From Malacoraja senta (taxonomy: Eukaryota): a DNA stretch of 64,000 bases. This document shows positions 1 through 64,000 of the stretch, in pieces; position 1 is the first letter of the stretch, and the number at the start of each line of letters is the position of its first letter. The translations under genes and the position numbers were made by a program. The notes below the pieces were generated by a model. It made no database searches and was not told the DNA's origin. It worked only from the letters and a program-made list of their open reading frames with translations. The DNA is taken from positions 21,020,001 through 21,084,000 of the forward strand of contig CM075989.1 of the NCBI GenBank assembly GCA_038087875.1, written 5' to 3'.

Positions 1-183
1 CAATGTCCATACTAGCCTTCTGGAAACCAGTCCCATCAGCCCACAACACCCATACTAGCGCTCCAGAAAGCCTCCCCCCCCCCCACTGGCCACCAATATT
101 GGAATTGGTGGAGAGGTGGAATATTGCGTTGGGGAACCAGACTTCCCGTGTGATGCTGGGAACCAACGGGTCCCACAGTCTAG
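1..183 (+). mobile_element. Possible Helitron-like 3' terminus (runs off window start)
   Basis: GC-rich hairpin GGGAACC-aac-GGGTCCC (158-174, 1 mismatch), then CTAG at 180-183 followed by T, abutting a CR1 fragment. Confidence 0.35.
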
Positions 184-570
184 TAACATATAAAATTCTT
201 AAGGGATTGGACAGGCTAGATGCAGGGAAAATTGTTCCTGATGTTGGGGGGGTCCAGAACCAGGGGGTCAGTCACAGTTTAAGAATAAAGGGTAGGCCAT
301 TTACAACTGAGATGAGGAAATACTTTTCCACCCAGAGAATTGTGAATCTGTGGAATTATCTGCCACAGAAGGCAGTGGGGGCCAATTCACTGGATGTTTT
401 CAAGAGAGAGTTTGATATAGCTCTTGGGGCTAACGGAATCAAGGAATATTGGGAGAAAGCTAGAACGGGGTACTGACTTTGGATGATCAGCCATGATCAT
501 ATTGAATGGTGGTGCTGGCTTGAAGTTACGAATGGCCTACTCCTGCACCTAGTTTCTATGTTTCTATGTT
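184..570 (+). mobile_element. CR1-clade LINE 3' fragment (HER1-like)
   Basis: Encodes YKILKGLDRLDAG...FSTQRIVNLWNYLPQKAV...RTGY* (stop 474-476), then 3' UTR and (GTTTCTAT)n tail. Confidence 0.9.
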
Positions 571-729
571 CAGTGTTAACGCAATGAAGTTATTTTCCTT
601 ACAAGCAGTCCTGTGGAGAATCATCATACCCCTAATCCCCAATCAGTAAGTGTACAGGAATAATCTACTGAGCCACATACAGTAGGCCTCATGTTTTTGA
701 CGCCATGTTTAACATCCACTATCCAGTGA

Positions 730-955
730 TGGATTGGAGAGAGTGCAGAAGGGGTTAACCAGAATCCTGCCTGGATTACAGGGTATTAACTACAAGGAGA
801 AGCTGGACAAACATGGATTGTTTTCTCCAGAGAGTCAGATGTTGAGGGAGAGATCTGAGAGCAGTATATAAAATCACGGGAGGCACAGATAGGGTAGACA
901 TTCAGAACCTTCTCCCAAGGTGGAAAGTTCAAAGACTGGAGGGCATAGCTTTAAG
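730..955 (+). mobile_element. Degenerate CR1 ORF2 fragment
   Basis: ttggagagagtgcagaaggggttaaccagaatcctgcctgga resembles the LERVQRRFTRMLPG region; similar to 45925-46035. Confidence 0.75.
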
Positions 956-1149
956 ATGTCTTTGGTTGCAGCTAAAATACAGAGGTTGAAAGTTCAAAGA
1001 TAGTGGGGAAAAAACAGAATGCCAAAGAACTGCAGGCATCAGGATGACAGACAATAGCTAGCATGGGGAGCTCTGCACTTTCAGATTGGAATCCTCTTCA
1101 GTGGCAATCCATCAGTAGAGTGTGGATGTTAAACATGGCGTCCACACAA

Positions 1150-1333
1150 GGCTAATTAACTTACAACCCACACGTCTTTGGGATATGTGAGAAAACCAGA
1201 GCTCTTGGAGGAAACCCATGTGGTCACAGGAGGGGTCATGCAAACTCCACACTGGCAGCTCCCGAGATCAGGATCGAACCTGGTCCTCCGGCACTGTGAG
1301 GCAGTAGTTCTACCAACTGCGCCACTGTGCCAC
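1150..1333 (-). mobile_element. V-SINE (HE1-like), partial
   Basis: tRNA-like head with B-box GGTTCGATCC and central V-domain (gtggagtttgcatg...gggtttcctcc) on minus strand. Confidence 0.8.
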
Positions 1334-1914
1334 TTCTATATTACTCCTGCATTCTTCTTCGATCATCTAAGCTTCCTGAAATCCCATCTCCTTGATTAAG
1401 CTTTCAATCATCTTAGAACAATCTTTCTACATTAACAGCACAACATGCGATCAGCATAATTTATATCTCAGTCCTTATGACATTAATATTAAATCAGCTT
1501 AAAAAGGTACACAGCTATTGCTTTACAATAGTCACAGATTAAAAAAACACAATTTTGTTTCTGCATCATAATCATCGAACACCGAATCTCTCATGACTGT
1601 GCGACTCCCTCCTTGTCTATCACTAGTTGTGCATCATCTTCTCACCTCTGGTATTTAAACATGATAATATGGCAGTGGAAATAAAATGGATCTAATTTAG
1701 ATGTTGGTATGACTGAACAAATTGGATCATCAAAACCATGTGAAGGTCTTTGAGTTTACACTCCTGTGGATAAAATTGACTCTCCAATTAAATGGTTGAT
1801 TCCAAACCTTTACCAAAATGTGACCATTGACTTACCTGAAGATTGGGAAAAAATGCAGAGATCACTAATTGCTATTTGATCCCATGAAGGTAATTTGCTG
1901 ATGTAAGGACTTGC

Positions 1915-2230
1915 AAAACGTCACCTATTCCTTTCCTCCAGACCCGCTGAGTTACTCCAGCATTTTGTGTCTGTCTTCGGTGTAAACCAGCATCCTTCTT
2001 TCACATGGAAATCTGCTATATTAATACAGAAGTAACAAACAATGCCTTCCATGATTTATTATCCTGCCTGACTGCTTTTCTGGCTTTCTCGATCAAAGAT
2101 CGAAGGGTCTCGATCAAGATGTGGCTTATCCATGGTAGACAAAAGTGCTGGAGAATCTCAGCGGGTGCCGCAGCATCTATGGAGCGAAGGAAATAGGCAA
2201 CGTTTCGGGACGAAGCCCTTCTTCTGACTG
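1915..2230. mobile_element. Two Penelope-like terminal-repeat fragments (1915-1995 +, 2133-2230 -)
   Basis: Match the window-wide repeat cccgctgagttactccagcattttgtgtc; the second is the variant subfamily with GAAACGTT. Confidence 0.7.
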
Positions 2231-3574
2231 AAGGTCTGCCGTTCCTTGTGCCTTTCAAAAGTTGAGCACCAGCTTCATCCTCACTTAAGTAAACACCATT
2301 AATTATGTTCCCTTGCAGCAGTTCTAGCAAAGGTTGAAGTTGACAACTCTCCAGAATATACTCATCCAAGGAATGAGGCTTTACATAACTCATTTAAAAT
2401 TTTAAGTTAAAATGACTGGTAGTCAATAGCAAGCTCAATTTAGTAAAATTGACTACATCCAGTGTTGATTTCAGCAGTGTAAGTGAAAAGCATTCAGATC
2501 GTTATTGGCAGTCACCAGGCACAGATAACAAAGTGTATGTTAATCTCAACACTTGTCTCACATAAATGCCCTTGAGGGAAAGTATGGAACATCAGTCGTT
2601 AAAAACAAGGATTCAAGAACATGTCGTAAGGGCAGATTGTTTAAAATTATTATTCACAGTCATATTTTGCAATTTGGTTTTTTTTTTGTTGAAAAGGGAG
2701 TTTTACGATGAAGTTGTGCCGTTTAAATTGACTATAATTTTTATTTTCTTTTTTTCTATACCCCAGCACATTCTTAATATTTCTGGAAGCCTTCTAGGTC
2801 ACTCGGTTTCTCCACAGCAAGAAATGTGTGGTTTATTAAGATTTATTTAAACAGACATATAATGTTTCTGGGCTATTCGGAGATAGGTTTAGCTGGCAGG
2901 CAGCTCTCGGGGTAAGACATCTGCTGCACTCATTGTGCAATAGTATATGTAGGCAGAAAATATAGTATTAAACATTATAATAGGCTGCTCCATAAAGCAA
3001 AAAGCTGTAATAACTGCTGTTCTGGGAGGGTTTGTTTTTAAGTTAATGACATTATTATCTAATTTTTGTTGGGTAACTGAAACATTTTCGGGCCATGCTG
3101 CTTTGTATCCAAATGAGCCTTAGGGGTGCATTCATGTGCGACTCGCTTTATGGTCCAAGTGTTGCACTTTGATGTCGCAGTTATATTTTAACAATACGTA
3201 TTATTAGTATACGCATGTGGCTGGTTTCAATTCCTTTACCATAAAGCGCAATATTTTTTTTTCTTCCGAAAAAATCGTTCCATTTAAAGAGGTACCCATT
3301 GAGAGCTTGAAGTATTGCTTTTAATCAAGAAAAAGCAAAACTTAAGCAGTTTATACATATATATCATATGTGCGGGGTGCGTGCATGAATCACCCAAGGG
3401 GAAAATACAAGAAGATTACTTTGTCGCATTTGCAGTTAAATGTGGTAATGATTTAATTACAGATTGCAAAGAAAAGATTTGTTCCTACAGTTATGTCTTT
3501 TCTTTCCTCAGCAATATATTGTAAAATAGCTCTGCCTTATTTTCTTTTCCCATTTACCGCACTGTTTAACATAT

Positions 3575-4005
3575 GTCTGGCCTTGTCCTGGGCCCAGCAC
3601 ATTGATACAATTATAACGAAAGCTCACCAACTCCTCTCCTTCCTCAGAAGATTGAGGAGATTCAGCGTGATGCTGAATGCCCCTTTGGATCTCCACCGGG
3701 GTATGGTGGATTACAAGCACCGTCCGGTCATTCAAACTCACACGAACGAAGGATGCCACAGAAAGTGGTGGACACTGCCCAGTCCATCACCATCACATCA
3801 CTGACCTCCCCACCGTCGATGAGGTCTACAACAAGCTCTCGCTCAACAAAGCAACTCATCTCATTGAAGACACACACCATCCTGACCATGTTCTTTTCTC
3901 CATTGGGAAGAAGGTACAGGAGCCCGGGAACCATAATCTCCAGCTTCAAGAACAGCGTCTTCCCATCAACCTTCAGGATCTTGAACCACCCCGCACAAGC
4001 CCAAC
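3575..4005 (+). mobile_element. Rex1/Babar LINE 3' ORF fragment, frameshifted
   Basis: LSWAQHIDTIITKAHQLLSFLRRLRRF, QKVVDTAQSIT, DTHHPDHVLF and GRRYRS...FKNSVFPSTFRILN spread across frames. Confidence 0.85.
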
Positions 4006-4010
4006 CATAG

Positions 4011-4146
4011 GGTGGCACGGTGGCGCAGCGGTAGAGTTGCTGCCTCACAGTGCCAGATCGCTGGTTGGCGCAGACTCGATGGGGCAAAGGGTACGCTGTA
4101 TCTCATATCCATGCTGTATCTCTTAACTAAAGCAAACTAAACTAAA
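4011..4146 (+). mobile_element. Internally deleted V-SINE
   Basis: Head gggtggcacggtggcgcagcggtagagttgctgcc joined directly to tail gctgtatctcttaactaaa(actaa)n. Confidence 0.8.
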
Positions 4147-4149
4147 CAC

Positions 4150-4545
4150 AGAAACATCGAAAATAGGTGCAGGAGTAGGCCATTCGGCCCTTCGAGCCAG
4201 CATCACCATTCATTATCATCATGGCTGATCATCCAAAATCAGTACCCTATTCCTGCTTTCTCCCCTTATCCCTTGATTCCGTTAGCCCTAAGAGCTACAT
4301 CTAACTCTCTCTTGAAAACATCCAGTGAATTGGCCTCCACTGCCTTCTGTGGCAGAGAATTCCACAGATTCACAACTTTCTGGGTGAAAACTTTTTTTCA
4401 CATCTCAGCCCTAATTCTTATTCTTAAACTGTGATCCCTGGTTCTGGACTCCCCCAACATCGGGAACATTTTTCCTGCATCTAGCCTTTCCAATCCCTTA
4501 AGAATTTTATATGTTTCTATAAGGTGTCCTCTCATCCTTCTATGA
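4150..4545 (-). mobile_element. CR1 LINE 3' fragment
   Basis: Closely matches 5230-5615 in the same orientation. Confidence 0.9.
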
Positions 4546-4703
4546 AGGACCATAGCCCAAACTCAACACTGAACTACTTTAGACTTTGCACTACTTCCAC
4601 TGCACCATGTGGTTTGATGGCATGGTCTGGTTTACCGAGAATATGTGATCATTTATTGCATCTTTATATATGTAATGTGTGTTGTTCCATGTGAACAGGG
4701 GAC

Positions 4704-4972
4704 TCAGTCTAACCCACGGCAGAAGGGGGAGGAGTTGTACAGTTTGATAGCCACAGGGAAAAAAGATCTCCTGTGGCATTCTGTACTGCATCTTGGTGGA
4801 ACCAGTCTGTTGCTGAAGGTGCTCCTCAGCTTGACCAGTGTGTCATGGAGGGGGTGAGCTGTATTGTCCAAGATGCTCCACAGTTTGAGGAGCATCCTCC
4901 CCTCCAGGATCACCTCCCATGAATCCAACTCTGCCCCCAGGACAGAGCTAGCCTTCCTGATGAGCTTGTTAT
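4704..4972 (-). mobile_element. Rex1-type LINE C-terminal fragment
   Basis: NKLIRKASSVLGAELDSWEVILEGRMLLKLWSILDNTAHPLH...FSNRL...RRSFFPVAIKLYNSS. Confidence 0.85.
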
Positions 4973-4989
4973 CATCATGATGCCTCATA

Positions 4990-5205
4990 TACACCAGTCC
5001 CATCTGCCTGCATTTGGCCCACCCCCTTCTAAACCTTTCCCATCTATGTATCTGTCCAAATGTCTTTTAAATGTTGTGATGGTACCTGCCTCAACTACCT
5101 CCTCTGGCAGCTCGTTCCATAGAACCACCACACTTGTGTGAGAAAGTTGCCCCTCGGGTTCCTATAAATCTTTCCCCTTTCACCTCTCACTGTGACCTCT
5201 GGTAG
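4990..5205 (-). mobile_element. CR1 fragment, second subfamily
   Basis: RNPRGNFLTQV...ELPEEVVEAG-like coding; matches 39035-39330. Confidence 0.8.
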
Positions 5206-5216
5206 GTTGCTTTCTG

Positions 5217-6625
5217 CATAGATACATAGATACATAGAAAATAGGTGCAGGAGTAGGCCATTCGGCCCTTCGAGCCTGCACCGCCATTCAATATGATCAT
5301 GGCTGATCATCCAACTCAGTATCCCGTACCTGCCTTCTCTCCATACCCCCTGATCCCTTTAGCCACAAGGGCCACATCTAACTCCCTCTTAAATATAGCC
5401 AATGAACTGGCCTCAATGACCCTCTGTGGCAGAGAGTTCCAGAGATTCACCACTCTCTGTGTGAAAAAGTTTTTTCTCATCTCGGTCTTAAAGGATTTCC
5501 CCCTTATCCTTAAGCTGTGACCCCTTGTCCTGGACTTCCCCAACATCGGGAACAATCTTCCTGCATCTAGCCTGTCCAACCCCATAAGAATCTTGTAAGT
5601 TTCTATAAGATCCCCTCTCAATCTCCTAAATTCTAGCGAGTATAAGCCGAGTCTATCCAGTCTTTCTTCATATGAAAGTCCTGACATCCCAGGAATCAGT
5701 CTGGTGAACCTTCTCTGCACTCCCTCTATGGCTATAATGTCCTTCCTCAGATTTGGAGACCAAAACTGTACGCAATACTCCAGGTGTGGTCTCACCAATA
5801 CCCTGTACAACTGCAGTAGAACCTCCCTGCTCCTATACTCAAATCCTTTTGCTATGAAAGCTAACATACCATTCGCTTTCTTCACTGCCTGCTGCACCTA
5901 CATGCCTACTTTCAATGACTGGTGTACCATGACACCCAGGTCTCGCTGCATCTCCCCTTTTCCTAATCGGCCACCATTTAGATAATAGTCTGCTTTCCTG
6001 TTTTTGCCACCAAAGTGGATAACCTCACATTTATCCACATTATACTGCATCTGCCAAACATTTGCCCACTCACCCAGCCTATCTAAGTCACCTTGCAGTC
6101 CCCTAGCATCCTCCTCACAGCTAACACTGCCCCCCAGCTTAGTGTCATCCGCAAACTTGGAGATATTGCCTTCAATTCCCTCATCCAGGTCATTAATATA
6201 AATTGTAAATAGCTGGGGTCCCAGCACTGAGCCTTGTGGTACCCCACTAGTCACTGCCTGCCATTGTGAAAAGGACCAGTTTACTCCTACTCTTTGCTTC
6301 CTGTTTGCCAGCCATTTCTCTATCCACATCAATACTGAACCCCCAATACCGTGTGCTTTAAGTTTGTATATTAATCGCTTATGTGGGACCTTGTCGAAAG
6401 CCTTCTGAAAGTCCAGATACAACACATCCACTGGTTCTCCCCTATCCACTCTACTAGTTACATCCTCGAAAAATTCTATAAGATTCGTCAGACATGATTT
6501 ACCTTTCGTAAATCCATGCTGACTTTGTCCAATGATTTCACCACTTTCCAAATGTGCTGCTATCCCATCTTTAATAACTGACTCTAGCAGTTTCCCCACT
6601 ACCGATGTTAGACTAACTGGTCTGT
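5217..6625 (-). mobile_element. 5'-truncated CR1 LINE (1.4 kb) with reverse-transcriptase domain and one premature stop
   Basis: YRPVSLTSVVGKLLE, QHGFTKGKSCLTNL, YLDFQKAFDKVPH, GVPQGSVLGPQLF, KFADDTKL. Track ORFs 5898-6716 and 5316-5897 share a frame, split by TAG at 5898-5900. Microsatellite tail at 5217-5240. Confidence 0.97.
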
Positions 6626-7487
6626 ATGATAGGGATACACAGTGACTTCTATATGTTAAATTGTAATTTGATATGACAGACATTACAAATGTCAGCACAT
6701 GTGATCTAGGCTTCAAATCATGATCCTATTGAAAATGTATTTTTCCGCAACATGAAATTGTATACCTTTTTCAGATCTGTGCTCTGTTCCACTGTAGTGT
6801 ATGTTGCTCTCCAAGCCGATGTACCTCATGTACACGATGATTAGTCCTGCTCTTTCTGTCATAATACAACTTGAGGCAGTATTATCCAACCTCGCCCGTG
6901 CTCTGAAACATGCCTTTTATTGCTGCAGGGGCTTGAGTTCATTTTCGAGCGCGGGGACAGCATCTGGAAGCATTCCTTGCCTTCAATAACTAAAATGGCT
7001 AAAACAGAATGTATATATGAGACAGATTATACCAGAGGGGGACTGAAAATCTAAAACAATGTTGCAGAAATCTTAAAATATAATAACGTCATTCTCTGAG
7101 GCCAATATAATGAGTTGAAAACAATTCTTGAAGCAACTTGTTGCTTGATCGAATGGGAATATATCAAGGGGGCAATATTTTATGTTTGAAAAAAAGAAGA
7201 CTGGGTCGGAAAGGAAATGTGAGCGGAAGGGTAATCAGTATTGTGCCAGAACACAATACCCCTGGTAGGACGAGGGGGACATCAAGGGCACTGGAATTCA
7301 AAGGACATGATGCAGCTTGAGAACCAGTGGATGCAAACCAGATGACATGCAGAGTATTATTTTCACAGGGAAGTGAAGGGGCTGTCATATTAAAAATGAG
7401 AAGGACACACACCTGCTGCAAAGTTGTACCTCCTTCACTAATGCCAGGGCACATTAGGTGTGGCTTAAAAATGACGATTTATTCATT

Positions 7488-7710
7488 TCGAAGATAGACA
7501 CAAAATGCTGGAGTAACTCAGCAGGACAGGCAGCATCTCTGGAGAGAAGGAATGGGCGACGTTTTGGGTCGAGACCCGTGGGAGAAGGGTCTCGACCCGA
7601 AACGTCGGCCATTCCTTCTCTCCATAGGTGCTGCCTCACCCGCTGAGTTACTCCAGCATTTTGTGCCTACGTTCGATTTTACCAGCATCTGCAGTTGTTT
7701 CTTACACACA
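7488..7710. mobile_element. Fold-back Penelope-like terminal-repeat element
   Basis: Inverted arms gcatctctggagagaaggaatgggcgacgttttgggtcgagaccc / gggtctcgacccgaaacgtcggccattccttctctcc. Confidence 0.8.
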
Positions 7711-7934
7711 TGTAAGGTGACCATTTGATCCACTGTGTCTAAGCTGGACAAGGGTGGATCTATTTAGATTACTACCAGTTCCAATCTTTCAACATGTAAA
7801 AGAAAGAAACAAAATGCTGGAGTTACTCAGCAGGTCGGGCAGCATCTCTGGAGAAATTGGATAGGTGACATTTTGGGTTGGGACCCTTCTTTTAAGATGT
7901 AGGTCCAGTTACAAGTCATCAAGAGCTTCTCTGG

Positions 7935-8076
7935 GTGGGAGATTGCAACCTTCACGTGATCCGCCCTGTTTCGACAAATGTAATCAACCTGGTGTGCACA
8001 ATCAAATAAGATCAAATGGAACATGTTGTCCTACAACTTTAGGCTGTGCACGCCATACACAAGAAGAAGAAGAAGA
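7935..8076 (+). mobile_element. Probable RTE-type retroposon 3' end
   Basis: Ends gcacgccatacac(aag)n, similar to the tail of the RTE-like fragment at 47121-47140. Confidence 0.45.
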
Positions 8077-8339
8077 GCTTATCTGCAACTTTTAAATATG
8101 ATGAAGGCTTTCACCTCCAGCATTTTTTCAGGCATTGAGTTCTGGAGCACAACTAGCTTATGGTTGAAATTATTTTTCCTCAACTCCCCCCTTTAATTGT
8201 TCCAAATTAACTTAAAGATGGCTCTTGAAATATAATAATGTCATTCTCTGAGGCCAATATAATGAGTGGACAACGATTTTTGTAGTAACTTGTCGCCTGA
8301 TGGAAGTGAAATATCTCAAAGCAGCGGTTTTGATCCAGT

Positions 8340-8995
8340 TACTTTGCCTCGCGAAGGCTGCCAACAAAATCAAAGACCGTTCCCACCCTTCCCATTCCTT
8401 CTTCTCTCCTGTCGAGCAGTAGATACCAAAGTTTGAAAGCGCCCACCACTAGATTTAGGAAACAATTCTTCTCCTTTGTTATCAGACTTCTGAACTGCTT
8501 CCATCAGCTAGGATACAGTCTGATTCTCCTCTACCGCATAGAGGACATTGGACTTTGATATGGAACTGTTGCAGTAGAATGCTGAGAACTATATTCTGTA
8601 CTCTGTATCTCTCCCTTCATTCCACCTGTTGTACTTGAGTTTGGCTTGGTTGTATTTAAGTGCAGTGTTATGTGATTTAATTAATAATAATAATAATAAT
8701 GGATGGGATTTATATAGCGCCTTTCTAATACTCAAGGCGCTTTACATCGCATTATTCATTCACTCCTCAGTCACACTCGGTGTTGGCAAGCTACTTCTGT
8801 AGCCACAGCTGCCCTGGGGCAGACTGACGGAAGCGTGGCTGCTAATTTGCGCCTACGGCCCCTCCGACCGCCACCAATCACTCACACACATTCACACACA
8901 TTCACACGCAGGCAAAGGTGGGTGAAGTGTCTTGCCCAAGGACACAACGACAGTATGCACTGTTGCAAAACAAAGCTTCTCGCTGCACCTCGGTA
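8340..8995 (+). mobile_element. Rex/Babar LINE 3' end, interrupted by a SINE at 8683-8962
   Basis: CLAKAANKIKDRSHPSHSFFSP...RYQSLKAPTTRFR...FF..VIRLLN, then a 3' UTR resuming at gcaaaacaaagctt...cctcggta. Confidence 0.7.
8683..8962 (-). mobile_element. 5'-truncated SINE with CORE-like motif and L2-type tail
   Basis: Minus strand has gttgtgtccttgggcaagacactt (CORE-like) and tail gtaaagcgccttgag...aaggcgctatataaa...(TTA)n. Confidence 0.7.
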
Positions 8996-9047
8996 TATTT
9001 TAGTTTTAAAGTTTAGATACAGCGCGGAAACAGACACTTCGACCCAC

Positions 9048-9485
9048 CGAAGATAGACACAAAAAGCTGGAGTAACTGAGCGGGACAGGCAGCATCTCTG
9101 CAGAGAAGGAATGGGTGACGTTTTGGGTCGAGAGTGTTCTTCAGACCTCTACCGGGCTGAGGCCAGGCGACAACTCTCAGACACCTCCCCCTACTTATCC
9201 TTGGAACATGATCCCACAGATGAGCACCAGGCCTTAATCTCAAACACCATTACTGATTTCATCACTTCTGGCTGTCTGCCTTCTACAGCCTCCAACCTTA
9301 TTGTTTCCCAGTCCCGCACAGCCCGTTTTTACCTTTCCCCCACAAACACAATTGCCCTGGCAGACCCATTGTTTCTGCCTGCTTCTGTCCCACGGAAATG
9401 ACTTCCACGTACCTCGACTCCATCCTATCGCCCCTGGTCCAATCTCTCCCGACCTATGTCCAAGACACCTCACATACCCCTTTGT
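9048..9485 (+). mobile_element. Penelope-like element: inverted terminal repeat (9048-9146) fused to RT N-terminal fragment
   Basis: DLYRAEARRQLSD...DPT...RTARFYL, frameshift, then HKHNCPGRPIVSACFCPTEMTSTYLDSILSPLVQSLPTYVQDTSH (PLE-type PKIHK/GRPIVS region). Interrupts a V-SINE tail. Confidence 0.85.
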
Positions 9486-9519
9486 CTCTTTAAATTTTTA
9501 AAACATTTCCTTCTTACAC

Positions 9520-9803
9520 ACCTTCGGCCCACCAAGTCCGCACTGACCCGCGATTCCTGCACATTAATACTATACTACACACACCAGAGACAATTTATAT
9601 TTATACCGAGCCAATTAACCTACATACCTGTACGTCTTTGGAGTGTAGGAGGAAACCGAAGATGTCGGAGAAAGCCCACGTGGACCCACGCGGTCACGGA
9701 CAAACTCTGTACAGACAGCACCCATAGTCGGGATCGAACCCGGGACTCCAGCGCTGCAAGCGCTGTAAGGCAGCAACTCTACCGCTGCACCACCGGGGCC
9801 GCC
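9520..9803 (-). mobile_element. V-SINE (tail remnant at 9000-9048)
   Basis: Full head and V-domain; subfamily with the gcttgcagc insertion in the tRNA region. Confidence 0.9.
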
Positions 9804-10464
9804 CAATATGTGACAATAATAAATCTAAACCTAAACCGAATTAAGATGCGCCATCTTTGTTAGTCCCACTTGCCCACGTTTAGCCCGTATATCTCCACAC
9901 CTTTCCTATCCAGATACCTGCTCAAATATCTTTTAAATGCTGTTATAGTAGCAACTGGTAGTTTGAACTCAGAGCTCATTTATGAATAATTAGTGGCTTC
10001 TTAAACTAAAAGTGATCCAAATATTTTAAGTTGTATATGTGATTCTTTGCTTGATTGTATATCTAAAAACATTGCAAACAAATCTTTCATTAGCAAGTCA
10101 TAATCTTCCTTCAGTGCTTTTTATATTAATGCTTGTATAATGTAATCATGCCATCCTGATGTATTTTATCTTAATTTTATTTCTCTTTAGTAATTTAACC
10201 ACTGTGAATTAGTAAGGCCTGGAAGATATTAAATCATCTTTGCATCTATGATTTTGCCACAGATGCAAAGATGATTTAAAAGTGCACCGACATACTCAAA
10301 GTGGAGATCAAACCATCAGACTATTTAGTAAGTGGAAAAAGATTTCCTTTCATTGCCTTTAATTCGGGAAGATTTTCAAAGAATTACTTAAAATAAAGTA
10401 ATTTGTTTTTAATTAGAGATTATTTAAAGAAACATTTCAAATATTTATATTAGACATATTAATC

Positions 10465-10840
10465 GTGGAGTTGCTGCCTCACAGCGTCAGAGACCCAGAT
10501 TTGATCCTGATCTCGGGTGCTGTCTGTGTGGAGTTTGCACATTCTCCCTGTGATCATGTGGATTTTATTCTGGTGCTCCGCTTTCCTCCCACATCCCAAA
10601 GACGTGTGTGTTTGTAGTTAAGTGACGTCTGTAAAATTCCTCCTAATGTGGGGAGTAGATGTGTAACTGGACCTACATCTTAAAAGAAGGGTCCCAACCC
10701 AAAATGTCACCTATCCAATTCCTCCTAATGTGGGGAGTAGATGGGATAACATAAAACCTAGTGTGAACGGGTGATCAATGGTTGACTTAGACTCAGTGGG
10801 CTGAAGGATCTGTTATCATGCTGTATCTCTAAATCAAACT
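10465..10840 (+). mobile_element. V-SINE carrying a templated insertion
   Basis: Head, V-domain and tail are present; foreign 59 bp at 10662-10720. Confidence 0.85.
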
Positions 10841-12168
10841 TACAAAGGGAAAAATTATAGCGCAATAGACTTGATTACATTTGTTGTACTTTTGTAACCC
10901 AAGTACATTCAAGGGAAATATATACAAAATTATTACTTTGTTGAAATTTATTCAGTGACCAAAACTTTCTTTCTAATCACTTTTCTAACATTCAAACCCT
11001 TTTCAGTTTATTTAGGGTCAACATTTTGAAAGTAGCCCTTGTCCTTGTCCTTGTGAGTGGGCTAATGTTATTTAGAAGGAAACAATGGCGTTGTTTAAAA
11101 AGTTAACGGCATCTAAAAATTTGTTGCCAAATTCGTTGATTGAGTTGCAGTAAACTTGTCCCCTTTGCTGTACGATTCTAAATTGGACAATAACACATTG
11201 CTCTCGATAATTATCAATTGCAGCTTCCAGTTATTGCTGATGCGGTACAATTCACTTTGAAACGGTTCATCTTTCACACTCAAACCAGTCTGATATGATG
11301 TATTAAGTGTCACACAAACATTGCTTTGCATGCCGCTCCATTTGATTGTGCTGCCTGTTTATGCTTATTCAGCCTTTTGAATAATTTAACACATTTCATA
11401 TTCCAAATTATCTCTGACAAGTTGATGTCCCATTGTTGCCTCTGCTGGAAATATGCGTGTTGGATCTTGTCTCTGTCACTAGCATCTGGTGGATTCTGAA
11501 CCCGAGCCAGTTTGTGAGTTAAATTAAGTCAGAGGTTGTTTTGTCAAGCTTTAAATTGTATCCAGCTATTTTAAAAGCTTAAATGTAAGTGTCATTTGGA
11601 GGAGCCCCTGACAACTTCCTGGTTCAAGCAAGGGCTCACTATCTATCCATTTCCCCGCATACTGAAGTCTCTAATTGAAGATGTTTGAAATGGTGACAGG
11701 TATTAAAGCCAACCAAGGCGTTTGCAAGTGTAACTGTGCATTAGCTTTGCTAAGTAGTTGCAAACAGTGCTTTTACGTGGGCTAAAAGACGCTGGTACGC
11801 ATTACAATTTAAAAAATCTTTCTTAAAACAGTTTTCTCTATTAATATACATCCCTCTACGGTTTTGGATTTTGTGACCTATCAACTTCTAATTTAGTAAA
11901 CTAATAACTTTAAATTATAATATTTGAAAGTCAATGAAGTTTAAAAAAATCTGGAAATCTAGTTTTTAACTTTTTAAGAGTATATTTTTGCCGGTATGCT
12001 GCATACTGTAATGAAAAGACACAGGTTGAATAGACGTATTGAGATATTTGTTGAGCTGGAAACCAATTAATAACCTAACTGAAGTGTTTTGGAGATAATT
12101 TGTAAGATAACAAAGTTTCTTTGCTCTTTGCTGTTGGTCTCTTCTGACGGGTCTTTGGAGGTTCTGGA

Positions 12169-12470
12169 CAATAGACAATAGGTGCAGGAGTAGGCCATTC
12201 GACCCTTCGAGCCAGCACCGCCATTCAATGTGATCATGCCTGATAATCCCCAATCAGTACCATGGATTGGCGGATTATTGCTGGACTATTGGAATGTTGC
12301 TCCTATTATTATTCCAACGCACTAATATTCAATATGTAATATAAAGGAACTGCAGATGCTGGTTCATGCCTAGGATGGGCACAAAATGCTGGAGCAACTT
12401 AGCAGGTTAGGCAGATTCTCTGGAGAAAATGGATAGGTGACGTTTCAGGTCGGGACCCTTCCTCAGTGCG
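12169..12470 (-). mobile_element. CR1 tail (12169-12262) and PLE terminal repeat (12340-12470)
   Basis: caatagacaataggtgcaggagtaggccattcg...; aggaactgcagatgctgg...gacgtttcaggtcgggaccc. Confidence 0.75.
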
Positions 12471-13404
12471 TTTGCAGTGGAAGTGAAAGAGAAACGGGTT
12501 AAATCGGGGCCGGCAACAGATGACATCAGGCAAGGAGGTTCCCTGATAGGCGGATTTTCTGATAGAGACGTGTGAGCCCAGGAGCAAATTATGGAACTGG
12601 TTAATGGACTTATACTGAAGGAAGGGGAGGGGTGGGTGGAGGGGGTATACTTTATTCTGTTTTTTTAAGATGTTATATCATGTTAAACTAATTTGTTCTA
12701 GTTATCCTGGTCAGTTTCAAAAAGTGTGGGAAATGGTATCCATGTGAAATTATGGGAAACGCTATTTAACGAATTAGTTGCCAAACCATTGGACATTCTA
12801 AACAATTGGATAGCGGATTATTGGAATTTTTAGTTGTCTGTGGCAATGAATTCCACAGACAGCTGTCAAACTTGAGTTTGAGGGATGTACATATTTATTA
12901 TACATTTTTATTGTATTTATGTACAGTATTATCTCATCTAACTGGACAGCATGGAGAACAAAGATTTTCATCATATCTCGGCAATAAACCTAAACATGTT
13001 GAGGTGATTAGACAAAGTCTACTTATTCAGCAATTTTTGGATGTAATAACTATTTCTAATTGATAAGATTAATAAACACCCTGGGGTTGCGAGCAGCCTG
13101 GAACTATTAATGCAGGAAATTATAATGTAGTGCTTCATTTTCTAAATACATTTTATACATTTTATCAATTTCAATCCAGATTTCTGTTGGAGATACTTTG
13201 AATAGAAGAGCAGATTCAGGCAACTGCAGATAGTGGAATCATGAGAAAAACACTAATTGTGGGGGAACTCAATGATTCAAACAGCATCTTGGGAGGGAAT
13301 GGACAGGCAATGTTTCTGGTCAGGTCTATTCTTCAGACTCTCTGAGGCTTTCTCCCTCTCCCGACTCTCTATCCCAGCTTTCTCCCCCCTAATCCTCTCT
13401 TTAG

Positions 13405-13698
13405 CTTTAGACTTACAGCACGGAAACATACCCTACGGCCCACCGAGTCCACGCCGACCTGCGACCACCCCGTACACTAACACTATTCTACGCACACTAG
13501 GGACAATTTGGCAATTTTACCGAAGCCAATTAACCCACAAACCTGTACGTCCTTGGAGTGTGGGAGGAAATAGGAGATCCCGGAGAAAACTCATGCAGTC
13601 ACGGGGAGAAGGTACAAACTCCATACAGACAGCACCTGCAGTCAGAATCGAACCGGCACTGTGAGGCAGCAACTCTACCGCTGCGCCACCGTGCCGCC
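13405..13698 (-). mobile_element. V-SINE, full length
   Basis: Head, V-domain and CR1-derived tail. Confidence 0.9.
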
Positions 13699-14004
13699 CC
13701 CTCTTATAAGAAAAAATCATTTATTTAAACAGTATTAATCAGCTACTTTTGTTCTTCATGCGTACAACAACTGGAACTCCGTGATCCAGACAGGGAATAA
13801 CAATTATAGTCTGTGAGCGCCTGGGAACGTCTGAAGGAGATTAGCCAGAAATAATGTGATGTAGAGATGTAATAGTTAGAATCTGGCAAATAGTAGCAGC
13901 AAAGAAGGATTTCAACGCAATCTCTGCCAGGCAGATCAGGACTGAATGAATCTTGTGAGAAGATAAGATTGGATAAAAAGAATGTCAATATTTCTCTGAA
14001 TCCG

Positions 14005-14828
14005 CACCGAGTCCACACCGACCAACGATCCCCGTACATTAGCACTCTCCTGCACACACGAGGGACAATTTACAAATATTAAACCCAATCAATCTTCCAA
14101 CCTGTATGTCTTTGGAGTGTGGGAGGAAACCGAAGATCTCGGAGAAAACCCACGCAGGTCACGGGGAGAACAATAGACAATAGGAGTAGGCCATTCGGCT
14201 CTTCGAGCCAGCCCCACCATTCACTGTGATCATGGTTGATCATCCACAATCAGTACCCCGTTCCTGCCTTCTCACCAGATCCCCTCTTAAGAGCTCTATC
14301 TAACTCCCCCTTGAAAGCATCCAGAGAATTGGCCTCCACTGCCTTCTGAGGCAGAGAATTCCACAGATTCACAACTCTCNNNNNNNNNNNNNNNNNNNNN
14401 NNNNNNNNNNNNNNNNNNNNNNNNNNNNNNNNNNNNNNNNNNNNNNNNNNNNNNNNNNNNNNNNNNNNNNNNNNNNNNNNNNNNNNNNNNNNNNNNNNNN
14501 NNNNNNNNNNNNNNNNNNNNNNNNNNNNNNNNNNNNNNNNNNNNNNNNNNNNNNNNNNNNNNNNNNNNNNNNNNNNNNNCAGAGAATTGGCCTCCACTGC
14601 CTTCTGAGGCAGAGAATTCCACAGATTCACAACTCTCTGGGTGAAAAAGTTTTCCTCATCTCCGTTCTAAATGGCCTACCCTTTATTATTAAATGTGGTC
14701 CCTTGTTCTGGACTGCTCCAACATCGGGAACGTACAAACTCCGTACAGACACCACCCATAGTCAGGATTGAACCCAGGTCTCTGGCGCTATAAGGCAGCT
14801 ACTCTACCGCTGTGCCATTATGCTGCCC
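14005..14828 (-). mobile_element. V-SINE interrupted by a CR1 3' fragment (14172-14730) spanning the gap
   Basis: SINE breaks at ggggagaac (14171) and resumes at gaacgtacaaactcc (~14728). Confidence 0.85.
14380..14579. other. Assembly gap (200 N)
   Basis: Run of N; identical 58-bp sequence on both sides. Confidence 1.
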
Positions 14829-14990
14829 TAAATTGATTGATTATTTATCAGATATAATCGGAAGGCATGAAAATATTTTAATCACATCATTAGAAATTGA
14901 CAAGTTTTGGAGCGTTCTGAAGCATTGGGTCACTCATTCCAATACAACGGCCATTAAATTAATATAAAATCCGGCTGGAATAGGTCACTT

Positions 14991-15217
14991 GTGTAAGAAG
15001 GAACTGCAGATGCTGGTTTAAACTGAAGATAGACACAAAAAGCTGGAGTAACTCAGCGGGACAGGCAGCATCTCTGGAGAGAAGGAATGGGTGACGTTTC
15101 GGTCAAGACCCTTTGTCAGTCTGAAGAAGGGTCTCGACCCGAAACGTCACCCATTCCTTTCTCTCCAGAGATGCTGCCATGTCCGCTGAGTTACTCCAGC
15201 TTTTTGTGTCTATCTTC
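14991..15217. mobile_element. Fold-back PLE-derived element with 14-bp TSD
   Basis: Two inverted copies of the terminal repeat; ggaataggtcactt at 14977-14990 and 15218-15231. Confidence 0.85.
15118..15152 (+). ncRNA. Minimal hammerhead ribozyme motif (type I-like)
   Basis: CTGAAGA-A-GGGT(ctcg)ACCC-GAAAC-GTC: CUGANGA and GAAA cores, stem II, palindromic ACGT in place of stem III, GUC cleavage triplet. Confidence 0.7.
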
Positions 15218-15677
15218 GGAATAGGTCACTTTCTGCGTTCAAAGTCCTGGGACTCATATGGTCAGTTTATCTATCCATCAATGAGGATTTATAGCAGTTA
15301 CGTTTGATGGCTTTACATCTCGGAATTCTAAGGCTATTTTGTGAAGGGGAAGGATGGCTACTGTGACAAAAATAAATCATCGACAGGCAACAGGAGGAGA
15401 GGCAACTGTATGTTTAGACCAAGCAGCTGCTGCCAGCTTTTAATCTCGTTATCTAACTGTAATTTGTCCACAATGCTTGAAATTCCTGTTACTATATTTA
15501 GTTATGCATATGGAGCGCTGAAGCCCTGTGCTGTAACTTAGTTAAGGTTCAAGCTACTTCAATTTGTACCATTGTTATAAAAGTCCATATTTGTCACGAT
15601 AACTGGTGTATTTTCAAGGGTGATCAAATAGAGGGTGATCTAATAGAGGGTGATCTAATAGAGGTGTATAAAATCAT

Positions 15678-15992
15678 GGGTGGTCACGGCGGCGCAGCGG
15701 TAGAGTTTGTGCCTTACAGCGAATGCAGCGCGGAGACCCGGGTTCGATCCTGACTACGGGTGCTGTCTGTACGGAGTTTGCACGTTCTCCCCGTGGCCTG
15801 CGTGGGTTTTCTCTGAGATCTTCGGTTTCCTCCCACACTCCAAAGACGTGCAGGTTTGTAGGTAATCGGCTTGGTAAATGTAAAAATTGTCCCCAGTGTG
15901 TGTAGGATAGTGTTGATGTACGGGGATCGCTGGTCGGCATGGACCCGGTGGGCCGAAGGGCCTGTTTCCACGCTGTATCTCTAAAATAAACT
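15678..15992 (+). mobile_element. V-SINE, full length
   Basis: A/B-box head, V-domain, tail gggccgaagggcctgtttccacgctgtatctctaaa. Confidence 0.92.
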
Positions 15993-16029
15993 AATAGATC
16001 GGATAGATTCACTGACAAGGGGTCAAGAT

Positions 16030-16555
16030 TCCTAATTTTGAGGAAGGACGTCTTGCTATTGAGGAAGTGCAGCGTAGGTATACCGGGTTAACTCCAGGGA
16101 TGGCTGGACTGTCATATGATGAAAGAATGGAGCGATTGGACTGTATTCACTGGAATTTAGAGGTATGAGAGGGTATCTAATAGAAACATATAAAATTATT
16201 AAGGGATTGGACACGCTAGATGCAGGAAAATTGTTCACGATGTTGGGAGAGTCCAAAACAGGGGCCACAGTTTAATAATAAGGGTAGGCCATTTAGAACT
16301 GAGATGAGGAAAGACTTTTTCACCCAGAGAGTTGTGAATTTGTAGAATTCTCTGCCTCAGAAGGCAGTGGAGGCCGATTCACATGGATGCATTCAAAAGA
16401 GAGTTAGATAGAGCTCTTAGGGCTACCAGAGTCGAGGGATATGGGGTGAAGGCAGGAACGGGGTACTGATTGTGGATGATCAGCATGATCACATAGAATG
16501 GCGGTGCTGGCTCGAAGGGCCGAATGGCCCACCTCCTGCATCTATTGTCTATGTA
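16030..16555 (+). mobile_element. CR1 LINE 3' fragment
   Basis: LRKDVLAIEEVQR...; 3' UTR ending ctattgtctat. Confidence 0.9.
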
Positions 16556-16954
16556 TTTACGTATGTATCTACGATCTCAAGGGTGAAAATTTATAGACTT
16601 TAATAGTGGAGCGATCCAAATTGTTAGCAATTTATGATGACTCTGAACTTCTCTTTCCCTTCTCTTGCTCCCGTCTGAGCTATCAGGAGAGTTGAGTCTG
16701 CTGGGACTCTAAACCTTGGAGGGTGGGAAAGGGAAATGAAACATGGGGCCATGTCTGTGGTTCTGAAAGAAGGGAGGTGGGGGGGGGGGGAGGTTACAGA
16801 AGGATCTCAGTTGATCAGATGAAGAGAGAAAGGAACAGACGGGTTGTGGGTTACCCGAAATTGGAGAATTTGGTGTATCTGCGGTCTCTTGGGTCTCATC
16901 TTACTTCTCAAGTCTGTCGCTGGCGTTTGAATTTACTGCAGAGGTGCAGTGATC

Positions 16955-17340
16955 ACAGGTACAGAAGTTTGAAAATGCACACCTACAGATTCTGGAACAG
17001 TTTCTTCCCAGCTGTGAACGAGCAACTAACCATTCACACTGAGTGCGGCCCTGACCTCCCATCTACCTCCTTGGAGACCTTCGAACTTGAATCTTGAGTT
17101 GGACTTTACTGGACTCTATCGTGTACTTAAAGTTATATCCTACATCTGTAAACTGTGGACAGGCGGCATCTTGGAGGGAAGGAATGTGTGACGTTTCGGG
17201 TCGAGACCCTTCTCCAGACCTTCATTCACATCTGTCCACTGTGGACGGCTGGATTGTAATCATGTATAATCTTTTTGCTAACTGGTTAGCATGCAACAAA
17301 AGCTTTTCACTGCACGTCACAATAATTAACTAAACTAATT
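16955..17340 (+). mobile_element. Rex/Babar 3' end with nested PLE repeat fragment (17155-17220)
   Basis: RYRSLKMHTYRFWNSFFPAV, then 3' UTR gcatgcaacaaaagcttttcactg...(aacta)n. Confidence 0.65.
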
Positions 17341-17499
17341 CTGTCAAGCATGATGTTGTTCAATTAGTTACCAGGCTTCAATATATTAATAATTCAGGCA
17401 CTGCATGAGTGCTGTGGAGCACTGTGGCGGATCGAAGACAAAGTCAACCTTGGTCTTTGTACATGACTATAGGAGCAGCAAAATCCACCTGGACTTCTT

Positions 17500-17825
17500 G
17501 GGCGGCATGGTGGCGCAGGTGGCAGTGTTGATGCCTCACAGCGCCGGGAAGCCCAAGTTCAATTCTGGCCTCGGGTGCTGTCTGTGTGGCGTTTTCACGT
17601 TCTCCCCTGGGACCCCCTCGGGTTTCCTCCAGGTGCTCTGGTTTCCCCCCACATCCCAAAGGCGTGCGGTTTTGATAGTTAATCGGCCCTCTGTAAATTG
17701 CCCCTAGTGTGTAGGCAGTGGATGCGAAAGTGAGATAACAAAGAACTAGTGTGAACGGGTGATGGATGGTCAGCATGGGCTTAATGGGCCGAAGGGCCTG
17801 ATTTTATGCTGTACCTTTCATTGAA
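17500..17825 (+). mobile_element. V-SINE, older subfamily
   Basis: Diverged head, V-domain and tail. Confidence 0.85.
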
Positions 17826-18157
17826 TTTTAAAAAAGTGATGGAGGAACTCAGTGGGCCAGGGAGCATCTGTAGAAAGAATGGACAGACGTCAGTCTGAGA
17901 AAAGGTTCCAAATGGAAGTATCAAAGTCTATACACGGACCCATGGATGCTGGTTGACCCACTGAGTTCCTCCAGCACTTTGTGTTTTGCTCAGGATCCAG
18001 CACCTGCAGTTCCCTGTCCCTCTCTGAAATGTCAGCCCGCTCTTTCCTCACAAATGTCCACTTCCCATTCCCCAACTATCCGGATTGTCCGCGGCTGGGT
18101 GAATCAAGTCTACGGGAATCTAGATATCTGGGATATCTTCCCTTGTGTTGGTGCTCA

Positions 18158-18462
18158 TATCATCTTCATCACCGGCGGTCACTCGAGACGAGTATGACTG
18201 TCCTCTCCTCTCCATAGGGTTAGGGTGGATTCCCTATATGGAGGACGCCTGTGTGTGACTTTGTTTAACGTGGGGAGACAGGTTCACGGACAGCCACCAC
18301 ACAGTCCTTGACAGATCTGGGTCAGGATCCAGTGGCATGGAGTCCAAGACGACCGGGGACCCTTTTCTGCTGCAGCCTTCGTCCGCCTTCCCAGCCGTTG
18401 TGATGCTCCACAAAAGTCTGCCATCGTCCTCCGCCTGTTCCACCGTTGAGGTCTTTGTTGGT
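18158..18462 (-). mobile_element. Probable non-autonomous RTE-related retroposon
   Basis: Minus strand ends gtcatactcgtctcgagtgaccgccgg(tga)n-like tail; GC-rich and unlike other window families. Family assignment is from memory. Confidence 0.4.
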
Positions 18463-19119
18463 GCTCACCACCTCATTAAAACATTCGAAGGGGATTTTCC
18501 CCCATGGTTGTGCTGGTGCCAGTAATACGGAGATTCTGCCAACCCAGCCGTTAAGGTCAGCTGGTCACGCATTTTGTTCTTGCAACTCCTGGGAATATTG
18601 CTTCACACACAGTGGGACTCGCATTCCGCCAGAGGTTTCTGTATGAAGGAGAAATAGTATTTTTTGCTTAAAAAGTGACGGCAAAACATTACCGCAATTT
18701 ACAATGGAAGGAAGCTTGAAATCATGGGACATAGATTATTAATTTTATTCTTTGTGCTTAATACCACAAGAACATTTATCTTACCCGCTGCAATAAAGAC
18801 TTAGGAATCAAACCCACACTTTCTGCCTTCAGAGCAGCTTTTAATTTGGATATTAACTAGAAAAATAGCAAAAGAACATTAATCACTAACGTTAATGATT
18901 TTTTTTGTCTCTTCAGGGACTCATTGTACTTGTGCATAGAACTCCGTTAAGTTCCCATACCATTATTACGCCTTATAAACAGAGCTAAGGAGATGGTCTA
19001 ATCGGGGCTAGAGCGTAGGCAGGCACAATATACAGGACAGGACAAGGGGATGTAGAATTAATATTAAACTTTGGGGATTTTTTAATGTTATCAGGAAGCA
19101 CTTCTTCAGATTAGTAAAA

Positions 19120-19810
19120 ATAGTCATAGAGTCACAGAGCACGGAAACATGGCCCCTGGTCCAACTCATCCATGCTGACCAAGACGTCCCATCTAAGCTA
19201 ATCCCCCTTGCCCATATTTGGCCCATATCCTTCTAAACCTTTCCATCCATGCACCTGTCCAATTGTCTATTGACCTGCCTCAGAGGGTGGTAGAGGCCAG
19301 TTCTCTAGATACGTTCAAGAGAGAGCTAGATAGGGCTCTTAAAGATAGCGGAGTCAGAGGATATGGGGAGTAGGCAGGAATGGGGTACCGATTGGGGATG
19401 ATCAGCCATGATCACATTGAATGGCGGTGCTGGCTCGAAGGGCCGAATGGCCTACTACTGCACCTATTGTCTATTGTGTATTGACTGCTGTTATAGTCCC
19501 AGCCTCAACTACCTCCTCTGGCAGCTCGTTCCATATACTTTGAGTGAAAAAGTTACCTCTCACATTCCTATTAGATATCCTCTCCCCCCCCCCCCCCCCC
19601 CCCCCCCCCCCACTTCCCCCTTAAACCTATGTCCTCTGGTTCTTAATTCCTTTACTCTGGGTAAAAGACATTCACCCTATCAATTCCCCTCATGATTTTA
19701 TACACCTCTGTAAGATCACCACGTGGCTTACTGTGCTCCAAGGAATAAAATGCTAGCTTGCCCAATCTCTACCTATAGCTCTGGCCCTTGAGTCCTGCCA
19801 TCATGTGGCA
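19120..19810. mobile_element. CR1 (-) fragment interrupted by CR1 (+) 3' end (19272-19478)
   Basis: Minus-strand tail (gtcataga)n at 19122; plus-strand LPQRVVEASSLDTFKRELDRALK and UTR; minus strand resumes at ~19490. Confidence 0.8.
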
Positions 19811-20231
19811 AAATCTGAAAATCTTTTCCATAAAAAGCTGAGGAGGCTAAATTGGAAATATCATAATCCTACTTTATTAGCCAAGTATGTTTTGCAACAT
19901 ATGAGGAATTTGTTTTGCAGTTTTCTGTTATCTTCAGTATGATGTCCAAGTCAAATGATCCACAGTAAAAGTACAAGAAGCTCCCGTCATTTTCCCTGCC
20001 TTGCCTATATTGGTTTAGGAATCAAGAGATGATTGTCTGAAAAAACATGATGAAGTAATTCATTATCACGTTAATGGAGCTTCAGCATGGGAATTATATA
20101 GATTGTTCAATGTGATTGCAATGCCACATATAATACTCATCCTTTGAAAATCGCAAACATTATTATTGAAACTATTTATCTTTCTGCAACTAATCCCAAC
20201 AGAAATTGTAAACAGAACAATTATTACATTG

Positions 20232-20575
20232 GAGATAGACACAGAATGCTGGAGTAACTCAGCGGGACAGGCAGCATCTCTGGATAGAAGGAATGGGTGA
20301 CGTTTCGGGTGGAGACCCTTCTTCAGACTGAGAATCAGGGGAGAGGGAGACACAGATTTGGAAGGTTAAGGTGTGAGGATGAGAGATCAAAGGAGACGAA
20401 GGTCAAAGGAAATGAAGAATAGATCATTGTTAGCGAGGGGAAGTTGACAACGAGGCATACAAAGATAAAATTCAATCAGGGAGGACAGTCAGACGTCGGA
20501 GAACTAAGGTGGGGGAGGGATGGGGAGAGAGGGAAAGCAGGGTTACTTGAGATTAGAAAAATCAATATTCATGTT
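20232..20575 (-). mobile_element. Penelope-like element 3' portion (ORF end, pyrimidine-rich spacer, hammerhead repeat)
   Basis: Minus strand reads MNIDFSNLK* (~20572-20543), then the spacer and ctgaagaagggtctccacccgaaacgtc (20326-20299). Confidence 0.8.
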
Positions 20576-20659
20576 GATTTTTCCTCTCTGCCAAAGAGAT
20601 CTTCAGGATGCAAGGAAGCCTTTTGTTAGCTCATTTTATATTCACTAGGTTTTCCAAAA

Positions 20660-20797
20660 ATGTATTGGTTAGTAAGGGCGTCAAAGATATGGGAAGATGG
20701 CAGGAGAATGGGGTTGAATGTGAAAATTGAGCAGCCATGATTAAATGGTGGAGCAGACTTGATGTGCTGAATGGCCTAATTCTGCTCCTGTGTCTTA
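20660..20797 (+). mobile_element. CR1 3' tail fragment
   Basis: gccatgattaaatggtggagcagac...gaatggcctaattctgctcct. Confidence 0.7.
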
Positions 20798-21784
20798 CAA
20801 CACAACTTTATTTATCCCAGGAGGGAATTTGAACTGCCAACAGTGATAAAACACAAAAAAACATGAAACATGAGATTAAGTGATGATTGGAAAGGATTGG
20901 TATGTGCAAAGATTAGGGGGGGGGGGGTGGAGTCAGTCTACCCCACAGCAGAGGTGTGTTTGTTTGGATACAATCTTCTGAGCAACTTGGGGATACTGGA
21001 CTGTGTTGACTGCTTGAAACAAATTCAACAGAGTGGGCTTCTTTCTATTACGGTTCATACCCTTCCCAAAAGGAACCCATTAGTTTCATCATTTTTTTTT
21101 CCGCCTTCCATCACAGTGAGGAATGTGGAGGAGTCACTGTGGCGGATGTTTATGTTAAAATGTATTTTGTGTATCTTGTTGCTTTTTTACTCGTATGGAT
21201 TTGGTCAGGATCGAACCTGGGACTCTGGCGCTGTGAGGCAGCAACTCTACTGCTGCGCCACCGCGCAGTGGTTCGCTCTATGCTCATTTCTAAGCAAGAA
21301 ATGTTTTGTGAGTTCCTGCTTTTAAAAAACACTTTTAGTTGGCAAAAGGCTAAGGGCCGCAAGATTTCCCTGTGTGACGGTCAATGTTCTTACATTCAAT
21401 AACTTTGTGTTCTCACAGTGGGAAGTCTTTCATTTCCCTCTCCACCCTGTTGCAATGATTCAAGGCTAGTGCATCAATTGCTGTTACCATTGACCACTAT
21501 TGAATGGTCAGTGGTAGGATGGAGGGAGAGTGATGTTGTATGTGGTGTAAATAAAATGAGTTTAGCGTTGCTTGATGGTCGGTGTGGACTCAGTATGCTG
21601 AGGGACTGCTCCGACTATGATCGTATGATCCTGACATTTAACAATGATAAAATATCAATTAACCAGTTGAAAAATAATTACATTTAAACCATAACAAAAC
21701 AAAAACATTTAGAACACATTAAAAAAATAAGAAACTAAAGCAAATATTAATTAACAATTCCAAGTTGGTGTCAAAGCCAGGTCT

Positions 21785-22020
21785 CTCTCACAGAGAGTGG
21801 TGAGTCTGTGGAATTCTCTGCCTCAGAGGGCGGTGGAGGCAGGTTCTCTGGATGCTTTCAAGAGAGAGCTAGATAGGGCTCTTAAAAATAGCGGAGTCAG
21901 GGGATATGGGGAGAAGGCAGGAACGGGGACTGATTGGGGATGATCAGCCATGATCATATTGAATGGCGGTGCTGGCCCCAAGGGCCGAATGGCCTACTCC
22001 TGCACCTATTGTCTATTGTC
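21785..22020 (+). mobile_element. CR1 3' fragment
   Basis: QRVVSLWNSLPQRAVEAGSLDAFKRELDRALK; (ATTGTCT)n tail. Confidence 0.9.
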
Positions 22021-22569
22021 TCTCATTGTGTGTTAGTCCCAGAAGTGGAACTACAATCACTCATTACATTTGGTCCACTCTTTTAAACATCTACTCCAAC
22101 AGCAGGCTTTATCTTGCACTAAACGTTGCTCCCTTTATCATGTATCTGTACACTGTGGACGGCTCGATTGTAATCACTTATAGTCTACCCGCTGACTGAT
22201 TAGCACGCAACAAAAAGCTTTCCACTGTACCTCGGTACATGATAAAGTATACTGAACTAAAAGTATTAATGGCCTGCTGATCCTACTTTCTCACAATCGT
22301 TCATCTCCATTTGAAGAAGACCTTCCTTGTTCACTGGGGTAGGATTGCAGGTCGATTCCTCGGACTAAGTGCTGAGCAGCTCAGCAGTCTTTGTTTTCTA
22401 CCCATGTGTGGGTTTCAACATCAGAACATAGCCAGGGAGATCCTCAGCAAGAGATAGACACAAGATGCTTGATTAACTCAGCGGGTCAAGCTGCATCTCT
22501 GGAGAACAAGGGTAAGGTGGTGTTTCAGGTTTCAAGGAGTCTTCTTCAGACTCTTCATCAGCCAGAGAG

Positions 22570-22868
22570 AGGCACAGTGGCGGCAGCGGTAAAGTTGCTG
22601 CCTTACAGCACCAGGTTTGATCCTGAGTATGGGTGCTGCCTTTACGGAGTTCGTACGTTCTCCCCGTGACCTGCATGGGGTTTCTCCCAGATCTCTGATT
22701 TCCTCCCGCACTCTAAAGACGTACAGGTATGAAGGTTAATTGCATGGTATAATTGTAAATTGTCCCTTGTGTGTATAGGATAGCGTTAGTGTACAGGATC
22801 GCTGGTCGGCGCGCACTCGGTGGGCCGAAGGGCCTGTTTCCGTGCTGTATCTGTCAACTAAACTAAAA
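22570..22868 (+). mobile_element. V-SINE, full length
   Basis: Head, V-domain and tail; preceded by a PLE repeat at 22450-22552 (-). Confidence 0.9.
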
Positions 22869-23631
22869 CATTGAACTATAGGGGCATCTGAACTCCAGAG
22901 CTGCCAGCAGCGGACAAGTCCTGTCCCAATGTTCTCTCTCGGAACAGTCAGCTTTCTGTGAGGAATGCTTTTACTTGTGAGAGGATAAGTCTGACTTTCT
23001 AAAGTGAGTTTCTGGCAACATTTCAGCTTGGCGCTGTTGTGTCTCAGTCATTTGCAGCGACACATTTTTTAATAGCTCACCACCAGTCTTCCTCTTCTCA
23101 CAGGAAATTGCCTTTCATTCCCCTTTTCTCACGACGAGGCCTCAGCTTCTCACTGTGGCTTACGATCGAGATTCTATTTCTTGTGACAACTTGCCACTTC
23201 CGCCTCACTTATTTCTCGGGAGTCCGCCGCTCAGCCTCTCTCTCTCCTCAAGGTGTTGCCCATGACTTGCTCACTTTTGCAAAGAAATTCTGCACAGATT
23301 CACAGCAAAGCTCTTGATTCGAACTGAAGCTTGACAAGGTGCTTGCAGTTTTGACAGCAATTCCACGCAATCTTCTTAGCATGAAGCCGGGAGGCTCGGA
23401 GCAACTATTTGTGGCCTGTGATCCCTGGGGCATCCACCGTTTGTTGATTTGTGCCATTGAAATCATTCCGCTTGCTCCCCTTAACAAAGCCAAGTCAACT
23501 CAAGTCAAGTCAAGTCAAGTTCAGCTCATTGTCACATTGTCATATGCACCAGTGGTGGGGTACAGGTACAATGAAAAGCTTGCTTGAATGTGACTTTTAC
23601 ACAATTGTGTGGTGTATATCAGGATTTAGGG

Positions 23632-23857
23632 GCCAGGGAGGAATCGCAGATGCTGGTTTACACCAAAGATAGACACAAAATGCTAGAGTAACTTAGCAGG
23701 TCAGGCAGCATCTCTGGAGAAAAGGAATAGATGACATTTCGGGTCGAGACCCTTCTTCAGACTGGTCCAAAGGGTCTCGACCCGAAACATCACCTATACC
23801 TTTACTCCAAGGATGCTGCCTGACCCGCTGAGTTACTCCAGCATTTTATGTCCATCT
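23632..23857. mobile_element. Fold-back PLE-derived element with ~13-bp TSD
   Basis: Inverted arms; tcagRatttaggg at 23619-23631 and 23858-23870. Confidence 0.8.
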
Positions 23858-23904
23858 TCAGAATTTAGGGTGTAGGTTTTGGGATTCACCTAACTTTCTT
23901 TTCA

Positions 23905-24060
23905 ATAGAGAATAGACAATAGACAATAGTTGCAGGAGCAGGCCATTCGGCCCTTCGAGCCAGCACCGCCATTCAATGTGATCATGGCTGATCATCCACA
24001 ATCACTACCTGTTCCTGCCTTCTCCCCATATCCCCTGACTCCGCTATCTTTAAGAGCTAT
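23905..24060 (-). mobile_element. CR1 3' tail
   Basis: (agacaat)n then gcaggagcaggccattcggcccttcgagcc. Confidence 0.85.
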
Positions 24061-24076
24061 CTTTCACACAGAGGTT

Positions 24077-24232
24077 TTGTTTAAGAAAGAACTGCAGATG
24101 CTGGAAAAATCGAAGGTAGGCAAAAATGGTGGAGGAACTCAGAGGGTGAGGCAGCATCTATGGAGCGAAGGAATAGGTGACGTTTCGGGTCGAGACCCTT
24201 CTTCAGACTGAATTTCTCCAGCATTTTGTCCA
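24077..24232 (-). mobile_element. PLE terminal-repeat element with short fold-back arm and 16-bp TSD
   Basis: Intact hammerhead core on minus strand at 24179-24206; ctttcacacagaggtt at 24061-24076 and 24233-24248. Confidence 0.85.
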
Positions 24233-24699
24233 CTTTCACACAGAGGTTGGTTGGTGTATGGAACGAGGTGCCAGAGGAAGTAGTTGCGGCAGGTGCTACA
24301 ACAACATACAGTACATAGAATGTAGAAGAATACAGCGCAGGAACCGAGCTTTCTCCCCACAATATCTATGCTGAACAATGATGGCAGGAAACTAATCTCA
24401 CCTGCACATGATCCATATCCCTCCATTCCTGTATATCCATGTGCCTATCTCAATACCTCTTAAACGCCAAAGGCTCCAAAGAGATCTTGGATAGGTGCAT
24501 GGATAGGATAGATTTAGAGGGACCAAATGCAAGCAAATGGGACGTGTAGATGAGGCACTTTGCTCAGCATGGACTTGTTGTGCCAAACGGCCTGTTTCTG
24601 TGCTGTATAATTCTATGACTATCAAAGAATGCAAAAACAGATCATATTTTAATGTGTTGGTCATTAGGACATTACAATGCAGCACAGCGGTAGAGTAAT

Positions 24700-25070
24700 A
24701 CCCATGCAGGTCACGGGGAGAACGTACAAACTCCGTACAAACAACGTCTGTTGTCAGGAGTGAACCCGGGTCTCTGGCGCTGTAAGGCAGCAAGCAACTC
24801 TACCGCTGCGCCACCATGCCACAGAGTGTTCTGTGACAAACTTTTGCTTCACTGTATGCATCCTTAAATCTGTTTACATTGAGTTGTTTAGCCAGACATA
24901 GAAACATAGAAAATAGGTGTGGGAGTAGGCCATTCGGCCCTTTGAGCCAGCACCGCCATTCAATATGATCATGGCTGATCATCCAAATCAGTTCCCCGTT
25001 CCTGCTTTCTCCCCATATCCCTTGGTTCCGTTAGCCTAAGAGCCAAGTCTAACTGTCTCTTGAATACATT
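24700..25070 (-). mobile_element. V-SINE head (24700-24822) and CR1 tail (24895-25070)
   Basis: Match the family consensus seen elsewhere in the window. Confidence 0.8.
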
Positions 25071-25419
25071 GTGCCTTGGGGATGCCTCTTGGTGTGGTAG
25101 TGAAGGTGGAAATAATGAGAATCTGTACAACGCATGGTCACTCTCACATCAAGCTGGTCTTTCTTGCTGACAATAACATGGTGAATATGATGCCTCTGCT
25201 CAGAATATGGAAGCGTCCAAGAAATATTGCAGTGGTTGAGTTGCCAAATTATGTTTATGATCAATGCTTTCTTTGTGATAGTTTGCATCGGGATGTACTG
25301 TCACCTCTAAAAAGTTCTAAACTAGATTTTTCAAATTTTAGAATTTTTAATATTATGTAAAGATTACAAAATTTAAAAATAAAAATGCGTTAATTAAAAG
25401 ACAGCCAGCCCTTCAACAT

Positions 25420-25730
25420 CTTTAGTTTTAGTTTAGTTTAGAGATGCGTTGCTGAAACAGGCCCTTCCGCCCACCGAGTCTGTGCTGACCAGCGATCACC
25501 CCGTACGCTAACACTATCCGACACACACACCAGGGACAATTTACAATTTTTACTAAAGCCAATTAACGAACAAACCTGTGTCTTTGCAGTGTGGGAGGAA
25601 ACCGGAGCACCCGGAGAAAACCCACACGGGGAGAACGTACAAACTCCGTACAGACAGCACCCGTCACGATTGAACCTGGATCTCTGGCGATGTAAGGCAG
25701 CAGCTCTACCGCTGTACCATTGTACCGCCC
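25420..25730 (-). mobile_element. V-SINE, full length
   Basis: (TTTAG)n tail, V-domain, head. Confidence 0.9.
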
Positions 25731-25740
25731 TTAAGCGCCT

Positions 25741-25741
<1 letters not shown>

Positions 25742-25778
<37 letters not shown>

Positions 25779-25822
25779 ATTTTATTTATATAGCGCTTTT
25801 CAGGACTCAAAGTCGCTTAAAG
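25742..25822 (-). mobile_element. L2-type 3' tail with (ATA)n microsatellite
   Basis: tttatatagcgcttttcaggactcaaagtcgctt, related to 8708-8745. Confidence 0.55.
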
Positions 25823-25927
25823 GACGATTACCTGCCATAGACATTAAAAGCAAGGAAGATACGCATACTGGCACCTTCTGTCGACAGTAAAAGCACTTTT
25901 TTCCCAGGGTGGAGATGTCTACGAATA

Positions 25928-26242
25928 TAGTTTAGTTTAGTTTAGGGATACAGCGCAAAAACAGGCCCTTGGCCCACCGTGTCCGCGACGATCAGCGATC
26001 CTCGCATATTAACGCTATCCTCTACGCACTAGGGATAATTCTTACATTTACCATGCCAATTTACCTACATACCTGTACGTCCTTGGAGTGTGGGCGGAAA
26101 CCGAAGATCTCGGCGAAAACCCACGCAGGTCACGGGGAGGAGGCACAAACTCCGTACCAGACAGCACCCGTAGTCGGGATCGATCCCGGGTCTCCGACAC
26201 TGCAAAATGCTGTAAGGCAGCAACTCTGCCGCCGCGCCGCCC
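25928..26242 (-). mobile_element. V-SINE, full length
   Basis: Insertion-bearing head subfamily. Confidence 0.9.
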
Positions 26243-27129
26243 AAAGATAAGAAGATAAGAAGCTTTAAGATAAGAAGAGCAAAATTTAAAGAGGATGTGA
26301 AGAGCAATTTTTTACACCGAGTTAAACCAATGCCAATACCGATAACAATACCATTATTCTCTAGCTGCAAGGGTGAGAATAATAGGGTCCTTAGTTACTC
26401 ATAAATGCAGTGATCCCTCTCCAGTTTATATTGTGCCCCATTAAAATAATTATTAAATCCTGCATTTTCAAATGTCTTTTTTGATTCATTGTTATCCTTT
26501 ATTTCAAGCATTCAAAAATTAATTGCAGTGCATTGGATTTAACAATATTTCTATTCGTTAGAAAATGCTCCATTATTTATTAAAGTATCAATAATCTAAC
26601 ATCAAAGACACGTTAAAAGATATTCATATACATCACCAATGTTAATCATGCAGGTATAATTATACAAGGTTAAAACAATTGTTTTTATGTAGGTTAAATA
26701 TAGATTAAATTATTTACGTCTTTGAATAATAAAAATGAAACAAAAAATTTATTTGAAGCTAATTTAATATCGTATATAATTAAATGGTCTCATTTATTGT
26801 CAGTAGTCCATTATGATTCATTCATATGAAATGCAGATTACAATTTTCTTAACTAAAAGTTTGGGAAGAGATGAAAGCACAAGTATTTCATATTTTATAA
26901 CAAGCAAACAAAGTTATATATCAAACTGTTTTGTAATTCGTTCCGTTTCAATTGAATAAATTGATTAGATTTAAATTTAATAAGCTGTAATCTGTGGTTC
27001 TTAAAAGTTTACATAACTGCTGAACTCAATCGAGAGGGCATTTACTTTTGCACTTTAATATGTGTTGATTGCTTACATTAAATGTATCACTAAGGTAATT
27101 TAAGAGCTTTGGATATAAATGTACATCGG

Positions 27130-27470
27130 TTCGTGATAGGAGCAGAATTAGGCTATTTAGCCCATCAAGTCTACTCCGCCATTCAATCGTGGCTGATCTA
27201 TCTCTCTCCTCTCAACCCCATTCTCGTGCCTTCCCCCACAACCCCTGACACCCATATTAATCAAGATTCTATCTATCGCTGCCTTAAAAACATCCTTTGA
27301 CTTGGTCTCCACAGCCTTCTGTGGCAATGAATTCTGCAGATTCACCAGATTCACTGACTAAATAAATTCCTCCTCATCTCCTTCCTAAAGGAATGTCCTT
27401 TAATTCCGTGGCTATGACCTCTGGTCCTAGACTCACCCACTAGTGGAGACATCCTCTCCACATCCACTCT
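27130..27470 (-). mobile_element. CR1 3' fragment, third subfamily
   Basis: ERMSPLVGESRTRGHSHGIKGHSFRKEMRRN; NSLPQKAVETKS. Confidence 0.85.
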
Positions 27471-27929
27471 GCACAGATATAGAGGAAAACACAAAGTCCT
27501 GGAGGAACTCAGCCAGGTCAGGAGCATCTGTGGAAGAATGGACATATGACGTTTCAGGTCATTCTGAAGAAGATTTTGTCTGCCCATTCCCTCAATGTGC
27601 TGCCAGACCTGCTAAGTTGCTCCAGCACTTGTTTTTTTTTTGCTCAGGATTTCTGCATCTGCAGTTGCTTGTGTTACCATTTTACTACTTCACTGCAAAA
27701 TCTTCTCAAGAATCCCAGTTTTGAAGAAGTTCTCCCTCTCCAACAGATTGCAGAAGCGCCTCGATCCGAAACGTCATTTGTCCGTTCCCTCCACAGATGC
27801 TGTCTGACCCACTGAGCTCCTTCCAGAATCTTGTGCCTCAACATTATACATTGTGGGCCTATTCACGCCTGTACTGCTCACCACTATTTTATCTCAAAAG
27901 ACATGTACTGCAGTAGTATTGTAGCCAGT

Positions 27930-28121
27930 GTGTAAGAAGGAACTGCAGATGCTGGTTTACACCGAAGATAGACACAAAAATCTGGAGTAACTCAGCGAGT
28001 AAGGCAGCATCTCTGGAGAAAAACAATAGGTGACGTTTCTTGTTGAGACCTTCATCAGACTACAGACTACAGTCAGCTGAAGGGTCTCGACCCGAAACGT
28101 CACCTATTCTTTCTCTCCACC
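27930..28121. mobile_element. Fold-back PLE-derived element with 12-bp TSD
   Basis: attgtagccagt at 27918-27929 and 28122-28133. Confidence 0.8.
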
Positions 28122-28833
28122 ATTGTAGCCAGTATGGTATCTTGATAGATCTTAAATATCGCAACCTGTGTGTGTGGAGGCCTGTGATTCAAAGCAACAT
28201 TCAGCTGTAGTACTTTATCATTCAACTTTTGGAGACTGATTGGTCTTTAACAGAGGGCAATGTAACAGGGAATGGTTTGAGTTTTTTGTAGCTGGCCGGC
28301 TATTCTTAATCAAAACAAAAAAATATGGTTTCTGTTACTGGTGCAGTCAAAATAAAAATAAAATGGCCCTGGAAAGGAAAACCTGACAGCCATCTTTATC
28401 AAAGACGCACAGTCAGGTGAGCAGGATTTATGAGGTAGAACGTACGGCTTGTTATAGTTCAGGGTGAGGGGAGTATCTAAACCTATTTGCTGTTGCTTAT
28501 GTAGGAACAGTTTCATTACTGGGTTTATTGATTGCCAATCCTTGACATGAAGGAAAAACGTCATCTACTAGGTTCCTCATTGCACAGGTCTCCTGTTGAC
28601 GAAGCTGTTTACATTGGACTTACAAGGTGCTTGGGCTGGAAAGGGTGCAGAGAAGTGTGTAGGAAGGAACCTTAAAGCATGGATAGTAGGAGAATTAGGG
28701 TAGAGTTTTGGGGCATGTGAAAGAGAGGAGAGTACATAGAACATAGAACAGTACAGATAAACAAAAAGCAGGAGCAACTCAGCTGATTCAGGCAGCATCG
28801 CTGGAGAAAAGGAATAGGTGACATTTCAGAGGA

Positions 28834-29253
28834 ATCTTTGTAAAGATTCTCTGCTGAAGAAGTCTGAAGAAGGGACTCGACAAGAACTGTCACCTGTTTA
28901 AGAAGGAACTGCAGATGCTGGAAAATCGAAGGTAGACAAAAATGCTGGAGAAACTCAGCGGGTGCAGCAGCATCTATGGAGCGAAGGAAATAGGCAACGT
29001 TTCGGCCCGAAACCCTGAAGGAAATAGGCAACGTTTCGGGCCGAAACCCTGAAGGAAATAGGCAACGATTCGGGCCGAAACCCGAAACGTTGGCTATTTC
29101 CTTCGCTCCATAGATGCTGCTGCACCCGCTGTGTTTCTCCAGCATTTTTGTCTACCTTCGATTTTCCAGCATCTGCAGTTCCTTCTTAAACAGGTGACAG
29201 TTCTTGTCGAGTCCCTTCTTCAGACTTCTTCAGCAGAGAATCTTTACAAAGAT
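28834..29253. repeat. Near-perfect 420-bp palindrome of PLE repeat plus flank, with central 34-bp x3 tandem
   Basis: Arms at ~28834-29004 and ~29082-29253 are reverse complements with very few mismatches. Confidence 0.95.
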
Positions 29254-29624
29254 GTTCACTGTTTCAGTGGTTCTTTATGAATGAATGTATGATACTTTAT
29301 TATTACGTGACATCTGCAGGAGCAATATTGTCTACAGTAGTCTCTGATCACTGACTCATAATGTCACACTCTTAATTCATTGACTTCATTGAGAGACACA
29401 GCATGGAAATAGGCTATAATGAAAAGGAACTGCAGATGCAGGTGTGTACTAAAGATAGACGCAAAGCGCTGGAGTAACTCAACGAGTCAGGCAGAATCTC
29501 TTGAGAAAATGGATAAGTGACGTTTCGAGTTGGGACCCATCTTCAGTCTTCTTTTGTGCCTGTCTATGGAAATAGGCTGGTTACATAATTGACCACTGTA
29601 AATTGCAAGCCAGTGAGATGGGAA

Positions 29625-30293
29625 GATGATCCAGAAAATAATGTGTTTCAAAAGAAATTAATGGACTATGGGTTAATAACTGGAAAAAAGCTAATTCTAA
29701 AATTTTGGAAGAAGGCTCCAATACCAACTATAAATATGTGGATTTCAAATATGTTTGAAACATTACACCTAGAAGAGATAAGACTCCTCCTAGCAGGTAA
29801 ACCAGATCACTTCCACCTGACGTGGTCTGCATTTATAGAATTATTACAAACATAGGGTGCAAAAGTACTTTAAAAAAAATAAAAAATTGAGGTCAGGTAA
29901 GGGGGGATGATAGTTGAAGAATTGGTATGTCCTATTTACGTAATGCTCAAAAAAATATATATTTTTTCTTTTTTTTTTTCCTCTCTCTCTTTCTCTTTTT
30001 TTTCCTAGGGCCTATTTCTTAACTCTTTTTCTTTTGTTTTTAATTTCGCTCTTATAGGGTCTTCATCCTTTTTTGTTGTTACATTTTCTACACTTTTCTA
30101 CACTTTCACTTTTTCCTTCACTTTCTTCTTTCTTTCAATCTTTTCCTTTTCTAGTGTAAAAAAATAAATAAAGGGAGTACATTAATTGTAAGAAGATACA
30201 AATGACGAGTATTAAGGTATGTGGTTGTAATGTAATGTACTTCTAATAAATAAAAATTAAAATTTTTTTTTTTTTTAAAAAGAAGAAAAAAAA
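29625..30293 (+). mobile_element. 5'-truncated L1-clade LINE
   Basis: YGLITGKKLILKFWKKAPIPTINMWISNMFETLHLEEIR...TWSAFIELL*, T-rich UTR, AATAAA and A-rich tail; TSD gagatgggaa at 29615-29624 and 30294-30303. Confidence 0.85.
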
Positions 30294-30552
30294 GAGATGG
30301 GAAAGTGGGATAACACGAAACGAGTGTGAACGGGTGATCGATGGCCGGTGTGGTCTCGGTGAGCCGAAGGGCATGCTTCCATCTTTCAATCAATCAATTC
30401 AATGGATAATGAAGGTGAGGGACAAAACACACGAGGGAATAATGGTTAAAGGAATGAAAAAGCTTCTGTTTAAATTCCCCGTTATTCTGCAATGGGTTCG
30501 ATAAGTCGACAGAGTATGCAAAACTGATAGGAGCACTGGTATTGTCCAGAGT

Positions 30553-30825
30553 AGTTTAGTTTAGTTTATTGTCACGTGGTTCGAGGTACAGTGAAAAGCT
30601 TTTGTTGTGTGCTAACCTGTCAGCGGAAAGATTACATGATTCCAATTGAGCCTTCCACAGTGTACAGATACATAATAAAGGGAATAACGTTTAGTGCAAT
30701 ATAGTTCGATTAAAGATAGTCCGAGGGTCTCCAATGATCATAGCTCAAGACCACTCTCTAGTTGTTGATAGGATGGTTCAGTTGCCCTGATAACAGGTGG
30801 GAAGAAATTGTTCTTGAATCTGTGC
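30553..30825 (-). mobile_element. Rex/Babar-type 3' end
   Basis: (TTTAG)n tttattgtcacg...tacagtgaaaagctttt...gatggttcagttgcc.tgataacag; related to 22095-22260. Confidence 0.6.
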
Positions 30826-31099
30826 CAGTGCAGGTGATGAATCTGGCCTTAAATAAATACAACTCGCATGTAATAATGGGGGCTTCCACCATTTTTGCAG
30901 ATGTATCTCCCCATTTGATTCCCAAGTCACTGTGATCAAAGTAAAATTTGCAGAGAGTGTGGCTATGCATGTATTCTGTCACGTTTGGTAATCTTTGTGT
31001 TCTAGGCTCAGGATTTGGTCAGAAAATAATCAACCTTCTTAAACCTCTTGTGCGGAGCTGAGCAATACCTGAGTTTATGACTGCTTGTGTTGGCATTGT

Positions 31100-31210
31100 G
31101 AAAACTGAGGATTAGTTTCCATGGCAACTAAAATAAATAGTCCTATTTTTATAGAGCGCAGCTGAAAATGATTGGCAGATCAATCCCTTTTGACTGACAG
31201 CTGGAGAGGA
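31100..31210. promoter_or_regulatory. Candidate enhancer motif cluster (RFX X-box, two PBX-MEIS/PREP-like decamers, E-boxes)
   Basis: GTTTCCATGGCAAC 31115-31128; TGATTGGCAG 31169-31178; TGACTGACAG 31191-31200; CAGCTG twice; in repeat-free sequence. Confidence 0.45.
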
Positions 31211-31469
31211 ATGAGAAAGCCTGAACATACGAGGCACTTATGAAGAGTTCTTGACAGGTTCAAGAGCTTGTACACTTTTTTTGAACTTCGAGGTCCCTGA
31301 GAGAACCTTGCACAGTAGGAGAAGCAGCAAAACCTATCATTTAAATTGTACTTTGAGCGATTATGTGCTTCATTAGCACTAATTTCACCTCAACAACTAA
31401 TCTAGCACAGATGATTGCCTTCCGATCTTTGGAAATCCCTGAATCTTGATCAGGCACACTAGTGCAATG

Positions 31470-31672
31470 TTTAGCAAGGAACTGCAGATGCTGGTTTACA
31501 CCAAAGGTAGACACAACATGCTGGAGTAACTCAGCGGGACAGGCAGCATCTCTGGAGAGAAGGAATGGGTGACTTTTCGGGTCTGAAGAAGGGTCTCGAC
31601 CAGAAACGTCACTCATTCCTTCTCTCCAGCGATGCTACCTGTCCCGCTAAGTTACTCCAGCATTTTGTGTCT
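31470..31672. mobile_element. Fold-back PLE-derived element
   Basis: Inverted arms; hammerhead core at 31583-31610 (+). Confidence 0.8.
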
Positions 31673-32139
31673 GCATTAGCGCTCTGCTTTTGGCTACAAG
31701 AACGTATCGACTAATGTTGTAGCCTAAACCAGAGGCAAGTCCAAAAATGATGATGAAGATACTTTATTGTCACATGTACCTAGGTACAGTGAAATTCTTT
31801 GTTTTGCATATAATCCAGTAAAATTATAGTAGATGAGCACAATCATAGATAAGTGCAAAAGTGCAATGATTGTAGTGCAATTCCAGACTTCACCGAGACA
31901 GTTCACAAAGAGTCGCCATGTTTCTGGTGCCCACAAAGTTTCAAAGTTCCTAAGAGTGCAGTCTTCTCTTGACCTTAAAGGCCCGTTGTCCTGGCAACAC
32001 CGATCCTCTCCTCCATCCACCGCCATTTTGAAAACGGCCCCTTGTCCAGCGTCCGCTGTGGTTGCCGACTCCCTGCTATACAATAGTGCTGGCATGGTAA
32101 TCTGATTAATAATGTTTGGTGAGAAGAAGGAGTTTCCAA

Positions 32140-32785
32140 AGGGTTCTGAGGGGAAACTTTTTATAAATTGGCAAGCTGTTGGTACCCGGAAAGGAGCTGC
32201 CAGAAGAAATGAGGGAGGCATTCAATAGTCAAGGCACCGAAGGATATGCTCCTAATAGGTGTAAAAGACACTTAGAAAATATTTGGACAGGTATGTGGAT
32301 AGGAAAGGTTTAATGGGATATGGGGCAAATGCAAGCAGGTGGGACTAGCGTAGATGGGGCAACTTGGTCAGCATGGACAAGTTGGGCTGAAGGTAGACAC
32401 AAGATGCTGGAGTATCTCAACGGGTCAGGCAGCATCTCTGGAGAAAATGCATAAGTTACACTTCGGGTATCTTTGGTGTAAACCAGCACTTGCAGTTTAG
32501 TTTAATTTAGATCAATGCGGAAACAGGCCCTTCAGCCCACCGGGTCTGCGATCCCCACACATTAACACTACCCTACACACACTATGGACAATTTTACACC
32601 TATACAAAGCCGATTAACCTGCAAACCTGTACATATTTGGAGTGTGGGAGGAAACCGAAGATCTCGGACAAAACCCACGCAGGTCACGGGGAGAATGTAC
32701 AAACTCCGTACTGACAGCATCCATAGTCAGGATCAAACCCATGTCTCTGGCGCTGGAAGGCAGTAGCTCTGCTGCTATTCCACTG
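32140..32785. mobile_element. CR1 remnant (+, 32140-32392), PLE repeat (32390-32495), V-SINE (-, 32495-32785)
   Basis: Adjacent matches to the three window families. Confidence 0.75.
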
Positions 32786-33519
32786 TTCCTTTTTATTATA
32801 TTGGGCCGAGTGGCTGTTCTCAGCGCTGTGTGACTCTGTGACTCTAAATGGGGTTAGTGTATTTGGGGAAAGGTTGGCATGATGGTGGTGGGCGGAGGGG
32901 CCAGTTTCTGTGCTGTAAGACTCTTTGACTCATTATATCAGTGCAAAGCTCTGAACTTGATCTGAACCCAGCATCAAATGCACTCTGTTATTGTAATATG
33001 CATGGGATATTTTTCATTGCATTTAGCTTGGTTAATCTTCTTTGACATGGTCGTTTGCGCAGGAAGCATGCGAAGGGAGGAAGTGCACCAATCTGGCTCA
33101 CTACTTATCACACTCACCCGTGAAACACATCCAACATTAAAATCCCGCTGCAAGATTTGACCATATCAACCCAGCTGTTTGTGCTGAGTACATTATTTAG
33201 AACTGCTCCGTGGCTATAGATGGGTTGCTATAGAGATGCTTCACTGCGTTCCGACCTACCCCCGGCTGGATGTAAAGGATCTTATGTCCGACTGAGTGAG
33301 AGGAGTGAGTCTGAGCCCGATTCCTTCCACAACCAAAACCAGGTTCATTTGTCATTTATCATCATAGATGTTTATTGTTTGCACACAGAGCAGTTACAAC
33401 ACTTCAAAAAAGAATGAATAGGATGCTGAACATAATGGAATGTGCTGAGGTTGTTAAAGAACCAGTGCTGGGTAATATTACCGTTGTTAATTTTTGTTAA
33501 TTAATGATCTCATTCTCAT

Positions 33520-33862
33520 TTGGTGGTGAATCTGTGGAACTCATTGCCACAGAAGGCAGTGGAGGCCAAGTCAATAGATATTTTTAAGGCAGAGATAGAT
33601 AGATTCTTGATTAGTACGGGCGTCAGGGATTATAGGGAGAAGGCAGGAGAATGGACGGGAAAGGAATGGAGGGTTATGGTCTGAGCACAGGTATATGGGA
33701 CTAGGGGAGAATACGTGTTCGGCACGGACTAGAAGGGTCGAGATGGCCTGTTCCCGTGCTGTAATTGTTATATGGTTATATGGTTATATAATGGGGTTGC
33801 GAGGGGAAGATAGATCGGCCATGATTGAATGGCGGAGGTGGCCTGAGGGGCCGAATGGCCCA
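33520..33862 (+). mobile_element. CR1 3' fragment with nested CR1 tail (33655-33790)
   Basis: VVNLWNSLPQKAVEAKSIDIFKAEIDRFL; inner tail ends (atatggtt)n. Confidence 0.8.
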
Positions 33863-33944
33863 ATAAACTAAACTCACAACTCTGAAGACATTGTTAAAGA
33901 TAAATTATGTAGAGAAGCTTTATGTAAAATATGAGATCACAGCT

Positions 33945-34260
33945 GGCCCTTGCTGTCCCTCTCTCTCAATCCCTCCCCCTTCCCAGTTCTCCGACTAGTC
34001 TGGCTGTCTCTGAATACATTTTATCTCTGTTTGCTTTGATGTCGCCTTCTCCTAGCTAACAAAGATCTATTCTACATTTTCCTTGATCTCCACCCGCTTT
34101 GATGTCTCATTCTCACACCTTACACTTCCTTATCTCTGTATCTCCCCCTCCCCTGAACTCTCAGTCTGAAGAAGGGTCTCGACCTGAAACGTCACCCATT
34201 CCTTCTCTCCAGAGATGCTGCCTGTCCCGCTGAGTTACTTCAGCATTTTGTGTCTATTTC
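33945..34260 (+). mobile_element. Penelope-like 3' region with hammerhead repeat
   Basis: Reverse complement of 20232-20540 and 58762-59065; core ctgaagaagggtctcgacctgaaacgtc at 34166-34193. A further copy lies at 34618-34718. Confidence 0.8.
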
Positions 34261-34842
34261 TGGAATTTTAATGTTTTTGATCAATGAATTGCAAAGAAAT
34301 GTTTAAAAGGAGATAAGAGTGTCTGATGTTCCTCAAATACAACAGGGTTTTTAGCATTTTGGTCCATTATTAGCTTATCTAAAACAAGAAGTAGAGGGTG
34401 CTGGACATAGTTAGCAGGTCAGGTAGGTAGGACAGAGAGAAATGGAGTCAACATTTCAAGTTGATGTTGAAAACTACAGGGAAACAGCAATTAGACCATA
34501 ACTGAAGGAGAGGTTGCTGGATGTAATGTAAACGGGCCATGTTGCATCTCCTGTTCGCTTTATAGGCCGGTATCAGTTGTCGCTTGTAAATGAATCTGCT
34601 GCCATTCAAACATTCACCCAGTCTGAAGAAGGATCTCGAATCGAAACGTCACCTGTTACTTTTCCCCTGAGATGCTGCCTGACCCGCTGAGTTACTCCAG
34701 CTCTCTGTGTCCATCTTCTTTAAATAAAATATATCAATTGGAGAGACATTGTTTTGCCTCAGAATACCTGTTCAGTGGGTTTTCATTGATAGGTGTCAGC
34801 ACCGAGCTTTTATCCTTGGTACCGATGATATTCACCAAGCAC

Positions 34843-35152
34843 AGAAACATAGAAACATAGAAACTAGATGCAGAAATAGGCCATTCGGCCCTTCCAGCCA
34901 ACCGACATTCAATATGATCATGGCTGATCATCCAGAATCAGTATCCCGTTCCTGCTTTCACCCATATCCCTTGATTCCGTTAGTCCTAAGAGCTAAATCT
35001 AACTCTCTCTTGAAAACATCCAGTGAATTGGCCTCCACTGCCTTCTGCGGCAAAGAATTCCACAGATTCACAACTCTCTGGGTGGAAAAAGTTTTTCCTC
35101 ATCTCAGTCCTAAATGGCTGACCCCTTATTCTTAAACTGTGACCCCTGGTTC
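34843..35152 (-). mobile_element. CR1 3' fragment
   Basis: (agaaacat)n tail, UTR and C-terminal coding. Confidence 0.9.
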
Positions 35153-35334
35153 AGTTCTCTCAATGAGATGGCTTTGTGGGATTTGATTTAATTGTCTTTT
35201 TTCTTTAGACATTAGGTTACAGTCATACAGGCCCTTCGGCATAATTCTTCCATGCCATCCAAGATGCCCCACCAGCTAAGCTAGTTCCATTTGGTCCATA
35301 TCTCTCTAAACCTTTCCTATCCATGTACCTGTCC

Positions 35335-35865
35335 AAGTTTGAGGAAGGACATTCTTGCTATTGAGGGAGTGCAGCGTAGGTTCACGAAGTTAATTCCCGG
35401 GATGGCGGGACTGTCATATGTTGATAGAATGGAGCGACTGGGCTTGTATACTCTGGAATTTAGAAGGATGAGAGGTTATCTTATTGAAACATATAAGATT
35501 ATTAAGGGTTGGACACGCTAGAGGCAGGAAATATGTTCCCGATGTTGGGAGAGTCCAGAACCAGGGGCCACAGTTTATGAATAAGGGGTGAGCCATTTAG
35601 AACAGAGATGTGGAAAAACTTTTTCACACAGAGGGTTGTGAATCTGGGGAATGCTCTGGCTCAGAAGGCAGTGGAGGCCAATTCTCTGGATGCTTTCAAG
35701 AGAGAGTTAGATAGAGCTCTTAAAGATAGCGGAGTCAAGGGATATGGGGAGAAGGCAGGAACGGGGTACTGATTGTGGATGATCAGCCATGATCACATTG
35801 AATGGCGGTGCTGGCTCGAAGGGCCGGATGGCCTACTCCTGCACCTATTGTTTATTGTCTATTGT
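35335..35865 (+). mobile_element. CR1 3' fragment
   Basis: LRKDILAIEGVQRRFTKLIPGMAGLSY...LGLYTLEFRRMRG; UTR and tail. Confidence 0.92.
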
Positions 35866-36092
35866 ATCTGTTATATGTTATTATTGTAGCTGCCTCAACT
35901 TCCCCCCACTACACCCTACTCATCCTACTCCACTGTTTGCATCCCTCTATCCCTTTGTTATCTCCTCTTCCCCAGCCTACAATTGGACATTATGGGTTCC
36001 TTGGTCATCTGTTGCCGACCCTGATTTATTCTGGCCTATTCCTAATCTCCAATCCACCTCCCCCCCGCGACCCGACCCGAAATGTCACCCGA

Positions 36093-36335
36093 ATAAATAG
36101 GAATCTGAGGGGTAACTTTTTCACACAAAGGGTGGTGGGTGTATGGAACAAGCTGCCAGAGGAGGTAGTTGAGGCTGGGACTATCCTTACGTTTAAGAAA
36201 CTGTTACACGGGTACATGAAGAGGACAGGTTTGGAGGGATATGGACCAAACGCAGGCAGGTGGGACTAGTGTAGCTGGGACATGTTGGCCGGTGTGGGCA
36301 AGTTGGGCCGAAGGGCCTGTTTCCACATTCTATGA
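36093..36335 (+). mobile_element. CR1 3' fragment, second subfamily
   Basis: RNLRGNFFTQRVVGVWNKLPEEVVEAG...GYGPNAGRWD*; tail gggccgaagggcctgtttcc. Confidence 0.9.
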
Positions 36336-36567
36336 CCTGTTCCTTTTCTCTAGAGATGCTGCCTGACCCATTGAGTTGTTCCAGCACTTTGTGTCTACCT
36401 CCTCTGGCAGCTTGTTCCATATACTCACCACCCTCAGAATGGAAAGGTTGCCCCTCAGCGGTCCCATCTATAAATTCTTTCCCCGCTCGTTTTAAACCTA
36501 TGTCCTTGATTCCCCTACTCTGGCTAAAAGACTATGTGCATTGAGTTTATTTTATTTTATTTTATTT

Positions 36568-36875
36568 TTAGTTTAGCCTGGAGAAGCAGTGCAGAAACAG
36601 GCCCTTCGGCCCAATGAGTCCGCGTCGACCAGCAATTCCAACACAACAGCACTATCCCACACACACCAGGGACAATTTACAATTTTACCAAGCCAGTGAA
36701 CCTGCAAAACCTGTACATCTTTGGAGTGTGGGAGGAAACCAGAGCTCCCGAAGAAAACCCACGCAGGTCACGGGGAGAACGTACAAACACCGTACAGACA
36801 GCACCCGTAGTCAGGATTGTACCCGGGTCTCTGGCGCTGTGAGGCAGCAACTCTACCGCTGTGCCACCGTGCCGT
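36568..36875 (-). mobile_element. V-SINE, full length
   Basis: Family consensus match. Confidence 0.9.
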
Positions 36876-37424
36876 CCAAGGTGGACAACAAGTGCATCAC
36901 TCTCAGGGGGAGATTGTCTCCAAAGGTGAGCGCTGTCCCAGGTCTTGCTGCGGAGTTGTTTTAGCACAACTCCGCAGGGAAATATTAACTGAAGTGCGTC
37001 AAGTGTAGTAAATAACTTGCAGTTGTCCTCAATGACTGGAATTGATTTGCCCAGGGCTGCAAAAACCACAGCTGGTCTTTTTTTGTTGTTATTTTGCTGT
37101 TGGCTCATTGAAATCATTTGGTAATGATTGAGTGTGTATGAGGCAGAGGGCAATGTCTACCTGCACTAAACACATAACTGACCCAGGGTTCCGATGGGCT
37201 AGTTAACTCATTCATTTCTGAGATGTAAGCGCAATAGAGGAGAAACAACAGTTGCACACCAATGCCACCTTCCCATTATTTAGGGTGCCATTGGCTGTGT
37301 GTACGGAGATGATTGGCTGCGTGCATCCAACAGTGTATGCAGCATACAACAGGTGTGTGTTCTCTTCTGTTCCAAAGGATCTTACATCCAGATACATGTT
37401 CCTGGCGCACAATAAAGCAGCTTT

Positions 37425-38005
37425 GGGCCCCATATTTGAGGAAGGATGTGCTGGCGTTGGTCATAAGGTCGTGTCATAAGGTATAGGAATAGAATTCGGC
37501 CCATCAAATCTACTCCGCCATTCAATCATTGCTGATCTATCTCTCCCTCCTAACCCCATTCTCCTGCCTTCTCCCCATAACCTCTGCCACCCATACTAAT
37601 CGAGAATCTATCTATCTCTGCCTTAAAAATAGCCCATTAACTTGGCCTCCACAGCCTCCTGTGGCAAAGAATTCCACAGATTCACCACCCTTTGACTAAA
37701 TAACTTTCTCGTCATCTCCTTCCTAAAAGAATGTTGGAGAGGGTCCAGAGGAGATTTACGAGAACGGTCCCAGGAATGAGTGGGTTAACATATGATGAGC
37801 GTTTGACGGCACTGGGCCTGTACTCGCTGGACTTTAGGAGGATGAGGAAGGACCTCATTGAAAGTTACTGAATAGTGAAAGGCCTGGATAAAGTGGATAG
37901 ATGTAAGAGGATGTTTCCACTAGTGAGAGAGTTTAGGACCAGTGGCCATAACCTCAGAATAAAAGGATGTACCTTTAGAAAGGAGTTAAGAAGGAATTTC
38001 TTTAA
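37425..38005. mobile_element. CR1 (+) fragment interrupted by an inverted CR1 3' end (37462-37732)
   Basis: Plus strand ggatgtgctggcgttgg resumes at ttggagagggtccagagg (37734). Confidence 0.8.
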
Positions 38006-38044
38006 ACAACTGCATTGCTTGAGCCAATTTAATGTCACTCAGAA

Positions 38045-38255
38045 TATAGACACAAAAAGCTGGAGTAACTCAGCGGGACAGGCAGCATCTCTGGAGAGAA
38101 GGAATGGGTGGCGTTTTCTTCAGTCTGAATAAGGGTCCCGACCCGAAACGTCACCCATTCCTTCTCTCCAGAGATGCTGCCCGTCCCGCTGAGTTACTCC
38201 AGCTGTTTGTGTCTATCTTTGGTTTGAACTAGCATCAGCAGTTCCTTCCTACACA
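38045..38255. mobile_element. Fold-back PLE-derived element
   Basis: Inverted arms; core mutated to CTGAATA at 38125. Confidence 0.8.
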
Positions 38256-38689
38256 GAACCCTTGAGAGTGGACTGGAACCAAGTCACCCTCCATCTCTGG
38301 AGGATGCTTATGATGAAAGAAATCATCTCCCAAAACAAATGCTCCACGGGAAGATCTGGGGAATCGCCACCTTGAAATTAAACACCACAAAGTCATAGCG
38401 TAAAGAGGAGTCAATTTCTATGTCTACGACTTGTAATAAAATAATTCCAGACATGAATGATCTATGTTTCTACAACATCTTTGATAACGTCAGGATATTC
38501 CAAAGAGCTCAGCAAGCAATGATAACGTTTTGGTACATGGTTTAAGGTTAGAAATGCAGCATTCAACTTGAGCACTGGAAGCATCCTAACAGAGCAGTAA
38601 TTGAGCAGGTTTAGGTGGACCTGAGACAGGTGAGGACAAATGGGACTGTTTGGATGGGGCAGCATGGATGAGTTGTATTGAGTTGAATT

Positions 38690-39330
38690 GAATTGAATTG
38701 AAATGAAAGATTACAGTATGGAAACAAGCCCTTCGGCCCACCAGGTCCACACCGACCATGGATCACCTGTTCATACCAGTTCTACGTTATCCCACTTCCT
38801 CTCAATTCCCTACACACAACTAACCTACAAACTTCCATGTCTTTGGGATGTGGGAGGAAGCCTTACAGCGCCAGAGACCCAGGTTCAACCCTGACTACTG
38901 GCACAGTCTGTACAGAGTTTGTACCAAAGCCAATTAACCTACAATCCTGTACATTATTTCGATTGTTGGAGGAAACCGGAGCACCTGGAGGAAACCCACT
39001 CGGGTGAACGTACAAACTCCGTACAGGCAGCATCCATAGAGTCATAGAGTCAGAGAGTGATATAGTGTGGAAACAGGCCCTTCGGCCCAACTTGCCCACA
39101 TCGGCCAACATTGTCCCAGCTACACTTGTCCTACTTGCTTGTGTTTGATCCATAACCCTCCAAACCTGTCCTATCCATGTACCTGTCCAACTGTTTCTTA
39201 AATGATGGGATAGTCCCAGCCTCAACTACCTCTTCTGGCAGCTTGTTCCATCCACCCACCACCCTTTGTGTGAAAAAGTTACCCCTTGGATTCCTATTAA
39301 ATCTTTTCCCCTTCACCTTCAACCTATGTT
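38690..39330 (-). mobile_element. Rearranged V-SINE pieces (38690-39035) and CR1 3' fragment (39035-39330)
   Basis: A plus-strand SINE piece at 38860-38922 lies between minus pieces; HRLKVKGKRFNRNPRGNFFTQRVV. Confidence 0.8.
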
Positions 39331-40197
39331 GAAATGCCTCCGTTGCCATGCTGTGAGAACAGAGAGGTTGAGAAGGAGTTTCTTCCCAGAGGTCATTAGG
39401 ACTGTAAACTCCTATCTCACCAGGGACTAACTTTACTGCACCACTCTACTGTTTTAAAAAAATTGCTGTTTTTGTTTTCCCCCTGTTTTTTTCCCCTTTT
39501 TCCTTCCGCCCACAATATTTAATATGTAAAAGAATATGTGATTCTATTCTTCCATTCTGTTGAAGTTTGTCTGTTTGTTTGTTTGTTTTTTGCACAAAGT
39601 CCGTGAGCATTGCCACTTTTCATTTCACTGCACATCTCGTATGTGTATGTGACAAATAGACTTGACTTGACTTGACTTGACTTGATGTCCGCTAGTCTTC
39701 GATTTCCTTACTCTGGGTAAAAGACTCTGTGCATCTACCATATCTATTTTCTCATGATTTTGTATAGCTTCGGTAAGATTATAAATTGCAGGTTGGCACG
39801 GACTCAGTGGGCACAAGGACCTGTTTTTGCGCAGTATCATATGGGTACAGTTTGTTTTCAGAGAATCTGTCTCTTCACTAAATTCACCTCCCATAATAGG
39901 GAAAAAAATTGTTGTGCTAAATCAACACTGGCTTGCTCTGTGATCTGACGAGGGAGGATCAGTGCTTGTTTGTGTCCACTGAATGAAGATAAGTGACAAT
40001 GGACATCACAGGCTCGTCATGCCATTCCCACATCGATGTATCTATCCTTGGTTTTAATGAGAAGTTTTGGGTGACAGACCGTCTAGCAGAGAAGACCTTT
40101 AGCACATCGAAAGCTCACAATTCTGGAGGAGATAATAAATAGGAATGGGACTGCAGGATTTTGTCAGGTTTAAGTTGAGCAGTGGGCAGGTGCTATA

Positions 40198-40570
40198 GAC
40201 GCTCTCGCCCCCATGAGTCCCGGGCAGATGGGGCTCATCAGCCTGGGAAGGCAGTCCATCTAGGAGAGGGAAAACTCTGATTTAAAATCTCCACTGCCTT
40301 GTGACCATATCCAGTCACGGAAAAGGCTCCTCAAGACAATCCGGAGTCGGAGCCCCTAAGGCAGTTCGTCGTTGTCTACAACCTCGCTTTGGCAGCTCCT
40401 GCGACAGCGCTGGTGCCAAACTGTAACGGCCTTTCTGTTCCTTTGGATCGATCAGCGACGTGGAGAGGGGGGACGTGCTGCATGGGCAACAGCCAGTCCT
40501 CCATATGACATCGCCCAGGCTTGCATCCGACCACACATCACCTGCAAACTAGGATGCATCGCCCATGTCA
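40198..40570 (+). mobile_element. Probable RTE-clade 5' UTR-derived element
   Basis: ggcagtccatctaggagagggaaaactctga (40250-40280) resembles the conserved RTE 5' UTR motif (recognised from memory). Confidence 0.5.
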
Positions 40571-40660
40571 TGAACAAGTTGAGGTAGCTTTTTTAAAACT
40601 TGAACAACAGAAGAACACTTTGGTATCACGGACTTGAAAGAGACACAATTAAAACCATTG

Positions 40661-40831
40661 GTAGACAAATATGCTGGAGAAACGTAGCGGGTGAGGCAGC
40701 ATCTATGGAGCAAAGGTCTCGACCCGAAACGTCCCCTATTTCCTTCGCTCCATAGATGCTGCCTTACCCGCTGAGTTTCTCCAGCATTTTTGGCTACCTT
40801 CGATTTTCCAGCATCTGCAGTTCCTTCTTAA
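40661..40831. mobile_element. Fold-back PLE-derived element with 16-bp TSD
   Basis: acaattaaaaccattg at 40645-40660 and 40832-40847. Confidence 0.85.
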
Positions 40832-40974
40832 ACAATTAAAACCATTGAGCGGTTTAAAAATAAATCTTTTTTGAGCATACAATTATCGTAATTAAGGGCT
40901 TACGTTGCCGCCTAATTTTATATGATTTGATATGTTTTCATTTATAAGGCTTCTTGCAGCAATTAATTCATAAG

Positions 40975-41432
40975 GCAGAGACACAGGGAATTGCATATGC
41001 CAGAATCTTGAGTACCACACAAAGTGCTGGAGTAACTCAGCGGGTTAGGCAGCATCTGTGAAGGAAATGGAAAGGTGACGTTACAGGTTGGGATCCTTCT
41101 TCACACTATTTGTAATCTGAAGAAGGGTCCTGACCCAAAACGTCGCCTGTCCATTTCCTCCCCAGTTGCTCTCTGACCTGCTGAATAACTCCAGCACTTC
41201 ATGTTTTAATTGAAAAGACACCCTGATCCTAAACTAACAAACCCAATTCTATCATTATAAAGTGTAGGAAGGAACTGCAGTTGCCAGTTTAAATTGAAGA
41301 TAGACACAAAATGCTGGTGTAACTCAACGGGATAGGCAGCAGCTCTGGAGAAAAGGAATGGGTGACATTTTGGGTCGAGACCCTTCTTCAGACTGGTCTC
41401 CAGAGCCGTTACTCCAGCATTTTGTGTCTATC
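40975..41432. mobile_element. Two further fold-back PLE-derived elements (40975-41205, 41262-41432)
   Basis: Inverted arms of the same repeat, more diverged. Confidence 0.7.
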
Positions 41433-41935
41433 GTGGTAATGTTTGACTGCAGTGGGTGAGTTCCCAGCTTTGAGATGCCTTATCTGTCAAGAAGTTTTTG
41501 AAACAATATATCTGATGTACTTTTTAAAAATCGACTGTAAAACTTTATTTCCTTAAGATTAAACATCTTTTCCGCTTCCAATATTTGGATTGGGTTATAT
41601 TGTGCAGTACATTTTTCAAGGTCCATTTATACAATGTGGACAAATAATTGGTTCATTGGCCAGCAAGAATCTTTTCCTGGTGTACACAGGAGAATAACGT
41701 CATGATTCTGCCTCTGGAGAAATCTTCCTCTGGCAGAAAGGATGCATAGCAGGTGTGACCACGACAATCCACTCCGTTCTGAGTGAAAGGTAGTTCAGGA
41801 CATCTCCATACTATAGTAACGTGAGCGAGACCGTCTCGACCTTCAGTATATTATTAAATCACAGCCTGGAGCTGGAGCTGGTAGTGGTATTAGCTTATTA
41901 TTGTCACATCTACCGGGATTTAGTCTGAGTGCTTG

Positions 41936-42236
41936 GTTTAGCTTAGAGATACAGCACGGAAACAGGCCCTTCGGCCCACCGGGTCCGCGCCGACCAGCGA
42001 TCCCCGCACATTAACACTATCCTACACTCGCTAGGGACAATTTTTACATTTTAAACCTACAAACCTGTACGTCTTTGGAATGTGGGAGGAAACCGAAGAT
42101 CTCGGAGAAAACCCGCGCAGGTCACGGGGAGAACGTACAAACTCCGTACAGACAAGCACCCGTAGTCGGGATCGAACCAGAGGCTCCGGCACTGCATTCG
42201 CAGTGAGGCAGCAACTCTACCGCTGCGCCACCGTGA
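41936..42236 (-). mobile_element. V-SINE, full length
   Basis: Family consensus match. Confidence 0.92.
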
Positions 42237-42454
42237 CTGCTATGCAGACGAATCGTAGGTGCAACAAGTAGTGCAAAGAGAAAAATGAGAGAGTGCAGAA
42301 TATGGTATAAAGTAAGAAATATTAGAAACTGCATATCTCCTTGGGCCAAGATCAAACTTTTCAGAGACTTGGAAGTTACAAGATGATGCTAGAATGTGGC
42401 AACTCTCTATAAGCTGCTCCAGATCAGGATGAATAATAATCAGTAATCGAGTCT

Positions 42455-42618
42455 TCGAGTCGTGGACTCATACAGCACGGAAACAGGCCCTTCGGCCCAA
42501 AATGCCAATGCCAACCAACATGCCCCATCCATATTAGTCCCACCTGCCTGCGTTTGGCCCACATCCCTCTAAACCTGTCCTATCCATGCACCTGTCCAAC
42601 GGTCTTTTATATGTTGTT
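42455..42618 (-). mobile_element. CR1 tail, second subfamily
   Basis: tacagcacggaaacaggcccttcggccc...aaacctgtcctatccatg. Confidence 0.8.
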
Positions 42619-43127
42619 CAATGCCAAAGCTGCTCATTGGCCATCAGGGCTCGACAATACCACTTAAAACATATTTTGCTTTCCTATTTTCTTCTATTCA
42701 AGTGATGCCTCTATACATTTCCGCACCATATTGCATCTGTCCATGTCCTTACCATTCGCTTAGCCTATCTATATATCCATCTGAAGCCTCTCTCCATCCT
42801 CCTCACACCCCACACCCCATCCACATTTGTGTCATCTGTAAAGTCAAATAAAGTACATTTCATGCCCTTATCCAAAGCATTGATCGAGATTGTGAACAGT
42901 TGGCACATTGGGGCACAGTCAAAGCCAAACATGACTCATTTATTTCAGCTTGCATGTTTTCAGACCGCTAACCATAAGACCATAAGACACAGGAACAGAA
43001 TGAGGCAATTCAGCCCATCGAATCTACTCTGCCTTTCAGTCACGGCTGATCGATCGATCGTTCCCACTCAGCCACAGTCTCCCGCCTTCTCCCTGTAACC
43101 TTTGACACCCATGATGGACATGTGAGA

Positions 43128-43358
43128 GAATTGCTGCCTTACAGCGCTAGAATTCTCCCTGTGACCACGTGGGTTTTCTCCAGGTACTCCGGTTTCCTCC
43201 CACATTCCAAAGATGTGTAGGTTTGCGGGCTAATTGGCCTCTGTAAATTGTCCCTAGTTTCTAGGATAGAACTAGTGTACAAACTCCGATCATTGGTCGG
43301 TGCGGACTCAGTGGGCTGAAGGGCCTGTTTACATGCTGTATCTCTAAAATCTAAAGTT
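43128..43358 (+). mobile_element. V-SINE, head partly deleted
   Basis: V-domain and tail. Confidence 0.85.
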
Positions 43359-44107
43359 AGTGATAAAACACAGCTTTAACCCGTAAGTGTAAAAACAGTC
43401 AAACTATATTGGGCACATGTTGTCCATCAGTAATGTACTAGAGAAGATTACAGGAGTAAATCCATGAATGAATGAACTCCAAACTCGAAACTAAATTTGG
43501 ATAGGTACATGGATAGGCAAAGTTTGGAGGGATCTCTGGAGAGAAGGAATTGGTGACGCTTCAGGTCAGGACCCTTCTTCAGAAGGGGTCACCCATTCCT
43601 TCTATCCAGAGATGCTGATTGCCTTTGTGCCCACAGGATGGCACAGAGCTCAACAATAGCTTTTCACAATGTGATAATAAGCTAAACTGTGACTGTTTTT
43701 TCCAACAGGTCGTCCCCATGCCACCAGCATGAGTTGCCTCGTGAAAATGTAACTGGGTAGTTCTAGAAACATAGAAACATAGAAAATAGGTGCAGGAGGA
43801 GGCCGTTCGGCCCTTCGAGCCAGCACCGCCACTCATTGTGATCATGGCTGATCGTCCCCAATCAATAACCCGTGCCTATAGAAACATTCTGCACAATACC
43901 TGCCATTTTGGACTGTTGCCAGCATTGCAAATTGCGTGGGGAATATTTCAATAAGGGCTGCACTTCATTAGCATGTAATTCTGCATGCTAAACACATGAA
44001 TCCCATTTGGGACTCGATGGGGCAACAATAATATGTAGTTGAGACAGCATCCCATTTTGGATGTAAAAAATGGGGAGACTGAAGATTAGAGAGACTTGCC
44101 TTAAGTA

Positions 44108-44413
44108 TTTAGTTTAGTTTCTTAGTTTAGAGGTACGGCGACGAAACAGGCCCTTCGCCCCACCGAGTCCGCGCCGACCAGTGATCCCTGCCCACACACA
44201 CACACCAGGGACAATTTACATTTATACCAAGCCAATTAACCTACAACCCTGTACGTCTTTGGAGTGTGGGAGGAAACCGGAGCACCCGGAGAAAACCCAC
44301 GCGGTCACTGGGAGAACATACAAACTCCATACAGACAGCACCCGTAGTCAGGATCGAACTTGGAACTCTGGTGCTGTAGGGCAACAAGTCTACCGCTGCA
44401 CCACCGTGCCACC
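44108..44413 (-). mobile_element. V-SINE, full length
   Basis: Family consensus match. Confidence 0.9.
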
Positions 44414-44698
44414 CCATTTGCTTGCACCATGTAGAGCTATCCTTGTCCTGAGAATCTCACAACTTCAATATAAAATGTCAGTTTGTAAGGTGGTCATTGA
44501 GTTAAAACATGAATTGCCCTAGAAACACTTAACTTGCTCCAATGATGTACATCGCCTACCCCTTCCGAACCCACCTCTCTGCACAGTTGCTAAATATATT
44601 GTTTGTTTTAGAGTGAAGTTCATACAATGCATTACTTTGGAAAGAATCAGTTAAACTATTTCCAAACATAATCAAAATGAAGATTACTGTTTAGTTAA

Positions 44699-44922
44699 GG
44701 GCCTGTCCCACTTGGCCGTCATCTGCTCGTCACGCAGATGGCGCGCGAAGATTTTGTACATCACAAAATCCTGCGACGCCACGCGTGGCCGCGCGTCACT
44801 GCCTATGTCATCACGCACCACGCGCGCATCACGTGCGTGTCACGACACGTGCGTCGTGCATCGTGACGCGTAAATGATGTCGCGTAAATTACGCGCAAAT
44901 GACGGCCAAGTGGGACAGGCCC
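44699..44922. mobile_element. MITE (PIF/Harbinger-like or other TTAA/TWA-targeting DNA transposon)
   Basis: Perfect 24-bp TIR gggcctgtcccacttggccgtcat; TTAA on both sides (44695-44698, 44923-44926); CpG-rich interior. Confidence 0.9.
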
Positions 44923-44989
44923 TTAAGTCCTATTTGATTGCATAGTGGCATAGCAGTAGAGTTGCTGCCTTGTAGCGCCAGAGACTTGG

Positions 44990-45783
44990 CTTTAGACTTT
45001 AGACTTTTGAGTACAGCGTGGAAACAGGCCCTTCACCCCACCGAGTCCACACTGACCAGCGATCACCCCGTACACTAGCACTAAACCTTCTATGGGACAA
45101 CTTAGAATTCGCAGAAGCTAATTAACCTATAAACCTGTACGTCTTTGGAATGTGGGAGGAAACCGGAGCACCCGGAGAAATCCCACACGGAGAACGCACA
45201 AACTCCATACAGGCAGTGCCTGTAGTCAGGAACAAACCAGTTGTCAGGCACTGTAAAGCAGCAACTCTACCGCTTTGCCAAAGTGCTGCAAATATATATA
45301 TATATATATATATTGTTTGTTTTAGAATGAACAATAAATATATTGTTTGTTTTAGAGTGAAGTTCATACAATGCATCACTTTGGAAAGAACCAGTTTAAC
45401 TATTTCCAAACATAATTGAAAGGAAGATTTCTGTTTAGTAAGTCCTATTTGATTGGAGTAAATGAACTCTACATGGGCACAGGGACCGCAGCAGAGGAGC
45501 TGCTGCCTCACAGCGCCAATGAACCCGGTTCAATCCTGACCTCGGGTGCTGTCTGTGTGGAGTTTGTACGTTCTCCCTGTGACCGTGTGGGTTTCTCCGG
45601 GTGCTCCGGTTTCCTCCCACATTCCAAAGACGTGCAGGTTTGTAGGTTAATTGGCTTCTGCTAAATTGCCCCTGGTGTGTAGGATGTAAAACTGGGACAA
45701 CATAGAACTAGCGTGAATGGGTGATCACTAGTCAGCATGGATTTGATGGACTGAACTGCATCTCTAAAGTCAACTAAACTAAA
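44990..45783. mobile_element. Two V-SINEs (44990-45285 -, 45475-45783 +)
   Basis: Family consensus matches in opposite orientations. Confidence 0.85.
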
Positions 45784-45924
45784 GTGTAGTTCACAAAGCA
45801 TTTTATGTTTCCATTCATTTCGGAGTAGTTTGGTGGAATGTTAACAGTAAACACACATTGTCCCGTAGAAGCTGTTCTGATAAATAAACGGTAAATAAAG
45901 AAGGTCGTGGCTACAGATGGAGCT

Positions 45925-46980
45925 TTTTGGAGAGGGTGCAGGGAAGAGGTTTACCAGAATGCTGTCTGGAATCCAGAGTATTAACTACAAGGAGAAGTTG
46001 GACAAACTTGGATCGTATTCTCTAGAACTCCAGACCGGTGGCATGGCAGTAGAGGTCCTGCCTTAAAGCCCTGTCCCATGGTACGAGTTCATTCCAAGAG
46101 CTCTCCCGAGTTTAAAAAAAAATCAAACTCGTGGTAAGCACGGAGAATGAACGTAGCGGGTACGTCGGAGCTCGGGGACATCTCTTACCGGCTCGTAATG
46201 CTAACGGCCGGTACTCGGGAAGACTCGCTAACGGCAGGTAAGCACGGGAAGACACGTGAAGATTTTTCAACACGTTGAAAAATGTCCACGAGAGCCCCGA
46301 GTACCGACGAGCGGCCATTACCGTAAATCTCCGAGTTCGAATCAGGGCAAACTCGGGAGAACTCTTGGAATTAACTCGCACCGTGCGACAGGGCTATTAC
46401 AGCACCAGGGACCCGGGTTCGATCCCAACTATGGGTGCTGTCTGTAGAGAATTTGTCCGTTCTCCCTGTGACCTGCGTAGGTTTTCTCCGAGATCTTGGT
46501 TTCCTCCCACATTCTAAAGATCTACAGGTTTGTGGGTTAATTGGCTTGGTACAACTGTCAAAAATTGTCCCTAGTGTGTGTAGGATAGTGTTAATGTGCG
46601 GGGATCGTTGGTCGGTGTGGACTCGGTGGGCCGAAGGGCCTTTGTCCACGTTGTATCTCTAAACTAAGCCAGAGGTTGAGGGGAGACCTGATAGAAGTTC
46701 ATAACATGATGAGCGGAATAGATAATGTAGACAGTCAGAACCTTTTTCCCAGGGTGGAAATGTCAAAGATTAGTGGACATTGCTTTACTGTGAGAGGGGC
46801 AAAGTTTAAATGAGACGCGAGGGGCAGGTTTATTACACAGAGGGTGGTGAGTGCCAGGAATGTGTTGCTTGAGTGGTAGAGGCAGACACAATAGTGCTGT
46901 TTAAGAATCTTTTAGAAAGGTACATGGATTATGCAGGGAATAGAGAGAGATAGGGATGATGTCCAAGCAGATTAGTTCAT
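45925..46980 (+). mobile_element. CR1 fragment interrupted by V-SINE (46036-46667)
   Basis: CR1 breaks after tctagaactccaga and resumes at ccagaggttgaggggagacctg. Confidence 0.8.
46066..46396. mobile_element. PIF/Harbinger-like MITE inside a V-SINE head
   Basis: ~47-bp imperfect TIRs (agccctgtcccatggtacgagtt...); TTA duplicated at 46063-46065 and 46397-46399, splitting the SINE motif ctgccTTAcagc. Confidence 0.9.
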
Positions 46981-47120
46981 CTTGAAGAAACAAGGAACAG
47001 CAGATGCTGGTTTACCAAGGAAAGATACAAAATGCTGGAGTAACTCAGCAGGTCAGGCAGCATCTCTGGAGAACATGGATGGGTGATGTGTCGGGTTGGG
47101 ACACTTATCTTGGCATTATG

Positions 47121-47655
47121 TTCTTCTTGTCGTGTGGCTACACTTTTCCAAGCATAACGCAGACTCTGGCACATGGGTTGAAGACCTTGAGATCTTCTGC
47201 TTTGCAGGGCTCTGGGAGTAGGGGGCAGGTAAGTAAGTGCTCCATAGTTTGGGTTGCCTCCGCGCAGTCGCATTCGGTTGGTCCCTCGTTGTTCTGCATG
47301 AGGGCTTTGCACCGTCCGACCCGTGATCTGAGGCGGTTGAGGCAGAGCCAGACTGGCCATGTCTCTTTCGCTCCCAATGGAAGGGACTCCTCAGGGTATA
47401 GTGTCAGTGTGTGTGGTTTTGATTGTAGGTGTGTCACCCAAGCATCTATCCTACATGTGCGGGTGTTATCATTCAGGGGTTGAACTGCATGTAGGAAGCT
47501 ATTTCTGGATTTTAACCTCTTTGGTGCCTGGACATGTTGGAAGAGTGGGTGACGAGGGTCATACTCCTGCTTGGTGGCATTACACTTTTGAGGAGACTGC
47601 TCTTCTGATCAGAGGAGGTGCAATACCACACAGCAGGTACAGGTCGTCAACTCGT
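47121..47655 (-). mobile_element. RTE/RTEX-like LINE 3' fragment
   Basis: WPVWLCLNRLRSRVGRCKALM...CDCAEATQTMEHLLTCP (CCHC-type C-terminus); tail cacacgac(aag)n. Confidence 0.75.
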
Positions 47656-47933
47656 ATGGCCATTCCCTATGCTGTACTTTTCTATGTGTGTGGTCTGTCT
47701 GAAGCCACTTTTACAGCTTGTGATGCTATTGTCAGTGATAAAAAGGTTAAAAAGAAGCTCATTGGATACTTATAATACTTTACAGCAGGGCAATTCTGAA
47801 ACGAAGAAGTTATTTCAGGTGAAATCATCTGAATCTAGAGTTTGGATCCTGACAAAGAATATATTTTAGTACATATTAATGACGTAAGAAAGGAATGCAA
47901 ATTTTTGAAACTCTCTTTAAAGTAATACTTGTT

Positions 47934-48240
47934 GGGCAGCACGGAGGCTCAGCAGAAGAGTTGCTGCCTTACAGCACCAGCGACCCGGGTTCGATCCTGA
48001 CTAGGGGTGCTGTCCGTATGGAGTTTGTACGTTCTAACCCTGTGACCACGTGGGTTTTCTCCAGGTGCTCTGGTTTCCTTCCACACTCCAAAGACGTGTA
48101 GGTTTGTAGGTTAATTCGGTAAGTTATAAAATTATCTCAAGTAATGTGTAGGTTAAAGTATGGTGTGATTGCTGGTCAATGCGGACTAAGATGGGCCGAA
48201 GGGCCTGCTTCTGCGCTGTATTGCTAAAGTCAAAAGTCTA
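47934..48240 (+). mobile_element. V-SINE, full length
   Basis: Family consensus match. Confidence 0.88.
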
Positions 48241-48269
48241 ATACCTGTATTCTTAAAACATATGAGGGG

Positions 48270-48635
48270 AATATATCATGAGATGAATAGATCGGGTAGA
48301 TGCACAGAACCTCTTGCCCAGTGTAGGAGACTCATGGACCAGAGGACATAGGTTGAAGATGAAGGGGAAAAGATTTACTAGGAATCCGAGGGGTGAGTTT
48401 TTCTCGCAAAGAGTGGTGGGTGTATGGAACAAGCTGCCGGAGGAGGCAGTTGAGGCTGGGACTATCCCAACGTTTAAGAAACAGTTAGACAGGTACATGG
48501 ATAGGACAAGTTCGGAGGGATATGGACCAAGCGCAGGCAGGTGGGACTAGTGTAGCTGGGACATGTTGGCCGGCGGTGGGCAAGTTGGGCTGAAGGGCCT
48601 GTTGCAACATCACTCAATGACTCTTTGACTCTCTA
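48270..48635 (+). mobile_element. CR1 3' fragment, second subfamily
   Basis: TRGHRLKMKGKRFTRNPRGEFFSQRVVGVWNKLPEE...GRWD*. Confidence 0.9.
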
Positions 48636-49316
48636 TCAATGGAATGACAACTTGTGCTCTTACAAGGGACATACAGCAGATGGCAGTAAAGTCACATGCT
48701 TGATTGCCACTGATGAAGTTGACTCAGATGAACAAGATGTAGAAATCTGTCAAAAACTAAATCCATACAATTTCTCACTTAGTGAATATTGTACCCCTTT
48801 TGACCTATAAATTTTAAAGAAAAAAAAATGATGTAATAAAAAAAAAATTCAATTGGTGCTATTTAATTTTCTTCAAGAGAAATGCTTACCTTTTGAAATC
48901 TCGGGATGTATTTGAACTACAGTGATCTCTAGTCAGTCAACAAATAACATTTTAAGACTTTTATCCTCTGGTGGTATTTCTGTATTCTGTCTATGATTTA
49001 TTTCTCTATGCGGCCAGTCTGAGTTATCTCTCTGGTTTTCTGCTCTGGCTGGGTACCAGAAGCGGTGGTTGAGGTATGTGAGCGATTAGTTGGTGGGCAA
49101 AGAGCCAGCGACCACCTTGCAAACACCAGCAACTTGTGGTTTTATTTTGCCACGGCCTCTGCTGCCAACTTTCTGCCAGGGGGTTCTTGCACAAGAGTTG
49201 TGGACCACACTCCTGCAAAACCACAGAGCTCTGTGGGCGAAAGGTTAATATCAGTGAAGGAACAATTGCCCAAAAGAACAGGGCAAATTTGCTTTTCAGG
49301 TATTTTCTCGCTTCCG

Positions 49317-49864
49317 GTTTAGTTTAGTTAAAGTTTTTAGAGCTATAGTGCGGAAACCGGCCCTTTGGCCCACCGGGTCCATGCCGACCAGCGATCCCCG
49401 CACACTGACTTTACCCTACACACTCTAGGGACAATTTACAACTTTACTGAAGCCAATTAACCAACAAACTGTATTGCTGATTTGATCCGTGTCTGGTTTT
49501 GCTGCTGATGATCAATAATCCATGTCAGGTTTTCCACACCACCACCTTGTGGCATATGGGCAGCCATGATGCTTTTTAGTTTAACTTACGATTCAGAGCC
49601 TACAGTACTCTTTACGATGGTCTCTGTATGTATTCAAATTAAAGTACTTGTTATGATATATTATGACTCTGTGTCATAAGTCCTTTGCACACAAACCTGC
49701 TCGTCTTTGGAGTCTCGGAGGAAACTGGAGCTCCTGGAGAAAACGCACGTAGGTCACAGGGAGAACGTACGAACTCCATACAGACAGCACCCGTAGTCAG
49801 GATCGAACCCAGATCTTTGGCGCTGTAAGGCAGCAGCTCTACCGCTGTGCCACCATGCCGCCCT
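49317..49864 (-). mobile_element. V-SINE split by ~220 bp of unassigned sequence
   Basis: Tail half at 49317-49470, head half at 49690-49864. Confidence 0.75.
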
Positions 49865-50454
49865 TTACCCCCCTCCTAAAATCAGTTTGAAGAAGGGTCC
49901 CGACTGGAAACGTCACCTCTCCATTTTCTCCAGAGATGTGTGGGCATGAGCAAGTTGGGCCGAAGGGCCTGTTTCAATGCTGTATGATTTGATGACTATG
50001 CTGCCTGACCCGCTGACTTACGCATAGAGTCATACAGCGTGGAAACAGGCCCTTTGGCCCAACTTGCCCACACCGACCAACATGTCCCATCTACACTAGA
50101 CCCACTTGCCAGTGTTTGGCCCACATTCCTCCAAACCGGTCCTATCCATGTAACATGTCTAATTGTTTCTTAAATGTTGCTCCAGCACCTTGTGTCTATC
50201 TTTGGTATAAACCAACATCTGCCATTCATTTTTATTATATTAATTACAATTATTACAATTTGCCTTTTTATTACTTTCCACTGCAGATTAAGCAGCGAGC
50301 TTGAACAAATGCATCGCACCAGGTGTGAAGTGTTGTCTCAAGTTCAGCTACATGTAATTTTGAGGGAAGAGACAGGCCTTGGAATCTTGTAGAGTTTAAT
50401 CCCACCGAGTCAGTTAGACTTATGGAGCACTACAGAACAGGCCCTTCGGCCCAA

Positions 50455-51090
50455 GAAAAGACACAAAGTGCCGGAGTAACTCAGCGGGTCAGGCAGCATC
50501 TCTGGAGGGAATAAGTAAGTAAGTTTATTGGCCAAATATTCACATACAAGGAATTTGCCTTGGTGCTCCGCCCACAAGTAACAACATGACATACAGTGAC
50601 AGTTACGAATGACTCAGAAAACACTAAACATTAATAATAATAAAACATTAATGATAAAACACCATTGGTCAAGCATGTGAACCAACAAAATACCAGATCA
50701 AATGGTATCACGGCTGCCCAGATCAATGGGTAAGACGTTTCAGGTCAGGACCCTTCTTCAGGCTGTAATGGGGGTGGGGGGGTGGGGGGGGGGTAGAATG
50801 CTGGAAGAGAGGTGTGGTGGGACTTAGGTGGGTGAGTGATAGGTGGATACAGGTGAGGGGGATGTATGATGGGCTGATCGTTGGATAAATGCCAGTGATG
50901 GAAAGACAGAAGGTGTGAGATAATAGAGAGATAAGGCACAACATGTGAAGCTGGAGGAAAGGATATAGGTAGAAGGGGAAACATGAGGTGGGATAAATGG
51001 GGACAAGGGTGGACAGCCACGGGGCGAGAGGGAAGGGAGGGGGGGGGGTGTTGTAGCTTAGTTATCTAAAATTGAAGAATTGAATGTCCT
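50455..51090 (-). mobile_element. Old Penelope-like 3' region interrupted by a LINE tail (50512-50722)
   Basis: Core gacgtttcaggtcaggacccttcttcag at 50734-50761; ORF end DIQFFNFR* near 51062-51088. The insert is homologous to 54320-54455. Confidence 0.65.
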
Positions 51091-51509
51091 TTGGTCCACT
51101 TAGTTCACACTGACTAAGTCAGCATATAGGGCTAGCCCCATTTGGCTGCATTTGGTCCATAGCCCTCCAGGCCTCTCCTAGCTATATATCTCTTTCCAAA
51201 TAGTTCTGCTTCAGTTCTATTTGAACAATGCAGAGTGTGTGTGTATTCAGAAAATTCCAATGCACTTTTCCAACTTGGTTGGAATATGTGTTTCCTCGAA
51301 TCACATGCCAGGCTTTGTCCTGCCTCTACCTCTCTTTTCCAGCTTTCTCCCTCCCCCGCCCCATGCAGTCAGTCTGAAGGAGAGTCCCGGCCCGAAACAT
51401 CACCTGTCCATTCCCTCCACAGATGCTGTGTGACCCCTTGAGTTGCTCCAGCATTTTGTGTTTTCTCAAGATTCCAGCATCTGCAATTCATTGTGTCTCG
51501 ATCTCGATT

Positions 51510-53135
51510 AATTGATTGAAAGTAGAGCATGGAAACAGACCCATTGTCCCACTAATCACGCGCTCACACTAGTTCTACATTATCCTACTTTCCCATCCAC
51601 TCCCTACACACTAAGGACAATTTACAGCAGTCAATTGACCTAGGAACACGTACGTCTCTGGGATGTGGGAAAAAGTCGGAGCGCCTGGAGAAAACTTGCG
51701 CGGTCACTGCGAGAACATGCAAACTCCACACAGACTGCGCGCGAGGTTTGGATCAAACCCGGGTCTCTGGCGCTGCGAGGCAGCAGCTTTGCCAGGTGTG
51801 CCACGGTGCTGCCCACTTTATTCATTAACTCGCTCCGTGCTAGGTCCTTCCTTATGAAGCAGAAAATTAGGGATGAGATCCTGCACATCATCTGGGATAA
51901 TGCTTCAGTGCAGCATTGGTCCAGTGTTGGAATTGTGAATCCCGCTTGTTGCTGGCAGAGTAGAGAAAGCGTGGTGGTGGGCAACGAAGCACCCTTTTAG
52001 ACTTTAGACCTTGGAGATGTGGAAACAGGCCCTTCAGCCCACCGAGTCCACGTCGTCCAGCAATCACCCTGTACACTAACACTATCCTACACACACTAAG
52101 GACAATTACAGCACCAGAGACTCGGGTTTGATCGTGACTACGGGCGCTGTCTGTACGGAGTTTGTACGTTCTCCCCGTGACCTGCGCGGGTTTTCTCCGG
52201 GTGCTCCGGTTTTCTCCCATACTCCAAAGACGTGCAGGTTTGTAGGTTAATTGGCCTCCGACAATTGTCCCTGGTGTGTTGGGAATGTACGAGAAAGTGG
52301 GATTACATTGAGGGTGATCAATGGTCGGCATAGACTTGTTGGGCCAAGCACTTTAACATTATCCTACACACACTCGGGACAACTTATACCTATACCCGGC
52401 CAATTAACCTACAAACCTTTACGTCTTCGGAGAGTGGGAGGAAACCGGAGCACCCGGAGAAAACCCACGCAGGTCAGGGGGAAAATGTACAAACTCCGTA
52501 CAGACAAGCACCCGTAGTCAGGATCGAACCCGTGTCTCTGGCGCTGTAAGGCAGCTACTCTAGGATGGATGATGTTTTGGAATGGGACTAATTGTAGATG
52601 AGGAGACAACGCTGTAAGAGAGGTGGAGTCAGGACAAAGCCTGGCAACAACTCTTGGAAAGTTAAGCTTCCTGGATTTTCATCGTCAAAGGTTTATGGGA
52701 ATGCTGGCTCCTAACTGTAAACAAGTTGACCACAACCCACTTCACACAACAAACAGATTCACTGCACAAATGTTATTGGCACTTTGCCCACCTGAAAATG
52801 CCTCTAACACAATGTTATTTAAATTAAGATGCAAATAATGTCATTGCAATGCCAGAGTACTTATTGTGGAAAGCCACAAAGTGCTGGAGTAACTCAGCGG
52901 GTCAGGCAGCATCTGTACGGAGTTTGTGCGTTCTCCCCGTAACCGCATAGACCTTCGGTTTGCTCCCACACTCCAAAGACGTCCAGGTTTGTAGGTTAAT
53001 TGGCTTGGTATAAGTGTAATTGTCCCTAGTGTGTGTAAGATAGTGTGGCGGGGATCCAGTGCAGACTCGGTGGGCCGAAGGGCCTGTTTCCGTGCTGTAT
53101 AACTAAACCAAAAACTAAACCAAAAATTAAAACTA
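51510..53135. mobile_element. Cluster of five V-SINE copies or pieces in mixed orientation
   Basis: 51510-51815 (-), 51995-52108 (-), 52108-52345 (+), 52350-52560 (-), 52912-53135 (+). Confidence 0.85.
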
Positions 53136-53589
53136 AAAAGTCTTTCTAATTGACCAGCGGAGGTGCTGACTGCCAAATGGCTGATATGAAGGAGTGACTC
53201 TGGTCAGAAGAGGAGTTGGATTGGAAGGAACCCTGGTAGCAAAAGCTGTACTGATCAGCTCAGTATCTGCTTTACACCCTGCATCATTAATTAATTGATT
53301 ATAATAGTTAATTAATTGTAACAGCTTGGCACTGTGTTAAAGAAAAGTGCTTTGTTACTTCTATTAAGTCTAAGTCTTTATGTTTTTATTTTGTTGAGAC
53401 CAATAGCTACATTATGGACTATTGCATTTGTGTCTACATGTGCAGGTAAGATTCTGCTTACAGCCTTTAAGAGATAGATCATTTGTCGCAAAGAGCTTTT
53501 AATGATCTTTTATTCAGTGGAGAGCAGACTGAAGCTACCTCCTGAAAGCTGGTCATGGAAAAGAAGGGGTTATTTGAAGGTTAGACGTG

Positions 53590-53795
53590 TGTGGGAAGGA
53601 ACTGCAGATTCTGGTTTATGCCGAAGAGAGAAGCAAATTGCTGGAGTAACTCAGCGGGTCAGGCAGCATCCATGGATAGAGTGAATGGGTAACGTTTCGG
53701 GTCGAGACCCTCCTTCAGACTGAGAGGCAGGGGAGAGAGAAAGGAGAGATATGGAAGGGTAAGGTGTGAAAATGAGAGATCAAAGGGGACGAAGT
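53590..53795 (-). mobile_element. PLE terminal repeat plus spacer
   Basis: Matches 20232-20400. Confidence 0.75.
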
Positions 53796-53799
53796 TTAA

Positions 53800-54290
53800 G
53801 ATTATTTTTAGAAGAGGCTGGGATCACTTGAATCCTTTGAAGAAGGTAGGGACCGTAGGAACACCAGAGGGAAATTAGGAGGGCAAAATGGGGATCAGAG
53901 ATAGGTCTGGCAGAGAAGGTAAAGAAGAATCTAAAGAGACTCTACAAATATATTAAGGGGTAAAGGGTCACCAGGGAGAGAATAGGGCCCAAGAAGATCA
54001 GCAATGTTGTCTATCTGTAGAGCCACTGGAGGTGGGTGTAGTGTGAATGATAGTTACCACGAGAAGGACATAGATGGTAGAGAACTTGGGGAAATTAATA
54101 GTGATGCCTTAAAGTGAGTCCAAAATACAGAAGAGATGTTGGAAAATTTGCAATGCATTAAACTAGATAAATCCCAGGAACTTGATCAAATGTATCCTAG
54201 GACATTGTGGGAGGAATTTGTGGGTGTCTTTATGGAGATACTAGTATCATCGATAGCCATGGGTGAGGTGTTGGTGGACTGGAGACTGAG
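53800..54290 (+). mobile_element. Degenerate CR1 ORF2 internal fragment upstream of RT
   Basis: LAEKVKKNLKRLYKYIKG*RVTRERIGP...DKSQELDQMYPRTLWE. Confidence 0.7.
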
Positions 54291-54864
54291 TATTGAGTTA
54301 CAATGAAAATGCACTCTTGAATGAATGAATGAATGAATAAGTTTATTGGCCAAGTATTCACATACAAGGAATTTGCCTCGGTGCTCCGCCCGCAAGTGAG
54401 AACATGACATACAGTGACAGTCAAGAATGACACATAAAGCATAAAACATTAATCATTAAGTATCAAGATTTAGCAAGTAATGCAGTTCCACAATTCTTTA
54501 TTGCAGAGACTTTCACTCCTCCATTTACCTTCAAATGCTAATGCTCACCGATTGATGTTCACATTGGTTTTGCTCTATTTGATGATCTTTATAAAATTAT
54601 AGTTATAGAAGTAAAACTTAAACCTTAAACTGAAGAGGGACTGCTTGCAATTGGGTTCTCTTGCAGCTAACAACCTTTGTAACATTTTAACAAATGTCCC
54701 TAACAATGCGACTCCGCAGTGTCTTTGTTGGTTCTCCTAGTCCTCAGTGCAAATCTTGGTTTGGTCTCTTGGTATTTTGGCATTCCCAAATAATCCGCAG
54801 TGTGCCTCTATTGTGGGTCATCTCTGCTGGAGTGGCTTTACGATTGTTATGTGTACTGAGATAC

Positions 54865-55268
54865 TGGGCCGGAGGTGGAGCCCCGCGAGTCGACAGAGCC
54901 TGTGGCCAATGGCCTCTGGGTATGCGGAGGCCACGGCTGGGGCCAGCGTCGGCGCCACGGGGTTGTCCGGAGAGGACCCGGCGGCGTTAGTGCAGAGGTC
55001 GGTGCGGCGGTCGTTCATGGCGCCGACAGACGGACCACGTGGAAGTGAGGACACCTCTGCCGGGGGAAGGAACAAAGAGAGGACCCAGCGTGGTGGGACC
55101 GCCATGAGGGAGGGGGGAAGAACAAAGGGGGACCTGGCGCAGGGGGTACTTTGTACTTTGTAACTTGTCGGCCCCCTTTATGGGCGACTATTTGCACACC
55201 TTGGGCATGCAAGCAAAGAATTTCACTGTGAATTGTCACGTGACAATAAATTATTCAATTCAATTGAA
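54865..55268 (+). mobile_element. GC/CpG-rich non-autonomous retroposon with Rex/Babar-like tail
   Basis: Ends aagaatttcactgtg...gtgacaataaa(ttcaa)n, like other Rex-type tails in the window. Confidence 0.5.
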
Positions 55269-55399
55269 TACCCATGAAATTCTGGAATCCTTTACCCAAG
55301 ATGGACGGTGGGAGCTTACTCATTGCGCATGTTCAAGGCAGAGATGAATAGCCTCTCACCTACTGAGGGCATCGATGGCTGCAGGGTTAGTGTTGGAAA

Positions 55400-55728
55400 G
55401 GGGCAGCACAGTGGTGCATCGGTAGAGTTGCTGCCGTACAGCACCAGAGATTTGGGTTCGATCCTGACTACGGGTGCTGCCTATATGGAATTTGTACGTT
55501 CTCCCTGTGACTGCATGGGTTTTCTCCAGGTGCTCCGGCTTCCCCCCACAATCCAACGGCCTTCAGGTTTGTAGGTTAATTGGCTTTGGTAAAAATTGTA
55601 AATTGTCCCTAGTGTTAGGAAAAATTGTAAATTGTCCCTAGTGTTATTGTGTGGGGATCACTCTTCGGCGTGGACATGGTGGGCCAAAGGGCTTGTTTCC
55701 ACGCTGTATATCTCAACTAGACTAAGTC
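55400..55728 (+). mobile_element. V-SINE with internal ~27-bp duplication
   Basis: aaaaattgtaaattgtccctagtgtta occurs twice (55591-55646). Confidence 0.88.
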
Positions 55729-56446
55729 TATATTGGAGGCACTGATTAGTAAGAGTTCTAGTGCCAAACTCATTAAATATGGTGAATGTGTAATGCCCAC
55801 AATGTTTATCAGTGGGCCAGTAATCTCGGAGAATGATGGATGAGGTATTTCATAACTGCAGCTAGTGAGAAAGCAAACTTGCAGACATCTGATTGACCTG
55901 GAGATCGATGCAATGATGTGTTTGTGGAATGATTGAAGTTAGCAGCCAGTTAAGGAAGTTAATGCGAAGATAAACACAAAATGCTGGAGTAACTCAGCAG
56001 GACAGGCAGCATCTCTGGAGAGAAGGAATGGGTGATGTTTCGGGTCGAGACCCTTCTTCAGAAGGCAATCCCTAACATCTATCTTGTGTTAAAGGAGCCA
56101 TATAAGAACTTTGAGAGCCACAATTGTCCACCGTTGATGCAGACACTTTGAGAAATTTCTACAATTATGAGAGGAATTGAGCTCATGTGAAAGAGAAAAA
56201 AGAAGAAAGAGCAATGAGTATAATAATATAGTTTATTTAATAGTTCTCAGCATTGTAGTGCACCAGTTCCATAGATGCAATGGTGAATAGGTGAATCGGA
56301 CAGTACCCTAGCTTATAGAAGGACCATTCAGAAGCCTGTTAACAGGAGGGAAGAAACTGAACTGTCTGATGGTTCACATTTTCAAGTTTCTGTATCTTCT
56401 ACCAGATGGGAGCGGGGAGAAGAAGGAATGACTAGGTGTGACAAGT

Positions 56447-56752
56447 CTTTAGACTTTAGAGATACAGAATGGAAACAGGCCCTTCGGCCCACCTAGTCTG
56501 CACCAACCAGTGATCATGCGTGCAGTAGCACTAGCCCACACACTAGGAACATTTACAGAAGCCAATTAACCTACCAACCTATGTGGTATGTGTCTGTGGA
56601 GTGTGGGAGGAAACCGGAGCACATGGAGAAAACCCACGCTGTCACGGGGAGAACGTACAAACTCCGTACAGACAGCACCCGTAGTCAGGATTGAACCGGG
56701 GTCTCTGGCGCTGTAAGGCAGCAACTCTACCACTGCGCCACCGTGCCACCCC
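56447..56752 (-). mobile_element. V-SINE inserted into a Rex/Babar remnant
   Basis: caagtcttt on both sides (~56442-56450, 56764-56772). Confidence 0.88.
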
Positions 56753-57132
56753 TTAAACTGTCGCAAGTCTTTGATTATGTTTGTTAGCTTTTCCGAGGCT
56801 GTGTTGAGTATAGTTGTGGGATAGAGAGTCCGTCAGCATCTCTCGAAGGATCACAAACTCTTCAGCCATAACTCTGTGCCAGACAGGAGTGCCCTTGACT
56901 CCAGCCCATAACGAGCCATCCTCTTTAGCCTGACTATCACTCGAAGCAATTCAAGTTTACGGAATGGTGAGAGATTCCTTTCATGACAGTAAGGAAGATG
57001 CCCTGCTAATCTTGTTCCCTCTCTGTTACCCAGGTCAAGGACTGCTCAGCTGTGTTGACATGAACTACTGTGGTTGGGATGCCTGCAAGGAGATAGGGAA
57101 ACTGTCTCTGGCACCAAAAAAACTTCTGCAGG

Positions 57133-57420
57133 GTTTAGTTTAGTTTAGAGATACAGCACGGGAACAGGCTCCTCGGCCCACCGACTAGTGATCCCTACAC
57201 ACTAACTCTACCCTACACACACTAGGGACAATTTACAGTTTTACCAAGCCAATTACCCTACAACCTGTATGTCTTTGGATTGTGGGAGGAAACCAGAGAT
57301 CCCTGAGAAAACCCACGCAGGTCACGGGGAGAACGTACATACTCCGTACAGACAGCACCCGTAGTCAGGATGGAACCCGGGTCTCTGGCGCTGGAAGGCA
57401 GCAACTCTACAGCTGTGCCA
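57133..57420 (-). mobile_element. V-SINE
   Basis: Family consensus match. Confidence 0.88.
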
Positions 57421-58761
57421 GTTATTAAATCCTTGAGATACCAGGGTTGGCTTCTTTGCCAGAGGTGATTACTGTGTAACTGAAACACCGTAGAGTATTT
57501 AATTGTCCATAAAAGTGTAAAAGCCTCTTGGATTTTATTAAGCAACGAATTGTAAAAATAACCAATTTGCTTTGAGAAGGGCTCTCAGTGTCATAGAAAC
57601 AAAGCAAGGATTAAAGGTAACAACTGTTTTTGAGCAGAACTTGTTCTTATCACATTTGACCTTGAGTGGAGTAGCCATGTGGTGTTCCAACCATCAACAT
57701 GGGTGCGGGAAATGACAGAAGATGCATCACTCTGCACTAAATATTGTGATAACTAGGGGCGGCTAAGGTCAAATCTATATTGTCATATAAAAGCATGTGG
57801 GGGGACTAATTTATATCTGAATCCATCCTTTGATTAAAGGTCACGCGCGTACAATTGGTCATAGAATTTACAAAAACATGGAACCGGTGTTAGTGTTAAT
57901 CATTTAATCAGCCAGAGAAATAAAGAAAGTAAGCGGGTTTCCATAACAACCAGAGTACAACAGTATGTACAACGATGAGATCAAATTGATGCCACAAATC
58001 TGCAAATAAGATTCACAAGATGTTTGTGACTCTATTGCCCACAATTGTAATGTTGGATATGAATGACAGCAGTGTATAATTTAAAATTATGAGTGTTTGA
58101 TAGTTTCTTTCATTTAGCTGGTATGAAGTCCTAGTGCGGAGGAAGCTTAATACTTCTTCCAAATTTGATTTGATTACCGTACCTTAAATTAAACGTTTTT
58201 TTCACTTCATTCCATGTTCTAGCCGAATGCGTTTTGTATTGAAACTCACCCAGGTCAGTACACGTTGACAAACCTGACACTTAAGTAATGTTGTAATGAA
58301 GCCTACCTGTAAAAAAGTAAATACTGTTAACCATATTTCCCACGAGGGGCCCGAGTATTTCAACTCCTTGCCTTGTCACTAAGGTACGATTCCAGGAACC
58401 CTGCTCATGGAAGTCTAATGCTCCTGCTTTTTTTTTCTCCTATCGATAGCTTCAGAAAATGTTGTACATCACCTGAATTTTCATTCCTTATAATAGTTTT
58501 ATTCAACTTCTTTGCGTTATTATTCATTCCCGGCAAATGCTTTGATTGCTGTTTCGTGTAGTGCAGATACAGCATGGAAACAGGCCCCACAGTCCACTGA
58601 GTCCACACTGACCATTGTTCACACTAATTCCCTGTTATCCCACATTCTCATCCATTCCCAACACGCTAGGGGTGATTTACAGAGGTGGGTTCAGCTTCAA
58701 GCCCCGCACGTCTTTGGGATGCGAGAGGAAACCAGAATGACTGGAGGTAACCCACGCGGTC

Positions 58762-59086
58762 ACAAAACGCTGGAGTAACTCAGCGGGACAGGCAGCATCT
58801 CTGGAGAGAAGGAACGGGTGACGTTTCGGGTTGACACCCTTCTTCAGACTGACGCCAAGGGGGAGGGAGATAGATAGATAGATAAGGAAGTGTAAGGTGT
58901 GAAAACAGGGCAAAGGGAATGGAGATCAAGGAAAATGTAGATTAGATCATTGTTAGCTGGAAGAAGGTAACAACAAAGCAAACAGAGATGAAATGTAGTT
59001 GGAGACAGTAAGGCAGGTCAGAGAACTGGGAAGGGGGAAGAATGGAGAGAGAGGGAAAGCAAGGATTACTTGAAGTTAGAGAAGTC
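58762..59086 (-). mobile_element. Penelope-like 3' region inserted in a V-SINE (58560-59725)
   Basis: DFSNFK* ORF end at ~59086-59066, spacer, core at 58820-58847; SINE resumes at 59087. Confidence 0.8.
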
Positions 59087-59132
59087 GCAGGGGGGGGAAC
59101 GTGCAAATTCCACACAGACAGCTCCCGTGGTG

Positions 59133-59613
59133 TAATAGCAAAAAAATTAATATTGAAATTTTGGAAAAATACACCAATACCAACGCTCAAAATGTGGATT
59201 GCAAGTATGTTGGATACCGCACATCTTGAGGAAATGCGATTCCTCCTAATAGATAAATTTGACCAATTCATAACGAGTTGGTCTCCATTTGTCGTCTTTT
59301 TGGAAACGTATGGTGCAAAACAGGTGTAAAAGCTAATCCGTGACTGCGGATGGTCAAGATTATAAATGATCTCCTTCTATTTTCTTTTCTTCTCTTCTTT
59401 TCTTTTATTCTCTTTCTTCTATTTTCTATGTCTCAACTTTCTTTTTTCATTCTTTATTTTTCTTTTTCACACACTATATATCTCACATTTTTCTATTTTT
59501 CATTATCTAACTTTTTTCTTTTTCTTCTTTATTTCAAATTTAAAAAAAAAATAAGAAGCTGTACATAAAAGGTATTATGAAAATATGATTGTATACAATT
59601 GTACTTACTTCTA

Positions 59614-59652
<39 letters not shown>
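59133..59652 (+). mobile_element. 5'-truncated L1-clade LINE with long poly(A) and 16-bp TSD
   Basis: IAKKLILKFWKNTPIPTLKMWIASMLDTAHLEEMRF...SWSPFV; AATAAA plus pure A run to 59652; gacagctcccgtggtg at 59117-59132 and 59653-59668. Confidence 0.9.
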
Positions 59653-59654
<2 letters not shown>

Positions 59655-59877
59655 CAGCTCCCGTGGTGGGGATCGAACCTGAGTCTCGGTTGTGGTGAGG
59701 CACCAACTGCACAACAATGCTGCCCTTCGTTCTGTCAGATCCCCCCAATAATCATTCCTGTTCTCCTCCTATTTTCTGCCTTTAAAACCTAAATGACGGT
59801 GTGAGCTAAGCATGGGATGTCGTATTTTCTTTCCTTACACTCTTCCCTTGCTAGTTTAGTCAGTATCTCCCTCATTG

Positions 59878-60195
59878 TTTAGTTTAGAGATGGATACAGT
59901 GCGGAAACAGGTCCTTCGGCCCACCGGGTCCGCGCCGACCAGCGATCACCTACATATTAACACCATCCGACACCCACTAGGGACAATTTTTACATTTAAC
60001 AAGCCAATTAACCTACAAACCTGTACGTCTTTGGGGTGTGGGAGGAAACCGAAGATCTTGGAGAAAACCCACGCAGGTCACGGGGAGAACGTACAAACTC
60101 CGTACAGACAGCACCCGTAGTCGGGATCGAACCCGGGTCTCCGGCGCTGCAAGCGCTGTAAGGCAGCAACTCTACTGCTGCGCCACCGTGCCGCC
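59878..60195 (-). mobile_element. V-SINE, full length
   Basis: Family consensus match. Confidence 0.92.
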
Positions 60196-60462
60196 TTCTC
60201 CTTGTCTCCTTACTATTTGACGCCGCTCATTGGGAGTTATGGTGCATCTTGTTTGTGAGAGGGTTACGCATTGAACAAAGCAGCTTCTCCTGATTAGGGT
60301 GAAGTGTTTAGGAGAGGTTGAGAGATGCAAAAAACAAACCTCAGCTGTTTGTTTTTCATTCCATTAACCTTCTGCAGACTTGCTGCCAACATTTCCATTT
60401 GCACAGTATTTTTTCACACCTTTCAAAATGTTGTTGTAAATTGCTAGATGCACTCATCAGCA

Positions 60463-61110
60463 GGTGTACAGCAGGTAGAGCCACTGCCTCGCAGCGCCAG
60501 AGACCCGGGTTCGATCCTGACCTCGGGTGGTGTCTGTGTGGAATTTGCACGTTCTCCCTGTGACCGCGTGTGTCTCCTCCATGTTTTGTTTTGTTTTGTT
60601 TAGTTTAGAGATGCAGCCTGGAAACAGGGCCTTCGGCCCACTGAGTCCGCGCCGACCAGCGATCCCCGCACGTTAACACTACCCTACACACACCAGGGAC
60701 AATTTTTACATTTATACCAAGCCAATTAACCTACAAACCTGTACGTCTTTATGAGTGTGGGAGGAAACCGAAGATCTCGGAGAAAACCCACGCAGGTCGC
60801 GAGGAGAACGTACAGACTCCGTACAGATAACACCCGTAGTCAGGATTGAACCCGGGTCCACGGTGCTGCAAGCGCTGTAAGGCAGCAACTCTACCGCTGC
60901 GCCACCGTGCCTGGGCTCCGATTTTCTCCCACATCCCAAAGATGTACTGGTTTGTGGATTAATTGGCCTCTGTGAAATTGCCCCTAGTGTGTGGGGAGTG
61001 GATGGAAAAAAAAAAGAGATAACATAGAGGGAGTGTGAACGGATAATCGATGGGCAGAATGGACTATTTTGACTGGCGGGCCTGACTCCATGCTGCATCT
61101 CCAAAACTAA
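60463..61110. mobile_element. V-SINE (+) interrupted by a younger V-SINE (-, 60583-60910)
   Basis: Outer V-domain breaks at 60581 and resumes at ~60912. Confidence 0.85.
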
Positions 61111-61394
61111 CAGCTAGTTATTTACTGTGACTGTTGCATGGATCCAGAGGCCCATTGATGGTTTTGGACTGATCCTCTCATTATTATCACCCTGTGCACA
61201 ATCCACAGTTCAATTGCCTTCAAACTAGATGCCTTCTGGATTGAAACCACAATGCCATTATTGGCAATACTCTTTCCAACGTTATCTCTACAATGCACGA
61301 GAGGTTGAGAAACCTATTTCCTGCTTGCACAGGGCAAGGTAGACTTGGCCTTGGGTTCAGCAATGGGCTATGAGAGGATAAGTTATGAGAGGAA

Positions 61395-62085
61395 TTCATT
61401 GCCACAGAAGGCCAAGTCAATTAATATTTTTTAAGGTGGAGGTTGGCCGATTCTTGATTAGTGCGGGTGTCTGGGCTTATGGAGAGAAGGCAGATGAATG
61501 GGGTTTGGAGGGAGAGATGGATCAGCCATGATTGAGTGGCAGAGTAGACATGATGAGCCAAATGGCATATTTCTGCACCGAGAACTTCAAGCCACCATCT
61601 CCATCTCAATCTAGCTTTTCACAATGTGTACAATATGAACACGGGTCAAGATTAGACAGGCCGTGTGGTGAATGGTCTTTTGGCAGAGGGAACTATGGCA
61701 CAACTATTTCAATGTTATTGTTTGATCTGGGACTTTCCTGATCTTTAGAACCTCATAGCAGAATAATGGGTAGAAATCTATTCTGCACAGTCCGCAACTT
61801 TATAAATTATATTCTTACGGTGATGGTGATTTTTTTTAAACTTTGAGATTTGTTCGTCAACCCTCTGCTTACTGCCAGAATAGATACAAATATTCAACCT
61901 CCTTAATCTCTTAACATCGAAACGTAGAATATAGATGCAGGAGTAGGCCATTCGGCCCTTCGAGCCAACACCACCATTCAATATGATCATGGCTGATCAT
62001 TCAAAATCAGTACCCCGTTCCTGCTTTCCCCCCCATCTCCCTTGATTCCCTTGGCCCTAAGAGCTAAATCTAACTCTCTTGAAAA
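61395..62085. mobile_element. CR1 tails (61395-61580 +, 61920-62085 -)
   Basis: Match CR1 3' UTR subfamilies above. Confidence 0.8.
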
Positions 62086-64000
62086 TAAAAGTGCTAATAA
62101 TCATGCTAAATATTTTCAAACACCAGGATTTATCAGGAAATATCACAGACCACAAACATGTTCCAGAGACTGACTTAAAAAGCCATTTGCTCCGTGTATT
62201 TAATCAAAAATGTCCACTCCACAGCATGTTGGCTTCAAGGTCTTTGTACTGATCTAAGAGAGAGTAAAACCATTCGACTTCTTGTTTGCAGTTGAAATTG
62301 TGTACATTGTGTTGCAAAAATAAAACCTATTATAGTTATGGGAGAGTTTTTTAAAAGAACAAGACTATGCAGACAAACTTGATCTCAAAATATTTTTTAT
62401 TTCGGACAAACTCAGTGTTGCACCTTCAGTATTTCAATTATGCTTTGGTGATACATTCTTCAAAGAACCTTGATGGAATGTGCCTGCTTTAACTTGCCCC
62501 TGTTGTACACCCTATGTACTTTGGCTAATTAAACCTAGTGCTTTTGAGAGCTTAAGACTGAAAGCTTACCGTAATATTGCCAACGGTTTAGTCAATGCCT
62601 CATGCAAAAGAAATTCGTGCTCAGGTAAGAAAGATTTGCAAACTAACAACGCAAATTGTGACTTGGAACTTGGAATTTTGCAGCGAGGACTAAAAATTGT
62701 TCCCCTCAAGAACTATTCAGTTATTCCGAATTTAAAAAAAAATAGTACATCTGTGCTTCAATGCAAATAAAATGGTGATTAATATATAAAATGCACTGCC
62801 TCGACTGTGTGCTTTATATATTGTTATTTTCATAAGTAAGTGCTTATGTTGTGTTAGATGCTGATCAACAAAGGAGCAGTCTTCACTTGTAACCTCTCCT
62901 AGCTCCAGTCTGGAACATGACACATGCCAACCAATGATAAATGGTTCTGTAGGATGTGTAATTTCAAATGCAATGCCCTTGAGATCTTGAAACCCTTTCT
63001 CACAAATGCTTCTATGGGACCAAACCCAGGAAGCTGCTGGGTTTTTTTTGTGTGTTTTGATAAGAAACAAAAAAAAAGATGAAATGAATAAAAAGTTGCC
63101 TTTGCCGATAATTTATTTTATTTTAAAAAAAAACTAATGTCCCTTTTTTTTTAAACGGGAAACTTGATCAGACTTATTTTTTTCTATGTCGTTCTTTAAT
63201 CGAATGCTGCAGTTTAGTGAAGCGTTAAATAACACCTGATATTAAATGTTTAAAGATGTTACTTAACAGTTTAATGAATGTGAATTTTAATTGATACCTT
63301 CAATACAAATATTGCTCAGCTTTCAAATGCACACCTGTAATTTGCATTACAGATTAATAGACAGGGTTCTCCTTCAGCGGGGGGGAAGTGTCAGATGACT
63401 ATTTATTTGTGTGTTCTAAATAGATATGTTGACACATCAAAGATTGCAGATTAAGATACAAATTCTGTGCTGCCGTGACATTGCTTTTCGCCAGCATGGT
63501 TAATAAACAACCGCTGTCTTCCGGAGCATGAAATGGGTCTAAACTGCTCCTTTAGTCGGCGGTGTAACTAGTGTTAAATCAAAGAATGCAGTGTGACATT
63601 AAATGGTTTAAGTAATGCAGGCATTTCCTTTTTAACGGGAATATGGAAAGTGTAGATTAGTAATAGTGATCGGGTGCACCGTGACAGCTCGCTGGAGCCT
63701 GTGTTGTCTCCACTGCATTGTTTCTCATTTGCAGCTATTTGCATGCCAATTATTTTAAAACAAATATTGGGTTCCAGTTTTTTTTTTTACTTGACAAATA
63801 GTCTGCAGGGTTTTAATTGGATCCAACCAGTTGCAAGAGCTATGAGAGTTAGAACGGAGACAGATGATGCCTTCACGAGAAGCTGCAGGGTGCTTTCAGA
63901 AGACTTACCAATTACTACATTATCTGTAATGCACTCTAAATTTTCTAAACACAGCGCCCAAAATACTGTACAAGCCACAGGCAAAGGGGAAGGCGACATC

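Follow-up and report, generated by a model that had tools for sequence, protein, structure and literature searches.

Insertions of Penelope-like elements (PLEs) have been described as carrying an inverted, 5'-truncated copy and a tail of 30-40 bp on one end (PMC8557442), and inverted pseudo-LTRs (pLTRs) with a 31-bp tail, target-site duplications (TSDs) of 9-10 bp and palindromes at the inverted junctions are also in print (PMC3846280); the PLE promoter has been placed within the pLTR (PMC2377424). In vitro, the Anolis element Poseidon PAc uses two reverse transcription start sites that bound the tail, cuts and extends both target strands, takes AT-rich targets, and can dispense with hammerhead cleavage (PMC11167929). 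How the inverted ends and tails of PLEs are formed is still treated as open (PMC8557442, PMC11167929). Minimal hammerhead ribozymes (min-HHRs) occur in Schistosoma as pairs on opposite strands 100-700 bp apart, and the D. virilis min-HHR has a helix I of 2 bp (PMC4209133). Retrozymes are defined as head-to-tail repeats, and metazoan non-LTR retrozymes have been reported from one chondrichthyan genome (PMC7229834; bioRxiv 10.64898/2026.07.22.740005).

We analyzed small fold-back insertions in a 64,000-bp window (the whole stretch of DNA studied, numbered from its first letter). These hairpins look like the smallest form of the known PLE insertion pattern, made fresh at each site, and not like a new self-spreading element. 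ORF-less two-arm PLE stubs of skates or sharks did not appear in the literature searched, a search that left most subscription journals, Repbase and Dfam outside. The locus at 14977 has the following features, with consensus positions numbered from the T that precedes the hammerhead core:

14977..14990, + strand: left TSD, 14 bp, exact repeat of 15218-15231
14991..15124, - strand: tailed arm, read as an antisense PLE pLTR end, consensus -3 to ~132
14991-~15024, - strand: tail of the tailed arm, ~35 bp
15116..15124, no strand: centre junction on a natural 9-nt quasi-palindrome belonging to both arms (9-bp overlap of the arm alignments)
15116..15219, + strand: tail-less arm, consensus -3 to ~97-99
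15121..15148, + strand: predicted minimal type I hammerhead-like core (CUGANGA, 5-bp stem II, GAAA, palindromic stem III, GUC; stem I of 2 bp)
15218..15231, + strand: right TSD, exact repeat of 14977..14990

The two arms of this locus show 1 difference in 70 over consensus 29-100. A 200-N assembly gap at 14380-14579 lies 400 bp upstream and is flanked on either side by the same retroelement 3' sequence. A search of the window with a profile of its own copies found 56 arm matches, a density of ~0.9 per kb, and the family covers 6,251 of the 64,000 bp. DNA pattern scans of viral, metagenome and prokaryote genome contigs gave 0 matches and added no loci. Fifteen loci with facing arms were hand-picked and read base by base, each arm being aligned to the consensus; the orientation is head-to-head at all 15, and divergence between paired arms ranges from 1 to 28%. 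These loci include, besides 14977:

7489..7709, no strand: arms from different subfamilies; TSD none found
23619..23870, no strand: 13-bp TSD (1 mismatch), 5-bp junction filler
24061..24248, no strand: 16-bp TSD, tail-less arm just ~22 bp
27918..28133, no strand: 12-bp TSD, short-repeat filler, second arm to consensus 47
28834..29253, no strand: near-perfect fold-back, both arms tailed, 170/172 bp identical
29403..29578, no strand: 13-bp TSD, second arm ~14 bp; missed by the earlier reading
31468..31675, no strand: TSD none found
38042..38255, no strand: TSD none found
40645..40847, no strand: second subfamily, 16-bp TSD, 5-bp junction overlap
40986..41206, no strand: old and diverged, no TSD above null
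41262..41432, no strand: 12-bp filler, 25-bp second arm

An earlier, sequence-only reading of this window had proposed five insertions of ~160-230 bp flanked by TSDs of 12-16 bp, and we recovered all five duplications at the coordinates it gave. They are exact at 14977/15218 (14 bp), 24061/24233 (16 bp), 27918/28122 (12 bp) and 40645/40832 (16 bp), and inexact at 23619/23858 (13 bp, 1 mismatch); the inserts measure 227, 156, 192, 171 and 226 bp, respectively. A sixth TSD, exact and 13 bp long, was found at 29403/29566. Random position pairs given equal slack reached a score of at least 12 in 0 of 149 cases and a score of 10 in 1 of 149; the 23619 pair, at 10, is borderline on score alone, and its position coincides exactly with the element ends. 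TSDs are thus present at 6 of the 15 two-arm loci, with lengths of 12, 13, 13, 14, 16 and 16 bp, and the same search against random pairs gave none above null at the other nine. Four additional fold-backs named earlier (7488, 31470, 38045 and 40975) do exist as such, each lacking a TSD above null. Extending the search to 29 further intervals yielded one candidate, 17142/17228 (19 bp, 2 mismatches), a direct repeat within which 17142-17246 holds a single arm shortened at both ends (consensus 0-63).

The arms end at two preferred places. Among the 56 matches, 3' ends are bimodal (25 at consensus 84-104, 20 at 122-137, 2 between and 9 below 64), so that the outer end of the short arm clusters ~35 nt inside that of the long arm. 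The claim that one arm is complete and the other variably truncated therefore stands as to asymmetry and fails as to random truncation, given this clustering of short-arm ends. At 13 of the 15 two-arm loci the tail is on one arm only (both arms 1/15, neither 1/15), matching the canonical PLE trait of a 30-40 bp tail on one insertion end, and on sequence grounds we take the asymmetry to be the known PLE tail. At 32387-32495, an inverted tail-region piece of ~20 bp precedes a tail-less arm, making this a fold-back whose tailed arm is tiny.

A second canonical PLE trait, the inverted 5'-truncated head-to-head copy, is seen at all 15 two-arm loci and at 9047-9475, where an arm adjoins coding sequence. 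The features that bear on this link are:

9047..9146, - strand: inverted tail-less arm directly adjoining a PLE ORF fragment
9144..9475, + strand: frameshifted PLE reverse transcriptase (RT) fragment, including a GRPIVS motif and the region ahead of it
20227..20590, - strand: single arm with ~240 bp of upstream pyrimidine-rich UTR
33931-34263, + strand: similar UTR-bearing copy
58756-59080, - strand: similar UTR-bearing copy
53584-53807, - strand: similar UTR-bearing copy

The second half of the RT fragment has 674 relatives at E<=0.001 in a HMMER protein search; the first gave no match in a word-indexed protein search, and by tblastn both halves match long relatives, with E down to 5e-31. Named relatives include the whale shark and a stingray, as would be expected of an elasmobranch host. 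In ten long relatives scanned, RVT_1 was found in 7 and GIY-YIG in 8, with GIY-YIG C-terminal to the RT. Because the arm joins an RT fragment whose relatives carry both RT and GIY-YIG, we read it as the pLTR end of a canonical PLE, possibly a Neptune-like one. The window itself holds the RT fragment beside the arm, with no GIY-YIG sequence and no full-length element (pLTR-ORF-pLTR) in its 64 kb, and the arm-ORF link is made up of one junction (9146), structural signs and a weak ORF-end resemblance. For the latter, the peptides that terminate upstream of three UTR-bearing copies look by eye like the ends of PLE ORFs; a C-terminal PLE profile from 18 relatives missed these ends, and the regular expression that matches them was built from the same three peptides and is not independent. 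The pyrimidine-rich upstream sequence, up to ~240 bp, is common to four single copies. Two diverged, outward-facing arms ~600 bp apart at 50713-51492, both with separate pyrimidine-rich sequence upstream, may together form a longer inverted unit that belongs to an older PLE family. A 64-bp inverted duplicate (7850-7913 and 10662-10725, 98% identity, 2.8 kb apart) spans a junction of unrelated sequence with an arm start.

Compared with the canonical EN+ PLE units described in PMC3846280, PMC8557442 and PMC2377424, the units here have the same head-to-head arms, one-arm tail, short TSD, junction palindromes and microhomology, and, in relatives, an RT with C-terminal GIY-YIG. They differ in consisting of two terminal arms with no ORF, in having TSDs of 12-16 bp (8-10 bp in the rotifer examples), in their abrupt 5' stop at the hammerhead boundary, and in their very high density. 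The suggestion of an undescribed system is not supported, given the inverted pLTRs, one-end tail and 9-10 bp TSDs, and the opposite-strand min-HHR pairs, already reported; the alternative offered alongside it, that these are extreme truncation products of a PLE, is supported by the tail pattern, the unique junctions described below and the RT-fragment link. The two end classes resemble the start sites that bound the tail in Anolis PAc, and AT-rich targets are common to both; two-arm stubs are not described in the parts of PMC11167929 available.

The repeat had been called a hammerhead, and a motif scan found a hammerhead-like core in 11 family copies, with a stem II of 4-5 bp and a palindromic stem III of 2 nt, in keeping with the minimal type I motif that canonical PLEs carry in the pLTR. 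Stem I has just 0-2 bp in 10 of the 11, and Rfam gave no match at gathering score and no hammerhead among 13 matches with E<=10 over 14900-24300. Sub-threshold Rfam matches to miRNA-type hairpins were rejected as generic hairpin matches. The core agrees with the PLE min-HHR of PMC4209133 in its type I minimal form, the unpaired base on the 5' side of stem II, G10.1-C11.1, the palindromic 15.2-16.2 and the predominance of solo motifs; it differs in that the pairs here are directly fused. The accessible text of that paper yielded no elasmobranch case. The computed fold of the 14977 hairpin is -170 kcal/mol, and freeing the core is predicted to cost 24 kcal/mol there as against 3-5 in two single arms, indicating that in this model the hairpin buries the core.

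The 5' ends show a comparable preference: 25 of the 56 arms start at consensus -3 to +2, just 5' of the core, even with 25 nt of flank open to further alignment upstream. In a hand listing, 18 of these 25 retain the AG before the core, with nothing further upstream in common, and the upstream UTR is carried by only 6 of the 56. We take the site to match the initiator consensus YYANWYY, and a transcript possibly starts at this hot spot. A pyrimidine tract and CAG precede the site, giving it the look of a splice acceptor as well, and an intron ends at helix I in D. virilis (PMC4209133); a spliced template, with an intron ending at the core, is accordingly a rival account of the hot spot, against which stands the failure to see a common upstream exon among the 25 arms. 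Hammerhead cleavage was rejected as the cause, because cleavage would fall 3' of the core, which the arms retain.

We estimate at about 0.8 the probability that the hairpins are dead-on-arrival insertions, each produced once by the RT/GIY-YIG protein of a PLE. The observed TSDs of 12-16 bp would come from a staggered cut by the putative endonuclease in AT-rich DNA. Reverse transcription would begin at one of two points within the pLTR RNA, separated by ~35 nt, yielding tailed and tail-less ends; the two end classes are observed here, and initiation at two sites is suggested by the Anolis PLE in vitro. About half of the cDNAs would run off after 100-135 nt at the observed fixed point just 5' of the core, which may be the 5' end of a transcript starting in the upstream pLTR. 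The second, inverted arm would be added in one of two ways, by snap-back of the first cDNA or by the use of the other DNA end as a primer on a second RNA, and the two ends would be joined by the 0-9 bp of microhomology or the short filler that we observe, often at a quasi-palindrome. Longer cDNAs from the downstream pLTR would produce a like structure with UTR or ORF inside, as at 9047-9475, and the hairpins themselves would not be templates for further copies.

Both routes to the second arm probably occur, and we weight them almost evenly, leaning slightly to two-RNA priming; each is backed by one locus. At 7488 the arms fall in different subfamily clades (FastTree support 0.855 for the clade with the right arm), and two templates are therefore needed, though this locus, which lacks a TSD, could instead be two separate insertions. 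At 28834-29253, the near-identical arms are both tailed and ~60 bp of an older target copy is repeated in inverted form, as snap-back of a target-attached cDNA, or 3' transduction, would produce. The centre of this locus also carries a 34-bp x3 slip. The surrounding interval, 28752-29253, is a young second-subfamily fold-back within an older copy, the rest of whose arm is missing.

What is less ordinary in this window is the 5' hot spot, the mixed-subfamily arms, the target-copying locus and the tail-to-tail joints described below. Two-arm insertions this small, present with intact TSDs and at a density of about one arm per kb, form a natural data set for the formation of PLE ends and tails: mixed-subfamily arms speak to two-template priming, inverted target duplications to snap-back, and tail-to-tail joints to re-priming, and the hot spot predicts a transcript start. 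Hairpin stubs may also be misfiled as MITEs by annotation tools and, if transcribed, could hypothetically be a source of double-stranded RNA.

The alternative that survives best, although we consider it unlikely, also makes the hairpins fresh at each site and draws them from a dedicated, non-autonomous, SINE-like PLE RNA of ~135 nt with its own source loci. The common start of 25 of the 56 arms, the scarcity of the UTR (6 copies) and the existence of several subfamilies speak for such an RNA; against it, subfamily A variants are common to the short arms, the UTR-bearing copies and the arm beside the RT fragment. We mapped four public runs, out of 22 listed, to one arm: three DNA-contig runs, from three other genomes, and one polyA library. 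None of the four covers the left flank at 14822-14865, so they say nothing for or against an empty insertion site. In the polyA library, 19,168 of 7,335,232 reads fell on the arm, the two strands about equally, and 97% of these run into unlike sequence, a pattern that fits read-through. This one library showed no pile-up of read beginnings or ends and no discrete RNA; polyA selection would miss circles.

In the DNA runs, at least 268,525-340,156 contigs per run carry the arm. Loose ends pile up at the tail end, 14990, in all four runs among the rows listed, and continue into AT-rich, unlike flanks; a pile at 15026 is partly due to private mismatches in the reference arm. The listing covers 15 joint rows, with 475 more joint rows and 860 loose-end rows lying beyond it; in 13 of the 15 a tailed end meets an inverted tail-less one with nothing between them, tail-to-tail, at 6-53 contigs per position per run, or about single-copy depth, in all three DNA-contig runs, and hundreds of contigs in the three other genomes have such joints. 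The one-off reading does not predict these joints without an added step, and they count against it. They run from 14989-14990 to reference positions spread over 15024-15042 and not to one site; the spread suggests independent events, whether insertions into older copies or re-priming from a strand still being extended. PMC3846280 names a tail-to-tail arrangement as an outcome of self-priming on a sense template. Within the window, no tailed end has a tail-to-tail joint at positions 80-98. A more doubtful proposal than the dedicated RNA would make the run-off products a semi-independent mobile class of elasmobranchs, in which a ~135-nt transcript beginning at the hammerhead boundary is snapped back or copied at both ends of the target, and hairpin ends serve again as primers or are circularised, giving direct tail-to-tail multimers able to seed further copies; were it true, 10^5 or more priming events by PLEs would be recorded in the genome, which would show the second-strand step directly.

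Improbable, and less favoured again, is the idea that the hairpin itself replicates as a non-autonomous, retrozyme-like unit through circular or multimeric RNA copied by PLE proteins. A circle or concatemer would give the tail-to-tail joints, which recur in 3 of 3 DNA-contig runs among the rows listed; the other two listed joints are head-to-tail, with 9-34 contigs per row, and the family's density is high. Against these points, the centre junctions are all different, 15 of 15, whether in where the arms end, in their overlap (3-9 bp) or in filler, the outcome that the sequence-only reading had itself set as refuting a self-propagating family. Since the arm centre is naturally quasi-palindromic (TCAG-T-CTGA), independent events would produce some shared junctions, a trap in any such test. 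In the listed rows from the other genomes, the loose-end consensus past the centre retains the quasi-palindrome and agreement then fades, so no single continuation dominates. The window holds no whole-unit tandem or head-to-tail array, and no head-to-tail repeat with two or more same-sense hammerheads, the retrozyme trait. The spread of the tail-to-tail joints, the predicted cost of freeing the core in the hairpin, and the even strands, missing pile-up and 97% read-out of the polyA library, blind as it is to circles, weigh in the same direction. Metazoan non-LTR retrozymes (PMC7229834; bioRxiv 10.64898/2026.07.22.740005) are likewise non-coding, with a type I hammerhead and a PLE-pLTR origin, but they form head-to-tail tandems that contain two or more ribozymes of the same sense and have circular RNA, whereas here there are single inverted pairs with a hidden core. 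A self-propagating retrozyme-like family, as had been suggested, is not supported.

Chance adjacency of single arms, later rearrangement or assembly artefact is very improbable: the arm density, the nine loci without a TSD and the near-perfect palindrome at 28834-29253 would allow it, but a single TSD brackets both arms at six loci, all 15 pairs are head-to-head, and paired arms differ from each other. A MITE, that is, a DNA transposon derivative with terminal inverted repeats, would likewise be small and non-coding with inverted arms and TSDs, but it is refuted by the variable TSD length and by non-matching termini (the outer ~35 bp are on one end only), with the many single arms and the PLE RT link also against it. 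The reverse-transcription origin that had been proposed is supported by the variable TSD length and the asymmetric ends.

The hairpins lie among other repeats. Reading frames with RVT_1 (E 5e-33) occupy 5316-6725 on the - strand, in an element that we take to be CR1/L2-like, and many 3' fragments are scattered across the window. An abundant repeat of ~280 bp, possibly akin to a shark/ray tRNA-derived SINE, is present at 9521-9810 and in ~20 other places.

Follow-up and report, generated by a model that had tools for sequence, protein, structure and literature searches.

The motif at position 15121 of the window, by which we mean the whole stretch of 64,000 nucleotides of the skate Malacoraja senta analysed here (GCA_038087875.1, contig CM075989.1, positions 21,020,001 to 21,084,000), is probably (0.65) a hammerhead of the minimal kind, situated at the 5' edge of the terminal repeat (pLTR) in a Neptune-type Penelope-like retrotransposon (PLE) that is very abundant, the 130-bp repeats of the window being short pasted pLTR copies that are likely to cut RNA little or not at all. 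Hammerheads of Penelope pLTRs are already known, and the skate family adds one with an unusually short stem I. The added value of this family lies in its scale and in the handle it gives on mechanism: its abundance and the statistics of its copy ends make the role of PLE hammerheads testable.

The motif and its parent element

A hammerhead core is present where the first-pass annotation had placed it, with C3 at 15121 and the core extending over 15121-15148 (Table 1). The loose core pattern matches the window 15 times, compared with a chance expectation of 0.7, and the exact core geometry is kept in 6 window pieces. Seven cores had been listed in that annotation; every place named holds a core, but only four of these (15121, 20326, 24206 and 58847) are fully intact, the C3 positions on the minus strand being 20326, 24206, 50761 and 58847. 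The G10.1-C11.1 pair is broken in copy 31583 and replaced by G-U in 34166 and 50761, and stem I is absent from 50761. The estimate of about 30 places for the repeat was too low, with 56 pieces in 36 clusters identified by a profile search, whereas the density of one repeat per 2 kb given alongside it matches the clusters. Among the loop variants reported, ctcc, gtca and cctg are not subfamily states; the subfamily loops are CTCG, TTCG and CCCG/CCCA.

Table 1. Coordinates of the features in the window.
Feature	Position	Strand	Remarks
Inverted pLTR fused to RT fragment of the same element	9030..9478	.	pLTR 9147-9030 on minus strand; RT fragment 9144-9478 on plus strand; tblastn 70-75% identity, E 1e-37
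Target-site duplication, left copy, 14 bp	14977..14990	+	Exact direct repeat, elsewhere in the window only at 15218-15231
Inverted long pLTR arm with 30-40 nt tail	14991..15120	-	Own core (C3 15119) no longer intact, with G8 changed to A and one base missing from stem II
Head-to-head junction on near-palindrome TCAG-T-CTGA	15116..15124	.	CUGA box and the bases directly upstream
Sense short pLTR arm without tail	15118..15217	+	Predicted to form one hairpin of ~100 bp with the inverted arm
Minimal type I hammerhead motif	15119..15150	+	Sequence read, pattern match, comparison with PMC4209133
Parts of the motif	15119..15150	+	Stem I 5' GT 15119-15120; CUGAAGA 15121-15127; extra A 15128; stem II 15129-15140 (GGGT 15129-15132, loop ctcg, ACCC 15137-15140); GAAA 15141-15144; palindromic CG 15145-15146; U16.1-C17 15147-15148 (GAAA-CG-TC box runs to 15148); stem I 3' AC 15149-15150
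Predicted cut	15148/15149	+
Target-site duplication, right copy, 14 bp	15218..15231	+
5'-truncated element end	20209..20572	-	Last ORF codons, ~220-nt pyrimidine-rich 3' UTR, intact core (C3 20326)
pLTR copy with short inverted remnant	24075..24232	-	Intact core (C3 24206); 16-bp duplication 24061-24076 / 24233-24248
Second fold-back pair	31466..31676	.	Sense core 31583, C11.1 to A
5'-truncated element end with UTR	33946..34267	+	Core 34166, G-U at 10.1-11.1
Core 50761 with pyrimidine-rich upstream part	50725..50765	-	Stem I lost; homology ends a few bases 3' of the core, followed by unrelated sequence
5'-truncated element end with UTR	58759..59086	-	Intact core (C3 58847)

The motif shares with the minimal PLE hammerheads (Cervera and De la Pena 2014, PMC4209133, in its available sections) the CUGANGA box with an extra base, the G10.1-C11.1 pair, the GAAA-CG-UH box without a loop III and the location in the pLTR, and in both cases the copies are mostly dispersed, occurring singly or on opposite strands. 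The differences are that stem II is 4 bp here and that helix I is 2 bp, in contrast to 3-6 bp in the 11 vertebrate rows of Fig. S3, a length of 2 bp being found also in the Culex, Oikopleura and some of the Drosophila rows. Stem I had been put at 2-4 bp in the first-pass annotation; in the 6 window copies that retain a stem I, its length is always 2 bp and never 3-4 bp. Because of this short stem, no window copy passes the strict published descriptor (RNAMotif, PMC4209133 Fig. S7), which was re-implemented here and requires a stem I of at least 3 bp: the hammerhead search that had been proposed as a check returned 0 of 11 matches in the window. In a random sample 4 of 43 matches pass, so that a search with this requirement misses about nine in ten such motifs here, and a stem I of 2 bp is reached by 6 matches in the window and 31 in the random sample. 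The motif belongs outside the strict descriptor of PMC4209133, the wider set of which has 2-bp cases.

An Rfam scan of the window, which is uninformative for a hammerhead core without stem III, contained no match to hammerhead families at E <= 1; the matches on the fold-back pairs were to hairpin-shaped microRNA models and fell below their gathering scores. A longer stem I in a distal register was also considered and rejected, as by eye it would add at most 1-2 pairs behind a 2x2 loop and its formation is not predicted. Another hammerhead family, distinguished by an extended stem II, was likewise considered and rejected: by eye, among 100 matches listed of 253, nearly all are insertion variants of the family described here.

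The 15121 core lies in the pLTR of a Neptune-type PLE. In longer copies, the motif is preceded by a pyrimidine-rich UTR of 90-240 nt and, upstream of it, by the stop codon that ends a GIY-YIG domain, and the pLTR was found downstream of 49 of the 60 distinct ORF ends. The attribution to a minimal hammerhead of a PLE made in the first-pass annotation is thus upheld by the parent ORF, with the same motif at the element end, and the palindromic, vestigial stem III is borne out by CG in the consensuses of all five subfamilies. The reverse transcriptase (RT) domain (PF00078, E 6e-7, above the cut-off), with DKG and YIDD motifs, is found in locus L076, where the C-terminal part is frameshifted. Matches to GIY-YIG (PF01541) are weak (E 3.5e-4 to 8e-3, under the curated cut-off), and the YIGKT motif is present. 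Another locus (L072) contains the linker CNRRRCNTC (CX4CXXC) and the CCHH residues of the endonuclease (CIRCSRC, AEH, AQHF). The pLTR flanks the RT and GIY-YIG ORF in L076 and in L079. In L079, a partial tandem, a decayed ORF lies between two motifs on one strand that are 3,921 nt from each other. An open full-length ORF was not seen in any of the 10 long loci that were examined. Among named sequences, the nearest relatives of the RT come from skates (77-79% over half of the query), followed by those of a bamboo shark (70%) and of a devil ray (69%).

A CX2-5CxxC linker together with a CCHH endonuclease marks the EN+ elements of the Neptune clade (PMC8557442), in which, as here, an RT with DKG and YIDD and this linker are combined with a C-terminal GIY-YIG domain with CCHH, and partial tandems, an inverted 5' copy and a tail at one end are found. 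The assignment to Neptune is made by motifs, and Nematis, which has a reduced linker, is excluded by motif only. The hallmarks of EN+ insertion, namely an inverted 5' pLTR, a tail at one end and a short target duplication, are all present; unlike the description of the Neptune clade in the available sections of PMC8557442, most copies here consist of the pLTR only. A chance resemblance inside an unrelated SINE or MITE might be suggested by the Rfam result and by the likeness of the fold-back pairs to small inverted-repeat elements, and is given next to no weight: it is refuted by the link between motif and ORF, the motif occupying a fixed place after the GIY-YIG ORF end, and the core, the extra base, G10.1-C11.1 and the palindrome match the published minimal consensus (PMC4209133).

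Cartilaginous fish are absent from Table S1 and Fig. S3 of PMC4209133. A literature search, with Repbase and most subscription journals outside its scope, returned no paper on PLE hammerheads of sharks, skates and rays and none on a pile-up of copies at a 5' edge; Lunse et al. 2017 may include cartilaginous-fish examples.

Several other observations concern the surroundings of the element. In the window, tblastn finds the RT fragment at 9144-9478 as the sole ORF remnant of the element. A hidden full-length element between the minus-strand cores 24206 and 20326, which are 3.9 kb apart, was considered and dismissed, as there is no ORF between them and the spacing is a coincidence. A fragment of another retroelement, which we take to resemble a CR1-type LINE, lies at 5316-6725 on the minus strand (RT domain PF00078, E 5e-33), and an assembly gap of 200 N beside LINE fragments is located at 14000-14800, a few hundred bases to the left of the focal locus. 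At least two other abundant families of ~300 bp account for much of the 25.6 kb of self-similar sequence in the window. Outside the window, L079 (G000:C110:732000-738000) sits in a minisatellite with a unit of ~34 nt and contains an unrelated insertion of ~390 nt in the RT region. Finally, one tail-plus-body fragment is found within another repeat and recurs on many contigs (L146-L153, L157, L160-L167), and has therefore been amplified as cargo or by segmental duplication.

Abundance and conservation of the motif

The suggestion of the first-pass annotation that this genome holds very many such motifs is confirmed by 75,706 exact fixed-geometry cores (control 1) in 1.94 Gb, that is, 39 per Mb; the exact 37-base stretch occurs 6,741 times, and when stems I and II are specified, there are 45,500 genome matches (control 0; a few C-A mismatches are let through). 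In 59 unselected 10-kb stretches, 23 strict cores extrapolate to 75,900, in agreement with the direct count, and 314 pLTR pieces to ~1.0 million genome-wide (bootstrap 0.87-1.2 million). The numbers published for coelacanth (~4,000) and Xenopus (~9,000) were obtained with the 3-bp stem I descriptor (PMC4209133, available sections); the raw core count here is far above them, but the counts are not like for like because of the small fraction of matches that this descriptor passes, and under the 3-bp rule 4 matches in 589 kb, or roughly 13,000 genome-wide, come near their 4,000-9,000. For axolotl, 126,247 canonical motifs have been reported (PMC7229834; bioRxiv 10.64898/2026.07.22.740005).

The arrangement of these copies lends no support to their acting as dimers, the mode that the first-pass annotation had in view: head-to-head inverted pairs, where the motif is predicted to pair with the antisense arm, as computed for the focal pair, hold 170 of the 371 sampled pieces (~46%), and of the 99 neighbour gaps among the first 100 intact copies listed only 2 are on the same strand and within 200 nt. 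The 72 close pairs in 663 kb, a sample that includes the repeat-rich window, correspond to roughly 200,000 hairpins genome-wide, and inverted pairs as large as these would supply host transcripts with much double-stranded RNA. The non-LTR retrozymes (PMC7229834; bioRxiv 10.64898/2026.07.22.740005), as far as these sources are available, are similar in their type I hammerheads and in their many non-coding copies derived from PLE pLTRs; they differ in being head-to-tail tandems, with canonical stems in axolotl, whereas the copies described here are solo or head-to-head and have a minimal core. Head-to-tail units, each with a complete hammerhead, were not found in the window: the sole tandem array of this repeat there, at 28983-29083, consists of three 34-nt head-to-tail units of a GUU-type subfamily without a CUGA box, located inside a nested inverted structure (28755-29253). 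Tandem retrozymes are reported in one chondrichthyan (bioRxiv 10.64898/2026.07.22.740005), and the supplements of that preprint may list the skate family.

Five subfamilies were clustered on the 3' flank alone, using 168 pieces after 26 of 194 had been dropped as long-deletion pieces; divergence from the subfamily consensus is 7-17%. The CUGANGA and GAAANNUH boxes are present, none of the 11 core positions varies in the five consensuses, and the extra base 9/10.1, G10.1-C11.1 and a stem II within 3-7 bp are found in all five. A core no more conserved than the flank had been named in the first-pass annotation as a refutation; the trend is towards a more conserved core, with 13 of 60 flank positions varying, but it is not significant (p = 0.09; p about 0.01 if deletion clusters are counted as variation), and p = 0.32 for the core versus the inner flank block. 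Per-copy conservation is 0.93 versus 0.83 (p = 8e-4), a difference exaggerated by alignment-edge bias and by the mixing of subfamilies. The six subfamily changes in the 32-nt motif affect three loop bases, C17 (to U) and two A-U pairs that become G-U (11.4 and 1.1), and all of them miss the core and the palindrome (chance p 0.03-0.06). Of the covariation that had been proposed as a further check, no case was seen in stem II between the five subfamilies: none of its pairs shows a two-sided (compensatory) change, and the stem changes are all one-sided, to G-U. N7, which is free to vary without loss of catalysis, is likewise as constant as the core. In individual pieces, G10.1-C11.1 is G-C in 147 of 242, with G-T, the expected product of CpG decay, as the most frequent departure, and the palindromic 15.2-16.2, without a loop III, is CG in 126 of 242. 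The trend speaks for a ribozyme under selection but falls short of proof.

Fold-back insertions, copy ends and the putative route of copying

The focal locus at 14991-15217 is one insertion that consists of an inverted long arm with a tail, a junction and a short sense arm, with a target duplication. The junction overlaps an initiator-like YYANWYY at 15116-15122. Junction overlaps of equal size (-5/-6 nt) are found in 11 of 85 head-to-head pairs. Among the 72 close pairs, the tail is present on exactly one arm in 53, compared with 34.8 expected, and a duplication of at least 8 bp is found in 16, compared with 2.8% in the control.

The 5' ends of the copies are concentrated just upstream of the core. 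Of the pieces extending to the 3' part (353), 53 have their start 3' of the cut site and 93 have it in the core or in stem II, and the remaining 207 extend as far as the CUGA box; 188 of these 207 were classified, and 144 stop at the 5' edge, within ~8 nt of C3 (82 solo and 62 against an inverted arm), while 44 continue into the UTR. Expressed as a simple rate, 5' ends occur at 7% per nt at the edge, compared with a 3'-flank value of 0.26% per nt; 3 of the 353 pieces begin at the cut site +/-1, versus 9 and 15 in the flanking 7-nt stretches. The edge is graded over several bases rather than confined to a single base. The ORF end is reached by 20 of 46 UTR-bearing pieces, and YYANWYY, which we take to be the initiator consensus, is present at the edge in 37 of the 46 UTR-bearing copies. 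In 30 loci selected by the element body and inspected by eye, many of them duplicates, same-strand UTR upstream of the motif was seen only in the query locus (L141), and 4 of the 30 start at about -5 to +1. In an RNA run of a related species (X23), loose ends with unrelated flanks are located at -3 and -2 (2,074 and 1,899 reads).

This concentration of 5' ends just upstream of the core, rather than at the predicted cut, makes it likely that the templates were uncut RNA molecules that began at this edge; taken over several hundred sampled insertions, the ends thus suggest an uncut RNA template and point to an RNA start. The RNA of the element would start at the initiator-like TCAGT adjoining the core, and RT would begin at internal sites ~100 and 135 nt downstream and run off the uncut 5' end, giving short copies. 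The focal fold-back pair could have formed when two cDNAs primed on opposite strands joined on the near-palindrome TCAG-T-CTGA. Drosophila Penelope has an internal promoter, with the start site in the pLTR (PMC2377424; PMC8557442), and rotifer elements share the fold-back insertion architecture (PMC3846280). In the Poseidon element PAc of the green anole (PMC11167929, available sections), which also has a pLTR hammerhead, RT starts at two internal sites bounding the tail, cleavage and extension take place on both target strands, the hammerhead needs protein in order to cut, the main template is uncut RNA, and RNA-seq ends are absent at the cut site; PAc belongs to another clade, its ORF starts inside the hammerhead, and the biochemistry is that of PAc only.

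For the step that concerns the 5' edge alone, we consider it possible, albeit clearly the weaker option, that the edge reflects an RT stop or self-priming at the palindrome or hairpin, for example on an antisense template, and not an RNA start. The junctions lie on a near-palindrome, ends are also raised within the core (1.2% per nt), the predicted competing hairpin (see below) spans the edge region, and self-priming at junction palindromes has been proposed for rotifer elements (PMC3846280, available sections); on the other hand, 92 of 205 pieces have the edge without an inverted partner directly upstream, the edge coincides with the initiator-like motif, and the pLTRs of Drosophila Penelope hold the start site (PMC2377424). 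A splice acceptor formed by the pyrimidine tract and CAG before the core was rejected, as there is no GT..AG among the 15 joints shown of 453 and no shared upstream exon in short solo copies.

On the preferred reading of an RNA start at the edge, we would tentatively, with distinctly less than even confidence, view the million short copies as a fossil record of the Penelope cycle in vivo, that is, as run-off cDNAs from capped, uncut RNA that starts at the hammerhead edge, synthesised on each of the two target strands and linked at the CUGA palindrome. As part of the same proposal, the conserved rival hairpin could be an off-switch, the ribozyme cutting only once the element protein has opened it. 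With this 2-bp-stem variant, which the standard search does not pick up, skate genomes would hold hammerheads at the highest density known and give rise to some 200,000 RNA hairpins of the fold-back type.

A donor-like AAG|GTATGT is located ~30 nt into the element body (L079:805-820 and L142-L170), a position that would fit an intron in the 5' UTR like that of Drosophila Penelope; no splice joint at this site was seen in four RNA runs of low depth.

Folding, transcripts and likely activity

In nearest-neighbour folding, the probability of stem II is at most 0.19, as the bases right after the cut site offer a pairing partner to the 5' box and GGGU, and the dimer hammerhead is predicted to lie 15-22 kcal/mol above the best two-strand fold. 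The folding ignores tertiary contacts, so that the hammerhead fold is perhaps understated, and was computed without a published motif as a control. The competing hairpin is thus predicted to outcompete the hammerhead and to keep a lone motif off. RNA of the whole focal insertion is predicted to form a single hairpin (-170.4 kcal/mol, z = -21), with the hammerhead taken up in pairs with the antisense arm, and the focal copy is most likely inert, cutting little if at all. In a parent transcript, the two pLTR hammerheads might pair via ACGU and cut slowly, likely only with the element protein.

The RNA evidence comes from raw reads of a related species, as none of the records found to contain the repeat stretch is of RNA. 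In run X23, 39,893 of 12,895,792 reads (0.31%) fall on the element end, in about equal orientations, and 97% of these continue into other sequence, compared with only 627 reads on the 1.75-kb element body; the motif thus enters transcripts chiefly as a passenger. Molecule ends showed no reported pile-up, which is weak evidence given fragmented libraries and a threshold of one fifth of the depth.

Two other accounts of the activity have to be weighed against a minimal hammerhead whose pasted copies cut little. The motif might descend from a hammerhead that no longer cuts in this lineage and be kept as part of an internal promoter or as a binding site for an element protein. We consider this unlikely but worth keeping in view: the 2-bp stem I, the unfavourable stem II and dimer predictions, the invariance of N7 and of the stem II identities without compensatory change, and the absence of a pile-up of copy starts or RNA ends at the cut site all speak for it, whereas all subfamily changes fall at tolerated positions, published PLE hammerheads include some with a 2-bp helix I, one of which cut once helix III was lengthened (PMC4209133), and the anole motif is silent alone and cuts with protein (PMC11167929, both in their available sections). 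The opposite possibility is the strong form of the reading in the first-pass annotation: dispersed copies in their tens of thousands would act as dimeric ribozymes and cleave host pre-mRNAs. It could draw on the sheer number of exact cores and on the read fraction of X23 with its continuation into other sequence. It appears quite improbable, given that nearly half of the pieces are in inverted pairs, that close same-strand intact pairs are rare, that activity in the published cases is low even as dimers (PMC4209133, available sections) and, with the reservations on libraries and threshold noted above, that read ends do not pile up.

Opposite-strand joints in runs X23 and X24 (e.g. 659/707, with 122 reads in X23) suggest that fold-back pairs are transcribed in this related species, although the joints may also be library chimeras. 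Finally, a skate gene model annotated as 'nicotinamide riboside kinase 1 isoform X1' contains element sequence at 77% identity, which might represent exonisation or an annotation artefact.
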